A program made the translations under genes and the position numbers. This document shows, one piece after another, positions 1 to 64,000 of a DNA stretch of 64,000 nucleotides (positions within the stretch are counted from its first letter, which is position 1; each line of letters begins with the position of its first letter). The notes beneath the pieces were generated by a model that saw only the letters and a list, made by a program, of their open reading frames with translations, ran no database searches and was not told the origin of the DNA. Source of the stretch: Candidatus Binatia bacterium (GTDB taxonomy: Bacteria > Desulfobacterota > Binatia > HRBIN30); assembly GCA_937925685.1 (NCBI GenBank), contig CALAMI010000017.1:1106-65105 (forward strand), read 5' to 3'.

Positions 1-2244
1 ATGTTAAATCACGACTTGTCGACGGCGACCGGCATTGCAGCGGCCGTTGTGTGTGCACTGCTTGCCGCCATGGTCGCGTTCCAGCGCCGGGACACAAAGG
101 GTAGGGCCTTTGTCTTCCTGGCTTCCATGATCGCGCTGTGGAACGTCTACTTTGTATTGCTCCGGCTCTTACCATGCGACGCTCTGTCCTGGATCCGCCT
201 GCGGCCTCTGGCCGTGCCAGTGAACTTAATCCCCGTCGCAATCCTCTACTTTACGGTCGTTAATCAAGAGGACCGCGGGCGCTTTTGGCACGGTCTCGTG
301 TGGTTTAATTTGACACTCGCCGCAGTGCTAGTCGGCGCGAGCCCATTCGGGCTAGTTGTCCGCGATTTGAAAGAAGGGGCGTTCGGGTGCGCGTCGGTAC
401 CGGGACCCCTGTACCACGTTTATACAGCGAGCGTCGCTATCTGCTCGGTGGCTGCTTTCACGCTGTGTGTCAGGGATGTCCGTAATGCAACGAATCCGCG
501 TAATCGGCTGGTGGCGCGATTCTGGTTGATTAGCGCGGCAGTGGGTTTGCCTCTGGGCGTCACAAATCTGCTGCCGTCTTATGGGATACCGATCTATCCT
601 CTCGGCAGCCTCGGCAGTGCCGCCTGGGCCAGCATCATTGCCTATGCCATGATTCGGCACCGGTTGCTGGACGTCGAGATTTGGGTCTCGCGGATCGGCA
701 CCGCGGTTGCTGCTGGGTTGCTTACCGTGGTGCCGGCGTATGCGCTGCTCCTGGCTTTACAAGTTCGCACCCTGGGAGACGTGCAGGTCGACTTGTCTTC
801 CGCGATCTTTCTCACCCTCCTCTTGGTCGCTGCCGTGTTTCCCACTTTGCAGCGGCGTCTGGAAAAGGCCTTTGCCAAACGAGCCTTTCCGAGCAAGTTC
901 GAACAGCAAGCATCCCTGGAGATGTTGCGGCGGGCGGTGTTGCGAGAACAAAACCGCGACCGGCTCCTGGAGACGGTCGCTAAAGGCCTGAGGGCGGTGT
1001 TTCGCCCTCCCACCATCGCGATCTTTACCCGCCACGCCGAAGGTGGCCGCCTGCGCTTGGGCTACCACCTGGGGGAACGGCCGCAGGTAGATGAGTTTTC
1101 GCTCGCGAGCGCTCTGGTTGCCGAGCTCGAGGATGCCACGCTTTCCCTGCTGCAAAGCGAACTCTCGGAGTCGAAGCGCGCCCGTGGTCGCGAGGTCGGC
1201 CAGCTCATGGAGCGCCTAGGCTGGACCGTGTGTGTCCCCATCAAAAAAGAACGCCGCTCTGTAGCTGGCTTCCTTGCCCTAGGGCTCAAAGAGGGCAAGG
1301 ATTGGTACATGCTGACCGAACTTGAGGCCTTGGAAGCGCTCGGAGAAGAGCTGGCACTGGCGCTGGAAAACATCCAGTTGCACGAACAGGCAGCGCTCGC
1401 TCGGCAAGCACTGGAGCGGGTCGAGCGCCTGAGCGCCCTAGGCACCATGGTGGCCGGCATTGTGCATGAAGTGCGCAACCCGCTGGTGGCTTTCAGTACG
1501 TTCATGCAGTTGGCAGAGGAGCATAAAACGTCGCCGGAACTCATCGAAACCAGTGCCCCGGTCGTCGTTCGCGAGCTCAACCGTGTACAGCGCTTGCTCG
1601 ACGAACTTCTTCGCGCCACTCGAAGCAACCCGCCGAGTTTTGCCGAAGTCGATCTTGGCAAATGCGTTTCCGACATAGCTGAAGTGCTCAAGCCCGCAGC
1701 CAAGCAAGCTCGTGTGGTTCTCCAACCGAACTTGCCGGCCGAGCCGCTTGCGGTCTTCGCCGATGCGGACCGGGTGCGCCAAGTGCTGTTCAACCTAGGG
1801 TTGAATGCCATCGAAGCCGCGCCCGAAGGGAGCACCGTTACCATAACGGTGACGTGCGCTTCAAAGAATGGCCGCAGGTATGGCGAAGTCAGGGTGCGCG
1901 ACACTGGTCCGGGTCTGCCCCCAGAATTACGGGAAAAAGTGTTTCAACCGTTCTTCACTACCAAAGCGGACGGCACCGGCCTTGGCCTCGCCCTGTGCCT
2001 TCAGATTGCCGAGGACCATGCCGGCTACCTGGAAATCCGCGACCCTGAAGGCCCGGGCGTGATCTTCGCCGTGGGCTTCCCCGAATTTGTCCGCGAAGTC
2101 CACGGGCCCTTGATCGATGGCGCTACGAAAGATGAACCTGAGCTCACAACAGAGGAAGAAGCTCACATGCGCTCTCTGGTGGGCAACATCAAACTGCCCC
2201 CAGAGGTGTTGCGTCTAGCCCGGCAAATTCGCACCAAGTCGTGA
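1..2244 (+). CDS. Sensor histidine kinase with N-terminal multi-pass (7TM-type) membrane domain; possibly 5' truncated at window edge
   Basis: 747-aa ORF. N-terminal about 280 aa is hydrophobic with 6-7 predicted TM helices. H-box HEVRNPL (HisKA). HATPase_c G1/G2 boxes DTGPGLP and TTKADGTGLGLAL. Confidence 0.8.
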   Translation: MLNHDLSTATGIAAAVVCALLAAMVAFQRRDTKGRAFVFLASMIALWNVYFVLLRLLPCDALSWIRLRPLAVPVNLIPVAILYFTVVNQEDRGRFWHGLVWFNLTLAAVLVGASPFGLVVRDLKEGAFGCASVPGPLYHVYTASVAICSVAAFTLCVRDVRNATNPRNRLVARFWLISAAVGLPLGVTNLLPSYGIPIYPLGSLGSAAWASIIAYAMIRHRLLDVEIWVSRIGTAVAAGLLTVVPAYALLLALQVRTLGDVQVDLSSAIFLTLLLVAAVFPTLQRRLEKAFAKRAFPSKFEQQASLEMLRRAVLREQNRDRLLETVAKGLRAVFRPPTIAIFTRHAEGGRLRLGYHLGERPQVDEFSLASALVAELEDATLSLLQSELSESKRARGREVGQLMERLGWTVCVPIKKERRSVAGFLALGLKEGKDWYMLTELEALEALGEELALALENIQLHEQAALARQALERVERLSALGTMVAGIVHEVRNPLVAFSTFMQLAEEHKTSPELIETSAPVVVRELNRVQRLLDELLRATRSNPPSFAEVDLGKCVSDIAEVLKPAAKQARVVLQPNLPAEPLAVFADADRVRQVLFNLGLNAIEAAPEGSTVTITVTCASKNGRRYGEVRVRDTGPGLPPELREKVFQPFFTTKADGTGLGLALCLQIAEDHAGYLEIRDPEGPGVIFAVGFPEFVREVHGPLIDGATKDEPELTTEEEAHMRSLVGNIKLPPEVLRLARQIRTKS

Positions 2245-2296
2245 AAGATCCTAGCCCAAGGTTGACGCAAGACGCGCATTAGGTTTGAGAGGATGC

Positions 2297-3190
2297 ATGG
2301 CACGGGTACGCACAAACGGCATCGAGCTCGAATACGAAGTCTTTGGTTCTGAACGCGGGGAGCCCTTGGTTCTCATTATGGGACTGGGCGCCCAGATGAT
2401 CCTGTGGCGCAACGAATTCTGTAACATGCTCGTCGAACGCGGGTATCGGGTGATTCGCTTCGATAACCGCGATGTCGGGCGCTCTACCTGGCTCGATCAT
2501 CTTGGCCTGCCGAATGTCATGGCCTTGATGACGGCTGCCGCATCGGGGCAACCCGTCGACGCCCCGTACCGTCTCTCCGATATGGCTGCAGACACTGCTG
2601 GACTGCTCGACGCACTAGGCGTCGAACGAGCACACATCGTTGGCGCGTCAATGGGCGGGATGATCGCGCAAACCTTCGCCATTCAGTATCCCGAGCGGAC
2701 ACTCAGCCTCACCTCGATTATGTCCACAACTGGCGACCCCACGCTTCCCCCGCCGCGACCCGAAGCGTTAAGCGTACTCCTTGCCCCACAACCCAGCTCG
2801 CGGGAAGAAGCCATCGAGCGAGGGGTGTTCATTTTTCGAACCATCGGCAGTCCCAAATACTTCGACGAAGCCGAGATCCGCGATTTGGCCGCCCGTTCCT
2901 TCGACCGGGGCATTAACCCCGCCGGAGTCATGCGGCAACTGGCCGCGATTTTGGCTTCGGGAAATCGCACGGAGGCACTTCGGCAAGTGCAAAAACCGGC
3001 ACTGGTGATCCATGGCCGCATCGATCCCTTGGTCCCCTTCGCGGCCGGGGAAGCTACCGCTCGGGCTTTGCCCCGGGCAACCTTGCTCGCGTTCGAGGAC
3101 ATGGCTCACGACATGCCGCGGCCGTTATGGCCCGAAATGGTGGCCGCCATCCACGAGGTGGCACAACAGTCGAAGCGCACCGCCGGTTGA
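2297..3190 (+). CDS. Alpha/beta-hydrolase fold protein
   Basis: ATG at 2297 preceded by GAGG. HGxGxxxxxW-type N-terminus (LVLIMGLGAQMILW). Nucleophile elbow GASMGG. C-terminal His region (MAHDMP). ORF track start 2285 is a non-ATG extension. Confidence 0.75.
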   Translation: MARVRTNGIELEYEVFGSERGEPLVLIMGLGAQMILWRNEFCNMLVERGYRVIRFDNRDVGRSTWLDHLGLPNVMALMTAAASGQPVDAPYRLSDMAADTAGLLDALGVERAHIVGASMGGMIAQTFAIQYPERTLSLTSIMSTTGDPTLPPPRPEALSVLLAPQPSSREEAIERGVFIFRTIGSPKYFDEAEIRDLAARSFDRGINPAGVMRQLAAILASGNRTEALRQVQKPALVIHGRIDPLVPFAAGEATARALPRATLLAFEDMAHDMPRPLWPEMVAAIHEVAQQSKRTAG

Positions 3191-4018
3191 CTCGGCCCCG
3201 GCTTGGCCGCGAAGCAAACGCTCCGCTGTTGTCGTTTCTTCCGCCCTTGCCCAGCGGGCGCTCGTCGAAACGCCGAACGCCAAGTTTCCACCGTCGTTGA
3301 GCACGAGCGTTTCAACTCCCTGCTGTTCGCCCAACTGACCTCGGCGCCCGCATCAACCCAGGACCATTGCGTTGCCGCTCTCCGCATTCGCACCAGGAAA
3401 ACGCTCCACCGTGCCGGCCACAGCGACCCCGGTGGAGTGCCGCTCAGTTACGTTTGTGGAAAAACGAGTTGCACACAGGGTGCCGGGTGGTCACGCACGA
3501 TAATGGAGCGCGGAGCTACATCGTCGCACTCCCTTGCCCTTTCCCCGTGGGAGAGACAGCCCGAATGACCAGGTGAATGACCGGGTGATGGTAGCCTCGG
3601 AAGGCGATGCGGCGGGGTGGAAACCACTCTCTCCCTTTGTTCATCTGGCAGAGGGGAGGGGAGAGCATGACCGAGGGATCGAGCAGTCGCGGCGGCCATC
3701 GGCACCTTGGAGTGCAGCTTGGGCAGTGCCTTCCCAAGAGCCCCTTTCTTCCTGGCCGAGGTCCAGCGAGGCGATCTTGTCCGCGACTTCCTTCAGTGCC
3801 TAAGGGGTGCATTGCGACCGAAAGGAACGGCGCTGTTATGGCTCGGCCACGGTTCAGCCGCATCCACGGCAGGATGGCAAAACGTAGACGCTTGCACGAA
3901 TCGCCTGCTTGCACTGGCGCGACTCGACGGAAGTGGCGTTGCTCGCGCGGCTTTTCCCATTTTCCCAATTGAATTGCGTTTTCGGCCAGCGTAGGATACG
4001 CGATTATCCGGGAGGTCT

Positions 4019-4951
4019 ATGGCGGCACGGTTGGGCAGGTTTGTGGTGGGAACGGCAATCCTAGCCGTCTCAACCGTTGCTCCAATGATCGGTGCAGCTG
4101 CCACCGGGCCGCCGGCACAACGCGTCCCCGCCGCTTTACTCATGTTCCCCTACGTCGAGGCCGGGGCCGAGCGTGACACTAGGATCGAGCTGCTGAACTT
4201 GAGCGGCGTGCCTATCGAGCTCGAGTGCTTTTTCGTCAACGGTGAAGACCCCTCCTGTAACGAGGTCGGATTCGTACTGGCACTTACGCCGTATCAGCCC
4301 TTTGCCTGGCTGGCCAGCGAAGGCATGAGCAACGTGATCAATGGCACCGCTGCACCGCCGTTTTGGGGGTTCGGGGAGCTCAAATGCGCGGTGGTGCCGC
4401 CGGAGCCAGCACTGGAACTATACAATACCGTTCAGGGGCGAGCGACAGTGTTCGGATCGGACGGCACAACGGTCTCTTACACTGCATATGGCTTCCAACG
4501 ATTCGTGGGCGGAGAGTACACTGGGTTGCTCCGCCTCGACGGCAACGAATATGCGCAGTGTCCCGATCGGCTGTTGTTTACCGTTCTCGCCGATACACCC
4601 GCTGGTAACAGTGAGTTGATTCTTCTTCCGTGTTCGCAAGACCTGGTGTTACAATCGCCGGCCACTGTCACTGCACAGCTTCTTCTGACTACAGAGCTTG
4701 GGCAGACCGTATCTACCTCTTTCCAAGTGCGCTGTTACTTACGACGGTATCTCAGTGACGTGGCGGACGTCCTTCAGCGCAGCATCGGTGGCTCGGATGT
4801 CGTGCAAATTTCCGTGCGCGGCGTGGGCGGGCCACTGATCGGCCTCGTCATTGACGGAATCCCGTTTGCTTCGACCTTTGGGTTGGCCGGCAACGAACCC
4901 ATGTTCCTTGGGGGGCGTACGGCAACCATTTCGGTGCCGCGCTCACGGTAA
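4019..4951 (+). CDS. Secreted Cys-rich hypothetical protein (paralog A of tandem pair)
   Basis: Signal peptide (AILAVSTVAPMIGAAATG), GGAGG 7 nt upstream of ATG. About 280-aa domain with 6 conserved Cys shared with the next gene (FPYVEAG..DTRIEL..CFFV, GELKC, AQCPDRL, LLPC, VRC, NEPMF). No family recognised. Confidence 0.55.
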   Translation: MAARLGRFVVGTAILAVSTVAPMIGAAATGPPAQRVPAALLMFPYVEAGAERDTRIELLNLSGVPIELECFFVNGEDPSCNEVGFVLALTPYQPFAWLASEGMSNVINGTAAPPFWGFGELKCAVVPPEPALELYNTVQGRATVFGSDGTTVSYTAYGFQRFVGGEYTGLLRLDGNEYAQCPDRLLFTVLADTPAGNSELILLPCSQDLVLQSPATVTAQLLLTTELGQTVSTSFQVRCYLRRYLSDVADVLQRSIGGSDVVQISVRGVGGPLIGLVIDGIPFASTFGLAGNEPMFLGGRTATISVPRSR

Positions 4952-4956
4952 GAACC

Positions 4957-6483
4957 ATGAACCAGATTCTCAGCGGGCTCGCCGCCTTCCTCTTTGCCTG
5001 GTACCAGCTTCTAGCGCAGCACGGTATCTTCCCCGCTACGCCACGCCCAACGCTCTCGCCGACGCCAAGCGTGACCAGCACCCCGCTGGCGACCACAACT
5101 CCTAGTGCCACCCGGACGTTCTCCGCACCCACGGTGTCGGCGCCATCGCCAAGCTCGACCCTCCGGCCCACGCGCACCCCGACTTGGTCGCCACAGCCAC
5201 CGGCGACGGCAACGAACACTCGGTCCTTGACGCCAACGAGAACGTTCTCCCCCTTGCCGACCAGCACGTTCACGCACAGCCCTCGGCCCAGCGCAACAGC
5301 AACCGCCAGCCGCAGCGCCACATGGTCGTTCACACCAACGCGCTCGTTCACGGCTACGCGCTCCTTTACCGCAACTCCTTCCCCCACCTTCACTTTTTCT
5401 CCGTCTGCCAGCGCGACGGAATCACGTACTCGCACTGGCACGCGTACGCACACGCCCACGTTATCCCCGACTGCCACACCGACTCACACCCGCACCCCAC
5501 AGCCCACGCGCACGCCCACAGCAACGTTCACACGGGTGCCCACATGGACCCCGCGACCCAGCTCGACCGCTACGCCTTCTCCCTCACCACGGCCCACTCG
5601 GGTGAGCGGTGAGGTGGACCCCCTTGGAATTGTCGCCCAAGGCGACCCGCCGGCACAAAAACTCGCAGCAGCAGTCTTGATCTTCCCCCTCGTTCGGGCG
5701 ACGGCCAGCACGGACACACGCATCGAAATCGCCTCTTCGTCCACGGTTGCCGGCCCGGCGGCACGTTGCTTTTACGTGAGCGCAAGCAACTGCGTGGAAA
5801 TCGGTTTCCAAGCCACAGCTCCAACTGGCGGCGGTGGTGCAGCCGCACGGCCGCTTTCGTGGATGGTCAGCACCGGGTTCGATGGAAATGGCCGTCGCAT
5901 CGCCCCACCGTTCCAAGGGGATGGCGAACTCAAGTGCTTTGCTTCAGGGAACAGCTTGACTGGACGTGCCTTGATTGCCGACAATGCCGGGCAGCGCATC
6001 GCTTATTCGGCCGTGGCGTTTCGCAAGCTCCGCAATGATGCACCGACGAACTTCGTCTCCCTCGACGGCGTCAACTACGAAGCTTGCCCGGATCGGCTGC
6101 ATTTCAACGTGCTCGCTCAAACCGCCACATCGAACAGCGAGTTGATTCTGGTTCCTTGCACGCAAAATCTCGAAGCTCAGATCTTCTCCTCAGTCACCCT
6201 GCAATACGCAGTCATCAACGAATTGGAGCAAACCTTCTCCGGTGCCAGCTCGTTCCGCTGCATGGAGCGACGGACCTTCAACACCGTCCCCGCCCTCCGT
6301 TTTTCCAGCATCGGCACGAACACGGCACACTTGATTGTCCGCGGGGTGGAAGTTCCGGTTGTTGGTTTTGTCATCGACCGCTTCCAAGTGACAGGCTCGG
6401 GAGCCTTATCGACTTCGAGCAACGAGCCATATTTTGAGGGCTCGCGCGAGGCCACACTCGATCTTCCTCCTGAATGGCCGTAA
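4957..6483 (+). CDS. Secreted protein: signal peptide + ~190-aa Pro/Thr/Ser-rich linker + same Cys-rich domain (paralog B)
   Basis: Starts 6 nt after the stop of the previous gene. Signal peptide ILSGLAAFLFAWYQLLAQHG. Long TPT/PSP/RTF low-complexity stretch. C-terminal 280 aa align position-by-position with gene 4019-4951 (FPLV..DTRIEI, CFYV, GELKC, EACPDRL, LVPC, FRC, NEPYF). Confidence 0.55.
   Translation: MNQILSGLAAFLFAWYQLLAQHGIFPATPRPTLSPTPSVTSTPLATTTPSATRTFSAPTVSAPSPSSTLRPTRTPTWSPQPPATATNTRSLTPTRTFSPLPTSTFTHSPRPSATATASRSATWSFTPTRSFTATRSFTATPSPTFTFSPSASATESRTRTGTRTHTPTLSPTATPTHTRTPQPTRTPTATFTRVPTWTPRPSSTATPSPSPRPTRVSGEVDPLGIVAQGDPPAQKLAAAVLIFPLVRATASTDTRIEIASSSTVAGPAARCFYVSASNCVEIGFQATAPTGGGGAAARPLSWMVSTGFDGNGRRIAPPFQGDGELKCFASGNSLTGRALIADNAGQRIAYSAVAFRKLRNDAPTNFVSLDGVNYEACPDRLHFNVLAQTATSNSELILVPCTQNLEAQIFSSVTLQYAVINELEQTFSGASSFRCMERRTFNTVPALRFSSIGTNTAHLIVRGVEVPVVGFVIDRFQVTGSGALSTSSNEPYFEGSREATLDLPPEWP
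5035..5600 (+). repeat. Low-complexity Pro/Thr/Ser-rich coding repeat (mucin-like linker) inside gene 4957-6483
   Basis: Degenerate short repeats (ACGCGCACGCCCAC.., TPTRTFS.. at protein level). Alternative frames give His/Ala-rich shadow ORFs (5184-5612). Confidence 0.6.
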
Positions 6484-7292
6484 CAGAACTGCGCTTGTCC
6501 ACCATGCTGCGTGAGTACGACCGCATTCGATTTCGATTCGCTAGCATGGAGCACGACGTGTACCGGGCGGGGCAGGGCCCCGCGGTGATCGTGATCCACG
6601 AGATCCCCGGGATCACCCCTGAAGTCCTGCGCTTCGCCGCTTATGTGCGCGAGGCTGGCTTTCGCGTGTACTTGCCCCACTTGTTTGGCGTTCCGGAAAA
6701 ACCTGTGTCTGGCACCTACGTGGCGACTTCGTTCCTCCGTGCGTGCATCAGCCGGGAATTCAAAGTGCTTGCACGCAACGAAGCTAGCCCTGTCACCAAC
6801 TGGCTCCGCGCGCTAGCGCGGGAGGCCCACCGGGAGTGCGGTGGCCCGGGTGTGGGAGCGTTAGGGATGTGCCTAACGGGAAACTTTGCCCTGGCGATGA
6901 TGATCGACCCTGCAGTTCAAGCTCCCGTGCTGAGCCAGCCATCACTGCCGCTTGGGATCACGAAGGATCACCGTCGCGCCTTGCACTTAGCTCCGCAACA
7001 ACTTGAAGTGGTGAAGCAACGCGTGCGGGCGGGTTGTCGGGTGTTGGGCCTGCGCTTCACGAACGACTTTGCTTGCCCCAGCGAGCGCTTCCAACGATTA
7101 CGGGAAGAATTGGGCGACGGTTTCGAGGCGATCGAAATCGATTCCTCGCCAGGAAATCCGCATGGAATTTCCCCGAGGGCGCATTCCGTGTTGACTGTGG
7201 ATCTGGTCGACCGTGAGGGCCATCCGACGAAAGAGGCGCTCAAGCGTGTGCTTTCTTTTTTTCGCGCGCGCTTGCAAACACCGAGCAGCTAG
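6474..7292 (+). CDS. Dienelactone hydrolase family protein
   Basis: GPAVIVIHEIPGITPEV...GFRVYLPHLFG N-terminal DLH signature. Conserved C (GMCLTGNF) nucleophile region. Alternative ATG at 6504; the 6474 start overlaps the upstream stop by 10 nt. Confidence 0.65.
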   Translation: MAVTELRLSTMLREYDRIRFRFASMEHDVYRAGQGPAVIVIHEIPGITPEVLRFAAYVREAGFRVYLPHLFGVPEKPVSGTYVATSFLRACISREFKVLARNEASPVTNWLRALAREAHRECGGPGVGALGMCLTGNFALAMMIDPAVQAPVLSQPSLPLGITKDHRRALHLAPQQLEVVKQRVRAGCRVLGLRFTNDFACPSERFQRLREELGDGFEAIEIDSSPGNPHGISPRAHSVLTVDLVDREGHPTKEALKRVLSFFRARLQTPSS

Positions 7293-8136
7293 TCGATTTT
7301 GCCGCGACCGCAGAACTCCGTCGCCTCGAGTGCAGGCGCTGGCGAAGCCGGCCAAACGCCGACGGCTCCCCAGCCGCGCCGGGTGCAGCCCCGCTCGCAT
7401 AGCGCGGCACTGGCGTACGAGAATGCCAACCGGCATAGAACACGCTCAGAACACAACACCGCTCGAGACGTGGGTCATGGATCGTCATGCTCGTTCTCGC
7501 TGGGGCTGGCGGAGTGGATCCTTCCCCCTCGACACTAGGGCCATTTCCGGTTCGAAGTCTTCGGAACAGCCTCCCCGCGGAGGGCTTGCAGTCGGCCGAC
7601 CTGGTCCATCATCTCGAGGCGCGCAGCAAGCGCACGCGAGGAGCGACTTTGTCTGTTGCGCTCTGCCACGGTCCGTCGCCGGCTCGATGGTGCGCCAAAT
7701 GGAACCCGCACCTAGCGGTGCCGCCGTTACGGACCTGCAGATTCCATAATGCTTCAGCGATGGCAGTTCGCTTGACCCCGGCCAAGAATCCGTGGTAGGA
7801 GCCCATGTCGTAGTGGGAGGCAGGTGATGCAAACCAGGGGGTTACGCAGGAGCTCGTCGCGTCAACGACAGATGGGACCGCGGCCGCGTACTGTGCTCGA
7901 AGGCGCACGCGGAGAAAACGGTAGGTAGTCACGCTTATGGTTGTTATTTCCCAGAAAACATGGGCGTGGCAATCGTGTTCCGTGCCGTGGGCCCGAGCTG
8001 GCAGCGGCAGACAAGATCGGCCGCCACTGGCTATGGGCGCGGCGCGCTTCGCCGTTCCCGCAAATAGCCAGCTCTTGGTAGTTTTGTAGGTGCCGCGAAA
8101 GGCCTAAGACAAAGGATCGGGCAACCTCTCGCTGCT

Positions 8137-9110
8137 GTGGTTTTACTGGCATCCACCGTCAGCAAGGCGGCACTTGCTGCCTCCGATACCTGTTCAACGG
8201 AGTGGTTCGGGTTTACGCGGTCGAATGCCGCATGGGGGCACACCTGTGCCGTGCGCGCCGGTGGTCGAGCAGAATGTTGGGGCGACACCAGTTACGGAAA
8301 GAGCAACCCTTCGGGTGAGGGGTAGGTCGAGGTCGTCGTCGGTACGAACCACAGTTGCGGCCTCGGCTTCGATGGCACGGTACGGTGCTGGGGCAATCAG
8401 TTTTACTCGGGTTCGGAGCAATTTGTTCCACTCGCTGCTGCCGGAGGCCTGACTTGCGGGCCGAGGTTCGACGGCAGCGTGACGTGTTGGGGCGCCGGTT
8501 CATCCTCCCAGTACCCGCCGTCAGGCGTGCGTTTCCTCACGATAAGCATCGGCCGCTCTCACGGATGCGGAGTAGAAGTGGATGGCTCGATAAGGTGTTG
8601 GGGCGCCAATTGGGCTGGCCAAAGCTCGCCGCCAACCGGAACCTTCATCGACGTTCGTGCTGGTGGCAACCACACCTGTGGGCTTCAGACCGATGGGGCA
8701 ATCAGGTGTTGGGGCAGCGATTCCGAAGGGCAGAGCGCCGCTCCTGCAGGACGGTTTCTCCAGGTTAGTGCTGGGGAAGCTCACAGTTGCGGTGTTCGTA
8801 CACTCCTACTCGGACTCCGACCTCCACTGCCACCTCGACACTCACCCCAACCCCCACCCGGTCGTCAACACGCACACCCACCCGTACACCAACGCACAGC
8901 CCCACCCTGATGCCGACTATGCCGCCAGCTTGCCCCGGCGGCTGCAACAGCGACGGTCATGTAACCATTGAAGAAATCGTGCTGATGGTCACCATCGCAC
9001 TAGACCTGCGGTCGCGGGACCCCTGCCCAGTGGCAGACCGCAATGGCGACGGCTCGGTGACGGTGGAAGAGGTCATTCTCGCGGCGAGCAAAGCGCTCGC
9101 AGGCTGCTAG
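8137..9110 (+). pseudogene. RCC1-repeat (beta-propeller) protein with PT-linker and C-terminal double EF-hand/dockerin-like module, disrupted
   Basis: At least 6 RCC1-like repeats (PxGxFxxVxxGxxHxCG...DGxxxCWG) in frame 1. In-frame TAG at 8326-8328 sits exactly where every other repeat has Phe. Frame change near 8790-8800 into frame 3 carrying the PT-rich linker and [15 protein letters not shown]...DRNGDGSVTVEE module (ORF 8787-9110). Confidence 0.5.
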
Positions 9111-9450
9111 CCAGCCCGCCATAGCGACACTCTGGGAGATGCTCCTGTTTCGTGGGGTCAAGTCTTACCGTCGGCAAGATGGTGCGGCTTATGGTAAGGC
9201 GACCCCGGTTCGACGGTGCTCCAGCGCTCCGGCAACTCCACGCACGCACCATGCTCAGTTAGCCTAGAACGGCCGCAAGCTTCCGGTGCGCTGTAGGGGT
9301 GGACTACCTGCGCCCGAAGGCATCGCGCCGTCGGGGCCTGGGCGCGCAGCGTGTGCGCTTACACCGCCAAAACGTATATCTCTACCCGAGTGCCCATTTC
9401 CTGGCAGCGGCGCACTCTACCACGTTCGCGGTGCGACCACTCGAGGTGCC

Positions 9451-10128
9451 TCACCACTGCTCCACGTGAATTCCCGGGGAAGGGTAGCCGGCAGCGAGGA
9501 GTACGTCTGCGGCCTCGCCAATGAGCGAACCAGGGCCACAGAGGTAAAAATTCCACTCGCGTTGGGTCGTGCTCCCCACGTACCGAGCGTACAAATAGTG
9601 GACGATGGGGATGTCGAACAGCACCTCGTAATCGAAGTTCTCCCGCGAGAACACCTCGCGGACAAGCTCTTTGCGAAACAACTGCTGCTCCACATCATCG
9701 ATAAAGTGATGCAAGCGTACGGGGTGCAACAAACGATGTCGGAACAACCGCTGGAGCATTGGCCGCAGCGCAGCGATTCCCAGCCCGTGCGCTACGAACG
9801 CAAGCGGGGCCGCCGGCGCCCCTTCGAACACAAAAGTTCCCACCGGAGCCCAAAACCGCAGCGGCTGTCCCCGCTGCAATTGGGCCACATAACGCGAGCA
9901 CGGCCCGGCACCGCGAACATCGACGAACAACTCGATCGGCCCCGGTATTTCCGGGGCGAGGGCAATCGAAAAGCGACATAATTGCAACCTAGGTTCGGGG
10001 ACCTCCACAGCGACAGCCTGGCCAGGCAGCCATACCAAGTCGGCGGGGCGCGCCACAGTCACGCGGCGCACACCCGGAGCGGCATCCTCAATGGCTACAA
10101 CCTCGCTTGTATAGAGCCGCTGCGACAC
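9451..10128 (-). CDS. Ferredoxin-NADP reductase-like FAD/NAD(P)-binding oxidoreductase
   Basis: RFSIA (RxYS FAD motif), ELFVDVRGAG, and FVAHGLGIAALRPML NAD(P)-binding GxG region. Confidence 0.5.
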   Translation of the reverse strand: MSQRLYTSEVVAIEDAAPGVRRVTVARPADLVWLPGQAVAVEVPEPRLQLCRFSIALAPEIPGPIELFVDVRGAGPCSRYVAQLQRGQPLRFWAPVGTFVFEGAPAAPLAFVAHGLGIAALRPMLQRLFRHRLLHPVRLHHFIDDVEQQLFRKELVREVFSRENFDYEVLFDIPIVHYLYARYVGSTTQREWNFYLCGPGSLIGEAADVLLAAGYPSPGIHVEQW

Positions 10129-10215
10129 TGGATCGGCTTTCCTTCAGGAACGCTCGCTGTCTAACCATGCCCTGGGCCGAGGAGCCAAACAAGCCGTCAC
10201 CCTCCGGCCTGTCAC

Positions 10216-10413
10216 TCAGCGGCGACCTAATCGCTCCAGGTAAGCAGCAAAGCGACCTGCCTTTTTTCGCAAAACGACGCAATCTCCTTCCAGCCGGAGT
10301 TCGAGTTCGTCTCCGGGCTTAAGCCCAAGCTCGCCACGCACTTTAGTGGGCAACACCACCTCGCCTTTGCTCCCCAAGGTCACTGTTTGGGCAATTCCCG
10401 CGGTCATGTCCAT
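10216..10413 (-). CDS. AbrB/MazE/SpoVT-family DNA-binding protein
   Basis: Swapped-hairpin signature TLGSKGEVVLPTKVRGELGLKPGDELEL. Start ambiguous: ATG at 10413 or GTG at 10455, which overlaps the mltA stop by 1 nt. Confidence 0.6.
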   Translation of the reverse strand: MDMTAGIAQTVTLGSKGEVVLPTKVRGELGLKPGDELELRLEGDCVVLRKKAGRFAAYLERLGRR

Positions 10414-10454
10414 GAACTCCCGACTGCGCTCGTTTTCGCTCCCTAGTTGAACCA

Positions 10455-11651
10455 CTACTCCTTCGGCAACAGAAAGTACACGCGACCCGGGTTCTCCAGG
10501 TCAGCCGCAATTGCTTCCGCAACAGCCCCACTGCCCCAAAACACATCGAGGCGATTCGCTCCGCCAGTGGTGCTTCCGGCGTCTTGGAAAAACACGAAAC
10601 GGCGGACCGTGCTGCCCCCCCGCGGAACATCGTTGTTGCGCGGCAAAATTTCGATAAAGGCCAATGCCCCATGAGCATAAAAAGCGGGATCCGCTGCCAC
10701 CGATCTTCCAGCCGTTAGCGGCACGCCGCAGCTGCCCACAGGCCCCGCAGCCACACCTCGAAAGAATACCCATCTCGGGTTTTGGGCAAAGAGTTCTGCT
10801 TGCTCTTCCGGGTGCGTGCGCAAGTACTCCTTCAGGCGACCAAGGGTGAGCGTGTTCCCACTAATTTTACCGCGCTCGCTTAGCACCTTGGCGATGCTGC
10901 GGTACGGGTGGCCATTGGACGCGGCGTAACTTACTTGCAACCGCACACCGTCTTCGAGTTCGAGCAACGCCGAACCTTGCACATGCAAGAAATAAGCTTC
11001 CACTGGGTCATCGAGCCAAGCCAGCTCGTAGCCGCGACCACTCAGTGCTCCCAACTCGATCTCGGTGCGCGTAAAGTACGGGATCAGCTTCCCGTCTTTG
11101 ACCCGACCTTGGACGACGCGCGCCGGGCACTCAGGACAAAAGTCCTTCAAGTGTACATCCACGAGGTCGTCTGGGGTCCGATAAATGGGGTAACGAAAAC
11201 GCTCCGTTCGCCTGCGGCTCGCTCGCACCTCCGGCTGGTAATATCCGGCGACCCAAAGAGTGTCCCCGGAGGTCACCTCGTAAAGTCGCAGTCGATCGCA
11301 CAACTGTTCCAGTTGGGTTCCCTTAGACTCTAAGAGCGCTTGGGTCGCCGCCAAAAGTTGCGATACTGAGATCTCTCGGTTCAAGAGAGTCAAGCGATGC
11401 TGCAACGGAAGCTGGGCTAGGTAGGCAAGGTTGCGCTCAGCGGCCTGGAGCAGGGAATCGGGCGTGGCGTCGTCGCGCAGTCGCGCGCGACAGGTGGCCT
11501 CGTCGAGTGCCGTTAAAACAGCACCCTGGCGGGCCACGCTCGCTTGGCTTCTAGTGCTTTCCGAAGGCAAGGGCCTTCCCACAGGTTCTACGCAGCTCAT
11601 ACACCCACACAACAAGCAGGCAACCAACAGCCAACTTACGCGCCCTCGCAT
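10455..11651 (-). CDS. mltA: Membrane-bound lytic murein transglycosylase A (MltA) lipoprotein
   Basis: Lipobox LLVACLLCGC after MRGRVSW (ATG at 11651). MltA domain (YFLHVQGSA, WVAGYYQP). C-terminal 3D domain (FFQDAGSTTGGANRLDVFWGSG). The ORF track extension to 11813 would overlap the upstream aminotransferase. Confidence 0.75.
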   Translation of the reverse strand: MRGRVSWLLVACLLCGCMSCVEPVGRPLPSESTRSQASVARQGAVLTALDEATCRARLRDDATPDSLLQAAERNLAYLAQLPLQHRLTLLNREISVSQLLAATQALLESKGTQLEQLCDRLRLYEVTSGDTLWVAGYYQPEVRASRRRTERFRYPIYRTPDDLVDVHLKDFCPECPARVVQGRVKDGKLIPYFTRTEIELGALSGRGYELAWLDDPVEAYFLHVQGSALLELEDGVRLQVSYAASNGHPYRSIAKVLSERGKISGNTLTLGRLKEYLRTHPEEQAELFAQNPRWVFFRGVAAGPVGSCGVPLTAGRSVAADPAFYAHGALAFIEILPRNNDVPRGGSTVRRFVFFQDAGSTTGGANRLDVFWGSGAVAEAIAADLENPGRVYFLLPKE

Positions 11652-11676
11652 AGTTTCCAGCAGCAACCTCCAGCAC

Positions 11677-12864
11677 TCAATCTTCAGCGCTCGCCAGCAC
11701 CCGCTGTGCGGCGGCAACACCGGCACCCGCTTCGACGGGAAAGCCAAAGCGAGGCAGAAGGGATTCCAGCGCAGAAAGCACCGTGAGCACATTTGCCGCA
11801 GTACTTGACTCACCCATCAAGCCGATGCGCCAAGTGCGTCCCTTGAACGGGCCCAATCCAGCCCCAATCTCGATAGAAAACTCTCGAAGCAGTGCTCCCC
11901 GCACCCCGGCGTCGTCCACGCTTTCGGGAACGGAGATAGAGTTCAGCGTCCACAACCGATGGCCCTCTTCGGCAGCGAAGCGAAGCCCCAAAGCGGCCAA
12001 CCCGGCTGCAAGGGCTTTATGGTTGCGCTCGTGGCGCTGCCAGCGCGTCTCCAAACCCTCCGCTTCAATAATCCGTAGGGCTTCGAGCAACGCGTAGTTC
12101 ATCGTGATAGGCGCCGTGTGATGATAGACGCGATCCGCTCCCCAATACTGGGACAGCAAGGAAACGTCCAAGTACCAGCTCTGCACCGCGTGCCGCCGCT
12201 GACGTGTTGCCGCCAACGCCGCAGGAGAAAAAGTGACCGGAGCGAGACCCGGCGGTGCACTTAAACACTTCTGCGTCGCACTGTAACAAACATCGATTCC
12301 CCAGTGGTCGACGCGCACCGGGTGTCCGCCCAGCGAGGTCACCGTATCCACCAGGAACAAGGCTTCGTGTTCTCGCGCCAAGGCCGCCAGGTCCTCCAGA
12401 GGCTGCAACACCCCGGTGGAGGTTTCCGCATGCACCACGGCGAGAACTTTGGGCCTTCGGCAATTCCGCAGAGCCGCGCGGACGTCGGAAGCATCGACGA
12501 TTCGACCCCACGGAGCGTGAACTTCTTTTACCTGCGCCCCGCAACGTCGCGCCACCTCCGCCATGCGTTGGCCAAACACGCCATTGACGCAAACAACTGC
12601 CTCGTCGCCAGGCTCCAGGAGGTTGACAAAACACGTTTCCATGCCGGCACTGCCGGTGCCTGAAATGGGAATGGTCAGCTCGTTTTCCGTGCCGAAAAGC
12701 CAACGCAGCAGCCGCTTGTTTTCCTCCATGATGGTGACGAACGCTGGGTCTAAGTGACCCACCAGGGGCGTGCTCATGGCCTGCAGCACTCGCGGGTGCA
12801 CCATGCTGGGCCCTGGGCCCAGCAGCAATCGCTGCGGTGGCGGAAAGCATTGCTTTTGAGCCAT
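11677..12864 (-). CDS. Class V aminotransferase (alanine-glyoxylate / serine-pyruvate aminotransferase family)
   Basis: 395 aa. LLGPGPS...V..AM N-terminus and TGSAGMEA region typical of AGXT-type PLP enzymes. 26-nt spacing to mltA. Confidence 0.75.
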   Translation of the reverse strand: MAQKQCFPPPQRLLLGPGPSMVHPRVLQAMSTPLVGHLDPAFVTIMEENKRLLRWLFGTENELTIPISGTGSAGMETCFVNLLEPGDEAVVCVNGVFGQRMAEVARRCGAQVKEVHAPWGRIVDASDVRAALRNCRRPKVLAVVHAETSTGVLQPLEDLAALAREHEALFLVDTVTSLGGHPVRVDHWGIDVCYSATQKCLSAPPGLAPVTFSPAALAATRQRRHAVQSWYLDVSLLSQYWGADRVYHHTAPITMNYALLEALRIIEAEGLETRWQRHERNHKALAAGLAALGLRFAAEEGHRLWTLNSISVPESVDDAGVRGALLREFSIEIGAGLGPFKGRTWRIGLMGESSTAANVLTVLSALESLLPRFGFPVEAGAGVAAAQRVLASAED

Positions 12865-13045
12865 CGTCTTCCCTCGACCGCCGCTCGCATAACCAATTGG
12901 AGCAGCGATGCAAGGAACTGCTTCCGTCTATAGGAAAACGGCACTATGCGCTCGCTAACGCTGTGAAGGTCGACGGCTCGACGTGGTTTCCTCCACAAGA
13001 AACCGTGCTAAAGGGCTTTTGCGACGCAGTCTGCTCGAGCCCGCC

Positions 13046-13735
13046 ATGTGTCAGCAACGTGGGAATCTGTCTGGGTACGGGAATTTCTCGGTTTGGCTGT
13101 TTGTCCTGATCCTCGTGTTTGCGGCTCGCGGCATGACTCACCACGGGGCGATGCCGCGTTCGGAGAACAAAGCTCTTGAGGAAACGCCCGTGGAGCGGAA
13201 CTGCACTGCGTCCATCTCCGCGTGCGTGGGCGATTGCAACCAAGATGCGGAAGTCAGCATCGACGAAATCGTTACGGGCGTTGCCATCGCGCTCGGTTTA
13301 TCGCCGCTGCCAACGTGCACGCACATGGATCGCGATGGGCAAGGCGACGTCACCATCGATGAAATCATTGCCGCCGTGCGTGCAGCCTTGGAAGGCTGCC
13401 CCCTCGATCGAGGAGCCATTTACGAGGTTCGGGCTTGCGACGACGAGCGCTTTCGCATCCTGCTTGTTGATCCACAAGCAACGCAGCTGGCGGAGCGCAT
13501 ATTGGCTGGCGAAGAACCGCAAAAAATTGTGATAGGCGATCTTCGCTGTGGTTCGGGCAACTTCAACGGCCCCTGGAACTGGCACCTCGAACCGGCAACC
13601 GTAGGCTTCGCTGACGTTACCATAGAACTTTGCGACGGCTGCCCCTCCTTCGTCGAGACAGAGTTGGAGTACTGGCTCGACACCGTCCGGCGGTATTGCC
13701 CGTGGAGCGCCGAACTCTTGCGACGTGTACGCTAA
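13046..13735 (+). CDS. Secreted hypothetical protein with N-terminal Cys-bracketed double EF-hand (dockerin-like) module
   Basis: Hydrophobic N-terminus (VWLFVLILVFAARG). CVGDCNQDAEVSIDEIV...DRDGQGDVTIDEII..GC matches the module at 8940-9110. C-terminal 120 aa (CGSGNFNGPWNWH..CDGCP) is unassigned. Start uncertain (12983/13046/13132). Confidence 0.45.
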   Translation: MCQQRGNLSGYGNFSVWLFVLILVFAARGMTHHGAMPRSENKALEETPVERNCTASISACVGDCNQDAEVSIDEIVTGVAIALGLSPLPTCTHMDRDGQGDVTIDEIIAAVRAALEGCPLDRGAIYEVRACDDERFRILLVDPQATQLAERILAGEEPQKIVIGDLRCGSGNFNGPWNWHLEPATVGFADVTIELCDGCPSFVETELEYWLDTVRRYCPWSAELLRRVR

Positions 13736-13745
13736 GCGATCGCGG

Positions 13746-14912
13746 TCATCTCAGCGCTTTACGAATGCGCTCCATTGCTTCGGTTAGCCGATCGTCCGTT
13801 ACGGTTAGGGAAAACCTCACGTAACCTTCCCCGTACTGTCCGTACGCGGCACCGGCGGCAACCACGACGTGAGCCTTGTCGAAGAGGAAAGTGGCAAACT
13901 CGATGCTGGTCATCCCCTCTGGCACAGGTATCCAGAGGTAAAAGGTGCCCCGTCCGGGCGTGAAGCGAACGCCGAGGTCCGTCAAAGTTTCGAGCACAAG
14001 CTTGCGCCGTCGCTGGTAAATTTCGAGCATGCGCCGGATGTTATCTCCGCACTGCTCGAGAGCGACGATGCCTGCGTACTGGATGGCGTTGAACACTCCC
14101 GAGTCAGTGTTCTCTTTGACCTTGGACATGGCGGCAATGAGATCGCGGTTCCCGAGGGCCATACCGAGGCGCCAGCCCGTCATGTTAAATGGCTTCGAAA
14201 GAGAATTGAGCTCGATGCCAACGTCTTTTGCTCCGGGGATGGAGAGGAAGCTCAGGGGCCGCTCGCCGTCGAAAACGATTTCGCTGTAAGGGTTGTCATA
14301 ACAAACGGCGATGTCGTAAGAACGAGCAAAGTCCACTAACTCGGCCAGAAACTTGCGCGTGGCTGTGGCTCCGGTGGGGTTGTTCGGGTAGTTCAAGAAC
14401 ATGGCACTGGCGCGTTTGGCAACCTCCGTCGGGATGTCGCCAAATTGGGGCAGATAACCGTCGTCGGCGCGAATCGGCACGCTGTATGGTTCGCCGCCAG
14501 CGATGAGGATGCTCGCCCGATAGGCCGGGTACCCCGGATCCGTCATCAACACCGTTTCGCCCGGATTGACCCGGGCCAGCACGAAGTGGTGACACCCTTC
14601 CTTCGATCCGATGAGGGCAATGACCTCGGTTTCTGGATCCACCTCCACCCCGTAGCGCCGTGCGTACCAGCGAGAAACGGCCTGGCGAAAGGCGAGCATG
14701 CCCTTTTCTTCATCTGTCGGATAGCGGTGGTTCAATGGATCGCGAGCAGCACGTGCCAACTCCTCGACAACGGGGTCCGGCGTTGGTTCGACGGGATCGC
14801 CGATGGCTAAGCTAATGACATCGGCGCCGTCGGCCCGAGCTTTCGCGATCTTCTGCCGCAACTCCATAAAAAGGTACGGCGGAATCTTTTTCAGTCGCTC
14901 CGCTGCCCGCAT
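13746..14912 (-). CDS. dapL: LL-diaminopimelate aminotransferase-type class I aminotransferase
   Basis: N-terminus KKIPPYLFMELRQKIAKARADGADVISLAIGDP matches the DapL hallmark (PPYLFAE...ISLGIGDP). 388 aa fold-type I PLP enzyme. Confidence 0.6.
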   Translation of the reverse strand: MRAAERLKKIPPYLFMELRQKIAKARADGADVISLAIGDPVEPTPDPVVEELARAARDPLNHRYPTDEEKGMLAFRQAVSRWYARRYGVEVDPETEVIALIGSKEGCHHFVLARVNPGETVLMTDPGYPAYRASILIAGGEPYSVPIRADDGYLPQFGDIPTEVAKRASAMFLNYPNNPTGATATRKFLAELVDFARSYDIAVCYDNPYSEIVFDGERPLSFLSIPGAKDVGIELNSLSKPFNMTGWRLGMALGNRDLIAAMSKVKENTDSGVFNAIQYAGIVALEQCGDNIRRMLEIYQRRRKLVLETLTDLGVRFTPGRGTFYLWIPVPEGMTSIEFATFLFDKAHVVVAAGAAYGQYGEGYVRFSLTVTDDRLTEAMERIRKALR

Positions 14913-15359
14913 ACCGTGTCCTCCTCGTCGTCAAGCCGAAGCCGCGTAGCACCACGAGGTTCAAGCGACAACGGCAACCAGGGACTCTCCCGAGACACCG
15001 CACCCTGGCCTCGTACGAGTGGCCCAAGCTGCCGCTACGCGGCGGCTGCCATGTGCGTCAGCCCGCACGCCATGCCCCAACTCGCTGGCCCCTTTGGTTA
15101 TGGCAGCGCCGAACTCGGGCAGCCGCCCCAATGCACCGCAGGACTTCTTATGCCAGAGGCTCAACCCCCAAGGAGCACCGCGAACGCGAAGCGAAAATGC
15201 GGCGAACGTTGTCAAGTAAGACAAAGCACGATATGGAATGGCGCAGCGCGTTGATTCCAGAATCGGCAAGATCCGGCGCACCGGGAAGAAAAAGCCGAGC
15301 CGCCGGGGATGACGAGGTGACGGAGGGGCTGGGACAGCCAGAGGGAAGGGAGAGCGACG

Positions 15360-15857
15360 ATGCCGCATCAGGTGTTCATCGCAATTGGCTCAAACCTCGG
15401 CGACCGCAAGGCCAACCATTTAGAGGCAATTCGCCGGATCCAGGCACTGCCGCACACGCGCGTGGTCAAGCAATCTTCCTTTTACGAAAGCGAGCCGCAT
15501 GGCGACGCCACCGAATGGTTCGTCAATTCTGTCATCGAGATTCAAACGGATCTCTCTCCCGAGGAACTTCTGCGCAAACTGCTCGCGATCGAAGAGGAAA
15601 TGGGCCGCAAACGGGTCAAAGGCAAGAAGTGGGGCAACAGAGTGATCGACCTCGACATCCTTCTCTACGAGAGCCTGGTGCTGAACAAACGAAACTTAAA
15701 GATACCGCACCCGGAGTTACCCAACCGCAAATTTGTCCTTCTTCCCCTAAGCGAGTTAGCTCCGAGCTTCCGTCACCCGGAACTGCAAAAAAGTATCTCG
15801 GAGTTGCTGGCGACCACCAAAGACACAAAACGAGTGCACCTTTACCGCGGTGCTTGA
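15360..15857 (+). CDS. folK: 2-amino-4-hydroxy-6-hydroxymethyldihydropteridine pyrophosphokinase (HPPK)
   Basis: VFIAIGSNLGDR..., EPHGD, NRVIDLDILLYE, and HPEL motifs typical of FolK. 165 aa. Confidence 0.85.
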   Translation: MPHQVFIAIGSNLGDRKANHLEAIRRIQALPHTRVVKQSSFYESEPHGDATEWFVNSVIEIQTDLSPEELLRKLLAIEEEMGRKRVKGKKWGNRVIDLDILLYESLVLNKRNLKIPHPELPNRKFVLLPLSELAPSFRHPELQKSISELLATTKDTKRVHLYRGA

Positions 15858-16115
15858 CGGTCGGCGAACAACCCCGCGAGTGCGCCCGGAAGACGTTGGC
15901 GGCGCGGGAGGGGGAAGGGATCGCCCTCCGGAACAGCCTAGGCTAGTGTCTGTGGCCGCGCGTCACGGGCCCCATCCAGCGAGCGCCGCCATGCCGTTGG
16001 TACCCGCAAGAGCGGCCGGATCATATCTTTGACGCCCACCTTAGACCCCCATCAGCTTTCGGCCAGGCGAAAGGCAAAACCAACTTCTGTTCATCGCCCT
16101 CAAAAGGGAAGCCGG

Positions 16116-16147
16116 ACCGTCGACCCAAGCCGCCTCGGACGGTTTTG
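16116..16147 (+). terminator. Candidate rho-independent terminator downstream of folK
   Basis: 6-bp stem ACCGTC/GACGGT with a 16-nt loop followed by TTTT, in the convergent folK/pntB gap. Stem is weak. Confidence 0.25.
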
Positions 16148-16156
16148 GAACCCACG

Positions 16157-17551
16157 CTACAAGTCCTTCAACGCATTCATCAAATCCAAAATCGCCTTTT
16201 TCCCGTCGGCGAAGTACATGAGAGTGTTGTCCGCTGCGAACAGCGGATTGGGAATTCCGGCGAAGCCTGGAGACAGCGAGCGTTTGACCACGACTACGGT
16301 GCGCGCCTTGTCCACGTCTAAGATCGGCATTCCCGCAATCGGGCCGCTTGCTTGATCACGGGCCAGGGGGTTGACCACATCGTTGGCACCAATGACGATG
16401 GCCACGTCCGTTTGCTCGAAGAGCGGGTTTGCCTCCTCCATGGTCAGCATTTTCTCGTAAGGAATATCGGCTTCGGCCAGGAGGACATTCATGTGCCCCG
16501 GCATACGCCCAGCCACGGGATGAATCGCGAACGCGACCTCCGTGCCTCGCGACTCCAGCAAACGCACGAGATCGCGCACGGCGTGCTGCGCTTGCGAAAC
16601 CGCCATGCCGTAACCGGGAACGATCATCACCCGGCGAGCGCCATCCAACAGCATGGCTACCTCTTCTGCCGTGGCTGCTTTAATGCGGCCCGCATAGATG
16701 TCGCTTTCGCCACTGCTCCCCGGGGCCACCACACCTACGCCCCCGAACAACACGTTGGGGAGCGAACGGTTCATCGCCTTGCACATGATCTGCGTCAGAA
16801 TGATCCCGCTCGCTCCTACCAGCGAACCGGCAATGATGAGCATGTTGTTGTTCAGCACAAAACCGGTGGCGCAGCCGGCCAGGCCCGAATATGAGTTCAA
16901 CAGGGAGATCACAACCGGCATATCGGCTCCGCCAATGGGAATCACCGTGAGCACGCCGAGGGCAGAAGCCAAGGCCACCACCAACCAGTAAAGCGACAGC
17001 TCCTCCGGTCGCAACACGATCCCGATTCCCAACGCCACAGTGACGGCGGCAAGCAGGGCATTCATGGCATGGCGGCCAGGTAGCAGGATGGGCTGGCCGG
17101 GCACGATTTCTTGCAGTTTGGCAAATGCAACCAAAGAACCCCAAAACGTCACGGCACCGATCAAGCCGGATGCTGCCGTGGCAATGGTTAGCTGCAAGGT
17201 CACCGGTCGCTCGACAATTCCCACGGCCTCGATCAGCGCGGCTCCAGCGACAAGCACCGAAGCACCACCTCCGAAGCCGTTTAGCAACGCCACCATTTGG
17301 GGCATCGCCGTCATGCGGATACGCAACGCCAACACCGTACCAATGGCAGAACCGATGACGAGGGCCACAAAAATCGCAGCGAAAGACAACACCTGCCGAT
17401 CGAGCAAAGTAAAAACGATGGCGATCAACATACCCACAGCGGCAACGCCGTTGCCTCGGCGGGCCGTGCGCGGGTGGGCCAGCTCCTTCAATCCCCAGAT
17501 AAACAACAGTGCCGCTATGAGATATGCAACGTTGATGATGGCCAACGACAC
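16157..17551 (-). CDS. pntB: NAD(P) transhydrogenase subunit beta
   Basis: 464 aa. Multi-TM N-terminal half and C-terminal NADP(H)-binding dIII with GGADMPVVISLLNSYSGLA. Confidence 0.85.
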   Translation of the reverse strand: MSLAIINVAYLIAALLFIWGLKELAHPRTARRGNGVAAVGMLIAIVFTLLDRQVLSFAAIFVALVIGSAIGTVLALRIRMTAMPQMVALLNGFGGGASVLVAGAALIEAVGIVERPVTLQLTIATAASGLIGAVTFWGSLVAFAKLQEIVPGQPILLPGRHAMNALLAAVTVALGIGIVLRPEELSLYWLVVALASALGVLTVIPIGGADMPVVISLLNSYSGLAGCATGFVLNNNMLIIAGSLVGASGIILTQIMCKAMNRSLPNVLFGGVGVVAPGSSGESDIYAGRIKAATAEEVAMLLDGARRVMIVPGYGMAVSQAQHAVRDLVRLLESRGTEVAFAIHPVAGRMPGHMNVLLAEADIPYEKMLTMEEANPLFEQTDVAIVIGANDVVNPLARDQASGPIAGMPILDVDKARTVVVVKRSLSPGFAGIPNPLFAADNTLMYFADGKKAILDLMNALKDL

Positions 17552-17555
17552 GGGA

Positions 17556-17837
17556 TCATTCCTTTCTCTTAAACATTCGGAGCATGCGATCCGTCACAAG
17601 AAATCCCCCCACCACGTTGATCATGGCAAATACCACGGCCAGGAATCCTAAAACCGCCGTTAGGGTTGTGTGCTGCATGCCTAAAGACAAGATCGCCCCC
17701 ACAATGGTGATCCCGGAGATGGCATTCGACCCCGACATCAGCGGGGTATGCAACGTTGGCGGTACTTTGCTGATCACCTCGAAGCCCACTAGGACCGCGA
17801 GCACGAAGATCGTGAAAATGTTGACAAAGTCACCCAT
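17556..17837 (-). CDS. pntA: NAD(P) transhydrogenase subunit alpha part 2 (membrane dII fragment)
   Basis: 93-aa hydrophobic protein between pntAA and pntB. Typical of split alpha-subunit arrangements. Confidence 0.8.
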   Translation of the reverse strand: MGDFVNIFTIFVLAVLVGFEVISKVPPTLHTPLMSGSNAISGITIVGAILSLGMQHTTLTAVLGFLAVVFAMINVVGGFLVTDRMLRMFKRKE

Positions 17838-17861
17838 CGCTCGACGCCTCCTCGATACCCT

Positions 17862-19016
17862 TTATGATGAAAGCGCTTGCTTCACGGCAGGGTGGACGAT
17901 GCGGCCCTCATGGATCACCAATGTTTCCGCTGTGATCTCGTCTCCCCGGTCGAACTGCAGCTCACCCTTCGGGAATACATGGAGCAAGAAGGCAACGACG
18001 TTGTTCGAGTACATCTGGCTGGCGTGATAAGGCACTGTGCCAGCGAGGTTCACCGGACCAAACACCCGTACACCGCGGAACAACACCTCCTCACCGGCAC
18101 GGGTCACAGCACAGTTTCCACCACGTTCAGCAGCCAGGTCCACCACCACCGAGCCCGGGGCCATGCCCGCAACCATCTCAGCCGTAAGCAGCACTGGCGC
18201 TTTGCGGCCGGGCACGTTTGCCGTCGTGATCACGACGTCGCTGTCGCCCACCACTCGGGAGAGCAATTCCCGCTGTCGTTCGTAAAAGCGCTCGTCTTGG
18301 GGCTTCGCGTAACCCGCTTTGTCCTCGACATCCTCCGTTTCCAAGGGGAGTTCCACGAATCGCGCTCCTAAGCTCAACACTTGTTCTTTCGCTGCGGGCC
18401 GGATGTCGTATGCGGAGACGACACCGCCAAGCTTCCGAGCGGTAGCAACTGCCTGCAAGCCTGCCACCCCTGCTCCCAAAACAAACACCTTTGCCGGGCG
18501 CAACGTGCCGGCTGCCGTCATCATGAGCGGAAACAGCTTGGGCAATGCGTTTGCCGCCACGATCACCGCCTTGTAGCCCGCTATGGTGGCCATTGACGTC
18601 AATGCATCCATGGATTGAGCACGGGTGATCCGCGGCATCATTTCAATGGCGAAGGCACTCACCCCGGTGCGGGAAAGTTGCTCCATCGCCTCGGGGTTAC
18701 CCAAGGGACGGAGGAAGCCAACCACTACTTGTCCCGGCCGGAAAAGCGCCAAGTCCTCCTGCCCACGCGGCGGATTGGCACCAATGCCCAACACCTGCAC
18801 AATGACCTGAGCCTTTGCAAAGACAGTCGCTCGATCCTCAACAATTTGGGCTCCTTTTTCCTCGTAGGCAGCATCGGGGAAACCTGCCTGCTCCCCAGCA
18901 CCACGCTCAACGACCACTACGCAGCCAATTTTGACCAACGACGGAACGGAAGCAGGAATCAAGGCGACCCGCCGTTCGCCCGGAAAGCTCTCCCGCGGTA
19001 TACCAATCACCAGCAT
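17862..19016 (-). CDS. pntA: NAD(P) transhydrogenase subunit alpha part 1 (dI, alanine dehydrogenase-like)
   Basis: MLVIGIPRESFPGERRVALIPASV N-terminus. Rossmann GxGxxG (VFVLGAGVAGLQA). 384 aa. Confidence 0.85.
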   Translation of the reverse strand: MLVIGIPRESFPGERRVALIPASVPSLVKIGCVVVVERGAGEQAGFPDAAYEEKGAQIVEDRATVFAKAQVIVQVLGIGANPPRGQEDLALFRPGQVVVGFLRPLGNPEAMEQLSRTGVSAFAIEMMPRITRAQSMDALTSMATIAGYKAVIVAANALPKLFPLMMTAAGTLRPAKVFVLGAGVAGLQAVATARKLGGVVSAYDIRPAAKEQVLSLGARFVELPLETEDVEDKAGYAKPQDERFYERQRELLSRVVGDSDVVITTANVPGRKAPVLLTAEMVAGMAPGSVVVDLAAERGGNCAVTRAGEEVLFRGVRVFGPVNLAGTVPYHASQMYSNNVVAFLLHVFPKGELQFDRGDEITAETLVIHEGRIVHPAVKQALSS

Positions 19017-19190
19017 CGATGAAACGACCCTCCTGCTTTGGCGCTTGCACTCCTAAAAGTTACGACACTTTACTCAATTGCATGGGTTTGTCACCCGGGG
19101 GAAGTCCCTGCAGTCGCTCGGCGTCTTGCGTTCCGCGGAGTTCCCCTGGAACGCCCTCCGTGCTTTGCTCTCAGGGTCGAAGGAGGGCTC

Positions 19191-21887
19191 ATGACAATCG
19201 ATGCGCGGCGCTACGACACGGTTGCCGTTTTGCGCGACGGCACCTCAATCCGCATCCGGGCAATCCGCCCCGACGACAAGCAACGCTTGCTCGATCACTT
19301 CAACAGCTTGAGCGAACGCTCGGTGTACTTTCGCTTCTTCAGCGCCAAGAAGCGGCTAACCGACGAAGAACTGGTCCGTTTCACCGAGCCGGATTTCGTC
19401 ACGCACGTCGCTCTCGTGGCCACGTTGCTTCACCAGGGAACGGAGCGGATCATCGGTGTCGGACGTTACATCATTCCTCCGGGTGGCGATCCCCACCGCG
19501 CTGAAGTCGCCTTTGCGGTGGCCGATGCTTACCAAGGGCGTGGCATTGGCACGGTACTGCTCGAACACCTAGCCAACATTGCGCGCGAACTCGGCGTTAC
19601 TGAATTCGAGGCTAATGTGCTGGGAGAAAACAACCAGATGCTCGAAGTCTTCGCCCGTAGTGGGTTTCGTGTTGCCCGAACGGTGGAAGGAGGAATTGTT
19701 CACGTCTCCTTCCCCACAGCAGAAACGGTCGAGTACCGCACCGCCGCCGAGACTCGCGAGCGCTCTGCAGTGGCACAAAGCATACGGCCATTTTTTTACC
19801 CCCGCTCTGTAGCCGTAGTTGGTGCTTCGAACCGACCCCAGACGGTTGGCAACGCGCTCGTGAAAAATTTAAAAGAGGCGAACTTTCGGGGGCCAATCTA
19901 CCCGGTCAACCCCCGGCACCTCGAAGTCGAGGGGCTACGCGCCTATGCCAAAGTCAGCGAAATTGGCGCACCTGTAGATCTCGCCCTCATCGCGGTGCCG
20001 GCACCCGCAGTGGAGGACACTGTGGGTGACTGCGCTCATGCCGGAGTGAAAGCGATCGTCGTACTTTCTGCGGGATTTGGCGAAAGCGGGCCCAAGGGCC
20101 GCGAACTCGAGAGCCGCCTGAGGCAATTGGTCCGCAACTCCGGGATGCGTATGGTCGGCCCGAACTGCCTAGGCTTACTGAATACCGATCCGCAGGTTTC
20201 TCTCAACGCCACCTTCGCCCCGACGTTCCCGCCCCGTGGGAACATCAGCATGTTGTCTCAAAGTGGAGCCTTGGGTTTGGCCATTCTCGACACGGTGAGC
20301 ACGCTCGGTGTCGGCATTGCCACCTTCGTGTCCGTCGGCAACAAAGCCGATGTTTCCGGCAACGACCTCCTGTGTTACTGGTCGGAGGATCCCGCGACCC
20401 GCGTGATTTTGCTTTACTTGGAGAGCTTCGGGAACCCTCGCAAATTTGCCCGGATCGCGCCAATCGTTGCGCGGGAAAAGCCGATCATTGCGATGAAATC
20501 CGGCCGCTCCGCTGCGGGCACGCGCGCCGCTGCCTCTCACTCCGCAGCACTGGCGAGCTTGGATGTCGCTGTCGACGCTCTCTTCGAACAAGCCGGGGTC
20601 ATGCGAACGAACACCCTCGAAGAAATGTTCGACGTGGCGGCTCTCTTGTCTACGCAGCCTGCGCCTCCTGGGCCGCGTGTCGCCGTGGTCACCAACGCTG
20701 GTGGTCCAGGCATCTTGCTTGCCGATGCTTGCGAAGCCGAGGGACTCCAACTGCCGGAACTCACGGAAACCACTCGCGCGCAACTGCGGGAGTTTCTGCC
20801 TCCACAAGCCAGCGTCGCCAATCCCGTGGACATCATCGCCTCAGCCACACCGGAGCAATTCGAGCGCAGCTTGGAACTCGTGGGCAACGATCCCGGAATC
20901 GATGCCGTCGTTGCCATTTATATCCCCTTGTTTCTGACTCAGGTCGAGGAGACGGCAGCGGCAATTGCCCGCGCTGCCGGACGCATTCCAGGGCACAAGC
21001 CCGTGCTCAACGTCTTCCTTTCTTCCCGAGGCATCCCGGGTCGCTTAGCCCAAGGACCTCGCGGGCCATTACCATCTTTCCGGTTTCCAGAAGACGCTGC
21101 GCGCGCCCTCGCCAAAGCATGGCGTTACCGGCGCTGGCGCGAGCGACCCCAAGGACAAGAACTACATTTGGACCGGTTTGCAGAAAGCGCCATCCGCGCC
21201 GTCGTGGACCGAGTGCTGCGCGGCGCAACGGAACCGATCTGGGTCGACGAGCACGACACGGCATTCATCCTAAAAGCTGCGGGCATCCAAGTTGCCGCGG
21301 GGGAAACCGTAGCGTGCAAGGACGCCGTGGAGACCGCGGAACGTCTCGGGTACCCACTCGTCATGAAGGCGCAAATTCCGGGCCTGGTTCACAAAACCGA
21401 CGTCGGTGGGGTTGTTTTGAATTTGTTCGCCCCGCAACAGGTGGAAGCAGCTCTGCAAGAGATGCGCGAGCAACTGTCGCACCACGGCTACGAGCTCGAC
21501 CGGGTGCTATTGCAACGGCAAATCATGGGCGGGCACGAAGCTTTGGTCGGCGTGGTCACCGACCCGACCTTTGGCCCCTTGCTAGTGTGCGGCCTGGGGG
21601 GCGTGCTGGTGGAACTGCTGAGAGATGTGCGTTTTCGACTCACCCCGGTAACCGATGTCGATGCCCGGGAGATGGTCGAAAGCTTACGCACAGCCGCACT
21701 TTTAGACGGCTACCGAGGCATGCCCCGGGGAGACAAAGCGGCACTCGTGCAGCTCGTGCAACAGGTTTCCGCCTTGGTGGAAGTGATTCCCGAGTTGCGG
21801 GAACTCGACTTGAATCCCGTGAAGGTCCTTCAGCCAGGAGAAGGTGTTGTCGTGGTCGATGCGCGGATGCGACTAGCGCCAGGGTAA
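19191..21887 (+). CDS. Bifunctional GNAT acetyltransferase / ADP-forming acyl-CoA synthetase family protein (Pat-like, GNAT N-terminal)
   Basis: ATG at 19191 with AGGAGGG upstream. GNAT motif (RFF..., QGRGIGTVLL). CoA-binding domain (VAVVGASNRPQTVGN). Succinyl-CoA-synthetase-like flavodoxin and ATP-grasp regions through the C-terminus. Confidence 0.7.
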   Translation: MTIDARRYDTVAVLRDGTSIRIRAIRPDDKQRLLDHFNSLSERSVYFRFFSAKKRLTDEELVRFTEPDFVTHVALVATLLHQGTERIIGVGRYIIPPGGDPHRAEVAFAVADAYQGRGIGTVLLEHLANIARELGVTEFEANVLGENNQMLEVFARSGFRVARTVEGGIVHVSFPTAETVEYRTAAETRERSAVAQSIRPFFYPRSVAVVGASNRPQTVGNALVKNLKEANFRGPIYPVNPRHLEVEGLRAYAKVSEIGAPVDLALIAVPAPAVEDTVGDCAHAGVKAIVVLSAGFGESGPKGRELESRLRQLVRNSGMRMVGPNCLGLLNTDPQVSLNATFAPTFPPRGNISMLSQSGALGLAILDTVSTLGVGIATFVSVGNKADVSGNDLLCYWSEDPATRVILLYLESFGNPRKFARIAPIVAREKPIIAMKSGRSAAGTRAAASHSAALASLDVAVDALFEQAGVMRTNTLEEMFDVAALLSTQPAPPGPRVAVVTNAGGPGILLADACEAEGLQLPELTETTRAQLREFLPPQASVANPVDIIASATPEQFERSLELVGNDPGIDAVVAIYIPLFLTQVEETAAAIARAAGRIPGHKPVLNVFLSSRGIPGRLAQGPRGPLPSFRFPEDAARALAKAWRYRRWRERPQGQELHLDRFAESAIRAVVDRVLRGATEPIWVDEHDTAFILKAAGIQVAAGETVACKDAVETAERLGYPLVMKAQIPGLVHKTDVGGVVLNLFAPQQVEAALQEMREQLSHHGYELDRVLLQRQIMGGHEALVGVVTDPTFGPLLVCGLGGVLVELLRDVRFRLTPVTDVDAREMVESLRTAALLDGYRGMPRGDKAALVQLVQQVSALVEVIPELRELDLNPVKVLQPGEGVVVVDARMRLAPG

Positions 21888-21893
21888 CAGCCG

Positions 21894-24059
21894 CTAGCGT
21901 GGTTGCACTTCCACACGCAGGCCCGGGCTGGCATCCTCGACTTCCACAGCAACCGTGCGATTGGCGCGACGCAAGTGCAACGTGAGCTGCCCTCCGAGCA
22001 CCCCAAGATCGCGGATCCGCACCCATTCGAGAAATCGAGGCAGGATCGGGCGCCGCAGCACCACTGTAGAGCGGCTCGCATCCACCTCCACCCCTAAAGC
22101 CGAACCGAGAAGTGCCCATGGCACAGCGGCCGACCACGCCTGAGGCGAGCAGGCCACGGGATAGAGGGTCGGGCCAGCGTCACGCCGGCGGGTAAATCCG
22201 CAATAAAGCTCTGGCAACCGCCTGAGCTCCATGTGCACAGCAGCGTCGAACAAGGCCTGAAAAATTTCCAAAAACTCCTTCGCATCTCCGCGCCGCGCCA
22301 AGCCCATGGCAATCAAAGCATTGTCGTGTGGCCACACCGAGCCGTTGTGGTACGACATTGGGTTGTAGCGCGCCTCACCAGCAGCCACGGTACGAATGCC
22401 CCAACCAGAGAAGAAGCGGGGGGAGAGAAGCAGACTGCGCACCGCATCGGCTCGCTGTGGATGGCAAATTCCCGTCAGTAGCAGATGGCCGGCGTTTGAC
22501 GTTGCCACCGCACAGGGCCGCCCTTCACCGTCCAGAGCCAAGGCATAAGTGTTTCGTTCGGCAAGCCAAAACCGGGTCTCGAAGTGCTGCTGCAGAGCCG
22601 CTGCTTTTGCTTCTTGCAACCGCGCCAGCTCAGAGTCGCCGAGGGCGCGCGCAACCGTAGCAGCACCAAGCCGGGCCGCGTAAAGGTAGCCTTGGACTTC
22701 GCACAACGCGATGGGACCTCGCGCCAGCTCTCCGGAGGCATGAAAGACGGCGTCCTCGGAGTCTTTCCACCCTTGATTCCGCAAGCCACGCTGGGTCTCA
22801 CCCTCGTACCGCAAAAAACCGAGGGGATCCACTGCCGTGTCGAACCATTGAAGGGCGCGCTGGACATGCGGGTACAACTGACGAATGGTTGCCAAGTCAC
22901 CCGTGCGACGGAAATATTCGGCTGTCAACCACACGAACAAGGGAGTCGCATCCGCACTCCCGTAATATGCCCCAAAGGGAATTTCTCCCGTGTGCGCCAT
23001 CTCACCCTGGCGCATCTCGTGCAGCACTTTGCCCGGCTCGGCGGCACGCGACGGGTCGGCCCCTTCAGCCTGGTGTGCTGCGAGAAAGCGCAGCACTCCC
23101 CGCGCGTACTCGGGGTTGGCCCACAAGACCTGCAAGGCGGTGATGAGACCGTCGCGCCCGAACACGGTGGAAAACCAAGGGATGCCGGCATAAGGATAGG
23201 GTCCGTGGGGGGTATCCGTCGCCAACATCACCAGGTCCGCGGTGGACCGGCACAGCCACTCGTTGAACAGCTCGTCACCGGTTGTCACTGCGGGAAAACG
23301 CTGGCTCGAGACGATGCGCGCGCGCTGAGCGCGTCGCAAACCAACCGCCACGTCGAGGTCCGGCTTGTCATCACTCTCCTGATAGCCGCAGCGAACCGTC
23401 ATTTTCACCCGGGCACGTCGACCAGGTTCCAAGACAAAGACGAAGCGTGCGTGGTCATGGCCAAGCTCGGCTGGCGCCGGGGCAAAGTCGATCCGTGTAA
23501 ACCTGCGGATGCGATCCAACCCCTTGTACCGGAGCCACACCCGGCACGGGCCCTCCACGCTTTGCTCCATCTCCCCCCGTCTTCCGCGGCGCAAGCCGCG
23601 AACTTCGAAAATGTCGTGGAAATCCGCTTTAAACTCGAAGTCCATGACGAGCTGCAACGGCCGATCGCTAAAATTGCGGAGCGTGAGGATTTCGTAAACG
23701 GCATTCTCCCAAAGGAACTTCATCCGGCTCAGGTGCACGGAGTCGCGAGGGAGCACAAGGGCCCCGTCCTCCCAGTAATCGGGATTGGTCAGGTCGACGT
23801 TGAGGCGAGCGTTGTTGCGTTGAACGTGCGAACTCAGCAAGAGCGGGCTGCGCCCGTCCAAGCGCAAGCGCAAAAAACTCAAGTGCCGGGTGTCGCGATG
23901 ATACACTCCTTCGACAGCTCGAGGCTCACCGGGCAAGTCGCCCAAGAGATCGAAGACGGCAAACGTGTCCCCATGTTTCAGGATGCGGCTTCGCTCAACA
24001 CCCGAACCAAGCGCGGGGATGTAGAACGTCGGCCCCGTGCTTTCTGTCCCTGAACTCAT
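21894..24059 (-). CDS. Amylo-alpha-1,6-glucosidase family protein (glycogen-debranching-enzyme N-terminal-like + (alpha/alpha)6 catalytic domain)
   Basis: About 720 aa. N-terminal FAVFDLLGD..GVYHRDTRHLS (GDE_N_bis-like). C-terminal (alpha/alpha)6-barrel-like region with WFSTVFGRDG. ATG at 24059 overlaps the TGA of the upstream GT4 gene (ATGA). Confidence 0.65.
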   Translation of the reverse strand: MSSGTESTGPTFYIPALGSGVERSRILKHGDTFAVFDLLGDLPGEPRAVEGVYHRDTRHLSFLRLRLDGRSPLLLSSHVQRNNARLNVDLTNPDYWEDGALVLPRDSVHLSRMKFLWENAVYEILTLRNFSDRPLQLVMDFEFKADFHDIFEVRGLRRGRRGEMEQSVEGPCRVWLRYKGLDRIRRFTRIDFAPAPAELGHDHARFVFVLEPGRRARVKMTVRCGYQESDDKPDLDVAVGLRRAQRARIVSSQRFPAVTTGDELFNEWLCRSTADLVMLATDTPHGPYPYAGIPWFSTVFGRDGLITALQVLWANPEYARGVLRFLAAHQAEGADPSRAAEPGKVLHEMRQGEMAHTGEIPFGAYYGSADATPLFVWLTAEYFRRTGDLATIRQLYPHVQRALQWFDTAVDPLGFLRYEGETQRGLRNQGWKDSEDAVFHASGELARGPIALCEVQGYLYAARLGAATVARALGDSELARLQEAKAAALQQHFETRFWLAERNTYALALDGEGRPCAVATSNAGHLLLTGICHPQRADAVRSLLLSPRFFSGWGIRTVAAGEARYNPMSYHNGSVWPHDNALIAMGLARRGDAKEFLEIFQALFDAAVHMELRRLPELYCGFTRRRDAGPTLYPVACSPQAWSAAVPWALLGSALGVEVDASRSTVVLRRPILPRFLEWVRIRDLGVLGGQLTLHLRRANRTVAVEVEDASPGLRVEVQPR

Positions 24060-25111
24060 GCTGCCTGATCCAGTTTGCCGTTTTGCTCCTGATGCAGCAG
24101 GCATTGATAAAGCGCCACGTAATCCTGGGCCATGCGCTCCGCCGTGAAACGCCTCTCGAATACGCGGCGGATCTCTCCGCGGTCGAGCTCGCCCAGCCGC
24201 TCCACGGCTCGTACGGCGTCGCCCTCATGATCGACGATGAAGCCGGTCACTCCGTGCTCCAAAACCTCAGGAACCGACCCCCGACGAAATGCAATCACGG
24301 GGGTGCCGCAGGCCATCGCTTCGATCATCACGAGACCAAAGGGCTCGGGCCAATCGACAGGGAACAGCAGTGCCGTGGCGCCGCCCAGGAATTCCGACTT
24401 CTCCGCTTCGGTGATCTCACCGAGAAACTCCACACCGGGCTGGCGCAGCATGGGGCGAACCACCGTGTCGTAATACGCCTGATCTGCCCGATCGACCTTT
24501 GCCGCAATCTTGAGCGGTAAGCCAACTCTGCGGGCAATCCGGATGGCTCGCTCTGGCCCTTTTTCCGGTGAAATGCGGCCGAGAAATGCAAGATACCCGC
24601 CGCTCTTCGGGTGGAAACGCAGGAGGTCCCTCGGCAGTCCGTGCTGCACGGTCGCCACCCAGCGCATCCAGGGTAAGGGCACCCTCTGGGCGTCGGAAAT
24701 GGAGACCACCGGCATATCAGAGAATTCTCGCGCAAAGGGAAGCAAATCGGGCAAATCCAAGCGGCCGTGCAACGTAGTCAGCGTCCGCTCCTTCCAGGGT
24801 CGAAATACGGGAAAATGCAAGAGATCGACGTGAAAGTGCAGCACGTCGAATTCGTCCGCCATTTGCCGTACTCGCTCGACTAACAACAGGGTGTGCGGTA
24901 GCGGATCCCGTACCGAGGCGTCGAGTCGCAGCGCCCGGGCACAAGTCGAGACCAAGCGGGCACGGGTACGGGAGTCGCCGCTTGCAAACAACGTTACCTC
25001 ATGACCCATGTCTACTAAGGCTTCGGTCAGGTAGGAAACCACCCGCTCCGTCCCACCATACAGTTTCGGTGGAACGCTTTCGATCAGTGGAGCAACTTGG
25101 GCAATCCGCAT
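24056..25111 (-). CDS. Family 4 (GT-B) glycosyltransferase
   Basis: MRIAQVAPLIESVPPKLYGGTERVV N-terminus. E-x7-E region (FPVDWPEPFGLVMIEAMACGTPVIA). Stop overlaps the downstream glucosidase start. Confidence 0.7.
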   Translation of the reverse strand: MRIAQVAPLIESVPPKLYGGTERVVSYLTEALVDMGHEVTLFASGDSRTRARLVSTCARALRLDASVRDPLPHTLLLVERVRQMADEFDVLHFHVDLLHFPVFRPWKERTLTTLHGRLDLPDLLPFAREFSDMPVVSISDAQRVPLPWMRWVATVQHGLPRDLLRFHPKSGGYLAFLGRISPEKGPERAIRIARRVGLPLKIAAKVDRADQAYYDTVVRPMLRQPGVEFLGEITEAEKSEFLGGATALLFPVDWPEPFGLVMIEAMACGTPVIAFRRGSVPEVLEHGVTGFIVDHEGDAVRAVERLGELDRGEIRRVFERRFTAERMAQDYVALYQCLLHQEQNGKLDQAA

Positions 25112-25369
25112 GATTCCTCCTTTCCCTTTTTGGAACCGTTCTGGAAAAAGGCCGTTTGGCCCGAAGAAACCAACGGATGACAACCCGGCTTCATCCCCGC
25201 GAAGCCAGCGTCCTTTAGTAACCACGGCCAGCGCTGAGTGCCAGTCAGTACGAAAAGCCCTTGGGGAAAAGCCGCTGGGGATGAGCCGTTCGACTCGGAG
25301 AAATTTCGCTTCGTTGTTGACGTGCGCATGAATCTGGAGTAGCCAAGAGGGGCTAGTTCATCTTCATCG

Positions 25370-26137
25370 TTGCCAACCGGAGGAGGTCAAACGATGGGTA
25401 AACGTTCGCTCCGGCGGCCGCTCGAGCTTCCTGCGTCGGTTCGGCGAGAGCTGGAGTGGCTGGCACAAAACGGGCCTGAGGCGGTGGCGCGTAACGCCCA
25501 GATTGTTTTGGCTCGGGCAAGGGGAATGCCGTTGAAGGCAGTTGCGCTGCAGCTCGGTGTGCACCCTAACACCGTGCGCAACCGCTTGCTTCGATTTTGT
25601 GAGCATGGAGTCGCGGGGCTAACCCATGCAGCCACAGGCAGCACCCGACCCATCGTCTTCAGCGAAGAGGTGCGCAGTCAAATCGTTCGCATCGCACAAA
25701 CAGCGCCCACTTCCCTCGGGCTTCGGCATCCACGCTGGTCTTTACGTCGATTGCGCGCGTACTTATACGACGCCGGCATTGTGGAGGATGTCAGTGTCGA
25801 GGGGCTTCGGCAAATCTTGCGTGGCCACGACCTGCCTCAGCGCTACTGGCGCCGGGGCCGCGAACTGCGCATTCGCCTGACCCCGGCAATGGAACGCTTG
25901 CTCGCGACGTGGGCAAACGGTCCGAACCCTGGTCGGCGGCTTCTCGCCCAGGTCTTGCTGGCGGCATCCCAGGGCAAGGAAGAGGAAGACATTGCGGCAA
26001 CCCTGGGGATTAACCTCGACCAGGTAGAATCATGGATTCGCGGCTTCCAGCGTCGCGGGTTGCAGGTAGTTCATCGGGCGGTGAGTCGCGCCAAGCACTT
26101 CGTGGGGGCAAAACTCAGCCGAAGCTCCGCCGGCTGA
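25370..26137 (+). CDS. Helix-turn-helix protein resembling the N-terminal DNA-binding half of IS630/Tc1-family transposases; no DDE domain
   Basis: Two HTH segments (AQIVLARARGMPLKAVALQLGVHPNTVRNRLLRF; IAATLGINLDQVESWIRGF) and a winged-helix segment (RWSLRRLRAYL), arranged as in an IS630 transposase N-terminus. No DDE_3 catalytic region and no obvious TIRs. Confidence 0.5.
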   Translation: MPTGGGQTMGKRSLRRPLELPASVRRELEWLAQNGPEAVARNAQIVLARARGMPLKAVALQLGVHPNTVRNRLLRFCEHGVAGLTHAATGSTRPIVFSEEVRSQIVRIAQTAPTSLGLRHPRWSLRRLRAYLYDAGIVEDVSVEGLRQILRGHDLPQRYWRRGRELRIRLTPAMERLLATWANGPNPGRRLLAQVLLAASQGKEEEDIAATLGINLDQVESWIRGFQRRGLQVVHRAVSRAKHFVGAKLSRSSAG

Positions 26138-26306
26138 AGCGCCGCGAAACCGTCTCTCCGCTGGCACCGGATGGCTCTACGAGTGCGCGTGTGGACCCCT
26201 GGCGACTGCACTCTGCGACGGTCACGGACGGTTCACAGCGCTATTGCGATCGACGACGGCTTGTCGCCGCTCTAGCAGCCTCCGCGGTGACTGGGGCTAG
26301 GCGCCG

Positions 26307-26777
26307 CTAACCCAGCGCTGCAATGACTTCTGGAGGGGCTTGCACAAGCTCGATCAGAACTCCCTCCCCGCTTAAAGGAAATTCTTCGTTCCCTTTGGGG
26401 TGAATGAAGCACACGTCGTAACCAGCGGCACCTTTGCGAATGCCTCCCGGGGCAAACCGCACTCCTTGCTGGGTGAGCCAGGCAACGGCAGCGTGAAGAT
26501 CGTCTACCCACAAGCCAATGTGATTCAAAGGCGGCTCGTGAACCTTTGGTTTCTTTTCCGGATCGAGCGGCTGCATCAAGTCCACTTCCACCCGCAGGGG
26601 GCCTTGGCCGAGAGCACAAATGTCTTCATCCACGTTTTCCGTTTCGCTGCGAAAGGTTCCAGTAACCGACAAACCCAAGGCATCGACCCATAGGCGCCGA
26701 AGACGGTTTTTGTCGATATTGCCAACCGCAATTTGCTGGATCCCCAGGACACGAAATGGCCGCTGCTGCATCGGCAC
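26307..26777 (-). CDS. VOC (glyoxalase/bleomycin-resistance/dioxygenase) family protein
   Basis: 156 aa, two beta-alpha-beta-beta-beta modules with H/E metal ligands (HIGLWVDD.., ELVQ). Confidence 0.6.
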
Positions 26778-27098
26778 CTCCTACCAAGAACTTGCGCTCA
26801 TCGACGGCAGACGCAATCGCAGATCGCCTGGAGAAGTCAAGCGGCGCGATCCCCGTGGGCAGCGTGAGCCGTTGCCGCCTGAAAGCAGGCAACACGAAGG
26901 ATTGTGGTTGCCATGAAACCAAAAATCTTCGCATAGCCCAGCGTTTCAACTGCATCCGGCCCAACGCCTCGTTTCCTCAGCACCCCCGGGCCTAGCCAAT
27001 CGTTTTACCATTCTCGGGTGTCCCTGGTCACAATCGTCTTCCGCGCGGCCTAGCCGGTTGAAGCGCAACCGTACCCGAACTATGGCATCCGCTCCGGT

Positions 27099-27497
27099 AT
27101 GGAAGAGAGCTACGGTTCGGAAGCGTGCACCCGCGGCTTTCGCGTACGCGTGCGGTCGCGGTTTTTACCCGAGCATTCTTGTCCAGAGCAGGGCCGGTGG
27201 TTCTTTGCTTACCACGTCACCATCATCAACGAGAGCGACATAGCTGCCCAACTCCTCAGCCGGCATTGGATTGTCACCGATGCGCAGGGGGAAGTGCAAG
27301 AAGTCCGCGGGCTCGGCGTAGTGGGCGAACAACCTCTCCTGCGCCCAGGGGAGGAATTTTCTTACACCTCGGGTTGTCCTTTGCCTACTCCGGTCGGCAG
27401 CATGCATGGCTCCTATCGCATGATTGCGGAAAATGGCGAAGCCTTCGACATCCGCATCGCCCCCTTCACTCTTGCGGTTCCTGGGTTACTACAGTAG
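27099..27497 (+). CDS. apaG: ApaG (DUF525) protein
   Basis: FAYHVTIINES, SRHWIVTDAQGEVQEVRGLGVVGEQPLLRPGEEFSYTSGCPLPTPVGSMHGSY, all diagnostic for ApaG. Confidence 0.8.
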   Translation: MEESYGSEACTRGFRVRVRSRFLPEHSCPEQGRWFFAYHVTIINESDIAAQLLSRHWIVTDAQGEVQEVRGLGVVGEQPLLRPGEEFSYTSGCPLPTPVGSMHGSYRMIAENGEAFDIRIAPFTLAVPGLLQ

Positions 27498-27529
27498 GCC
27501 GCTCGCCACGCCCTAAGGCCGCCGTTGCC

Positions 27530-28525
27530 GTGTTCTTCCGTCGAAATTGGCTTGTCCCTTACCCCCATCCACTTACAGCGCTCGAGGAGCTCGTGCTCTA
27601 CGGAAGTCGCTTCGGCGATCTCTGTCACACAGAGATCATCGGCACCTCCACCTGCGGCCGCGAGCTCGTCGCTTTTCATCTTTCGAGCGATCCGGCCCAT
27701 GGATCTCACCCGCGTCTCCTTGTTACAGCCCAAATTCACGCAGCGGAGTACGTTGCTGGCTATGTAGCCCGCGCCCTTTTACGTACCCTGTTGCGCGAGT
27801 ACGGTAGCGACCCCACGGTGTCCGCTCTGCTGCGGCAGGCGCGTGTCACCATTGTCCCCTTGCTGAACCCCGATGGCGCACACTTGGTGTGGCAACACCG
27901 TGGCTGGGTGGGGTTCAAAGGTAGCCGTGTAACGGCCAACGGCGTCGACCCCAATCGGAATTTTCCCTTCGTGCCCATACCCGGGCGCCGGGCCTGGAAC
28001 TCCGGTAGCGGCTGGCGGTGGTCGCCGTACTATCGTGGCCCTCAGCCTTTGAGCGAGCCGGAGTGTCTTGCCCTCGCGCAGCTCTGCAAGCGCGAGCGTT
28101 TTTGCGCTGCCGTGCACTTTCACAGCTTTGGAGGTGTTGTGTTTTTTCCCGCTCGCTCGCATCCGCAAAGCGCGCCCGTTTTTGACGTTTTCCGCAGCGT
28201 GTTTCCCGCTGCGCAACGTCACTGCCGCTACCGCCCAGTGCCGGAGCCTGCGTCGGCCCTGGCAGGGCAACTCGACTTGTTTTTGCTGCACGCATTCGGC
28301 ACTCCGAGTGCCACCGTGGAAGTGAGTCGGCCGAGCCTTGCCCTGGCCAGACGGCCTCTCCGGTGGCTGCACTTCTTTTCCTGGGCCAATCCCTCCAATC
28401 CCGATCGCTGGGTAGAAAACGACGTACCAGCCACCGTTTGCGCGCTGTTAGCATTGCTCGAACGCACTGGTGGCCGGCCCCTGCCAGCAGAGCACCCAGA
28501 ACTGGCTGAACAAGTGCCGGAATGA
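27530..28525 (+). CDS. M14-family zinc carboxypeptidase
   Basis: Zn ligands QIHAAEY (HxxE). VDPNRNF motif. FHSFGG (third His). No in-frame ATG after the apaG stop, so start is probably GTG 27530 (or 27593). The ORF track version extends upstream over apaG as a shadow frame. Confidence 0.65.
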
Positions 28526-28569
28526 CGAGCCTTGCATCCGCACGCCAGATTTTCTTAACCGCCGCTCGT

Positions 28570-29178
28570 ATGATAGCGTGCCTCGACCTGGAAGGGGTGC
28601 TGGTCCCAGAAATTTGGATCAATGTTGCCGAGCGCACGGGAATTGTCGAACTCAGGCGGACAACACGCGACGAGCCCGATTACGACAAGCTGATGCGCCG
28701 CCGCTTGGAAATCCTCGAGCGGCACGGCCTCACGCTCGCGGACATTCAGGACGTGATCGGAACGATGGGGCCACTGGAGGGAGCCACCGAGTTCCTGCAC
28801 TGGCTGCGTACACAGTTTCCCGTGATCATTTTGTCCGATACGTTCGACGAATTCGCTCGTCCTTTGCTCGCGCAGCTCGGTTATCCCACCTTATTTTGCA
28901 ACTCCCTGGTCGTAGACGACCGAGGAAAAGTGCGCGACTATCACATCCGTATTCGCGACGGCAAACGCAAGGCGGTTATGGCTCTCAAGCTCCTGAATTT
29001 TGACGTCGTCGCAGCCGGCGACTCCTACAACGACATCACCATGCTGACCGAGGCCGACCACGGGATCTTGTTCCGGCCACCGGAGAAGATCGTCCGAGAG
29101 TTTCCGCAGTTCCGCGTTGCCTACACGTACGAGGAACTGAAAGAAGCGTTTGTCAGAGTGGCAAAGCTGCGCGGCTAA
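28570..29178 (+). CDS. thrH: Phosphoserine phosphatase / homoserine phosphotransferase bifunctional protein ThrH (HAD family)
   Basis: [17 protein letters not shown]...[12 protein letters not shown]...ILSDTF.EF..P...[10 protein letters not shown]...[12 protein letters not shown] is near-colinear with Pseudomonas ThrH. An alternative ATG at 28522 would overlap the M14 stop (ATGA). Confidence 0.8.
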
Positions 29179-30020
29179 TTGGCCGGTGGCAGGGGTGATG
29201 CATCGATACGGCCCAATTGCGTACGCAGCCGACCGGCTACGAGTGCAAGCGCGAATAAAGCAGCAAGGACGAGAACGATGGAGGCACCTGCCGGTACATT
29301 CCATTGGTAGGAGCCCACCAGTCCCCCTACCGTTCCGACGATAGCCAGGACGACCGAGAGCACCAACATCGCTGGGTAACGCCGTGCCAACTGGAACGCA
29401 GCGGCCGCAGGGATCACCAGCAACGCCTCGACCAAAATCAGGCCGATTACGCGCATCGCCACTACGACCGTCAACGCCAAAGCCGTAAGCAGGAAATGGT
29501 GAAGAAGGCGGACCGGTAACCCGCTCGCTTCGGCCACCTCTTCGTCAAAGGCAACAAACAAAAGCTCTTTGAAGAGCAAGGCGACCGCCACCAACACGAG
29601 CAATCCCATCGCTCCCAAGAGCCACAAATCTGTTTGGGTCACCGCCAGAATATTTCCAAAGAGGTAGCTTAGGAGGTCGCTTTGAAATTCCAACGACACG
29701 CTCAAGAGCAAAACGCCCAACGCCATGGCGGCAGAAAACACCACACCAATGGCCGTATCCTCGTGAAGCCGGCCAATTCGGCCGATTCGACCAATGGACC
29801 ACGCTGCAAAGGCAGCGAATGCTGCAGCAGCGGCGAGCGGCTCCACTCCTAGGAGCACGCCGAGAGCCACCCCTCCCAAAGCCGCGTGGGAAATTCCCAC
29901 ACCGATGAAGGCCAGACGACGCAAGACTACGAAAAAACCCAGCACCCCACACAAGCATGCCGCCAAGATGCCGGCTGCGAGAGCACGCTGCAAAAAGCCG
30001 AAGAAGAGCCACTCTGCCAT
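29175..30020 (-). CDS. Metal (Zn/Mn) ABC transporter permease (ABC-3 family)
   Basis: 281 aa, 8-9 TM helices, ZnuB/MntB-like. Confidence 0.75.
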
Positions 30021-30023
30021 CGA

Positions 30024-30812
30024 TCAGTCTCCGCCAGGAGCAGTGTCGAGCGCCGCTCGGTCGGCGTACAAGAAATCGAACTCGCAACGGTACGCTTCGC
30101 GTAATTCATGGCTGTGCAGCACCACCTGGGGATTGCCATGAATGTGAGTGGTGCCGTTGATGCACACCAGCTCTTCGGCATGAGCCGCCAGCTCCAGAAG
30201 ATCGTGCGACACCGCGATGACCGTAAGCGCAAGTTCTTGACGCAGCTTCTGCAGTAGCGCGTAGAGTTCGTGTTGCGCTGGTAGATCCAAACCCGTCGTG
30301 GCTTCGTCGAGCAACAGCAACTTCGCTTCACTGGCGAGGGCGCGGGCCAAAAACACCCGTTGTTGTTCCCCCCCCGACAGTTCCGCCAAGCGGCGGCCTT
30401 GGCGATTTTTCATTCCAACCAACTCGATCGCTTGCGCAACGCGCTCCCGGTCGTGCTTTCCCGGCCAACGCAACCAACCAATCTGCGGAGTTCGCCCCAT
30501 CATCACCACGTCCCAGACACACACGGGGAAGTAGGGATCGAACACAGGCCGCTGGGGAACGTAACCAATCCGCCAGCCCCGCTTGCGTGCCTCCACGGGT
30601 GCCAACCCGAACACCCGCACCTCCCCTGCCGTCGCCGGCACCAGGCCGAGGAGCACCCGAAGAAGCGTGGTCTTGCCAGCTCCATTGGGACCGATAATGC
30701 CGACGAAGCACCCCGCCGGAATGCTTAAATCGATATCCCACAAGACACGGCGCCCGTTCAGACGCACTTCCAAGCCGCGGGTCTCCACCACCGGAGCACC
30801 GCCCGCGGTCAT
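30024..30812 (-). CDS. Metal ABC transporter ATP-binding protein
   Basis: Walker A GPNGAGKTT, signature LSGGEQQRV, Walker B LLLLDEAT, H-loop SHD. Confidence 0.8.
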   Translation of the reverse strand: MTAGGAPVVETRGLEVRLNGRRVLWDIDLSIPAGCFVGIIGPNGAGKTTLLRVLLGLVPATAGEVRVFGLAPVEARKRGWRIGYVPQRPVFDPYFPVCVWDVVMMGRTPQIGWLRWPGKHDRERVAQAIELVGMKNRQGRRLAELSGGEQQRVFLARALASEAKLLLLDEATTGLDLPAQHELYALLQKLRQELALTVIAVSHDLLELAAHAEELVCINGTTHIHGNPQVVLHSHELREAYRCEFDFLYADRAALDTAPGGD

Positions 30813-31702
30813 CGCAATGCCTCCAAAAAAGCACGGGCGATCTCCTCCAAGAGGCGCACGTACCCGCCCCGGAGCTCACCAGAGCCAAAGGGATCGATGG
30901 TAACCAAGGGGATTCCCGTCTCGTGGGCAATTTGCCGGGCGGTTTTGGAGAACACGTAAGGCTCCACAACCACCGCCCGTGCCTGGCTGCGACGGATCTC
31001 CCGCACAAGCTTCGTCATCTCTTTCGCGGAAAGTTCTCGCCCAGGCACGGGCTCAATGGTAGCTGCTTCGACGAGCCCATAGCGGTTGGCAAAATACCGC
31101 CACGCAGAGTGCACCGCAACGTACGCTCGCCCCTGCACGGGGGCCAGCTTCGTTCGTAGCCGCGCATCGAGGTGCGACAACTCCTCCCGCCACCGCTCGG
31201 CGCGCAAACGATACGACGCGGCATCAACAGGCGCGATGCGCTCCAAGGCTCCGACCAAAGCGGGCACAGCGTGGTCGCGCACCAGCAGCGGGTCCAGCCA
31301 GAAATGAGGGTCGCGGCCCCCTTTTTCACGAAGAGGCAACAATGGAACGTGATCGCTGAAAGTCATCAGCGCCGGTGGGGTGGGGCCCAGGCCCGTGAGC
31401 TTTTCCACCCAGTCGTCCAGCCCACTTCCAACGCGCACCAACAAGCTCGCACGCTGCAGCAGGCGCACCTGAGCCGGCAGCGGTTCGAACGTGTGCGGAT
31501 TTGCCCCCGCGGGAAGCACGACCACCACTTCTACGTCATCATCCACAACCTGAGCCAGCCACGCAGCTAGCGGGTACAGGGTGGCAGCAAACACCTGCCT
31601 TTCGCCCCCGGCGTGAACCGGGCGCACGACCAGGAGCAAGAAGCAAAGCAACCATCCACAGCGCATCCCGGGCATGCTCGCGAACATCGAGGCGCGCGTC
31701 AA
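30809..31702 (-). CDS. Metal ABC transporter substrate-binding protein (ZnuA/TroA family)
   Basis: Signal peptide. Metal-ligand motifs NPHTFEP, DPHFWLDP, VHSAW. 4-nt overlap with the ATPase gene. Confidence 0.7.
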   Translation of the reverse strand: MTRASMFASMPGMRCGWLLCFLLLVVRPVHAGGERQVFAATLYPLAAWLAQVVDDDVEVVVVLPAGANPHTFEPLPAQVRLLQRASLLVRVGSGLDDWVEKLTGLGPTPPALMTFSDHVPLLPLREKGGRDPHFWLDPLLVRDHAVPALVGALERIAPVDAASYRLRAERWREELSHLDARLRTKLAPVQGRAYVAVHSAWRYFANRYGLVEAATIEPVPGRELSAKEMTKLVREIRRSQARAVVVEPYVFSKTARQIAHETGIPLVTIDPFGSGELRGGYVRLLEEIARAFLEALR

Positions 31703-31744
31703 ATGGTTGCGACGGCAAAAACGCCTTGGCTATACGCGCTAGCC

Positions 31745-32713
31745 ATGAGGAAAATCGCCCTTGGGGCACTTGCCGTTGCTTTGGTTTCCCTGGCGGCACA
31801 AGCAAGCGAAAAGAAGCCGTTCAAGGTTGCGTTGTTGAGTCCCGGGCCGGTGAGCGATGCGGGCTGGAATGCTCTAGCGTACGAGGGTTTGTTGGCCATT
31901 CGCGATCGACTGGGAGCCGAAGTGGCGCAAATCCAAACGAAAACCCCTGCGGAGTTCGAGGAAGGATTCCGTGACTTTGCCCGCCGCGGCTACGATCTCA
32001 TTTTTGGACACGGGTTCGAGTTTCAAGAAGCGGCGGCCGCCGTGGCTCCGGATTTCCCTCATACAGTGTTCATCACCACCTCGGGGAACACGGTGCGCAA
32101 AAATGTGGCACCCATCCGCTTTTTGCTTGAAGAGGCCACGTACCTCGAAGGGGTCCTAGCCGCGCTTCTGTCGAAGACCGGAAAAGCTGGAGCAGTCGGT
32201 GGTATGGAAATTCCTTCTGTGAAAAGCACCATTGTCGCCTTCGAGGCGGGGGCGAAATCCGTGCGGCCCGATTTCCAGGTAATCACTGTCTACATCGGCA
32301 ACTGGGAAGACGTCGGCAGTGCCAAGGCCGCGAGCCTGGCCTTGATCCAACAAGGAGCTGACTTTTTGTTTCACAATGCTGACGCTGCGGGTCTTGGGGT
32401 CTTCCAAGCAGCACAAGAAAAGCAAGTGCGCGCGTTTGGAGCCAACAAAAACCAGAACGACGTTGCCCCAGAAGTGGTTCTTGCCAGCGCCACGATCGAC
32501 ATCCCCCAAGCGTTTGTGCAAGTGGCTCGCGAAGTGAAAGAGGGAAGATTTGTCGGTCGCATCGAGCGCAAGGGAATGAAAGACGGAGTGGTCGACCTCG
32601 TGCTCAACCCCCGTCTCGAGCATCTCATCACCACTGACGCGAAACAGCGCCTCGACGAAATCCGGGCGGCTATCGTGGCTGGCACCATTCAGGTGCCTTC
32701 CGTGGAATTTTAG
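31745..32713 (+). CDS. BMP-family (PnrA/Med/TmpC-like) ABC transporter substrate-binding lipoprotein
   Basis: ATG at 31745 (MRKIALGALAVALVSLAA signal). KVALLSPGPVSDAGWN and FGHGFEF motifs typical of the nucleoside-binding BMP family. Confidence 0.75.
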   Translation: MRKIALGALAVALVSLAAQASEKKPFKVALLSPGPVSDAGWNALAYEGLLAIRDRLGAEVAQIQTKTPAEFEEGFRDFARRGYDLIFGHGFEFQEAAAAVAPDFPHTVFITTSGNTVRKNVAPIRFLLEEATYLEGVLAALLSKTGKAGAVGGMEIPSVKSTIVAFEAGAKSVRPDFQVITVYIGNWEDVGSAKAASLALIQQGADFLFHNADAAGLGVFQAAQEKQVRAFGANKNQNDVAPEVVLASATIDIPQAFVQVAREVKEGRFVGRIERKGMKDGVVDLVLNPRLEHLITTDAKQRLDEIRAAIVAGTIQVPSVEF

Positions 32714-32720
32714 TGGGCTG

Positions 32721-34292
32721 ATGCCGCTGACAACGGACGAGGCGGTTTCCTCCCCCTGCGGCTCGACTCCTGAAGAGCCCCTTCTCGAAGTTCGTGGAAT
32801 CTGCAAGCGCTACGGTCCGGTCGTCGCTCTTGACGGAGTCCATGCAGCGTTCCCGCGCGGCGAGGTGCACGCCATTCTCGGAGAAAATGGCGCGGGTAAA
32901 ACTACCTTGATGCGGATTCTCGCGGGTGAAGAGACTGCCGACGGGGGACAAATCTACCTCGACGGCCAACCCGTCCACTTTCGGTCGCCTTACAGTGCCC
33001 GGCGCCATGGCATCTCCATGGTCCATCAACACTTCGCTCTGGCCGATTCACTCACGGTAGCGGAAAACCTCGCGCTCACACTCGCAGAGCCCCGAGAATG
33101 GCGCCTCCGCCGCAGAGCGCTCGCAGAGCGGGCGCAGTACTGGGCGAAGGTCGTCGGACTTGAAGTGCCACCCTTGGCATCGCCCGTGGGCGACCTTTCG
33201 GTCGGCGCGCGCCAACGCTTAGAGATTCTCAAGGCTCTGGTTCGCGGCCCCCGGGTGTTGATTCTCGACGAGCCCACTGCGGTGTTGACCCCGCAAGAAA
33301 CCGAACAACTCTTCGCTCTGGTTCGCCGGCTCCGCTCCCAGGAGCGTACTATCCTCTTCATTTCGCACAAGCTTGCGGAAGTGCGCGATCTGGCTGACCG
33401 GGTCACCGTGCTCCGGCAAGGGCGAGTCGTCGCGCAAGCCCGGGCACCCTTCGGCAATATGCAGACTTTGGTCGAGGCAATGGTGGGGGAACCGCAGATG
33501 GAGTGGGCAAGACCCCCAGCGCAAATAGGGCAAGAACGTTTAAGCCTAGATCGCGTCTGCACGGATGCCGATCCTTTTGGCACGCCACTGCGGTCTGTGA
33601 GCTTGAGCGTGCGCGCCGGAGAAATATTCGGCATTGCCGGGGTCGACGGAAACGGGCAACGCGAGCTCTTCGAAGTCCTCGCTGGGATGCGCCCGCTCAA
33701 AAGTGGATCGCTCAGGATCCACGGCACAACGGTGGCAGCGCGCGACCCTAAAGATCTGCTGGACGCGGGCGTTGGCTTGGTTCCGCCCGACCGCCGCCGT
33801 GAAGGGCTCGTGTCGGAAATGAGCGTGGTGGAAAATTTACTCCTCCATCGCCGCACCTTGGCTCGCTTCACGCGGCGCTACGCGATTCTCGACTGGCTTG
33901 CGGCGCGCCGCTATGCGCAGCGTCTCGTAGAGGAGTACAGCATTCGTGTTCCGGACCTTGAGTCGGAGGCAGCGACCCTTTCCGGGGGAAACCAGCAGCG
34001 GCTCATTCTCGCACGCGAATTGGCCGCACGACCGCAAATTCTGGTTGCAGCCTATCCGACCCGTGGGCTTGACTTTGCTGCAACCCAGTTCGTTTATCGC
34101 ACCTTGGCTGCCTCGGCTGCTGCGGGTACAGCAGTCGTACTGATTTCCACCGATCTCGAAGAGATTCTCGCCCTGAGCGACCGAGTCGCGGTCCTCTATC
34201 GAGGCAAACTCAGCAAAAGCCTGGCTCCACCAATCGACCCTGTACGCTTGGGGGCTTTGATGGCCGGTCTCGAGGCGGATTCGGCACGTTAA
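32721..34292 (+). CDS. ABC transporter ATP-binding protein with duplicated NBDs (sugar/nucleoside type)
   Basis: Two Walker A sites (GENGAGKTT; GVDGNGQRE-type degenerate second) and two signature sequences (LSVGARQR; LSGGNQQR). Confidence 0.8.
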   Translation: MPLTTDEAVSSPCGSTPEEPLLEVRGICKRYGPVVALDGVHAAFPRGEVHAILGENGAGKTTLMRILAGEETADGGQIYLDGQPVHFRSPYSARRHGISMVHQHFALADSLTVAENLALTLAEPREWRLRRRALAERAQYWAKVVGLEVPPLASPVGDLSVGARQRLEILKALVRGPRVLILDEPTAVLTPQETEQLFALVRRLRSQERTILFISHKLAEVRDLADRVTVLRQGRVVAQARAPFGNMQTLVEAMVGEPQMEWARPPAQIGQERLSLDRVCTDADPFGTPLRSVSLSVRAGEIFGIAGVDGNGQRELFEVLAGMRPLKSGSLRIHGTTVAARDPKDLLDAGVGLVPPDRRREGLVSEMSVVENLLLHRRTLARFTRRYAILDWLAARRYAQRLVEEYSIRVPDLESEAATLSGGNQQRLILARELAARPQILVAAYPTRGLDFAATQFVYRTLAASAAAGTAVVLISTDLEEILALSDRVAVLYRGKLSKSLAPPIDPVRLGALMAGLEADSAR

Positions 34293-34293
34293 T

Positions 34294-35319
34294 ATGCGCC
34301 CTGCGATCGCAGAACTGACCCCCTCTCTCTTCGCTATCGTTTTGGCTCTCGGGGTAAGCGCGGTCGTGGTTTGGCTGACGGGCAGCAGCCCAGCGGCAGC
34401 TTTTGCCGCTTTGCTCGAGGGAGCTTTCGGCAGCCGTGACAGCTTGGCCGAGGTGACCGTCAAAGCTTGTCCCCTGACTCTGACGGGCCTTGCGGTCGCC
34501 TTGGCGTTTCGCGCCAACCTGTGGAACATTGGTGTCGAAGGTCAACTGCTCGTGGGGGCTTTGGCGATGGCGGCGGCGGCGCAAGTCGTGGGATCGAGTT
34601 TGCCAAAGCCGCTTGCCTTGCTCGTCGGCCTCGGGGCAGCGGCAGCCGGAGGGGCGCTGTGGGCAGCCCTTCCTGCCGTGTTGAGACTCCGCCGCGGTGT
34701 CAACGAAGTGATTGCCACCATCATGCTCAACTTCGTTGCCGCTGCCGTGTTAAGCTACCTGGTGCAAGGACCACTGATGGAGCCAGGCGGACGATATCCG
34801 CAAACCGAAGCCCTTCCTCCTGAGTTCGTTCTTCCCCGACTCGCCCCTTATCGGCTGCACCTGGGGTTCCCCGTGGCTCTGCTCGCTGCTGTCGCCCTAC
34901 AATTTGGCCTCTTTCGCACGCGCCACGGCTTTGAGCTTCGGGCCGCCGGCCTCAACCCAGCAGCAGCGCGGCTTGCGGGTATCCCGGTGGAACGGCGGCT
35001 GTTTTGGGCCTTTGTCCTGAGCGGTGCCTTTGCAGGTTTAGCAGGAGGCATCGAGCTAAGTGCCATTACCCGGCGCCTCTACGAACGCTTCTCTCCCGGT
35101 TGGGGTTACACCGCGATCGCGGTCGGGCTTCTCGGCCGGCTCTCGCCTCTTGGGGTCGTCGCCGCCGCGCTATTTTTCGGTGCCCTGGATGCAGGATCCA
35201 ACGCCATGCAACGTGCGGCTGGAGTTTCCGCCGTGGTGGTGTACGTCATCCAAGGCTGCGTCATCCTGTTCCTCGCCACGTTCGAACGTTGGCGGCGCGC
35301 CAGCGCACAGGGGAGCTGA
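34294..35319 (+). CDS. ABC transporter permease (BMP-system associated)
   Basis: 341 aa hydrophobic protein, start 2 nt after the ATPase stop. It is the only permease gene present. Confidence 0.7.
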   Translation: MRPAIAELTPSLFAIVLALGVSAVVVWLTGSSPAAAFAALLEGAFGSRDSLAEVTVKACPLTLTGLAVALAFRANLWNIGVEGQLLVGALAMAAAAQVVGSSLPKPLALLVGLGAAAAGGALWAALPAVLRLRRGVNEVIATIMLNFVAAAVLSYLVQGPLMEPGGRYPQTEALPPEFVLPRLAPYRLHLGFPVALLAAVALQFGLFRTRHGFELRAAGLNPAAARLAGIPVERRLFWAFVLSGAFAGLAGGIELSAITRRLYERFSPGWGYTAIAVGLLGRLSPLGVVAAALFFGALDAGSNAMQRAAGVSAVVVYVIQGCVILFLATFERWRRASAQGS

Positions 35320-35337
35320 AGCGCTGCGAGCACTAGC

Positions 35338-35919
35338 TTACTGGGGCCGACGACGAAACTTCGGTCGCGTCGCCGCGCGCGCGTCAAGGTAAGCTTCAAG
35401 GCCTTTAGCTAGTTCCACGAGATTCGGCTCGATCAAACGAACGATGAACCTCTCCACCTGCGGAGCGACACGACGAGCGAGAAACGTGGGTACTCCAGGG
35501 AACTTTTCCGGATGCACTTCGAGAGAACCGGTAACACGCACACAGCTTACCGTTTCCGGCCCCTCGGGATCAGGCAGGAAAAAGTTCGTCCCATGGCACT
35601 CGTACAGACCCTTTGCCGCGCGAACCTGAGGCTCTTGCCGCCACTCCACTTTGTACTGCGACGGTACCCACAACGCATAGTCCAGCCACTGCAGCAACTC
35701 CCGAGTGAGGAAAGGGCGCACCAGACTCGGCACATGCTCCGCCTTAGCCTCCCAACGCCGAACAATCTCCCAAGTGCCATCAGGCCGCTTCGTCTTCTTC
35801 ACCGTTTCGATCGACGCAATGTTGGGCAGAAACGGTACGATGTCTTCCATGCGTTCAATCATGGTTTTGAGCAACAGTGTCGCCGAATGGTGCACCTTGG
35901 TTTCGCGACAAAATTCCAC
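35338..35919 (-). CDS. SRPBCC-like / hypothetical protein
   Basis: 193 aa. Weak resemblance to START/Bet v1-like polyketide-cyclase proteins. No motif confirmed. Confidence 0.35.
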   Translation of the reverse strand: MEFCRETKVHHSATLLLKTMIERMEDIVPFLPNIASIETVKKTKRPDGTWEIVRRWEAKAEHVPSLVRPFLTRELLQWLDYALWVPSQYKVEWRQEPQVRAAKGLYECHGTNFFLPDPEGPETVSCVRVTGSLEVHPEKFPGVPTFLARRVAPQVERFIVRLIEPNLVELAKGLEAYLDARAATRPKFRRRPQ

Positions 35920-36875
35920 TTACCACCCCTTGCTGAAAAACCTCCAGGTTACGCTCCCGAACACCGTGCCTCCCCCCATGCCAAAAGACCCGGCGAAGGT
36001 CCAGGAGCTGGCTGCCTCGGTAGGTGCCTAAGTTGCATTCCTGCGGTTATGCATCTGCGGTGGGCAGACCACCGCCTAGCCCTTAGACCCACGGGAAGGG
36101 TTCAGAAAGGGACAGGAGGCGTCCGAGGTACACGCGGCCACATCATCGGGGCGGGTGGGCATGCATAGCTCTACCCACCACCACGTTGCAGGAGGATCCC
36201 CGGGCGCACACGGTGTAAGGGTGGATGGCAGTCCGCCGGTGCGGTTGCCACCAGCGTTGTCTGCGCAGCTTCTAGGGACGCGCCGCGCTGGTCACTTCAC
36301 TCGCTCCCACAGCAGAGAATGCCCCGAGGGAGCGGACGAGAGGCATGAACAAAAAGAAACACGGGTGTCGTGGCAAGACGACTGCCCTCACCCCTAGCCC
36401 CCCAGAAGGACGGGGGAACCCAACACCGCGAGGGCGACCAAGCAGGGGTTCGCCTCTTAGCGCCTAGGCCCCAACCCAGTTCCCCATGCTGCTGTACAAA
36501 GCTCGGCTCGCCCGCTGCACGAAAACGTACGCTGTATCCCACTGCCAGCGATCAATTTCGCTCCAGCACACCTGGCACACGAGTTGCCGTGTCCCAGCCC
36601 GCATTTTGTTTCCAGGAGGATGTGGATGCGGCTATTTGCGCGGGGAAGGTGGCTTCAGGATCAAAAACGTTGGAGTGTCGTGATCCCATTACCAGAGAAA
36701 TCCGTCACTTCGAACCTGGAAGAAGGGCAGCCTAGGAAGGAACCTTTAAAGAGACAAGCGGCAAAGATCCTGCGCTTGCGCAAGCGCACAACGAAGCCGT
36801 AACTCGCTTGCTATCGTCCCCAGCCTGTTTGGTCAACGGGACACTTGCGCCCCTGGCGAGGTTGATGCGCCCGAC

Positions 36876-39800
36876 TTGACTTGCTGCGGATTCCAACCGA
36901 GCTTCGAGCTTGTGCTCCAGTGGACATGCCCGCAGCGGTTCGCCCCAGTTTGCCTTCTCATCAGCTCCGTACTGTTACTTCCTGGAACGGCTCAAGCAAA
37001 GAACACCGAGGCCAAGGTTTACGTAGCCCTTGGGTTTCATGCCAATTTTTATCACTCCTGGCGGGGGGATACACCAGACGAAGCCGGCTTCGGTACCGAC
37101 ATCCGCGTTGTGCGCGGCATTCTCGAGATCCTTGACCGCGCCAATGCTCGAGGGCTCGATGCACGCGGCTACTGGGAGTTCGACAACTTGTTCACCCTCG
37201 AATCGATCCTGCCGCATCACGCCCCAGATATCCTCGAGCGGGTCCGCCGCCGTGTAGCCGCTGGCTTGGATGAGATCATCCTGGCCCCCTATGACAACGG
37301 CATGTTCAGCGCCATGACCGAAGAGGAAATGCGTGTCAACCTCAGGTGGGCGGTGCGCAATCCTTGGGGCTCTGGAGTTGCCGATTTGTTTCCGCATTTC
37401 TCCGCTATTTTGCGGCCGCAGGAGTACATGTTCACGACGGGAACGATCCCGCTCCTGCAAAGCGAAGGGATCGAGGCTGTGGTGCTTGCTTACTCGAACT
37501 ACCCGTTCACGGCCTTCTCCAACTTCGTTCCCGCCCTCCCAACGGAGGAGCGATTCAACCCGCTTTGGCTGCAAACCGAGCCGGGCGGACGACGCATCGT
37601 CCTTCTACCAGCCGTGAGCCTTGGAGATATCGTTAACTTCGGTAGCTTCGAGAAATGGCTGCTCGACTTGCGCCGCTGGCAACTCCAACAGCCCGAACCA
37701 CGCGATGTTCTACTACACGTCAATTTCGATGCTGACGCTGAGACGTGGCTACCTCTGCCACTACCACAGTGGTTGCGCTGGCTCCCCAACAGCGGTGGGT
37801 TGCAAGAGTACATCGAAGCGGTCAACCGCTACGATTGGGCGAAGTTCACCACGTTAGGCGACTACCTGCGCGCACACGTTCCTTTAGGAAGCATCGTGGT
37901 GCGGCAAGACATGGCCGACGGTGCATGGGACGGGCAGTATTCCTGGGCAGAAAAATTTCCTAGCCAATGGCTGTGGACCAAGCTCGAGCAGTCGCGCTTA
38001 GCGGAACGTCGCGCCCTCGCACTGGCGACGGACGTTGACGAAGCCAGACGGGCGCACGTAAAGGGGATCTTGTTCGATGGGCGCGACAGTGCGTTTTTCG
38101 AACGCCTGCGCGCACTTTCGACAACTCACTTCGGCATGAGCACCCCTATGGTAAACGAAGAGCGACAAGCGGTTGCGGAATCCATCGTCGCCCGTAGCCT
38201 AGCCCATGCCCGCGAAGCCGAGCAGTTGGCGGCGCACTTCTGGCGAGAACGCAACGAAGTGCGAGCCAGCTGCGACTACGACCTCCTCGTCGTCGATGTG
38301 CGAGCCCACGGCGGCGTTGCCGATACCATGGTGACGATTCCGGTGTGGTGGCCAGACCCACCTCAGTCGCTGCACGTAACGACGGCCACAGGGAAACACC
38401 TGCCGGCTGCCATTTTCGATCTGCAGAGGCTCGGTGCCGCTGGCGACCGCGGCGTTTTCGGTGAACTGTGGCTTCGCATTCCTCTCGCAACCCAACAACG
38501 GGAGAGAGTGTGCGTTCGCGGCAGTAGGGAACCTGACTACGACACTGCCGGCCGAACACGAACGACACAAACGGGGCAAGCGGCAACGTCTTTTCCAGTC
38601 ACCTGGAATGAGACGGGCAAGCTCGTATCTTGGAAATTCCAAGGCAAGGAGTTCGCCCACGAGGACTTTGTTTCCCCCTTCGTCACCTATCGTGCGAGAG
38701 GCCAAGCCCGCGTGTTCCCAGCCTCCTGGCAAGCGCTCCCGCCAGGCGTCGGGGTCGGCGACCTGGCCGCCGAGCGACGCCGCTCCCGCGCCACCATCTC
38801 GTTCCCCATCGAAGAAGGGCAAGCAGTGGTGGAGATCACCACCACCTGGACGGTATTTCCCGATGTCGGCAGGATCGTTGCCGATGTGGACGTGCGTTAT
38901 CCCTACACGCCCAAACGGGAAGCACTGCACACGTTGCAGCAAAAACTCCGCCGCCTGATCGACCTACGCTGGGTCGAGGTCGCACCCTTCGAGCTCCGGC
39001 CGGTTGTAGCGGGAAGCCCCAATATGCGCTTGCGCGTGTGGAAACACAACTGGCTCGGAATCACCTCCTCTTACGAGTTGGATTACGCTGCCATCAATCC
39101 TGCCAATGCTTCGCTCGATTCTTTCAACCACCAGGTCACTGCGGGTTGGGTCGCAGTGTCAGACCGCAGCACTGGTCTCCTGATCGCGCAAAACGCCGAC
39201 GTGTGGTCGTCGCTGGCGTTTGCCCCCATGCGCCTTAACGAAGTCAGCGGCATACAGCGGCTACGGATCAATCCATTCGGATCTTATCATGGCCGGCAAA
39301 TGAGCTACGCCCATCTCGGCGGTTCCGGGATTGCCCAAGAAATTGCCGAGCAAAAAGGCGCACAATTCCGCCCCAATGGGCCGAGCTTCAATGGGCAACG
39401 GCAGCGCTTCCGCTTACTCCTCGGAGCTTACCTGGGCGACGCGCCGCCGCCTTCGCTGCAAGATGCCGCCAACGCTTTCTTCTATCCGCCGGCGGTCGTG
39501 TACCTTCGCTCGCCAGTGGCCGAGGGGGTCGTCCTCGCCGACCAGATGTACGCCTGGATCGACCGCGAGGTCGGCTTGGCAGCGGAAACGGGCGACCAGC
39601 CACCCACTGCACCACGTGCCTTTCTGGTCAACCCCACCGACGGCGCTGCTCATTTGGTGTGGGATCCTCCGGCCTCAGGAGCAGTCGCGTTCTACGAGGT
39701 TGCGTGGCGACGCGTAGGCTCGTCGGAGTGGAAGCAGCAAACCTCGGAGCGTACCCGCTCGACCGTGCCCGCTCTAGAAAACGGGGCCGAATACGAGTTT

Positions 39801-39995
39801 CGCGTACGGGCCATTGGCCCTGGAAATGTCGCCGGGACCTGGAGCACGACGCAACCGAGCCGCATCGGCGCCGTAGGAATGAGCGGGTTTGGCGACGAGG
39901 CTCGTGGGCTCAGCCGTGGGTTACTGGCTCGCCTGTTTTTTCAGTCCCTTCGCGCTGCATTCTCTACTTGGTGGGCTCGCGCGACTATGCACTGA
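36876..39995 (+). CDS. Large secreted protein with glycoside-hydrolase/deacetylase-like N-terminal region and C-terminal fibronectin type III domain
   Basis: Signal peptide (CLLISSVLLLPGTAQA). N-terminal VALGFHANFYHSW, which I compare, tentatively, to the His-containing first motifs of (beta/alpha)7-barrel carbohydrate-active enzymes such as GH57, GH38 and CE4. Clear FN3 near the C-terminus (LVWDPP...YEVAWRRVGSSEW...YEFRVRAIG). Confidence 0.5.
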   Translation: MTCCGFQPSFELVLQWTCPQRFAPVCLLISSVLLLPGTAQAKNTEAKVYVALGFHANFYHSWRGDTPDEAGFGTDIRVVRGILEILDRANARGLDARGYWEFDNLFTLESILPHHAPDILERVRRRVAAGLDEIILAPYDNGMFSAMTEEEMRVNLRWAVRNPWGSGVADLFPHFSAILRPQEYMFTTGTIPLLQSEGIEAVVLAYSNYPFTAFSNFVPALPTEERFNPLWLQTEPGGRRIVLLPAVSLGDIVNFGSFEKWLLDLRRWQLQQPEPRDVLLHVNFDADAETWLPLPLPQWLRWLPNSGGLQEYIEAVNRYDWAKFTTLGDYLRAHVPLGSIVVRQDMADGAWDGQYSWAEKFPSQWLWTKLEQSRLAERRALALATDVDEARRAHVKGILFDGRDSAFFERLRALSTTHFGMSTPMVNEERQAVAESIVARSLAHAREAEQLAAHFWRERNEVRASCDYDLLVVDVRAHGGVADTMVTIPVWWPDPPQSLHVTTATGKHLPAAIFDLQRLGAAGDRGVFGELWLRIPLATQQRERVCVRGSREPDYDTAGRTRTTQTGQAATSFPVTWNETGKLVSWKFQGKEFAHEDFVSPFVTYRARGQARVFPASWQALPPGVGVGDLAAERRRSRATISFPIEEGQAVVEITTTWTVFPDVGRIVADVDVRYPYTPKREALHTLQQKLRRLIDLRWVEVAPFELRPVVAGSPNMRLRVWKHNWLGITSSYELDYAAINPANASLDSFNHQVTAGWVAVSDRSTGLLIAQNADVWSSLAFAPMRLNEVSGIQRLRINPFGSYHGRQMSYAHLGGSGIAQEIAEQKGAQFRPNGPSFNGQRQRFRLLLGAYLGDAPPPSLQDAANAFFYPPAVVYLRSPVAEGVVLADQMYAWIDREVGLAAETGDQPPTAPRAFLVNPTDGAAHLVWDPPASGAVAFYEVAWRRVGSSEWKQQTSERTRSTVPALENGAEYEFRVRAIGPGNVAGTWSTTQPSRIGAVGMSGFGDEARGLSRGLLARLFFQSLRAAFSTWWARATMH

Positions 39996-40134
39996 CTCCT
40001 CGTACTCCCTGGTGATGGGGCTCCACAGCACGCCCGAGACTAGCCGGGGCCTTGTGCGGTCGCACCCCCGCCCCAAGGCTGTCCGTTCCTCCTCACTGGA
40101 CCACAAAGGGCCACAAACCATCACCGCCGCGGAT

Positions 40135-41487
40135 TTAGTCTTCAACCGGTAAGCCGCTGGGCACCCGCACGGGCACAAAGCGCGCCAAGCTGAACACCGC
40201 CGGATCGGTCAGCTCCTCGAGAAACGTGAGCAGGTCGTCGATCTCGCCGTCGCTCAAGGGCGCCGGTGTGCGCAAAAGCGGGTCGAGGTTTGCCAACATC
40301 TCTCCTTGTTCCCGCGCATCGTTCCGCCAAGTCGCTCGCAAGCGTGAATCCACTTGCGAGATATCGTAATGCTGCCAGGCTCTAAGCACGTCGAGGTGAT
40401 GGCGGACGGCCAACTCGAGCGACGTATATGCTCCATCGTGCATCCACGGACCGGTCACGACGACATTCCGCAATGGCGGTGTGCGGAAAGCGAACCGATC
40501 CTCGGGGCGCAACGTTTCACGTCCTCGCCCAAAGTCAGCCGGAGCTTCCGCGCCTTTACCCGGGCCAATTTGGGGAACTGCGAGGACGTGAAATTGTTGA
40601 TCGGTCAACAGCGGGCCGCTGTGGCAGCGCACACATCCGCCCTCTCCCAAGAACAAGAGCGCGCCGCGTTTTGCCGCTGGAGATAGCGCCATGAAGTCAC
40701 CGCGCAAGTAACGGTCCCATGGGCTGTTCACCAAATTCCCCAACTCCATCTCGAAGGCCGCAATCGCTGTAGCCGCGTGCTGAAAACCCCAGTGGGATGC
40801 TGGAACCTGGGGGAATGCAGCGGCAAAGAGTTCTTCGTACTCCGGAATCGCCCGTAGTCTGCGCATCAATAACGTCCAAATCTGAACAAAATCACCGTCG
40901 GCCACCTCGGCCAGTTCGTTCGGGCGACCGAAGACATCGCGATCCCCGGGGTGGCCACGCATCTCATCGCGAGAGGTCACCGGGAACATGGCTTGCGCTG
41001 CCAAAACGCTCGGCACTCCTTCAGGCAAACGCTGGCCAGCAGGCGTGCGGAATCCGTGCTCTGGAGAACCACTGACGCGGCCGTCCCAAAACATAGTGAT
41101 CCATAACGGGTCTCCGCGGTTGAAAAGCTCCGGGGCGTTGCGTGGTATGAAAGAGCCAACGTCACCGAGGTCACGGTCCGGACCGAGCCCGTGTCCGCCG
41201 GTGCCAATGGAAACCGACAACCCATCTCCCAGGGCAAAACGCGGGTGATGGCAGGTGGCGCAAGAGATGTCTCGCTTCCCGCTCAACTCTTTATCGAAGA
41301 ACAGCGCTTGCCCTAAAATCACCTGCTCTAAGGGCGGCCGCGGGATCGCACTCAAGGCGCGGATTCCATGGCCGCGGATTAGTGCTTGGAGTTGAGCATC
41401 GATGCTGTCAGGGGGATCGGCGTCGGTCCCACAGCCCGCCACCACGAAAATACCCACAATGGACCACAGGAGCCTGCAACGCCGCAT
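40135..41487 (-). CDS. Di-heme cytochrome c peroxidase (CCP/MauG family)
   Basis: Two heme c sites, CATCHH and CVRCHSG. Conserved GRVSGSPEHGF-type and PLRNV regions. N-terminal lipoprotein-like signal (VAGCG). Confidence 0.8.
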   Translation of the reverse strand: MRRCRLLWSIVGIFVVAGCGTDADPPDSIDAQLQALIRGHGIRALSAIPRPPLEQVILGQALFFDKELSGKRDISCATCHHPRFALGDGLSVSIGTGGHGLGPDRDLGDVGSFIPRNAPELFNRGDPLWITMFWDGRVSGSPEHGFRTPAGQRLPEGVPSVLAAQAMFPVTSRDEMRGHPGDRDVFGRPNELAEVADGDFVQIWTLLMRRLRAIPEYEELFAAAFPQVPASHWGFQHAATAIAAFEMELGNLVNSPWDRYLRGDFMALSPAAKRGALLFLGEGGCVRCHSGPLLTDQQFHVLAVPQIGPGKGAEAPADFGRGRETLRPEDRFAFRTPPLRNVVVTGPWMHDGAYTSLELAVRHHLDVLRAWQHYDISQVDSRLRATWRNDAREQGEMLANLDPLLRTPAPLSDGEIDDLLTFLEELTDPAVFSLARFVPVRVPSGLPVED

Positions 41488-41886
41488 AGAATCGCAACTG
41501 GACGGGCCTCACCCATGGCATGGCGCAGCGCGTCACGCAAGCCCTTTTTGTTCCCGTGCGACAACACGACACAGCTGGCGACGTCGACCACGCCGCGCCA
41601 GGCAAACCCGCCACCTTTCGCCCGTGCGACAACAGAGCCCCGGCGAGCGATCGCCCGCGGGCCCCGGTTGTCGGTGGCAGTTGAGACGACCTTCCGTGCC
41701 GCCCCCACCTGTCCCAGCTGCCCACTTGGCTACGCCAATCCGTGGGCGCATCCCAGGTTTGCGAGCCAGGTTCAGTGTCTCGCTAAAAGTGCGTAAGCGA
41801 GTATCCGGCGGGGAGGCAACTCGGCAACTCTAGGCCAATCGAACCCTGCCCCGAGGCGCGCGCGCTGCGGGCTCGGCGCTCAACCG

Positions 41887-44800
41887 CTATCCGCCCACGC
41901 TCGATGCGGCATCGGTATAGTCTTTGCCCTCGTTGTTGCTAGCTTCTGCCGCAACTTCGCGTTCCAAGCGTTCTATGTCGCTTTGTGACAAGCGGAAGTA
42001 CTGCGCCTCGGGGTGGTGAAACACCAGTGCGGTTACCGAGCCCTCGGGATCCATCATGTATCCTTGGGTAAGGCGCACCCCGATGCGTTCCGTCACTTGA
42101 AGCAACCGAAACAAAATCTCTTGGTCCTCCAACCGCGGGCAAGCGGGGTAGCCAAAAGAGTAGCGCCGCCCCCGATACTTCGCTTGGAAGAGGTCTTTCT
42201 TCGTGGTTCCCGGCGGATCGGGGAATCCCCACATTTCGCGGATTTTTTTGTGCAACAGCTCGGCAAATGCCTCGGCCCCTTCCAGGGCGAGCACTTGCAA
42301 GATATGGCAACGCAGGTAATCGCCGCCAGCTTTCCATTCTTCGGCAATAGGCCGCACATCCGGTCCAATCGTGGTAGCGAACATGCACAGGTAGTCGGCA
42401 CGGTTGGACTCCAGGGACCAAATGTAGTCTGCCAGGCACAAATAGGGCGGGTCGGACTGTCTGCCGAACCGGAAAGTGGCGAGCACCTCCTTGCCGTCGC
42501 TGGTAAGGATATGCAGGCGGTTGCCTTCGCTCGCGGCACGAAAGAAGCGGTAAACGGCACGAGCACGGAGCTTGGGGTGGCGCACCATGAAGGATTGTAC
42601 TTCTGCGACACGCTCGGCGAGCTCGCGCGCCGTACGTTCGCCGCTGGCTAAAGCGCTTTCGAAGTCACCTTGGTATCCCAGGTGGCGGTTATAGAGCATC
42701 TTCGGATTGACGTATGCGAAAATCGTATCGAGGTCGTAATCATCCACCACGTGCAGCTTCAGATCTGGAGGGAGCGGCACCTCTTCGAGTGGGCGGACGT
42801 TCGAGCGGGTAGGTGTCGCTGCAGGGAGCGGCTCGTCGAGCCGGGTGCTGATCTGGCCAAGCAAGCGTGCCGTTTCCTCGCGCAAGCGTTGTTCCAGCAA
42901 GGCCCGCTGGCTTGGATCGACAACTCGTTTTGCAAGTTCGAGCCCGGTCATCGCGTCGCGGGCGTAGGCAACGAGGCCACCGTACGCAGGCGCGATTCGC
43001 GTGCGCGTGAACTGATTCGACAGCGCAGCGCCACCGACGAGAAGCGGGCAGGAAATACCCGCCTCTTTGAGTTCCTGTCCGGTGGTGACCATCATTTGTG
43101 CCGAACGGACGAGGAGGCCCGAAAGGCCGATGGCATCGGGGCGATGCTCACGATAGGCGCGCACGAGTTCCTGCGGGGGCACATTGATACCCAAGTTAAC
43201 GATGCGAAAGCCGTTGTTGCTGAGAATGATATCCACCAGGTTCTTGCCGATATCGTGGACGTCGCCTTTCACGGTGGCCAGCACAATCGTGCCACGCAAC
43301 GAATTTGCACTTTTCTCCATGTGCGGTTCGAGGTAGGCCACAGCCGCCTTCATCACTTCCGCAGACTGCAGCACCTCGGCCACGATGAGTTTGTTTTCGG
43401 CAAACAGCCGGCCGACTTCGTCCATCCCTGCCATCAAAGGACCATTGATGATTTCCAGCGGCGTGCGCGTGCGCAGTGCTGCATCGAGGTCAGCGAACAG
43501 TCCGTCGCGCGAGCCTTCGACGATGTAGCGTGCAAGCCGCTCGTCCAGTGGCAGATCCGGTGATGCTGCCCTTTTCTCCTGAGGAGCCTTGGCACGGAAG
43601 TACGCGGTAAACGCACCCACTGGATCCGCTCCCCGCCACCAAATCAAATCTTCGGCAAGGCGACGCTCTTCTTCAGGAATGGCAGGGTACCGCTCGAGTT
43701 TCTCGGTGTTGACGATGGCCAGGTCCAGCCCCGCCTGCACCGCATGGTACAAGAACACCGAGTTCAGCACTTCGCGCCCGGCAGGCGGAAGACCGAACGA
43801 CACGTTGGAAATGCCCAAGATGGTTTTGCACTGAGGCAAAGCTTGCTTGATCGCACCGATGCCTTCGATGGTTTCGGCTCCAGAACCGATGTAGTTCGGG
43901 TCGCCCGTGCCAACGGGGAATACCAGGGCATCGAAGAAAATGTCTTCTGGCAAAACGCCATATTTGCGGGTGAGAATATCGTAAGCCCGCAAGGCGATTG
44001 CCAACTTGCGTTCCTTGGTAATGGCTTGTGCTTGCACTTTGTCGTCGTCGATACAGCCAACGACTAGTGCAGCCCCGTAAGCGCGGGCCAAAGGCACCAC
44101 GCGTGCGATTCGCGCTTCTCCATCTTCGAGGTTCACGGAATTGATGATGGACTTTCCGGGTGTGCGCTTCAGGGCTTCTTCCACCACCACGGGGTCGGTG
44201 GAGTCGATCATGATCGGGACTTTGATCGCCTTCACCAGGATTTCGAGAAAACGGCGTACGTCTTCGACCTCGTCGCGATCTGGGTCTTGCAAACACACGT
44301 CCACCACGTGGGCGCCCTTGCGTACCTGATTGCGTGCCACTTCAGCAGCCATTTCCCATGCGCCCTCAGCGACAAGCCTTTTGAATTGGCGGCTGCCCAG
44401 TACATTCGTGCGCTCGCCCACGAGGATCGGACGGGTATCTTCGTCGATCACCAGCGCTTCGATGCCCGAGACCACGCACCGGCGGGGCACCTCGGCACGG
44501 CGCGGTGGATATCGGCGAGCGACCTGGGCGAGCAAGCGAATGTGTTCCGCCGTGGTGCCACAGCAGCCACCGATCACGTTTACCCAGCCGGCGGCGCAAA
44601 ACCGTTCCACTTTGCGAGCCAGGTCAGCGGGGGACTCGTGGTAATGGCCATGTTCGTCGGGCAGGCCGGCGTTGGGATAGACCGAAATCGGGAAGCGGGA
44701 GATCTCCGCCAAGGCCCGCAAGTGATCCGTCATGAAATCCGGGCCGGTCGCGCAGTTCATACCGATCGCGAAGAGATCGCGATGAGCTACAGACGCGTAG

Positions 44801-45444
44801 AGTGCTTCGATCGACTGCCCAGCCAGCATCGTGCCCATGGTTTCAATGGAAACCGACAGCACCACCGGCACACGGCGGCCAAGCTGCGCGCAAGCGTCGT
44901 CGATGCCTAACAAGGCCGCTTTCACATTGAGCGTATCTTGCTGGGTTTCGAGATACAGGAGGTCGACGCCACCCTCGATCAGGGCACGAGCTTGCTCGGC
45001 GTAGAGTACACGGACCTGGTCGAAGGTAACGCCGCCGGTCAACGAGATCGTCTTCGTGCCCGGGCCCATCGCCCCGGCCACGAACCGCGGCCATTCGGCG
45101 GTACTGAACGCATCGGCAAGCTGGCGGGCGAGCTGCGCTGCTTGGAAGTTCACGTCGTACACGAAATCTTCCAGGCCGTACTCGCCCAGGACCAGGCGGG
45201 TGCCCCCGAAGGTGTTGGTTTCAATAATGTCCGCACCGGCCTCGAGATAAGCCCGATGGATCGATTGGATCACATCGGGGCGGGTGCGCACGAGGTTCTC
45301 GTTGCAGCCTTCGAACGCTGGGCCACCGAAGTCCTCCGCAGTCAAAGCGAACCCCTGGATCGCGGTGCCCATGGCCCCGTCGAGCACGAGAATTCGCTTC
45401 TCTAAACTAGCGCGCAACGCGCCTAGCCGTTCCTCTGGCTGCAT
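41887..45444 (-). CDS. metH: Cobalamin-dependent methionine synthase
   Basis: Full module order: Hcy S-methyltransferase (RILVLDGAMGT, GGCCGTT), pterin-binding, B12-binding cap with DxHxxG (GDVHDIGKN), and AdoMet reactivation domain. ATG at 45444 (MQPEERLG) aligns with E. coli MetH; 45456 is a GTG extension. Confidence 0.9.
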   Translation of the reverse strand: MQPEERLGALRASLEKRILVLDGAMGTAIQGFALTAEDFGGPAFEGCNENLVRTRPDVIQSIHRAYLEAGADIIETNTFGGTRLVLGEYGLEDFVYDVNFQAAQLARQLADAFSTAEWPRFVAGAMGPGTKTISLTGGVTFDQVRVLYAEQARALIEGGVDLLYLETQQDTLNVKAALLGIDDACAQLGRRVPVVLSVSIETMGTMLAGQSIEALYASVAHRDLFAIGMNCATGPDFMTDHLRALAEISRFPISVYPNAGLPDEHGHYHESPADLARKVERFCAAGWVNVIGGCCGTTAEHIRLLAQVARRYPPRRAEVPRRCVVSGIEALVIDEDTRPILVGERTNVLGSRQFKRLVAEGAWEMAAEVARNQVRKGAHVVDVCLQDPDRDEVEDVRRFLEILVKAIKVPIMIDSTDPVVVEEALKRTPGKSIINSVNLEDGEARIARVVPLARAYGAALVVGCIDDDKVQAQAITKERKLAIALRAYDILTRKYGVLPEDIFFDALVFPVGTGDPNYIGSGAETIEGIGAIKQALPQCKTILGISNVSFGLPPAGREVLNSVFLYHAVQAGLDLAIVNTEKLERYPAIPEEERRLAEDLIWWRGADPVGAFTAYFRAKAPQEKRAASPDLPLDERLARYIVEGSRDGLFADLDAALRTRTPLEIINGPLMAGMDEVGRLFAENKLIVAEVLQSAEVMKAAVAYLEPHMEKSANSLRGTIVLATVKGDVHDIGKNLVDIILSNNGFRIVNLGINVPPQELVRAYREHRPDAIGLSGLLVRSAQMMVTTGQELKEAGISCPLLVGGAALSNQFTRTRIAPAYGGLVAYARDAMTGLELAKRVVDPSQRALLEQRLREETARLLGQISTRLDEPLPAATPTRSNVRPLEEVPLPPDLKLHVVDDYDLDTIFAYVNPKMLYNRHLGYQGDFESALASGERTARELAERVAEVQSFMVRHPKLRARAVYRFFRAASEGNRLHILTSDGKEVLATFRFGRQSDPPYLCLADYIWSLESNRADYLCMFATTIGPDVRPIAEEWKAGGDYLRCHILQVLALEGAEAFAELLHKKIREMWGFPDPPGTTKKDLFQAKYRGRRYSFGYPACPRLEDQEILFRLLQVTERIGVRLTQGYMMDPEGSVTALVFHHPEAQYFRLSQSDIERLEREVAAEASNNEGKDYTDAASSVGG

Positions 45445-45730
45445 GACCCACTCCACTTAGCCCAATCCCCCCAAGCCGCAACTGTGCTCCGCGCGCTCGG
45501 TGGACTCCGGCAAATAGCCAGATGTGCGCGGACAAGCCGGCGCTACGGGGACGCACCGCTTTCCGGCTCCAACGCCTGCATCGGGCCCCGATGTTTCGCA
45601 GCTCGCTAACCTTGCGGTGATCGACCGGCTCGGTGGACCCAGGGGTTTGATTCTCGCCCCAAAACATCGCTACCCGTCCACGCCAGCAAAGCATCCGGCT
45701 ACCTTCCCTATTCCTGCTCGCGCGCGAGCC

Positions 45731-48700
45731 TCAGCTTGTACGCCAACGGATCCAAGGAAATCGCCTGGCGGCTGATCGCACTTTGCAATGCAACGACTCG
45801 GAACTCACTGGGGCGCCCAGCATCACCCAGGAGAACGATCCCGCAACGCTGAGGATCTCGAGTGCAGCACTCCCATAGCTCTGCTGGCACCAGATGTCCT
45901 CTTGCCCCCAGCGCTTCGCTGCGACCCAGCAATAGTATTCGGGCTGTCCCGCGGCGCTGGAACGGCACCAATGGAAGGGCCTGTCCGCACGCACAATGGT
46001 GCTTCCGTCGGGGTGGACAAAGGCATCTCGACCCGAATCCCACCGACAACCCAACGCCGCCGCGAAAGCCCAAAACAAGCGCGCAGCCCTAGCGACTCTG
46101 CCCCGACCGCGGCTCACTGCCGCAGTACGTCGAGCGTACACGGCCACTTCGCTTTCCATCCACTCGACATCGTTCTCATCTCCTGCCTCATGGCGCCCCC
46201 TGCGGGAAAAGCGGCGATTCCGCAAGCACTGGATCGTTCCTTTCGAGTTCGTTCTCGGACGAAGAGAGGGCACGCAAGTCCTCCAACTTGAAGTGGCTAC
46301 GGCAATCGTCCGCAATGAATTCCCGTGAACGTTCGAAACACGTGGCGATCGCTTCCTTCACGCCCTCGTCTTGAAAAGGCTTGGCTAGCTCTGCCACGAT
46401 TGCCTTGGCGACCCTAGTAAGCTTCCCCCGGGCGGACAAACAGGCTGCGCCCGTGCCAAAGCCCATCGCGCTTCGCTGGCGGTCCCGCTGGCTGGCCATC
46501 GATGCACGGCACCACGGACAATTCGTCCTCCCCATGCAAGCAATGCACGACCGTTTCTGCCATCCGTGCACCGCCTACCCGGCAACGTTGCTGCAAACCA
46601 TCCTCCGAGACGACGATCCTCCGAAGCATCCTACCTGACTCCTGCAACCAACTCGGTGATTCGCTGTCAAAGTTCGATCTGGAGCACGAACGAGACTTGG
46701 GCAGCGCCGCAGGTCGTTCCTCTAACACGGAGTTTAAATCACGGAGCACGGCAAAAGGCTCGGCCGAGTAAACCGTCGCCCCAACCACGGTCAAATTCGC
46801 GGTGCTTTCCTTCACGCTGGTGAACAGTTCTTGATGGCGCACCAAGGTCTGCATCGTCACCCGGTATCGCAAGCGCTCCACTGGAACCCAAGTGTTTTCC
46901 ACGGAAAGCCAGTGTCCCACACTTTCCCAAACCTCGCGAGGAAACCGACCGAGCGCTTTTCGCACTCCTTCAAGTTCGCGCGACTCCAAGCGTACCCCGC
47001 TAGGGAGGCCTGACAACCACTCTAGAACCGCATGCGGACTAGGCTCCTCTGCAACTCCTATGGCCCGCCAAAACTTCAGTTCCGCCACCACCGGATGGAT
47101 GAGTGGCGGATCTGGATAAGCCTCCGACGGACGCAGGTACACTTCGCCCCGGCGGGCCCACCCATAGGCTTCGGTTAAAATCAACGGGGTCTCATCGAAC
47201 GCTTGCCGTACCACCTCCAATTGTTGTGGATCTTCCGGGGTCAGAGCCTGGTCAAGGGCGCGGTAATGCTTTTCGATCTCGCTCACCACTTTTTTCGGCT
47301 CGGAAACCGTTGCCAGAGCCCGTAGCCGCTCGAGCAGTTTTTCTACCCCAGCCGGGCGGGTGCACACTCCAAGAGCCTCGAGCAACGGTTTCGTGATGTC
47401 CTGATCCCAATCCACGTGAACGAATGGCTCCATGCCAAGAAGGAGTTCGATGTCACGGTTGCGAAGATACAGATCGCTCGGCACCCGAATGATTCCGTTG
47501 GTGCCGGGAAAGCAGGGCAGCAACCGCAAACGAAAAACCCAGGCAGCTACAATCGGACCGGCTGACACGTCGTGCGCACGTACTCGACCAAGCTGGTAAA
47601 CCTTCGCATGCAAGCGTTCTCTCCAGCACGGTGGCGGCGCAGCGATCATCGCCCGAACCACAGAGGCCATGACCTCAGGAACTGCAGGGGCAAGCTCGGA
47701 CCATCGCTGTGGTAATGGCGGCGCGAAATCGTAATCCACCCAAAGGGAGCGCTCGCTCTGCTGGGGCGCAAAGAACCCATCCGCCACGCTACGTCTCTCC
47801 AGCGTAAAAGAGAGCTGGCGTTTGCAGTGAATGCCCTGCTGCAATTCGCTGAACGGTGGACAGAGGGCCAATCTCCTATTGGGCGATCGCAGCCAACTCT
47901 GCCATTTGTCCAAAGCACACGCCTCCGAGTCGCGAAAATACCCGTCGTGCAGCACGCGGGTTGCTTGCCAGTCTTCCGGTAGCAACTCTTCCACCCACGT
48001 TGCCGCCGATCCACTCTTCCGTCCACGGCCGCGACTCACCATCGCGAGTGGCGGCTCGCAGAGACTTAGGAGCTTCCACATCCAGAGCGGCCATGAGATG
48101 GGCGATCAGCACATGCTGCGCGAAAGGCACATGACCGCGGGAAAAGAGTCGCTCGCATGCCCGGTGTGCGATGGTTGCTGTGTTGGTCGTCGTGCTCAAC
48201 CCCAAATCCCTCAGCAAGCGACTAGCCGCGTTGACTTCCTCTCGTTCCCGCTCGCCCTGACAGCGTGCCTCCAGGTACTCGATCCATTGAGCATCCACGA
48301 GGTCGATCAACCTAGAAAGAAATACCCAAGCTCCCTTGCCAATGTGCGCCGCGCGCTCGAGTAGGCGAACGACATCCGCCGCGCGTCGTAAAACGGAGCT
48401 GTCTGCAACAGGGACAAGCTGAAGACCTTGCCCTGGTGTTCCCGAGATAGCCGTTTCGGCAAATGCACGTGCACCCAATGCCACCAGCGAAGCAAGCGCT
48501 CCTGGTGCTGCGACCGCGGGATCTGCTCTGCCATCTCCAGTTGTTCGATCGGCTCGTCGTCATTGCCCGCCTCCATCGCATTCCAAGACAGCAGGGCTCT
48601 TCGCTGCGTAGCCGATACCTCGGCAGCAAGGACGTGCCGAGGCGGATTCCGGCTTTGGAAAACAGTGAGGATTTCTGCTGGCGACCACACCTCGTCAACG

Positions 48701-49879
48701 ACATTGGGAGGGGCTCGGCAATCTTGCCGTTTCACCAGCTCGCCCGTGCTGGTGAGCAACAGTGGCGCGTTGCCGATCACCGCGCCCATGGCCGTGCAAA
48801 TAGCTTGTACGACGTCTGACTCTAACGAGTCTCGCGCTTCGACTTTCTGCGGCAACAACTCGTAAGCCCGCGCTCGCTCGTTCAGCGACAGGGAGCGATT
48901 CCCCAGCCACTGTAAAACCGCTTGCCCGGCCACTGGGCCCACCCGCTCCGAAAGCCATCGATTGGTTGGCGACAACGACAGCGACTTGATCTCGGACCTG
49001 GCCGGGTCCTGGATGAAGGGCGCGTTGCAGGGAAATGGCAGGTCTAACTTCACGCCGCCCGGCAGCACCACGAACGCTTGCTGCGGGTCCGGTAACCCTA
49101 GAACGACTTGCACGGTGCAGGCTGGAACATCGAACTGTTCAGCAAACCGCTCCGCACGAATTTCTTCCTGAGCATCTAGGGGAAAGGCGACGTTCGTCTC
49201 GGAGTGGATTCAAAGCACCTCCTGTGTCGTGCCAGCCCGAAGCCGAAGCCGCTGCGAATTGGCAATGGGCCCAGCCCCAAGGCGCTGCAGGCTCAGCTCG
49301 CGCCTATTGATCGAAAAACCTTTGATATGCTGAAAGAAAATGAGGGAAATCGGGTTCTCCACCCACCCTCTTAAATTCTTTTCCAGTTCCGCCTTTGCCT
49401 GTCCTTCAGTCAGGTGCACGCAGATGCGCCTGCCATCGCTCTCGGAGGCAGCGTCGAGCCACTCAGGTTGAGTAAAGCGCCTCTCCGAAAAGCGAACGGC
49501 CAGGGTGGGCGTGAGCAACACAACTTCCTCCCCCAGGCTAAAGGTGGATTTAAAACCCACTCCTCGGAAGCCGATGGTAAACAGCTCGCTCTTGTTGGAA
49601 AGCCCGAAGTGGCAGAGCGAACGAAATTCTTCCTCGCTGAATTCCCGGCCGTCATGTTCGAACACAAATTGATCCTCGTGCAGTTAGACCCGAACATTCT
49701 CCGCCCCCACCATCGTCAGCATTCTTGAGAAGTTCCGACAACACGTGACGCGGGCTCTGAATTTGCCGGAAGAGCTGCCACCATGGTCGAGAAATCTGTG
49801 GCTTTGCCTCGAGATCGTCCCAAAGACCTTTGGCCTCCGCGACAATGGCGGCAAAAAATGCCGGCGGTTTCCGCCTCAT
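45731..49879 (-). pseudogene. Sacsin-like GHKL/HATPase_c_3 ATPase giant protein (~1380-aa equivalent), fragmented
   Basis: Fragment 49652-49879 carries RHVLSELLKNADD (Bergerat motif I of sacsin/Hsp90-like ATPases). The continuation GAENVRV-TAA-LHEDQFVFEHDGREFSEEEF...ELFTIGFRGVGFKSTF lies in a different frame and contains an in-frame TAA. Downstream pieces 48307-49113, 47876-48484, 46414-48081, 46188-46571 and 45731-46315 overlap pairwise in different frames. Confidence 0.5.
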
Positions 49880-50334
49880 CGCCCCACCTCCTCCCCGTTC
49901 TCGAGCAACTCGACGACGTCGAGAGCTACGTTAATTTGCTCGAAAGCAGGGCAATCCCCCGGTCGAGGCCGAACGGAGTCGAGCTGGGGCTTGCTGCCGA
50001 CGAAACCGACCAGTGCGAGTACGAACTGCTCTGGATCGTTGAGACCGACCAGAACTTCATCTCTGTTCAGAACGATTTTGGCGGCCCGGTCAGTCACGAC
50101 AACCCCGTTGATGAAATCCACCCATCCAGAACTGGGATCTAGGCTTTCGATCTCGTAGCCGAGTTGCTCTGCGCTTCGCTCCACGGCCTGACGCCCTCGT
50201 TGTGGTTCGGTTCCGAGCACCCACTCCACCGCGCGCCGGTGCAGAGAGTGGTTTTCGCTAAGCCCTCGAACTCCAGTGCCGCTCGGATCGCCTTGCTCGC
50301 CTTCCGTGAAGGGTGCTTTGGAAGAGGCGCACAA
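49876..50334 (-). CDS. Hypothetical protein (152 aa) between helicase and GHKL genes
   Basis: Open frame whose stop overlaps the start codon of the GHKL fragment. No motif recognised. It could instead be the 5' end of the GHKL gene. Confidence 0.3.
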   Translation of the reverse strand: MCASSKAPFTEGEQGDPSGTGVRGLSENHSLHRRAVEWVLGTEPQRGRQAVERSAEQLGYEIESLDPSSGWVDFINGVVVTDRAAKIVLNRDEVLVGLNDPEQFVLALVGFVGSKPQLDSVRPRPGDCPAFEQINVALDVVELLENGEEVGR

Positions 50335-50418
50335 ACGCGCGGTGATCCGTGCTAGAAGCCCTTGTGGAACAACAAGAAAACCGATTTCGACCAGCGGCCG
50401 AGCTGCGGAAATATGCGC

Positions 50419-53400
50419 TTATTTGTCCAGCTCCTCCAGCCTTACCTCGAGCCGCTTCTTGAGTTCCTCGGCCTTTCGCTCCGCCTGGAGCGCGTTCAAC
50501 GAAGCGCCAGATTTTCCCGCGGATTCAACGGCGCGGAGTTGTCGTGTTCGTTGCTCCCAATAAGCAATGTTGTGGCGCATGCGGCTTTCCACCTCCCTGC
50601 GCACTTTGTCGGTGTGCTTCCGTCGTACAGCGACAACCTCTTCGCGGTGGCGGCTTGCGATGTGGGTGGCAGCGTAACGCAAGGCCAACCGCTCCAGCTC
50701 ACCCGGTAACCAATGGCTCTCGCTCGAGGCTCCCCTCGAATACGCTTCTGCAGGGGTTCGCGAGAGCAGCCGAGCACATTCCGGCGCAGCAAGCACTTGT
50801 GCAGCGGAGGCTTCATCCGGCCGCAGCGGTCAGTAATTTAGGTGTGGAGCGCGCCCGCCATTACGCGCAACCCCCGAAGAGTCGACTTCCACAAAGATAA
50901 ATCGCTGCGACACGACCCGCGCTGCGCCGCATGATGTCCGGGTTCCATCCACCACGCAGTGGCGGAAACCAAACGCCATCCGTGGTTCTACGCCTTGGTC
51001 CCGCTCGTCGACGACGATGCATCCTTGCTTCAACAGCTCCCCATCGCGCTCCAAGGTCAGCTCAACCACCCCGCGCAACAGCGGATGACCCGGATGGATC
51101 AGTTCCACTTCTTTCGCCTGCGAGCTTGGTGCTACGCTCTGACGAAACGTCACTCGGGGGTACGTTCGACGGACCGGCCCACCTCGGACGGCCGAGCCGC
51201 CACGATTACAGACGGGCGGAGGAACGGAAGTCAGAGCGTAAATACCTTCTTCGAGATGGGCAGACGTTCCACCAAGGCATTCGAATGCCTCGAGGAAAAA
51301 ACTCTGCGTTGCGTGTGGATACAACCGGATTGCGTTGGCTCGTTGGGCGTCGGCACTCGGCCGACGAACTGTCTCCATGCTGATGATTTCGCCAACGCTT
51401 TGTCATCCACCAGTTTACGGATTTCCGAGAGCTGCAGCGCATCGGACACCAGCTGATCGCATCGGGCACCGGCAATAGCTTCGTCAGCCTCCCGCAACGC
51501 CTGCAGGAGCACTCGAGCCAGGGGCTGACCGTGGAACTGCAACTTCCCCAAAACGTCGAACACCTTGCCTCCCAGGCTGCGTCGGATCTCGTCCAATTTC
51601 GTCAGCAAACGAGATAAACCCTACCCTCACGGGCTTGCTCCGCCACCAGGTTCCGCAAGGAGCATGGCTTCGTTTGGCCAATCCGGTGCACACGGTCAAA
51701 ACGCTGCTCGATGCGATTAGGATTGGACGGTAAGTCATGATTGACCACCAAATGCGCACATTGCAGGTTGATCCCCTCACCTGCGGCATCGGTCCCCCCC
51801 CAAAAATTTGCACCTCCGGACGACTGGCAAAACGCTCTTGCGTGGCGAGGCGTTTTTCCCGCGCGAGTCCCCCGTGAATAAAAGCCACTCGCTCTGGCCA
51901 ATGTTCCCCGATGCGCCGAACGAAGTACTGCAACGTATCGCGAAATTCCGTAAAGACAATGAGTTTCGGCGGCAGCGGACTGGCAAACTCCCGTGCAAGG
52001 TCATCGAAAAAGCCTACATCCTCACGGTTCCGCTCTATCTTCGCGCTAGGATCGAGGAGCACCCCCAACACTTGCCTCAGTTCCACCCACTTCCGATCCT
52101 CGCCCTTTCGCCGCAGTTCTTCCGCCAGGCCTTCCAGGCGACGCAAAGTGGCGATCTCTGCTTCCAGCTTTAGCCAGGCTGCTTGCGGCCGTGGCCTGAT
52201 CCAGCACCATGTTTTGAACTTCGTCCTCTGCGCCTTCTTCCAAGTCGTCAAGCTCCTCCCCATCGAGGCTCTGGACGAACCTCCCCTGGTCGACCCGACC
52301 CTTCCCAGCGAGCTGTTCGAGCTCGAAGGCTTGTGCCTCCAGACGCTGGCGGCGCCGTCGCAGCGAGCGGTAAATTGCTTCGGGCGAAGAGGCTAAGCGA
52401 CGCTGTAAGGTCATCAACGCAAAGCTCACCGTGCCCGCCCGTGGCTCATCTTCCAGCGCGTCGACTCGCTGAAACTCGCCCCGCACATGCTCCGTCACTT
52501 CTGCGTCAAGCTCTTCTGCGGCGGGGGAGAGAACATGGGTGCGCGTGTATGCGCGCCGCTGCCGGGAAAGAGGTGTCCCGTCGAATCTTATGAGCTCCTC
52601 TTGGACAACCCGCCGCATGACGTCCGACAGGTCCACGCGGCGATCACGCCCTGAGGGGTTTTGACCAAAACGCTCCTCATCGAGAGGTTGGAGGAAAAGT
52701 TGAAACTCGGACTGGCTTTCCTTTGTGAGGCGTCGCCGTGAGCCGCAGCAGGTTTTTGTGTACGGGCTGATAAAACGCGGCCCAGTTCGTAGCGCCGGGT
52801 GTACTTAATTTCGTTGCCGGCATAGGTTGCCACCATTTTGTGCGCCTCGTCGACGACCACCAAGTCCCAACGGTACTCTGGGTCTTCCAACAGGCTCCGC
52901 AGCCTGGGGGTCGCGAGCGCATTTATCCATCCGGGCAATCACCAAGGAATGCTCGCGAAACCAATTGCCGCTCGGGGCCGAGGCGAGCTTCTCCTTGGTG
53001 GCGATTTCGAACGCAAGCTCAAAACGGTCGTGCAATTCCGCTTGCCACTGTTCTACCAAGATACCGGGGCACACGATGAAACATCGCTCGAGTTCGCTCC
53101 GCAGAAGCATCTCTTTGATCAAAAGGCCTGCGGTCACGGTTTTACCTGCACCAGGGTCATCGGCCAGGAGAAAACGCAGAGGCTGCCGGGGGAGCATGTG
53201 CTCGTAGACCGCGATCATCTGATGGGGCAATGGTTCGACACGCGAGCTGTGTAACCCCAGAGTCGTATCGAACAGATGTGTCCCGTGGATACGCAACGCC
53301 TTGGCCACTAGGCGATACTTCTTTCCGGGGGCAGAGAATTCTTAGCCGGGGTCCCAGGCGATGATTTGCAACCGGGCTTCATCGGCACGATAGAGCCGCC

Positions 53401-53546
53401 ACTTCGGCGGTACGTCCCGAGGCCGCGCGGTAGTTCGTCAGCACCACGTCCGCAAGGGGTCGCTCGAGAGCAACGACCTCGACAGTGTCGCCCGGGACAA
53501 TCCCCTTCACCCACTGGCCTACTTGCAGCTCTTCCAACCGTGCCAT
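50419..53546 (-). pseudogene. SNF2-family (DExH) helicase, ~1000-aa equivalent, fragmented
   Basis: Motif I LLADDPGAGKT (52805-53308). Motif [13 protein letters not shown] (52588-52938). Helicase_C KLIVFTEF...FIHGG (51484-52263). Motif VI region [10 protein letters not shown]...[23 protein letters not shown] (51602-51901). C-terminal extension fragments 50419-51608. Each is a separate overlapping ORF, with ≥6 frame changes plus a stop near 53330-53380. Confidence 0.55.
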
Positions 53547-53987
53547 CGATGCTTTGCTCTGCCTCTTCTCCAGCAGGGCTGCCTGACATCCCCAGCGGCC
53601 GCGGCAGACAACCTTACCCGACGCACCTGCGCGGCTGAGCTTCCTTCGTGCCGACGCAACCCTGCCCCCTGTTGTTCTACACCGCGAAAGTTCCACAAGC
53701 TGCCAACGACCTCGCAGCCCAGTTCATGTTCAAACGGGATCCGAGTGGTGAGAGTGCCATACCCGGTTTTTCCCCGCTGCCTACCGAAGCAGAGGAAGGG
53801 CGCCGCCGCGGTCGCGAAATGCCTGCATGCGCGCAGAGCTGTGGAGTGCGCTCGCCAGACCACCACATCCTCCCCCGCTGGAAAGGGCTGAGGCCCGTCG
53901 AACACCGAGGCCACGTGGGTGCAACTTTCGCGGAAGCATGACTTCTGCGCTCCAAAGACGACGGCGGCTGTCGGCGAGGCACCCGGG

Positions 53988-55310
53988 TTAGCTCTTGTGT
54001 TTCTTCAAATACTCCAAGTCCCGCGCCTGTTCGGTCTTCAACGACACCAGCACAAAGCATCGATCCTTGGTACGCTTAAAGTAAAACCTGCCGTCATCGC
54101 TCCGACCCGTGGAGAATCGAATCTCGCTCCATTCCGGAGCGCTTTGCACCCGTTTGGCACGAAGTTGCTCGGGCGCCCGAGCCAGCAAACTCAGCTTTTT
54201 CAGGGCGTCGTCGTAACTCTGTAGCTCCACCGTAAGGACATCGACCGAATCGCGCACCAGGGTGAGGCTCGGCGCAAAGAGTTCCAAAAACCTGGGCAAC
54301 TCCGCACGCTGGGCACGACGAAGCTCGCACTCTTTGCGTCGGCTTTCCGTCTTCAACGTCTGGGTCTCTTCTCGGGCACGGCGGAGTTCTACCCCCAGGT
54401 TGTCGATTGCCTGACGAAGTCGCTGATTTTCCTCCTTGAGGCTCAAATTTTCTGCCTCGAAAGTTTCCACCCATTCTTTCACTTTTTCTTCAGCCTGCTG
54501 TTGCTCAGGCACGAGGCCAAAGTGTCGGCAAAAGAAATCGTGAATCTCGCGCTCGCCGACCTCGCCATCGAGGACCACGTACCACCGGTACTGGCGGCCA
54601 TCGATGGCGGGGCGCGAACTCAACGCGTATCGCAAGCACGGATATCCGCGCATCTCGAGCTGGGCCATCACCTCGTGCAGCGTGACTTCGTCGCAGTCGA
54701 GGGAAAGGTAACGCGTACCTGCCTGCGCGATCTCGAAACAATACGACAAGCGTGGCGTGCCTCCCTGCATGCCGGCCACCACGGATCTCGGCAAGTACAA
54801 TCCGACTTTCAAACCTAAGAGCGTCCCCTGCACGTCGCTCGCAAGCTCCGTGATCACCGCTGGCATAGGATTATGCCCGCCGTCCATGTACGGGGCCAGC
54901 GCCGCAGCCAAGTAGCGACTGACATGCCCGAGCTTGACACCATGCTCATTCTTCACCGCAATGGCGTTGACGTCATACGAATTCCACGGCTCGCGCCATA
55001 GCCATACCCGTTCGCGCAAGGCGACAGACCGTACCAATTCGGTGCGCGGCTCGTACTGGATGCCCACCACCGATACGGTGACCGGTTCATGGCCCGGGGG
55101 GGCAGAAAAATTCCAAACCCGCAAGCCTTGCCGGGAAAACAAGCGCACCATCGACGTGAGACTTCGATACAAGCGCGCAACCAACGTTTTTGCGTCTGCA
55201 CGCCCACCGAGAGGCGGTGCCGCCGCCACGCCTTGCCCGCTCTTCGTCTCGGGAGCGTTCTGCGCCGGCAGAGGCACTAGCGGCGAAGTCGACTGCACGT
55301 TGCCAGGCAT
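53988..55310 (-). CDS. Stand-alone HIRAN-domain protein with central unknown domain and C-terminal coiled coil
   Basis: HIRAN signature VSVVGIQYEPR...RERVWLWREPWNSYDVNAIAV..GVKLGHVSR..AAALAPYMDGG. Residues ~300-380 form a heptad-rich coiled coil (EENQRLRQAIDNLGVELRRAREE). Intact 440-aa ORF. Confidence 0.6.
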   Translation of the reverse strand: MPGNVQSTSPLVPLPAQNAPETKSGQGVAAAPPLGGRADAKTLVARLYRSLTSMVRLFSRQGLRVWNFSAPPGHEPVTVSVVGIQYEPRTELVRSVALRERVWLWREPWNSYDVNAIAVKNEHGVKLGHVSRYLAAALAPYMDGGHNPMPAVITELASDVQGTLLGLKVGLYLPRSVVAGMQGGTPRLSYCFEIAQAGTRYLSLDCDEVTLHEVMAQLEMRGYPCLRYALSSRPAIDGRQYRWYVVLDGEVGEREIHDFFCRHFGLVPEQQQAEEKVKEWVETFEAENLSLKEENQRLRQAIDNLGVELRRAREETQTLKTESRRKECELRRAQRAELPRFLELFAPSLTLVRDSVDVLTVELQSYDDALKKLSLLARAPEQLRAKRVQSAPEWSEIRFSTGRSDDGRFYFKRTKDRCFVLVSLKTEQARDLEYLKKHKS

Positions 55311-55721
55311 GGACCTGATCCCTCAAGCGCCGCTTATCCCCCCTTGGAACGAGAGGTCAAGGCCGCAGTTAGCATCAGGCGCTTCCTTGTTTCCCGCCAT
55401 TCTCACGCGCAAACCCCTGCGGCGGTGGAGGTCCTCGGTCGGCCGTGGAACGCGGCATCCCTATCACCGCAACGCAGCCCTCGCAGAGAGTTCTACCTGG
55501 AACACGCTGGGTACGGGCCCGTGGAACTGTGGTTTAGGCGGAAGCAAGGCTTCCGTGCTCCAGAGGAGGCGGGTGCAGCGTGCACAGGAGCAGGGGTTTG
55601 CAGGGAGGCGAGTTCCGCACTTTGGGGATGGCCCGGGTGGTGTAGGGGGCCGTGCTGCCAAGGCGTAACGCTCTGGCATAAGGCGCCAGCGGTCCTGTAT
55701 GGTGAAGTGCAGTCGAGGGTC

Positions 55722-58700
55722 ATGAGGGTCGCCATTGTCACGTTTTTGTTCTTGGCTTCCGGCTTCACTGGTCTGGTCTACGAGGTCATTTGGTCCCGTT
55801 ACCTCGCCTTGCTGTTGGGCAGCACGGCTCACGCCCAAGTAGGTGTCCTCGCTGTGTTCATGGCCGGGCTTGCCTTGGGTAGCGCCTGGTGGGGCGCTGC
55901 CGCCGATCGCACGCAACGCCCTTTACGCCTGTACGGCTTGTTGGAAATCGCCATTGGCGTGGGTACCGCTACTTTTGCCCTGGGGTTTACCCTGTGGAGC
56001 GAAGCCTACTGGTCGCTCCTGGCCTTAGTACCGCCACCCCACCCCGGAGCAAAGCTGGTTCAGGCCGGAGTGTGCATTGTATCCATGGCGCTTCCCACCG
56101 TTTGCATGGGGGGTACTTTGCCGGTACTTGCCCGCGCCCTCGGGCTCACCCGTGAAGGTTTTGGTCGCGGCGTAGCTTGGCTCTATGCCATCAATAGTCT
56201 CGGAGCGGCGGCAGGGGCTGCGGCCGCTGGCTTTTTGCTCTTGCCGCGCTGGGGGCTCGATACCCCGTTTCTCGCTGCGGCCGGGGTGAACCTGCTCGTT
56301 GGGCTGGTCGCCCTTCTGCTCGACCAACCCATGGCAATCGAAAGCCACCATGCCCTGGCCCCTGCACCTTCCACTGCGCCGGCACAAGACGCAGAGGCTA
56401 CTTGGATTTGGGGCTACCGCTGGCTCGTTCCATTGGCCGCCGCAGTGTCCGGCGCGGTGGCCATGGCCTACGAGGTCGTATGGATTCGCTTGTGCAGCTT
56501 AGTGCTGGGCTCCTCTACGTATGCGTTTTCCATCATGCTAACAGCCTTCATCCTCGGCATTGCCGCCGGTGGGCTGGTTTACACGCTTTGGGCACCAGCA
56601 TGCCGGCGGCCGCTGCAATTTTATCTGCTTGCTACCGTTGGAAGCGTGGCCGTGTTACTGGCCTGCATGCCCTTTTACGAGCGGCTGCCCTACCTGGCCA
56701 GCCGGCTGTTGTGGGTGGCTCGGCAGAGTGGCTGGACGTTTCTCGAGTACCAGCTAGCCAATCTCGCATTTTGGATTGCCGTAATGTTTCCCCTGACCTT
56801 CACCAGCGGCCTCACTTTCCCGGCGCTGGCTCACGCTGCCGCCCAGATCATGCCTGGACGGGGACGTCCCGTAGGCGCGGTGCTAGCTGCCAACACCCTC
56901 GGGACGATCATGGGCACAGTAGCTGCCGGTCTGTTCTTGCTGCCCTGGCTTGCCCTGCGCGGCACCTTTCTGCTGGCAGCGGCAACCACCGTAGCCGTGG
57001 CCAGCGCGCTGGTGCTCGCCGATCGCCGCCGCAGCGCACGACAGCGGCTTTCCCTGCTGTTGCCCCCGCTTGCGCTGTTCTTCGTCTACATCCTGCTCGC
57101 ACCGCGATGGGACTTGCGCCTCCTCGTCGCCGGAGAATTCCGCCGCCACGAGGGCATTGCACCGGAAGTATCCTTCGCCGATTACAAGGCGGACTTCGGC
57201 CAAGAGCTGCTTTACTACCGCGACGGAGCTACGGCCACCGTCAGCGTCGAGCGTACCGATGAGGATGTAATCCTACGGGTTAACGGCAAGTCGGACGCTT
57301 CGGCGCTGGGCGATCGGGAAACGCAACTGCTCATGGGACATTTGGGCCCCATGATTCTCGGCCGGACGCAGAGGGTACTCATTATTGGCTACGGCAGTGG
57401 CATGACTCTCGGAGCTGTGGCGCGCCATCCCGTCGGGGCCATTGACGTGGTGGAAATTGCCCCCGAAGTGATCGAGGCGGCAGAGTTTTTTCTTCCTTGG
57501 GTGAACGATACCAAGGGCGACGAGCGTGTGCGACTGTATGTCGAAGACGCGCGCACGTTTTTGTTTCGTACGCCGCACCGCTACGACCTGATCCTCAGCG
57601 AACCATCCAACCCGTGGGTAGCTGGGGTGAGCAACCTGTTCACCCGGGAATTCTTCACCCAAGCACGGCAGCGCCTGACGCCGCGGGGCATGCTGGTTCA
57701 GTGGTTTCACACTTACGAAACCAGCGACGAGGTCGTACGCCTCATCCTCCGCACGGCGGTCGAGCAGTTTCCCGATGTCCGCTTGTTTCAAAGCAACCAT
57801 GCCGATTTCTTCCTCGTTGCTTCGATGCAGCCGCGCGTGCTCGATACCGAGGCTGCGCGCGAAGCATTTACCTACGCCATCGACTTTGCCGGCCTCGGCC
57901 TTACGGAATGGCAGGCGCTGTTCGCGCTCGAGGTAGCGGGCCGCGACGATCTTCACTTCCTCGCTGGACCTGGGCCGATCCATACCGATCGCCGACCGCT
58001 GCTCGACTTCCTCGCAGCCGAGGCCTTTTACGCTGGCTCGCAAGCCTCGCTCATTCAGCAGGCTCGCTTCCGCGAAGACGACAGGCTCCTACCTGCGCAG
58101 CGCATTCCGGTTACCGCGCTGCGCCAGTGGGGGCAGTACCAGCAGCGCTACCACATGCTGTCCCAGCGCAGCAATTCGCACTTGCTCGTTTCTTGGCTCG
58201 CACAGGACCCCTCCGACCCGCTGCTGCACCAGCTGGCAGCGGAATTTCTACGGGCGCATCCGCGCGACCTTTCCCTGATGCAACAGTTCACCGCTGTAGT
58301 CGCTCAGGATGAGCAAAGCCGCGCATCGAGACTGCGCGGGCTTTTCGCCATGTTGCGCCTCGGACCCCAACCGGTGAACGACCGCTTCCTCGCTATGCTC
58401 CGCCCCCTGGTGCTCGATGCTCATAGCTCGCCCCGCGACATCGAATTGGAACTGCAGTTCGCCGAACTCCACTTGGCCGCGCAGGCTTTTTCCGAGACTC
58501 TAGAGATTTTGGATCTCAGCGAAGGGCTGCAGGTGATGGCCAGCTCGGAAGAGATCTCTCGCCGCGGGTGCATTCGCGCTCAGGCCCTTGAAGGGTTGCA
58601 GCGCTGGGCAGAAGCACTGGTGACCTTGGAACGTTGCACGCCTACGGGCGTAACGGAACGCCAGCAAGTGGAAGCACGGCGGCGCGTTCTTCAACAGCGG

Positions 58701-58736
58701 GCGGCAGCGACCGCAAACGAGCCACGGCACCCGTGA
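55722..58736 (+). CDS. Membrane-anchored spermidine-synthase-like (PABS fold) fusion protein
   Basis: ATG 55722. N-terminal ~480 aa with ≥12 TM helices. Central aminopropyltransferase-like Rossmann domain (VLIIGYGSGMTLG...DLILSEPSNPW). ~300-aa helical C-terminal region. Confidence 0.65.
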   Translation: MRVAIVTFLFLASGFTGLVYEVIWSRYLALLLGSTAHAQVGVLAVFMAGLALGSAWWGAAADRTQRPLRLYGLLEIAIGVGTATFALGFTLWSEAYWSLLALVPPPHPGAKLVQAGVCIVSMALPTVCMGGTLPVLARALGLTREGFGRGVAWLYAINSLGAAAGAAAAGFLLLPRWGLDTPFLAAAGVNLLVGLVALLLDQPMAIESHHALAPAPSTAPAQDAEATWIWGYRWLVPLAAAVSGAVAMAYEVVWIRLCSLVLGSSTYAFSIMLTAFILGIAAGGLVYTLWAPACRRPLQFYLLATVGSVAVLLACMPFYERLPYLASRLLWVARQSGWTFLEYQLANLAFWIAVMFPLTFTSGLTFPALAHAAAQIMPGRGRPVGAVLAANTLGTIMGTVAAGLFLLPWLALRGTFLLAAATTVAVASALVLADRRRSARQRLSLLLPPLALFFVYILLAPRWDLRLLVAGEFRRHEGIAPEVSFADYKADFGQELLYYRDGATATVSVERTDEDVILRVNGKSDASALGDRETQLLMGHLGPMILGRTQRVLIIGYGSGMTLGAVARHPVGAIDVVEIAPEVIEAAEFFLPWVNDTKGDERVRLYVEDARTFLFRTPHRYDLILSEPSNPWVAGVSNLFTREFFTQARQRLTPRGMLVQWFHTYETSDEVVRLILRTAVEQFPDVRLFQSNHADFFLVASMQPRVLDTEAAREAFTYAIDFAGLGLTEWQALFALEVAGRDDLHFLAGPGPIHTDRRPLLDFLAAEAFYAGSQASLIQQARFREDDRLLPAQRIPVTALRQWGQYQQRYHMLSQRSNSHLLVSWLAQDPSDPLLHQLAAEFLRAHPRDLSLMQQFTAVVAQDEQSRASRLRGLFAMLRLGPQPVNDRFLAMLRPLVLDAHSSPRDIELELQFAELHLAAQAFSETLEILDLSEGLQVMASSEEISRRGCIRAQALEGLQRWAEALVTLERCTPTGVTERQQVEARRRVLQQRAAATANEPRHP

Positions 58737-58838
58737 TCGCCGTTGGGAGCCCCATCTCGGTGCCATAGCGGTCAGGCCCCCCATCGCCCATGAGCAGCGC
58801 CAAAGATGGCGGCCAACCGCTGCAACCGCGGGAACGTT

Positions 58839-59825
58839 CTAAGGCCCAAGGGCCCCATCTTTCTCGAGTAAAGGGATCACCTCACGCCCGAAACGATCGA
58901 TTTGCTCCAGCAACTCGGTGCATGACCGGCTGCGAAAGCGCACGCCGACGTGTTGAACGCCTAAGGAGCCAATGTCCCGCAACACTTGAGCGATGCGCTC
59001 CGGCGACCCGCTCGTGCAGTTCCCGGCGAAATCTTCGGGTGGGCGACCAACGTACAGCCAAGGCGAGTTCATGCCCACCTCGAGGGGCTCGCCAGGGCGA
59101 TAGCGTTCCCGCTCGCGACGTAAGTAATCCAACGCCGCTTTCATGCCCATCGGCGGCACGCCCTGTGGCAGCCAGCCATCGCCAAGCCGTGCGGCGCGCC
59201 GCAGCGCCACTTCACTCGATCCCCCGATCCAAATAGGCGGGCGCGGCTGCTGCAGCGGCCGCGGACGAATGCCGAGATCGGCAAAGCGCCAAAAGGAACC
59301 TTCGTGGTACGGAAATTCCTCTGCCAGGGCTGCTTGCAAGGCGCCAATGGCCTCCTCGAGCAATGCCCCTCGCTTTCGGAAGTCCACCCCGAGGGCAGCG
59401 AACTCGCCCCGTAAGTGCCCCGCACCGACGCCCACGATCAATCGGCCATTCGACAACGCATCGAGGGTACAAATCGCCTTGGCCGCCGCGAGTGGATGGC
59501 GGTATGCAGGAATCAATACGTAGGTCAGCAAACGAACTCGCTCAGTGCAGGCAGCTAAAAAGCCCAAGGTTGCCACCAGGTCGTACCAGACTGTCGACAT
59601 GGAAGCCGCTTGCGCCCGCGGGATAGCAATGTGATCGCACACCCCGAGGTAAAAAAATCCCGCACGATCGCACGCCTCGGCAATACGGCGAATCTCGGGT
59701 GTTCCCGCCTTGGCCTCCCAGGGCTGGGCGAACACGCCGCTTTGTGCCACCACCGGCAGTTGCATGCCGCAAGCCAGTTGCCTTGCGGGACAAACCTGCA
59801 CTGCTGGCCTCGAACTGGTGCTCAC
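58839..59825 (-). CDS. LLM-class (luciferase-like) flavin/F420-dependent oxidoreductase
   Basis: TIM-barrel LLM motifs (RLIVGVGAGH, PPIWIGGSS). Start may be the internal ATG at 59765. Confidence 0.65.
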   Translation of the reverse strand: MSTSSRPAVQVCPARQLACGMQLPVVAQSGVFAQPWEAKAGTPEIRRIAEACDRAGFFYLGVCDHIAIPRAQAASMSTVWYDLVATLGFLAACTERVRLLTYVLIPAYRHPLAAAKAICTLDALSNGRLIVGVGAGHLRGEFAALGVDFRKRGALLEEAIGALQAALAEEFPYHEGSFWRFADLGIRPRPLQQPRPPIWIGGSSEVALRRAARLGDGWLPQGVPPMGMKAALDYLRRERERYRPGEPLEVGMNSPWLYVGRPPEDFAGNCTSGSPERIAQVLRDIGSLGVQHVGVRFRSRSCTELLEQIDRFGREVIPLLEKDGALGP

Positions 59826-59834
59826 CGGCCACCC

Positions 59835-60998
59835 TCAGCTGCGAACCACGGTTCTCGAATCGGTCGAGGGCTGTTGTCCCAGGGAGGCCAAGCGATAGCG
59901 GGTCGTGCTGTGCAACGGGTCGGTGTCGAACCGGGGGATGACGTATTTCCCAAACAGCTCCACGGAACGCTTCGCCACCCATTGCGGTTGGGTGGAGGCC
60001 AAGAGGCCGAAAATGATTTGGTCGCAACCAACGTCCACGTATTTTTGCACCGCTCGTGCACACTCTTCCGGATCGCCCACGATGCGCTGCCCCGAGCGAA
60101 TGCGCTCTTCGAGTTGCTCCATGGTGGGCTCAGGGATCACTTCTGGCCAGCGGGGCATGTTGGCCGGACGCGGAAAGGTGTCGAGGTAGCGGAATACCAA
60201 GCTCACATGGTACATGTTCCCCATGTTGCAAGCGATGCGCCGCGCCTCCTGGCCATCCTCGGAGCAAACCAGCTGCGTCACGCACGCCACGTTATCGTTG
60301 ACATAATCACCGATCGGCTCAGCGTGGCAGATAGTTTTTTTGTAGACGCGAATCAGAGGTTCGAAGTCTCGTGGTGAGCCCAGGCTGAAACACAGCGCCC
60401 CTACACCCAGGCGGGCTGCCTTCTCGAAGGTCGCGGGATTGCCGCACGCCATCCACAACGGCGGGTGAGGTTTGCTGTAAGGTTTTGGCAGCACGTTGCG
60501 CTCGGGCATCGAGAAGTACTTTCCAGAAAAACTGTAACGCGTCTCCTTCCACATCCGCAAAATCTGCGGAAACGCTTCGTCGAACATCTCGCGGGTCGTC
60601 TCGCTATCCGGGATACCGAAGCCTTTGAATTCCGTACTCGAAGATCCTCGGCCGGTACCGAACTCGAACCGCCCTTCGCTCAGGTGATCGAGGATCGCCA
60701 CGCGCTCGGCGATGCGCGCGGGGTGATTCACCGGCGGGGTAATGTTGAAAATGGCCGAGCCCACGTGAATGCGCTCGGTACGCGCGGCAATGTAAGGAAG
60801 AAACACCTCGGAAGCGCTGATATGGGAATACTCCTCCAAGAAATGATGTTCCACGGACCAAACATACTTGAATCCGTGGCGGTCGCAGTGAATGGCCAAG
60901 TCAAGTTCTCGCATGAGTCGTTCGTGCTCCGCACCTCCAGGGTTGGCTTCCATCTCATGACGCGGAACGTGAGCTTGAACGAACAAGCCAAATTCCAT
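59835..60998 (-). CDS. LLM-class flavin-dependent monooxygenase/oxidoreductase
   Basis: ATG 60998 with AGGAGG 6 nt upstream. MEFGLFVQAH..., VWSVEHHF, GRFEFGTGRGSS motifs of the luciferase-like family. Confidence 0.7.
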   Translation of the reverse strand: MEFGLFVQAHVPRHEMEANPGGAEHERLMRELDLAIHCDRHGFKYVWSVEHHFLEEYSHISASEVFLPYIAARTERIHVGSAIFNITPPVNHPARIAERVAILDHLSEGRFEFGTGRGSSSTEFKGFGIPDSETTREMFDEAFPQILRMWKETRYSFSGKYFSMPERNVLPKPYSKPHPPLWMACGNPATFEKAARLGVGALCFSLGSPRDFEPLIRVYKKTICHAEPIGDYVNDNVACVTQLVCSEDGQEARRIACNMGNMYHVSLVFRYLDTFPRPANMPRWPEVIPEPTMEQLEERIRSGQRIVGDPEECARAVQKYVDVGCDQIIFGLLASTQPQWVAKRSVELFGKYVIPRFDTDPLHSTTRYRLASLGQQPSTDSRTVVRS

Positions 60999-61032
60999 CC
61001 CTGACCTCCTTTCACCTCCTCCTGTCTTGAAT

Positions 61033-62490
61033 TCAGCGCTTTGCCCATTTGCCCCTCGACCGACAGCGTTTGCTCGCAGGAGGCTGCTCGCGCATTTGCT
61101 GCAACTCGGTAAAGGCAGCTCGCAGATCGGCAGCGAACTCATGGACATCGGGCACGACGTCGAAGTCGGCGTTGAGGCCGAAGGACAATAGGCCCTCATA
61201 ACTCAAGATGGCCACGCCCAGCCCTTGATGATCGAACAGAGGGACCGTGGGATAGCCCCGCAATAGCCTTGCCCCGAGCAAGTACAGCGGAAATTGGGGG
61301 CCAGGCACATTGGTTACGATTAAATTGAACGGCGCCAGGCGCATGGCAACCCGCACTCCCAAAGTCAGTAACGGATTCATCGCTTCGGCAACGCGAGTAA
61401 ACACCTCCACCGCCCGTTCCTCGCGGGTGCGCTTGCGGCGCTCGGTTTCAGCCACCAGGTTGCGGTATCGTTGCAGAGGATCGGGCTCGTGTACCGGAAG
61501 CGGAAGCAGCCACGCCGACACACGATTCCCGGCGCCCCCAACGTCGTCTTCGGGCCGGCGCAAACTCACCGGCACAACCGCACGAAATTCCACGCCGTCG
61601 AGACTGGCCATTTTTCGTCGCAAGTATCGGCGAACCGCCCCGGTAACGGTGGCCAAAACGACGTCGTTGACCGAGCCACCCCAGCGATTTTTGATCTCTT
61701 TGGCACCCGCAAGGGGGATCTCTTGCCAGTCGAAGCGTCGAAACGGACCAATGGGCTGATTCAGCGGCGTCGCACTGGGCAAATGCAAGCCAGAGCGCAA
61801 GAACGACCAGCTCCAATCCAACGCGTCCTTCGCTTTCCGCAGCGTCGACCCAGGGTCGACCACGACGCCCCTCAAGGCTCGCCAAAGCTCGGTCGGCAAG
61901 GATAGGCGCTCGAAGACCTTGTCGCGCAGCAGTCGGGCCCCGGAGGGAGCTGGTCGCGGTCGCCATGGCGGCCCAGGTTCGAAAGTCTCCACTGGGATCG
62001 GCTGAAGCAGCGTTGCCATCAAATCGATTCCGGACACTCCGTCGACCACGGCGTGGTGGGTCTTCAACACGATCGCAAAGCGATCGTGTTCTAGGCCTTC
62101 CACGACCCATGCTTCCCACAGCGGGCGCCGCCGATCCAACGGAATCGACATCAGTCTTCCAGCCAACTGTTTCAGTTGCTGCTCGTCCCCCGGGCGGGGC
62201 ACAGCCGTGTGACGAACGTGGTAGTCCAGGCTAAATCGCTCGTCGTCGACCCAGACCGGGCTCCTCTCCCAGGGCACGAAAGCTAGCCGTTGCCGATAGC
62301 GGGGGATCAGAGGCAGTCGCGATGCGATATAAGCCCGGATGCGTTCAACGTCGACGCCGCCGTCGCGGCGAGCCAACGGGCCAGCCTCGAATACCGTCAC
62401 CCCTCCCAAGTGCATGTGTGTCGTACGCCGCTCGAACAGCAGGAACGAGCGATCCGCAGCGCTCAACGGCTCGTACCACGCCTGGCCCAT
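61033..62490 (-). CDS. Wax ester synthase / diacylglycerol O-acyltransferase (WS/DGAT) family protein
   Basis: Catalytic HHAVVDGVSG (HHxxxDG) motif. ~480 aa. ATG at 62490. Confidence 0.75.
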   Translation of the reverse strand: MGQAWYEPLSAADRSFLLFERRTTHMHLGGVTVFEAGPLARRDGGVDVERIRAYIASRLPLIPRYRQRLAFVPWERSPVWVDDERFSLDYHVRHTAVPRPGDEQQLKQLAGRLMSIPLDRRRPLWEAWVVEGLEHDRFAIVLKTHHAVVDGVSGIDLMATLLQPIPVETFEPGPPWRPRPAPSGARLLRDKVFERLSLPTELWRALRGVVVDPGSTLRKAKDALDWSWSFLRSGLHLPSATPLNQPIGPFRRFDWQEIPLAGAKEIKNRWGGSVNDVVLATVTGAVRRYLRRKMASLDGVEFRAVVPVSLRRPEDDVGGAGNRVSAWLLPLPVHEPDPLQRYRNLVAETERRKRTREERAVEVFTRVAEAMNPLLTLGVRVAMRLAPFNLIVTNVPGPQFPLYLLGARLLRGYPTVPLFDHQGLGVAILSYEGLLSFGLNADFDVVPDVHEFAADLRAAFTELQQMREQPPASKRCRSRGKWAKR

Positions 62491-63269
62491 GGCTTCTCCC
62501 GATCCCCCGGTAGCTTGGGCGCTGACTCGCCCCAGCCGCTCACGTCCACACCTAACGAGCGAATAAAGTCGAGAACCCGTTGGGGCCGCATGTAGTCGGG
62601 ACCACGGTCGTACTGCCACATTCGTGACCTTCCCGTCGGCGTCACGAATCGCAGCGCCTGGTCGAGAGAAAACACCACCCCACGACGGCAGATCTTGCGC
62701 TCGTAGCGCTCGGCATGCTCGGGGTCGAACACGAAGTTCATGGCGTCGCACATGTGCACGATGTTCGTGTTGTTCCACTCACGCGGGCTCAAGCTTACGT
62801 GAATGGCAAGAGACTTCGGCTCGTACGCGACAATGGTCCCATTCAGACTCACGATCCACACAGCGTCGAGGCAACAAGCGCAGTATCCCTCGATACGCAC
62901 CTGCTTGTCGCTCAGTGGCGGCATCATGGACACCGCAAGCGACTCCATGGCGCAACCAGCGTACGCAAGAAAGCGACCATCCACGTGGACCTCGGCTACG
63001 GTGGGATAGCTCGAAAACGGCGGGGCTTTCAGCACATGGACGTTTTGGGTGCTCAGGTCCACGACGCACATCATACCCAGTTCCAGCTCTTTATAAGCCT
63101 CGATGATCTCTTCCCGCGTGAGCCCGGTGCCTTCGTGGACGGCCCGGAGATTCGGCCCGCGCCCGTTTGCACACCAGTATTCGTAGAGGAATTGGCGCAC
63201 TTTGAGGGCCCCTTCGCTGAAGCGAAACTCCGGCACGTTTTGCGGCATCTGCCACTCCTGAACGAACAA
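62463..63269 (-). CDS. Alkylmercury-lyase (MerB)-like family protein
   Basis: EGYCACCLDAVWI resembles the MerB catalytic segment YAWCALDTLIFP (Cys/Asp dyad). N-terminal HTH-like region. Not in a mer operon. Confidence 0.4.
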   Translation of the reverse strand: MFVQEWQMPQNVPEFRFSEGALKVRQFLYEYWCANGRGPNLRAVHEGTGLTREEIIEAYKELELGMMCVVDLSTQNVHVLKAPPFSSYPTVAEVHVDGRFLAYAGCAMESLAVSMMPPLSDKQVRIEGYCACCLDAVWIVSLNGTIVAYEPKSLAIHVSLSPREWNNTNIVHMCDAMNFVFDPEHAERYERKICRRGVVFSLDQALRFVTPTGRSRMWQYDRGPDYMRPQRVLDFIRSLGVDVSGWGESAPKLPGDREKPWARRGTSR

Positions 63270-63545
63270 ACGTTTGTTGCCTACCTGGTTTCCACCACCC
63301 AGTCAAATACTGCCTGGCGGTCACATTCCAAGGGCTGGAAACCTTGGACACAAAGAGGTCGGGGTTGCACCAGAACGAGAGATGTGGACATGCCCACATG
63401 CCTATGTGGCGCCACTGGTCAGCCATGGATCCACAACGATGCGGACCCCAGAACTGCTTGTGCCTTCCCGGCACCGACAGCGGCGACGCCACAACAGCAA
63501 GCCTCGCACTTTACCCAAAGGTTTGCCCCGCAAAGGAGGGTCATA

Positions 63546-64000
63546 ATGAGCCAAGATGCCGTGCTGTACGAAGAACGGGACACTCTAGGGATCGTCACCC
63601 TCAACCGCCCGGAGAAGCTAAACACCTTGAACGAGGCGGTCATTCAAGGGATTGTCCAAGCGATCGACCGCGCCACGCTCTCGGCGGCCGTCCGCTGCGT
63701 GATTTTACGCGGGGCCGGTCGAGTGTTCTCTGCCGGTTACGATCTGACTGCGGCGAGTGCAGAAGGCGCCGGTTTTCGGCCTCGCTTCGCCGCGCCGCGT
63801 CCACAGCCACGAGCTGGGACCTGGGATCCGGTGTACGACCTTGCCTTGATGGGGCATAACGTGCGCCGCTTCATGGCGCTTTGGGAATGCCCGAAGCCGG
63901 TCATCGCTCAAATTCACGGCTACTGCGTCGGCGGGGCAACCGACTTAGCCCTTTGCGCCGACCTGATCTTCATGTCCGAAGACGCGATTATCGGTTACCC
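63546..64000 (+). CDS. Enoyl-CoA hydratase/isomerase (crotonase) family protein, 3' partial at window end
   Basis: AAGGAGG 7 nt upstream of ATG 63546. Open to the window end. ERDTLGIVTLNRPEKLNTLN...ILRGAGRVFSAGYDL...QIHGYCVGGATDLAL crotonase signatures. Confidence 0.7.
   Translation, partial: MSQDAVLYEERDTLGIVTLNRPEKLNTLNEAVIQGIVQAIDRATLSAAVRCVILRGAGRVFSAGYDLTAASAEGAGFRPRFAAPRPQPRAGTWDPVYDLALMGHNVRRFMALWECPKPVIAQIHGYCVGGATDLALCADLIFMSEDAIIGY

Follow-up and report, generated by a model that had tools for sequence, protein, structure and literature searches.

The minus strand of the 64-kb stretch of DNA analysed here (the window) carries a HIRAN gene, an SNF2 helicase pseudogene, and a sacsin-like GHKL ATPase pseudogene, all co-oriented, and the question raised by the locus is whether these three genes are the remains of one system or neighbours with separate histories. 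The results make it highly probable that the region comprises a dead two-gene remnant of an Hma-type anti-phage system and an independent, intact HIRAN gene, inherited side by side. The features, in the direction of transcription, with the downstream flank last, are:

53988..55310, minus strand: HIRAN gene, intact, 440 aa
53547..53987, minus strand: spacer of 441 bp between the HIRAN gene and the helicase pseudogene
49876..53546, minus strand: pseudogene of an SNF2 helicase assigned to the HmaA family, 8 frameshifts and 3 in-frame stops
49876..50418, minus strand: the 'small ORF' of a first-pass annotation, the NOV_C nuclease-fold tail of the helicase
45708..49879, minus strand: sacsin-like GHKL ATPase pseudogene, ~1390 aa, 6 frameshifts and 2 stops
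41887..45456, minus strand: metH, intact, 1189 aa, with all five MetH domains in Pfam; downstream flank, outside the module

The layout bears out the first-pass annotation in its description of three co-oriented minus-strand genes next to an intact 3.5-kb metH, and moves the 3' end of the region from 45731 to 45708; the domain calls (HIRAN, SNF2 with Helicase_C, sacsin-type GHKL, and DUF3883/NOV_C) likewise stand. The intact neighbours of the module are metH, a fused MFS/spermidine synthase, luciferase-like oxidoreductases, and WS/DGAT. The metH product, which is 92% identical to the protein of Bacterium HR30 and 89% identical to that of the related Binatia genome L008 (tblastn), provides a synteny anchor. 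A composition profile shows the G+C content of the module to be no different from that of its surroundings, and searches of the window against Rfam (at gathering thresholds) and for tRNA genes gave no matches and no integration-site signal. An intact version of the trio, proposed as something to be sought in other genomes, is present in HR30 and in locus L016.

Frame-aware alignment of the helicase pseudogene with the intact, 1218-aa HR30 orthologue (65% identity) places the frameshifts near 53396, 52909, 52755, 52712, 52171, 51801, 51607, and 51386, and the in-frame stops at 53344, 50832, and 50421. The gene encodes an N-terminal domain, an SNF2 core, Helicase_C, a middle region, and a C-terminal NOV_C/DUF3883 PD-(D/E)xK fold (Pfam on the fragments: SNF2-rel_dom, ResIII, Helicase_C, and NOV_C), and its full length is about 1220 aa, in place of the ~1000 aa first proposed. 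What had been taken for a separate small gene between the two large genes is the C-terminal NOV_C/DUF3883 domain of the helicase, severed by the stop at 50421, a CAA-to-TAA change at a position where the HR30 residue is Gln: segment 49876-50418 matches Pfam NOV_C (E = 3.1e-5), matches positions 1008-1169 of the HmaA profile, and aligns in frame with residues 1042-1218 of the HR30 helicase. The fragments in the window are collinear on the PADLOC HmaA model PDLC00659 (1176 positions), spanning 70-215, 276-464, 464-569, 572-632, 709-890, 904-1004, and 1008-1169, and the HR30 helicase matches the same model at 1220 bits over profile positions 1-1170. On the strength of these profile matches, we assign the helicase to the HmaA family of the Hma system. 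The earlier statement that the locus matches no named system is thus overturned, with every helicase fragment matching PADLOC HmaA and the intact orthologue matching it end to end.

The GHKL gene, aligned in the same manner with its ~1400-aa HR30 orthologue (60% identity), has frameshifts near 49711, 48459, 48016, 46419, 46190, and 45895, and stops at 49686 and 49212; the frameshift near 49711 falls directly after the ATP-binding motif ELLKNADD, and a stop follows 9 codons on. The start of the gene overlaps the helicase stop by 4 nt, in ATGA. The GHKL family has the motifs of the Bergerat fold (ExxxNxxD, DxGxG-like, and GxxGxG), with ELLQNADDAGA, FEHDG.DF, and TIGFRGVGFKS invariant across the family alignment, and the protein scores 75.8 bits against the NCBIfam sacsin N-terminal domain (cut-off 50). 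Its C-terminal domain has a restriction-endonuclease fold with an invariant Asp and an invariant Glu; nuclease activity of this fold is uncertain, because there is no invariant Lys.

Both large genes are therefore broken, as the first-pass annotation had held, by 14 frameshifts and 5 stops relative to the HR30 orthologues, and of the two causes that it had offered, pseudogenisation, not assembly artefact, is the one that fits, the lesions being common to four other assemblies. L002 carries every frameshift of the window, and L004 carries every one within the 4 kb that it covers; L001 and L003 carry extra 1-nt insertions at 49535 and 46204. In L008, the same two genes are broken at other positions, and the HIRAN gene is intact. 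Identities between the window and HR30 are 74% for the HIRAN C-terminus, 64% for the helicase, and 60% for GHKL; those between L016 and HR30 are 94%, 83%, and 79%. Relative identities were used in place of dN/dS because synonymous sites are saturated at the 60-71% amino-acid identity that separates the window from HR30. No excess divergence is seen in the pseudogenes, which dates their inactivation as recent when set against the split of the window from HR30. Among the proteins retrieved, none represents an intact allele nearer than HR30, the best being 60% identical. We conclude that both large genes are inactivated and drifting, that a functional helicase or ATPase cannot be made in this organism, and that the locus is an ordinary decaying accessory module.

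It is very improbable that faulty sequencing or assembly produced the frameshifts and stops in genes that are really intact. Homopolymers of at least 5 bases lie at about 6 of the 14 frameshifts (for example, T5G8 at 51801), and to that extent errors of this kind would account for them; however, the four assemblies with the same lesions come from other samples and differ from the window by SNPs, and five of the lesions are in-frame stop codons and not indels, so that homopolymer miscalls are ruled out for those five. Moreover, the flanking metH and other long genes are free of such errors, indel polymorphisms are confined to the two large genes, polymorphic sites (L001-L003 pooled) are 3-fold denser in the pseudogenes than in the flanks (3.3 vs. 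1.07 per kb; Fisher p = 0.0008), and a related genome has independent breaks in the same two genes. We regard this explanation as largely refuted already. Another explanation, that the breaks are programmed, with recoding, ribosomal frameshifting, or phase variation still giving functional proteins, draws on the location of some lesions in homopolymers and on the polymorphism of the lesion at 48006-48016, where a 5-nt insertion at 48006 restores one frame in one strain (L003). We judge it extremely improbable: the nineteen lesions are of mixed kinds (+1, +2, and TAA/TGA stops), are spread over two genes, and show no conserved slippery-site pattern; HR30, L016, L012, and about 70 other loci have uninterrupted orthologues, and the standard code is used in the rest of the window.

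The Hma system comprises HmaA, HmaB, and HmaC (PADLOC; Payne et al., 2021, PMC8565338) and has also been named the type-1 DUF499-centred BREX-related system (PMC12839542); HmaA has been assayed against phage T4, and a DEKE tetrad (D1084, E1104, K1106, and E1121) matters in Halomonas HmaA (PMC11232893). Among 77 metagenome loci with upstream DNA, the GHKL gene follows an HmaA-like helicase in 73, with the helicase directly upstream in 68 (median gap 0) and further upstream in 5; these loci were retrieved through the GHKL gene, so that the figure is the frequency of hmaA near GHKL and not that of GHKL among hmaA loci. The helicase-GHKL pairing is seen in L012, L013, L014, L016, and L017. Where 6 kb or more of DNA is available downstream of the GHKL gene, DUF1156 is encoded there in 32 of 34 loci; where 7.9 kb or more is available, DUF499 is encoded there in 15 of 26. 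The genes downstream of GHKL in L014 score 1079 bits (HmaB) and 1097 bits (HmaC). The GHKL gene is the usual downstream neighbour of the HmaA-like helicase, mostly ahead of hmaB and hmaC, and the usual cassette in most lineages is hmaA, GHKL, hmaB (DUF1156 methyltransferase), and hmaC (HEPN-DUF499 ATPase). A keyword search of main texts on Hma and BREX-related systems found the GHKL gene unmentioned among core Hma components, and literature searches returned no description of the HIRAN-helicase-GHKL trio or of the GHKL partner.

The form of this cassette in the Binatia lineage of the window is reduced. Searches by tblastn with the L014 HmaB and HmaC queries found neither homologue in the window, and tblastn of the 8 kb that follow the GHKL gene in HR30 (L018), where metH comes directly after it, likewise found neither. 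The D/E/K/E tetrad is intact in 69 of 81 GHKL-linked helicases, and the degenerate cases are confined to HR30, L016, the window, L008, L012, and L017. At the aligned positions of NOV_C, the window reads E/N/V/E, and HR30 and L016 both read E/K/F/E, the nuclease catalytic residues being gone even in the intact orthologues of these last two. In L012, L017, and HR30, the degenerate tetrad accompanies the visible loss of hmaB and hmaC downstream; the contig of L016 ends about 250 bp past GHKL, which bounds its evidence on hmaB and hmaC, and for L008 their absence is read only from the Pfam labels of called genes, none of which shows either. Loss of the methyltransferase and the DUF499 ATPase thus goes with loss of the helicase nuclease residues, as expected if an unguarded nuclease is toxic.

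The stand-alone HIRAN gene (55310-53988) is intact, as first described. Its product opens with a disordered N-terminal segment; next come a HIRAN domain (about aa 74-175; PF08797, Pfam E = 4.7e-13), an alpha/beta domain that is ACT-like (189-264), a coiled coil of ~75 residues (269-345), and a C-terminal domain with a RelE/ParE fold (349-437). The HIRAN beta-barrel fold is supported by a match to the HLTF HIRAN domain in the PDB (E about 1e-10), a domain that binds 3' DNA ends, and the RelE/ParE-fold module is also found with other N-terminal domains. Taken as a whole, the protein resembles a sensor of DNA ends, independent of the pair, that carries a toxin-like domain. Spacers of ~400 bp between the HIRAN gene and the helicase are present at the same place in HR30 and L016; an alignment of the three spacers shows poor conservation and no obvious element, and a promoter/terminator scan of 53400-55800 shows no sigma-70-like promoter or intrinsic terminator pattern.

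The distribution of the HIRAN gene bears on whether it is a partner of the pair or a bystander. The HIRAN and SNF2 genes had been proposed to be a split, HLTF-like partnership; against this, HIRAN is absent from the 79 other GHKL loci, 73 of them with the helicase (0/79, in a search limited to this HIRAN family). HIRAN homologues stand alone in 5 of 9 places examined (L006/L007, L009, L011, and L098), and in GCA_026004215.1 the HIRAN gene and the helicase-GHKL pair are on different contigs. Adjacency looks like a feature of this bacterial lineage only, with HIRAN adjoining the pair in all four sub-lineage loci (window, HR30, L016, and L008), and could reflect a lineage-specific functional link and not mere inheritance. 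The fullest version of such a link would make the three genes one lineage-specific system, in which the HIRAN/RelE-fold protein became sensor or effector of the helicase-GHKL pair after loss of the methyltransferase, the DUF499 ATPase, and the nuclease site; the window would then show that three-gene system in decay. We consider this unlikely. The four adjacencies, in two gene orders, speak for it, a nuclease-dead helicase would need another effector, and a HIRAN domain, to go by that of HLTF and the fold match, would bind 3' DNA ends such as a nickase or translocase exposes. However, the HIRAN gene has stayed intact and conserved in two lineages in which the helicase and GHKL genes, its supposed partners, are decaying independently, its homologues occur alone and, in one genome, unlinked from the pair, its 441-bp spacer contrasts with the 4-nt overlap of helicase and GHKL, and the four adjacent cases are close relatives (metH synteny; 94% identical HIRAN in L016) and so may trace to a single event.

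In the highly probable reading, of an Hma-type remnant beside an independent HIRAN gene, the pair in this Binatia lineage had already been reduced, being without the methyltransferase and the DUF499 ATPase and having the PD-(D/E)xK residues of the helicase replaced; both genes were later inactivated in this organism and are now drifting; and the HIRAN/ACT-like/coiled-coil/RelE-ParE-fold gene is conserved with no dependence on the other two. Domain homology and folds suggest probable mechanisms for the intact pair and for the HIRAN protein. The SNF2 motor would translocate along target DNA; the GHKL protein would dimerise upon ATP binding, as GHKL ATPases in general do, and act as a clamp or switch; and the DNA might then be cut by the GHKL C-terminal endonuclease fold or, in canonical systems, by the helicase NOV_C nickase. 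On binding a free 3' DNA end, the HIRAN domain would act by way of the coiled coil to control the toxin-fold domain; the protein would thus be a one-protein stress or defence sensor and effector.

The locus in the window is itself of little weight, and by-products of checking it are of some value to defence-system biology: a ~1390-aa sacsin-like GHKL ATPase with an endonuclease-fold tail adjoins HmaA in nearly all GHKL-retrieved loci, in parallel with the GHKL-plus-NOV_C fusion of Tiamat and plant NO VEIN, and the fusion of HIRAN to a RelE/ParE fold is a candidate sensor-effector family that is directly testable. It is a long shot that HR30-type Binatia carry a stripped-down Hma derivative re-wired to a HIRAN/RelE-fold partner, together with a new single-protein sensor-toxin family. 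If so, the derivative, lacking both the methyltransferase and the DUF499 ATPase, would consist of a nuclease-dead SNF2 translocase and a GHKL-endonuclease-fold ATPase, the HIRAN/ACT-like/coiled-coil/RelE-fold partner would sense 3' DNA ends and shut down translation, the whole would be an undescribed three-gene abortive-infection system, and a new sensor-toxin immune family would be formed by the HIRAN/RelE-fold protein together with relatives that carry other N-terminal domains.

Among known systems, the GHKL protein is, by profile similarity, a distant relative of Tiamat TmtA, reportedly described by Millman and colleagues in 2022 as a single-gene defence protein that joins DUF3883 to a sacsin-like GHKL ATPase. 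The two proteins have in common a GHKL ATPase of sacsin type at the N-terminus, a long stretch in the middle, and a domain with a PD-(D/E)xK fold at the C-terminus, and PADLOC-DB TmtA models match the first ~400 GHKL residues at about 180-190 bits. Identity as a full-length TmtA was rejected, the best model (PDLC03968, 183 bits) covering about 73-486 of 1486 and a weak middle stretch, as was a single-gene, Tiamat-type system, given the position of 73/77 downstream of an HmaA-like helicase and the stop/start overlap in inspected loci. The SNF2 core resembles DISARM DrmD (PADLOC DrmD 368 bits; NCBIfam DrmD 377 bits); identity as DrmD was rejected, the NCBIfam score lying below the cut-off of 610 and the HmaA score being 1220 bits, and DrmA, DrmB, DrmC, and DrmMI/MII are absent among scanned neighbours. 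BREX helicase, Zorya ZorD, and Dpd DpdE were rejected on PADLOC/NCBIfam scores far under that of HmaA and below curated cut-offs. Unlike HLTF/Rad5-type fusions, HIRAN and SNF2 are here unfused, separated by 441 bp, and without co-occurrence outside one lineage; the SNF2 protein falls in the HmaA/RapA-like defence clade, and the HIRAN protein bears a RelE/ParE-fold domain, not a RING or helicase. Sensor fusions are known among RelE/ParE-superfamily toxins, the CRISPR ancillary protein Cami1 being one, whereas the domain here shares a polypeptide with HIRAN, an ACT-like domain, and a coiled coil, and no antitoxin gene is apparent next to it. With Hma, the locus shares a helicase with SNF2 core, Helicase_C, C-terminal NOV_C/DUF3883 fold, and full-length model match, and a GHKL gene that in other phyla lies inside bona fide hmaA ... 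hmaB-hmaC loci; it differs in that the HmaB methyltransferase and the HmaC DUF499 ATPase are missing from the window and from beside the HR30 orthologue, in that the NOV_C tetrad is degenerate, and in that, in the window, both genes are pseudogenes.

Frame-aware alignment with the intact orthologues of Bacterium HR30 (reference locus L005) bears out the observation of the first-pass annotation: the module contains an intact HIRAN gene and two broken large genes. Lesions were mapped by aligning HR30 proteins with window DNA using a frameshift-aware dynamic programme, which yields the following features:

55310-53988, minus strand: HIRAN gene, 440 aa, the single long intact ORF of the module
53546-49876, minus strand: helicase pseudogene, 8 frameshifts and 3 stops, 65% identity to the HR30 protein
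about 49900-50150: NOV_C (DUF3883) domain of the helicase, with a degenerate tetrad
49879-45708, minus strand: GHKL pseudogene, 6 frameshifts and 2 stops, 60% identity to the HR30 protein

The HR30 HIRAN protein aligns with window DNA at 71% identity with zero lesions. Downstream of the HIRAN ORF (minus strand, 45.7-55.3 kb), overlapping ORF fragments occupy all three frames in a ladder-like pattern; elsewhere in the window, long genes are uninterrupted (metH, 1189 aa; a fused MFS/spermidine synthase; luciferase-like oxidoreductases; WS/DGAT). The domain calls made from the sequence alone were correct: Pfam assigns HIRAN to the intact gene and SNF2-rel_dom/ResIII, Helicase_C, and NOV_C to successive fragments, and the GHKL protein has a sacsin N-terminal ATP-binding domain. 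The "small ORF" noted in the first-pass annotation between the two large genes (49876-50418) is actually the NOV_C tail of the helicase, severed by a stop at 50421 (Gln in HR30). The helicase stop overlaps the GHKL start (ATGA), and the same 4-nt overlap occurs in three other loci with the GHKL gene (L012, L013, and L014). No G+C anomaly is present over the module, and no tRNA genes or Rfam matches are present in the whole window. The divergent neighbour of the HIRAN gene is the fused MFS/spermidine synthase (55344-58736, plus strand); its mechanical ORF is 1130 aa but was called as 1004 aa in other assemblies, which probably places its true start some 400 bp away from that of HIRAN.

A scan of the genome collection returned one related locus, that of HR30, in which genes for HIRAN (453-aa ORF), helicase (1218 aa), and GHKL protein (~1400 aa) are uninterrupted and ordered as in the window. 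Because both loci are flanked by metH (92% identical in HR30) after the GHKL gene and by a spermidine-synthase-like gene (82%) upstream, we conclude that they are orthologous. HR30 also carries, between the spermidine-synthase-like gene and HIRAN (L005, 1903-7251), three genes absent from the window, whose products are a sigma-54 activator, a molybdate transporter of the MOT1 type, and a protein that combines a 23S-rRNA-IVP domain with a Top1-type zinc ribbon.

The lesions could in principle be errors, and about 6 of the 14 frameshifts do lie at homopolymers; however, homopolymer miscalls cannot account for the five stops, each of which is an in-frame stop codon rather than an indel. The exact HIRAN protein is also present on contigs from four other samples (L001-L004). 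One of these, L002, shows zero indels relative to the window across 20 kb and so has every window frameshift, and L004 shows zero indels across the 4 kb covered. L001 and L003 carry additional 1-nt insertions, at 49535 and 46204, and L003 has 5 extra nt at 48006, with frame regained at the window lesion near 48016. Indel polymorphisms are confined to the two broken genes, and polymorphic sites (pooled L001-L003) are denser there, at 3.3 per kb, than in the flanking DNA, at 1.07 per kb (Fisher p = 0.0008); the HIRAN gene has one SNP, which is synonymous. In a related Binatia genome (L008), the same two genes are broken at other positions than in the window, and HIRAN is intact; this decay is parallel to, and independent of, that in the window. 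At that locus (1587-11161; Candidatus Binatia, GCA_026415395.1) two or more frameshifts interrupt the helicase gene, and four or more interrupt the GHKL gene. We conclude that the lesions are real decay, not error. Since the lesions are polymorphic between strains, decay is ongoing and differs between samples, and since the divergence of the window pseudogenes relative to HIRAN is no greater than that of the intact genes of a further relative (L016), inactivation is recent relative to the split from HR30.

The association of HIRAN with the other two genes bears on whether the three form one system. HIRAN lies beside the helicase-GHKL pair in the same order in the window, HR30, and L016, and in a different order in L008 (helicase, GHKL, HIRAN, metH, vs. 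HIRAN, helicase, GHKL, metH in the window). A HIRAN homologue occurs alone at L006/L007, L009, L011, and L098, lies on one contig with the pair on another in GCA_026004215.1, and is found at 0 of 79 other GHKL loci. We regard a lineage-specific three-gene system of HIRAN, helicase, and GHKL protein as unlikely, and the fuller, more novel version of that reading, assessed separately, as slightly less likely still. Most likely, the adjacent HIRAN/toxin-fold gene works on its own.

A word-indexed search with the HIRAN protein, which has a long coiled coil, returned only 7 clusters; when 1.84 billion representatives were searched in full with an HMM, 98 matched at E ≤ 1e-30, roughly 50 of them over most of the profile length. 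Many more proteins share with it just the module of coiled coil and RelE/ParE-fold C-terminus (window 53988-55310; P0128-P0274), while their N-termini are unrelated (ankyrin repeats in P0273, no Pfam match in others). Such a recurring C-terminal module behind varied N-termini is the typical pattern of sensor-effector conflict proteins. At L006/L007 (2879-11284; Binatia KatS3mg077), the lone homologue P0005 lies ~1.7 kb from a divergent imuA-imuB-dnaE2 mutasome cassette, with DUF488 and SnoaL genes in the interval.

The claim that the module fits no named system fails. All helicase fragments match, collinearly, a single PADLOC model, HmaA, and the HR30 helicase aligns with the whole length of this model (1220 bits), with DrmD, BrxH, DpdE, and ZorD scoring far lower; identity as DrmD was rejected, the NCBIfam DrmD score being under its cut-off. 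In the Hma anti-phage system, HmaA is accompanied by HmaB, a DUF1156 methyltransferase, and HmaC, a DUF499 ATPase (PMC8565338). On its own, HmaA confers protection against phage T4, for which it requires NOV_C nickase residues D1084, E1104, K1106, and E1121 (PMC11232893), and Hma was later renamed the type-1 DUF499-centred BREX-related system (PMC12839542). Statements here on how the intact proteins of the module might act are inferred from homology and predicted folds.

The D/E/K/E catalytic tetrad is present in 69 of 81 GHKL-linked helicases and is degenerate in six loci only: HR30 and L016 (EKFE), the window (ENVE), L008 (HVLE), L012 (DAKE), and L017 (DKVT). HmaB and HmaC are absent from the entire window and downstream in HR30, and their genes are visibly missing downstream in L012 and L017; the L016 contig ends ~250 bp past the GHKL gene, and absence in L008 is read from Pfam labels of called genes only. 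The pattern in L012, L017, and HR30 suggests that the loss of modification and that of cleavage are coupled. From the absence of hmaB and hmaC and the degenerate tetrad, we conclude that the ancestor of the window module was already reduced to two genes, methylase-less and with a nuclease-dead helicase. In L017 (8057-15216), the genes after the nuclease-dead helicase-GHKL pair encode a UvrD-like helicase and a protein of 1788 aa in which RNase_T, DinG-like, and RecQ-like domains are combined; both could be alternative effectors.

The GHKL family has at least 1146 homologues (full length ~1360-1410 aa) in many bacterial phyla and archaea, with invariant Bergerat-fold motifs. In Thermoanaerobaculum (L014), the helicase gene is followed in turn by those for GHKL, HmaB, and HmaC, the products of the last two each scoring >1000 bits on their models; Fontivita (L013) has this arrangement with genes inserted between. 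Among 77 metagenome loci with upstream DNA, all retrieved via the GHKL gene, an HmaA-like helicase lies directly upstream in 68 and farther upstream in 5 (73/77 in total). Where the DNA extends at least 6 kb downstream, DUF1156 is present there in 32/34 loci, and where it extends at least 7.9 kb, DUF499 in 15/26. The GHKL gene, whose product is a sacsin-like ATPase of ~1390 aa, is thus a regular neighbour of the HmaA-like helicase; the main text of the Hma and BREX-related papers searched does not mention it under any obvious keyword. In a Chlorobi-type lineage (L015, 1-12092; L025; L026), the GHKL gene lacks an upstream helicase and is preceded by a HEPN_Swt1/DUF499-like gene, and in L015 it adjoins type III CRISPR RAMP genes.

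The GHKL protein is not HmaC; the sole models it matches, and those partially, are those of the defence protein Tiamat TmtA. We conclude that the window module is a pseudogenised, previously reduced derivative of the Hma/BREX-related system together with its GHKL partner.
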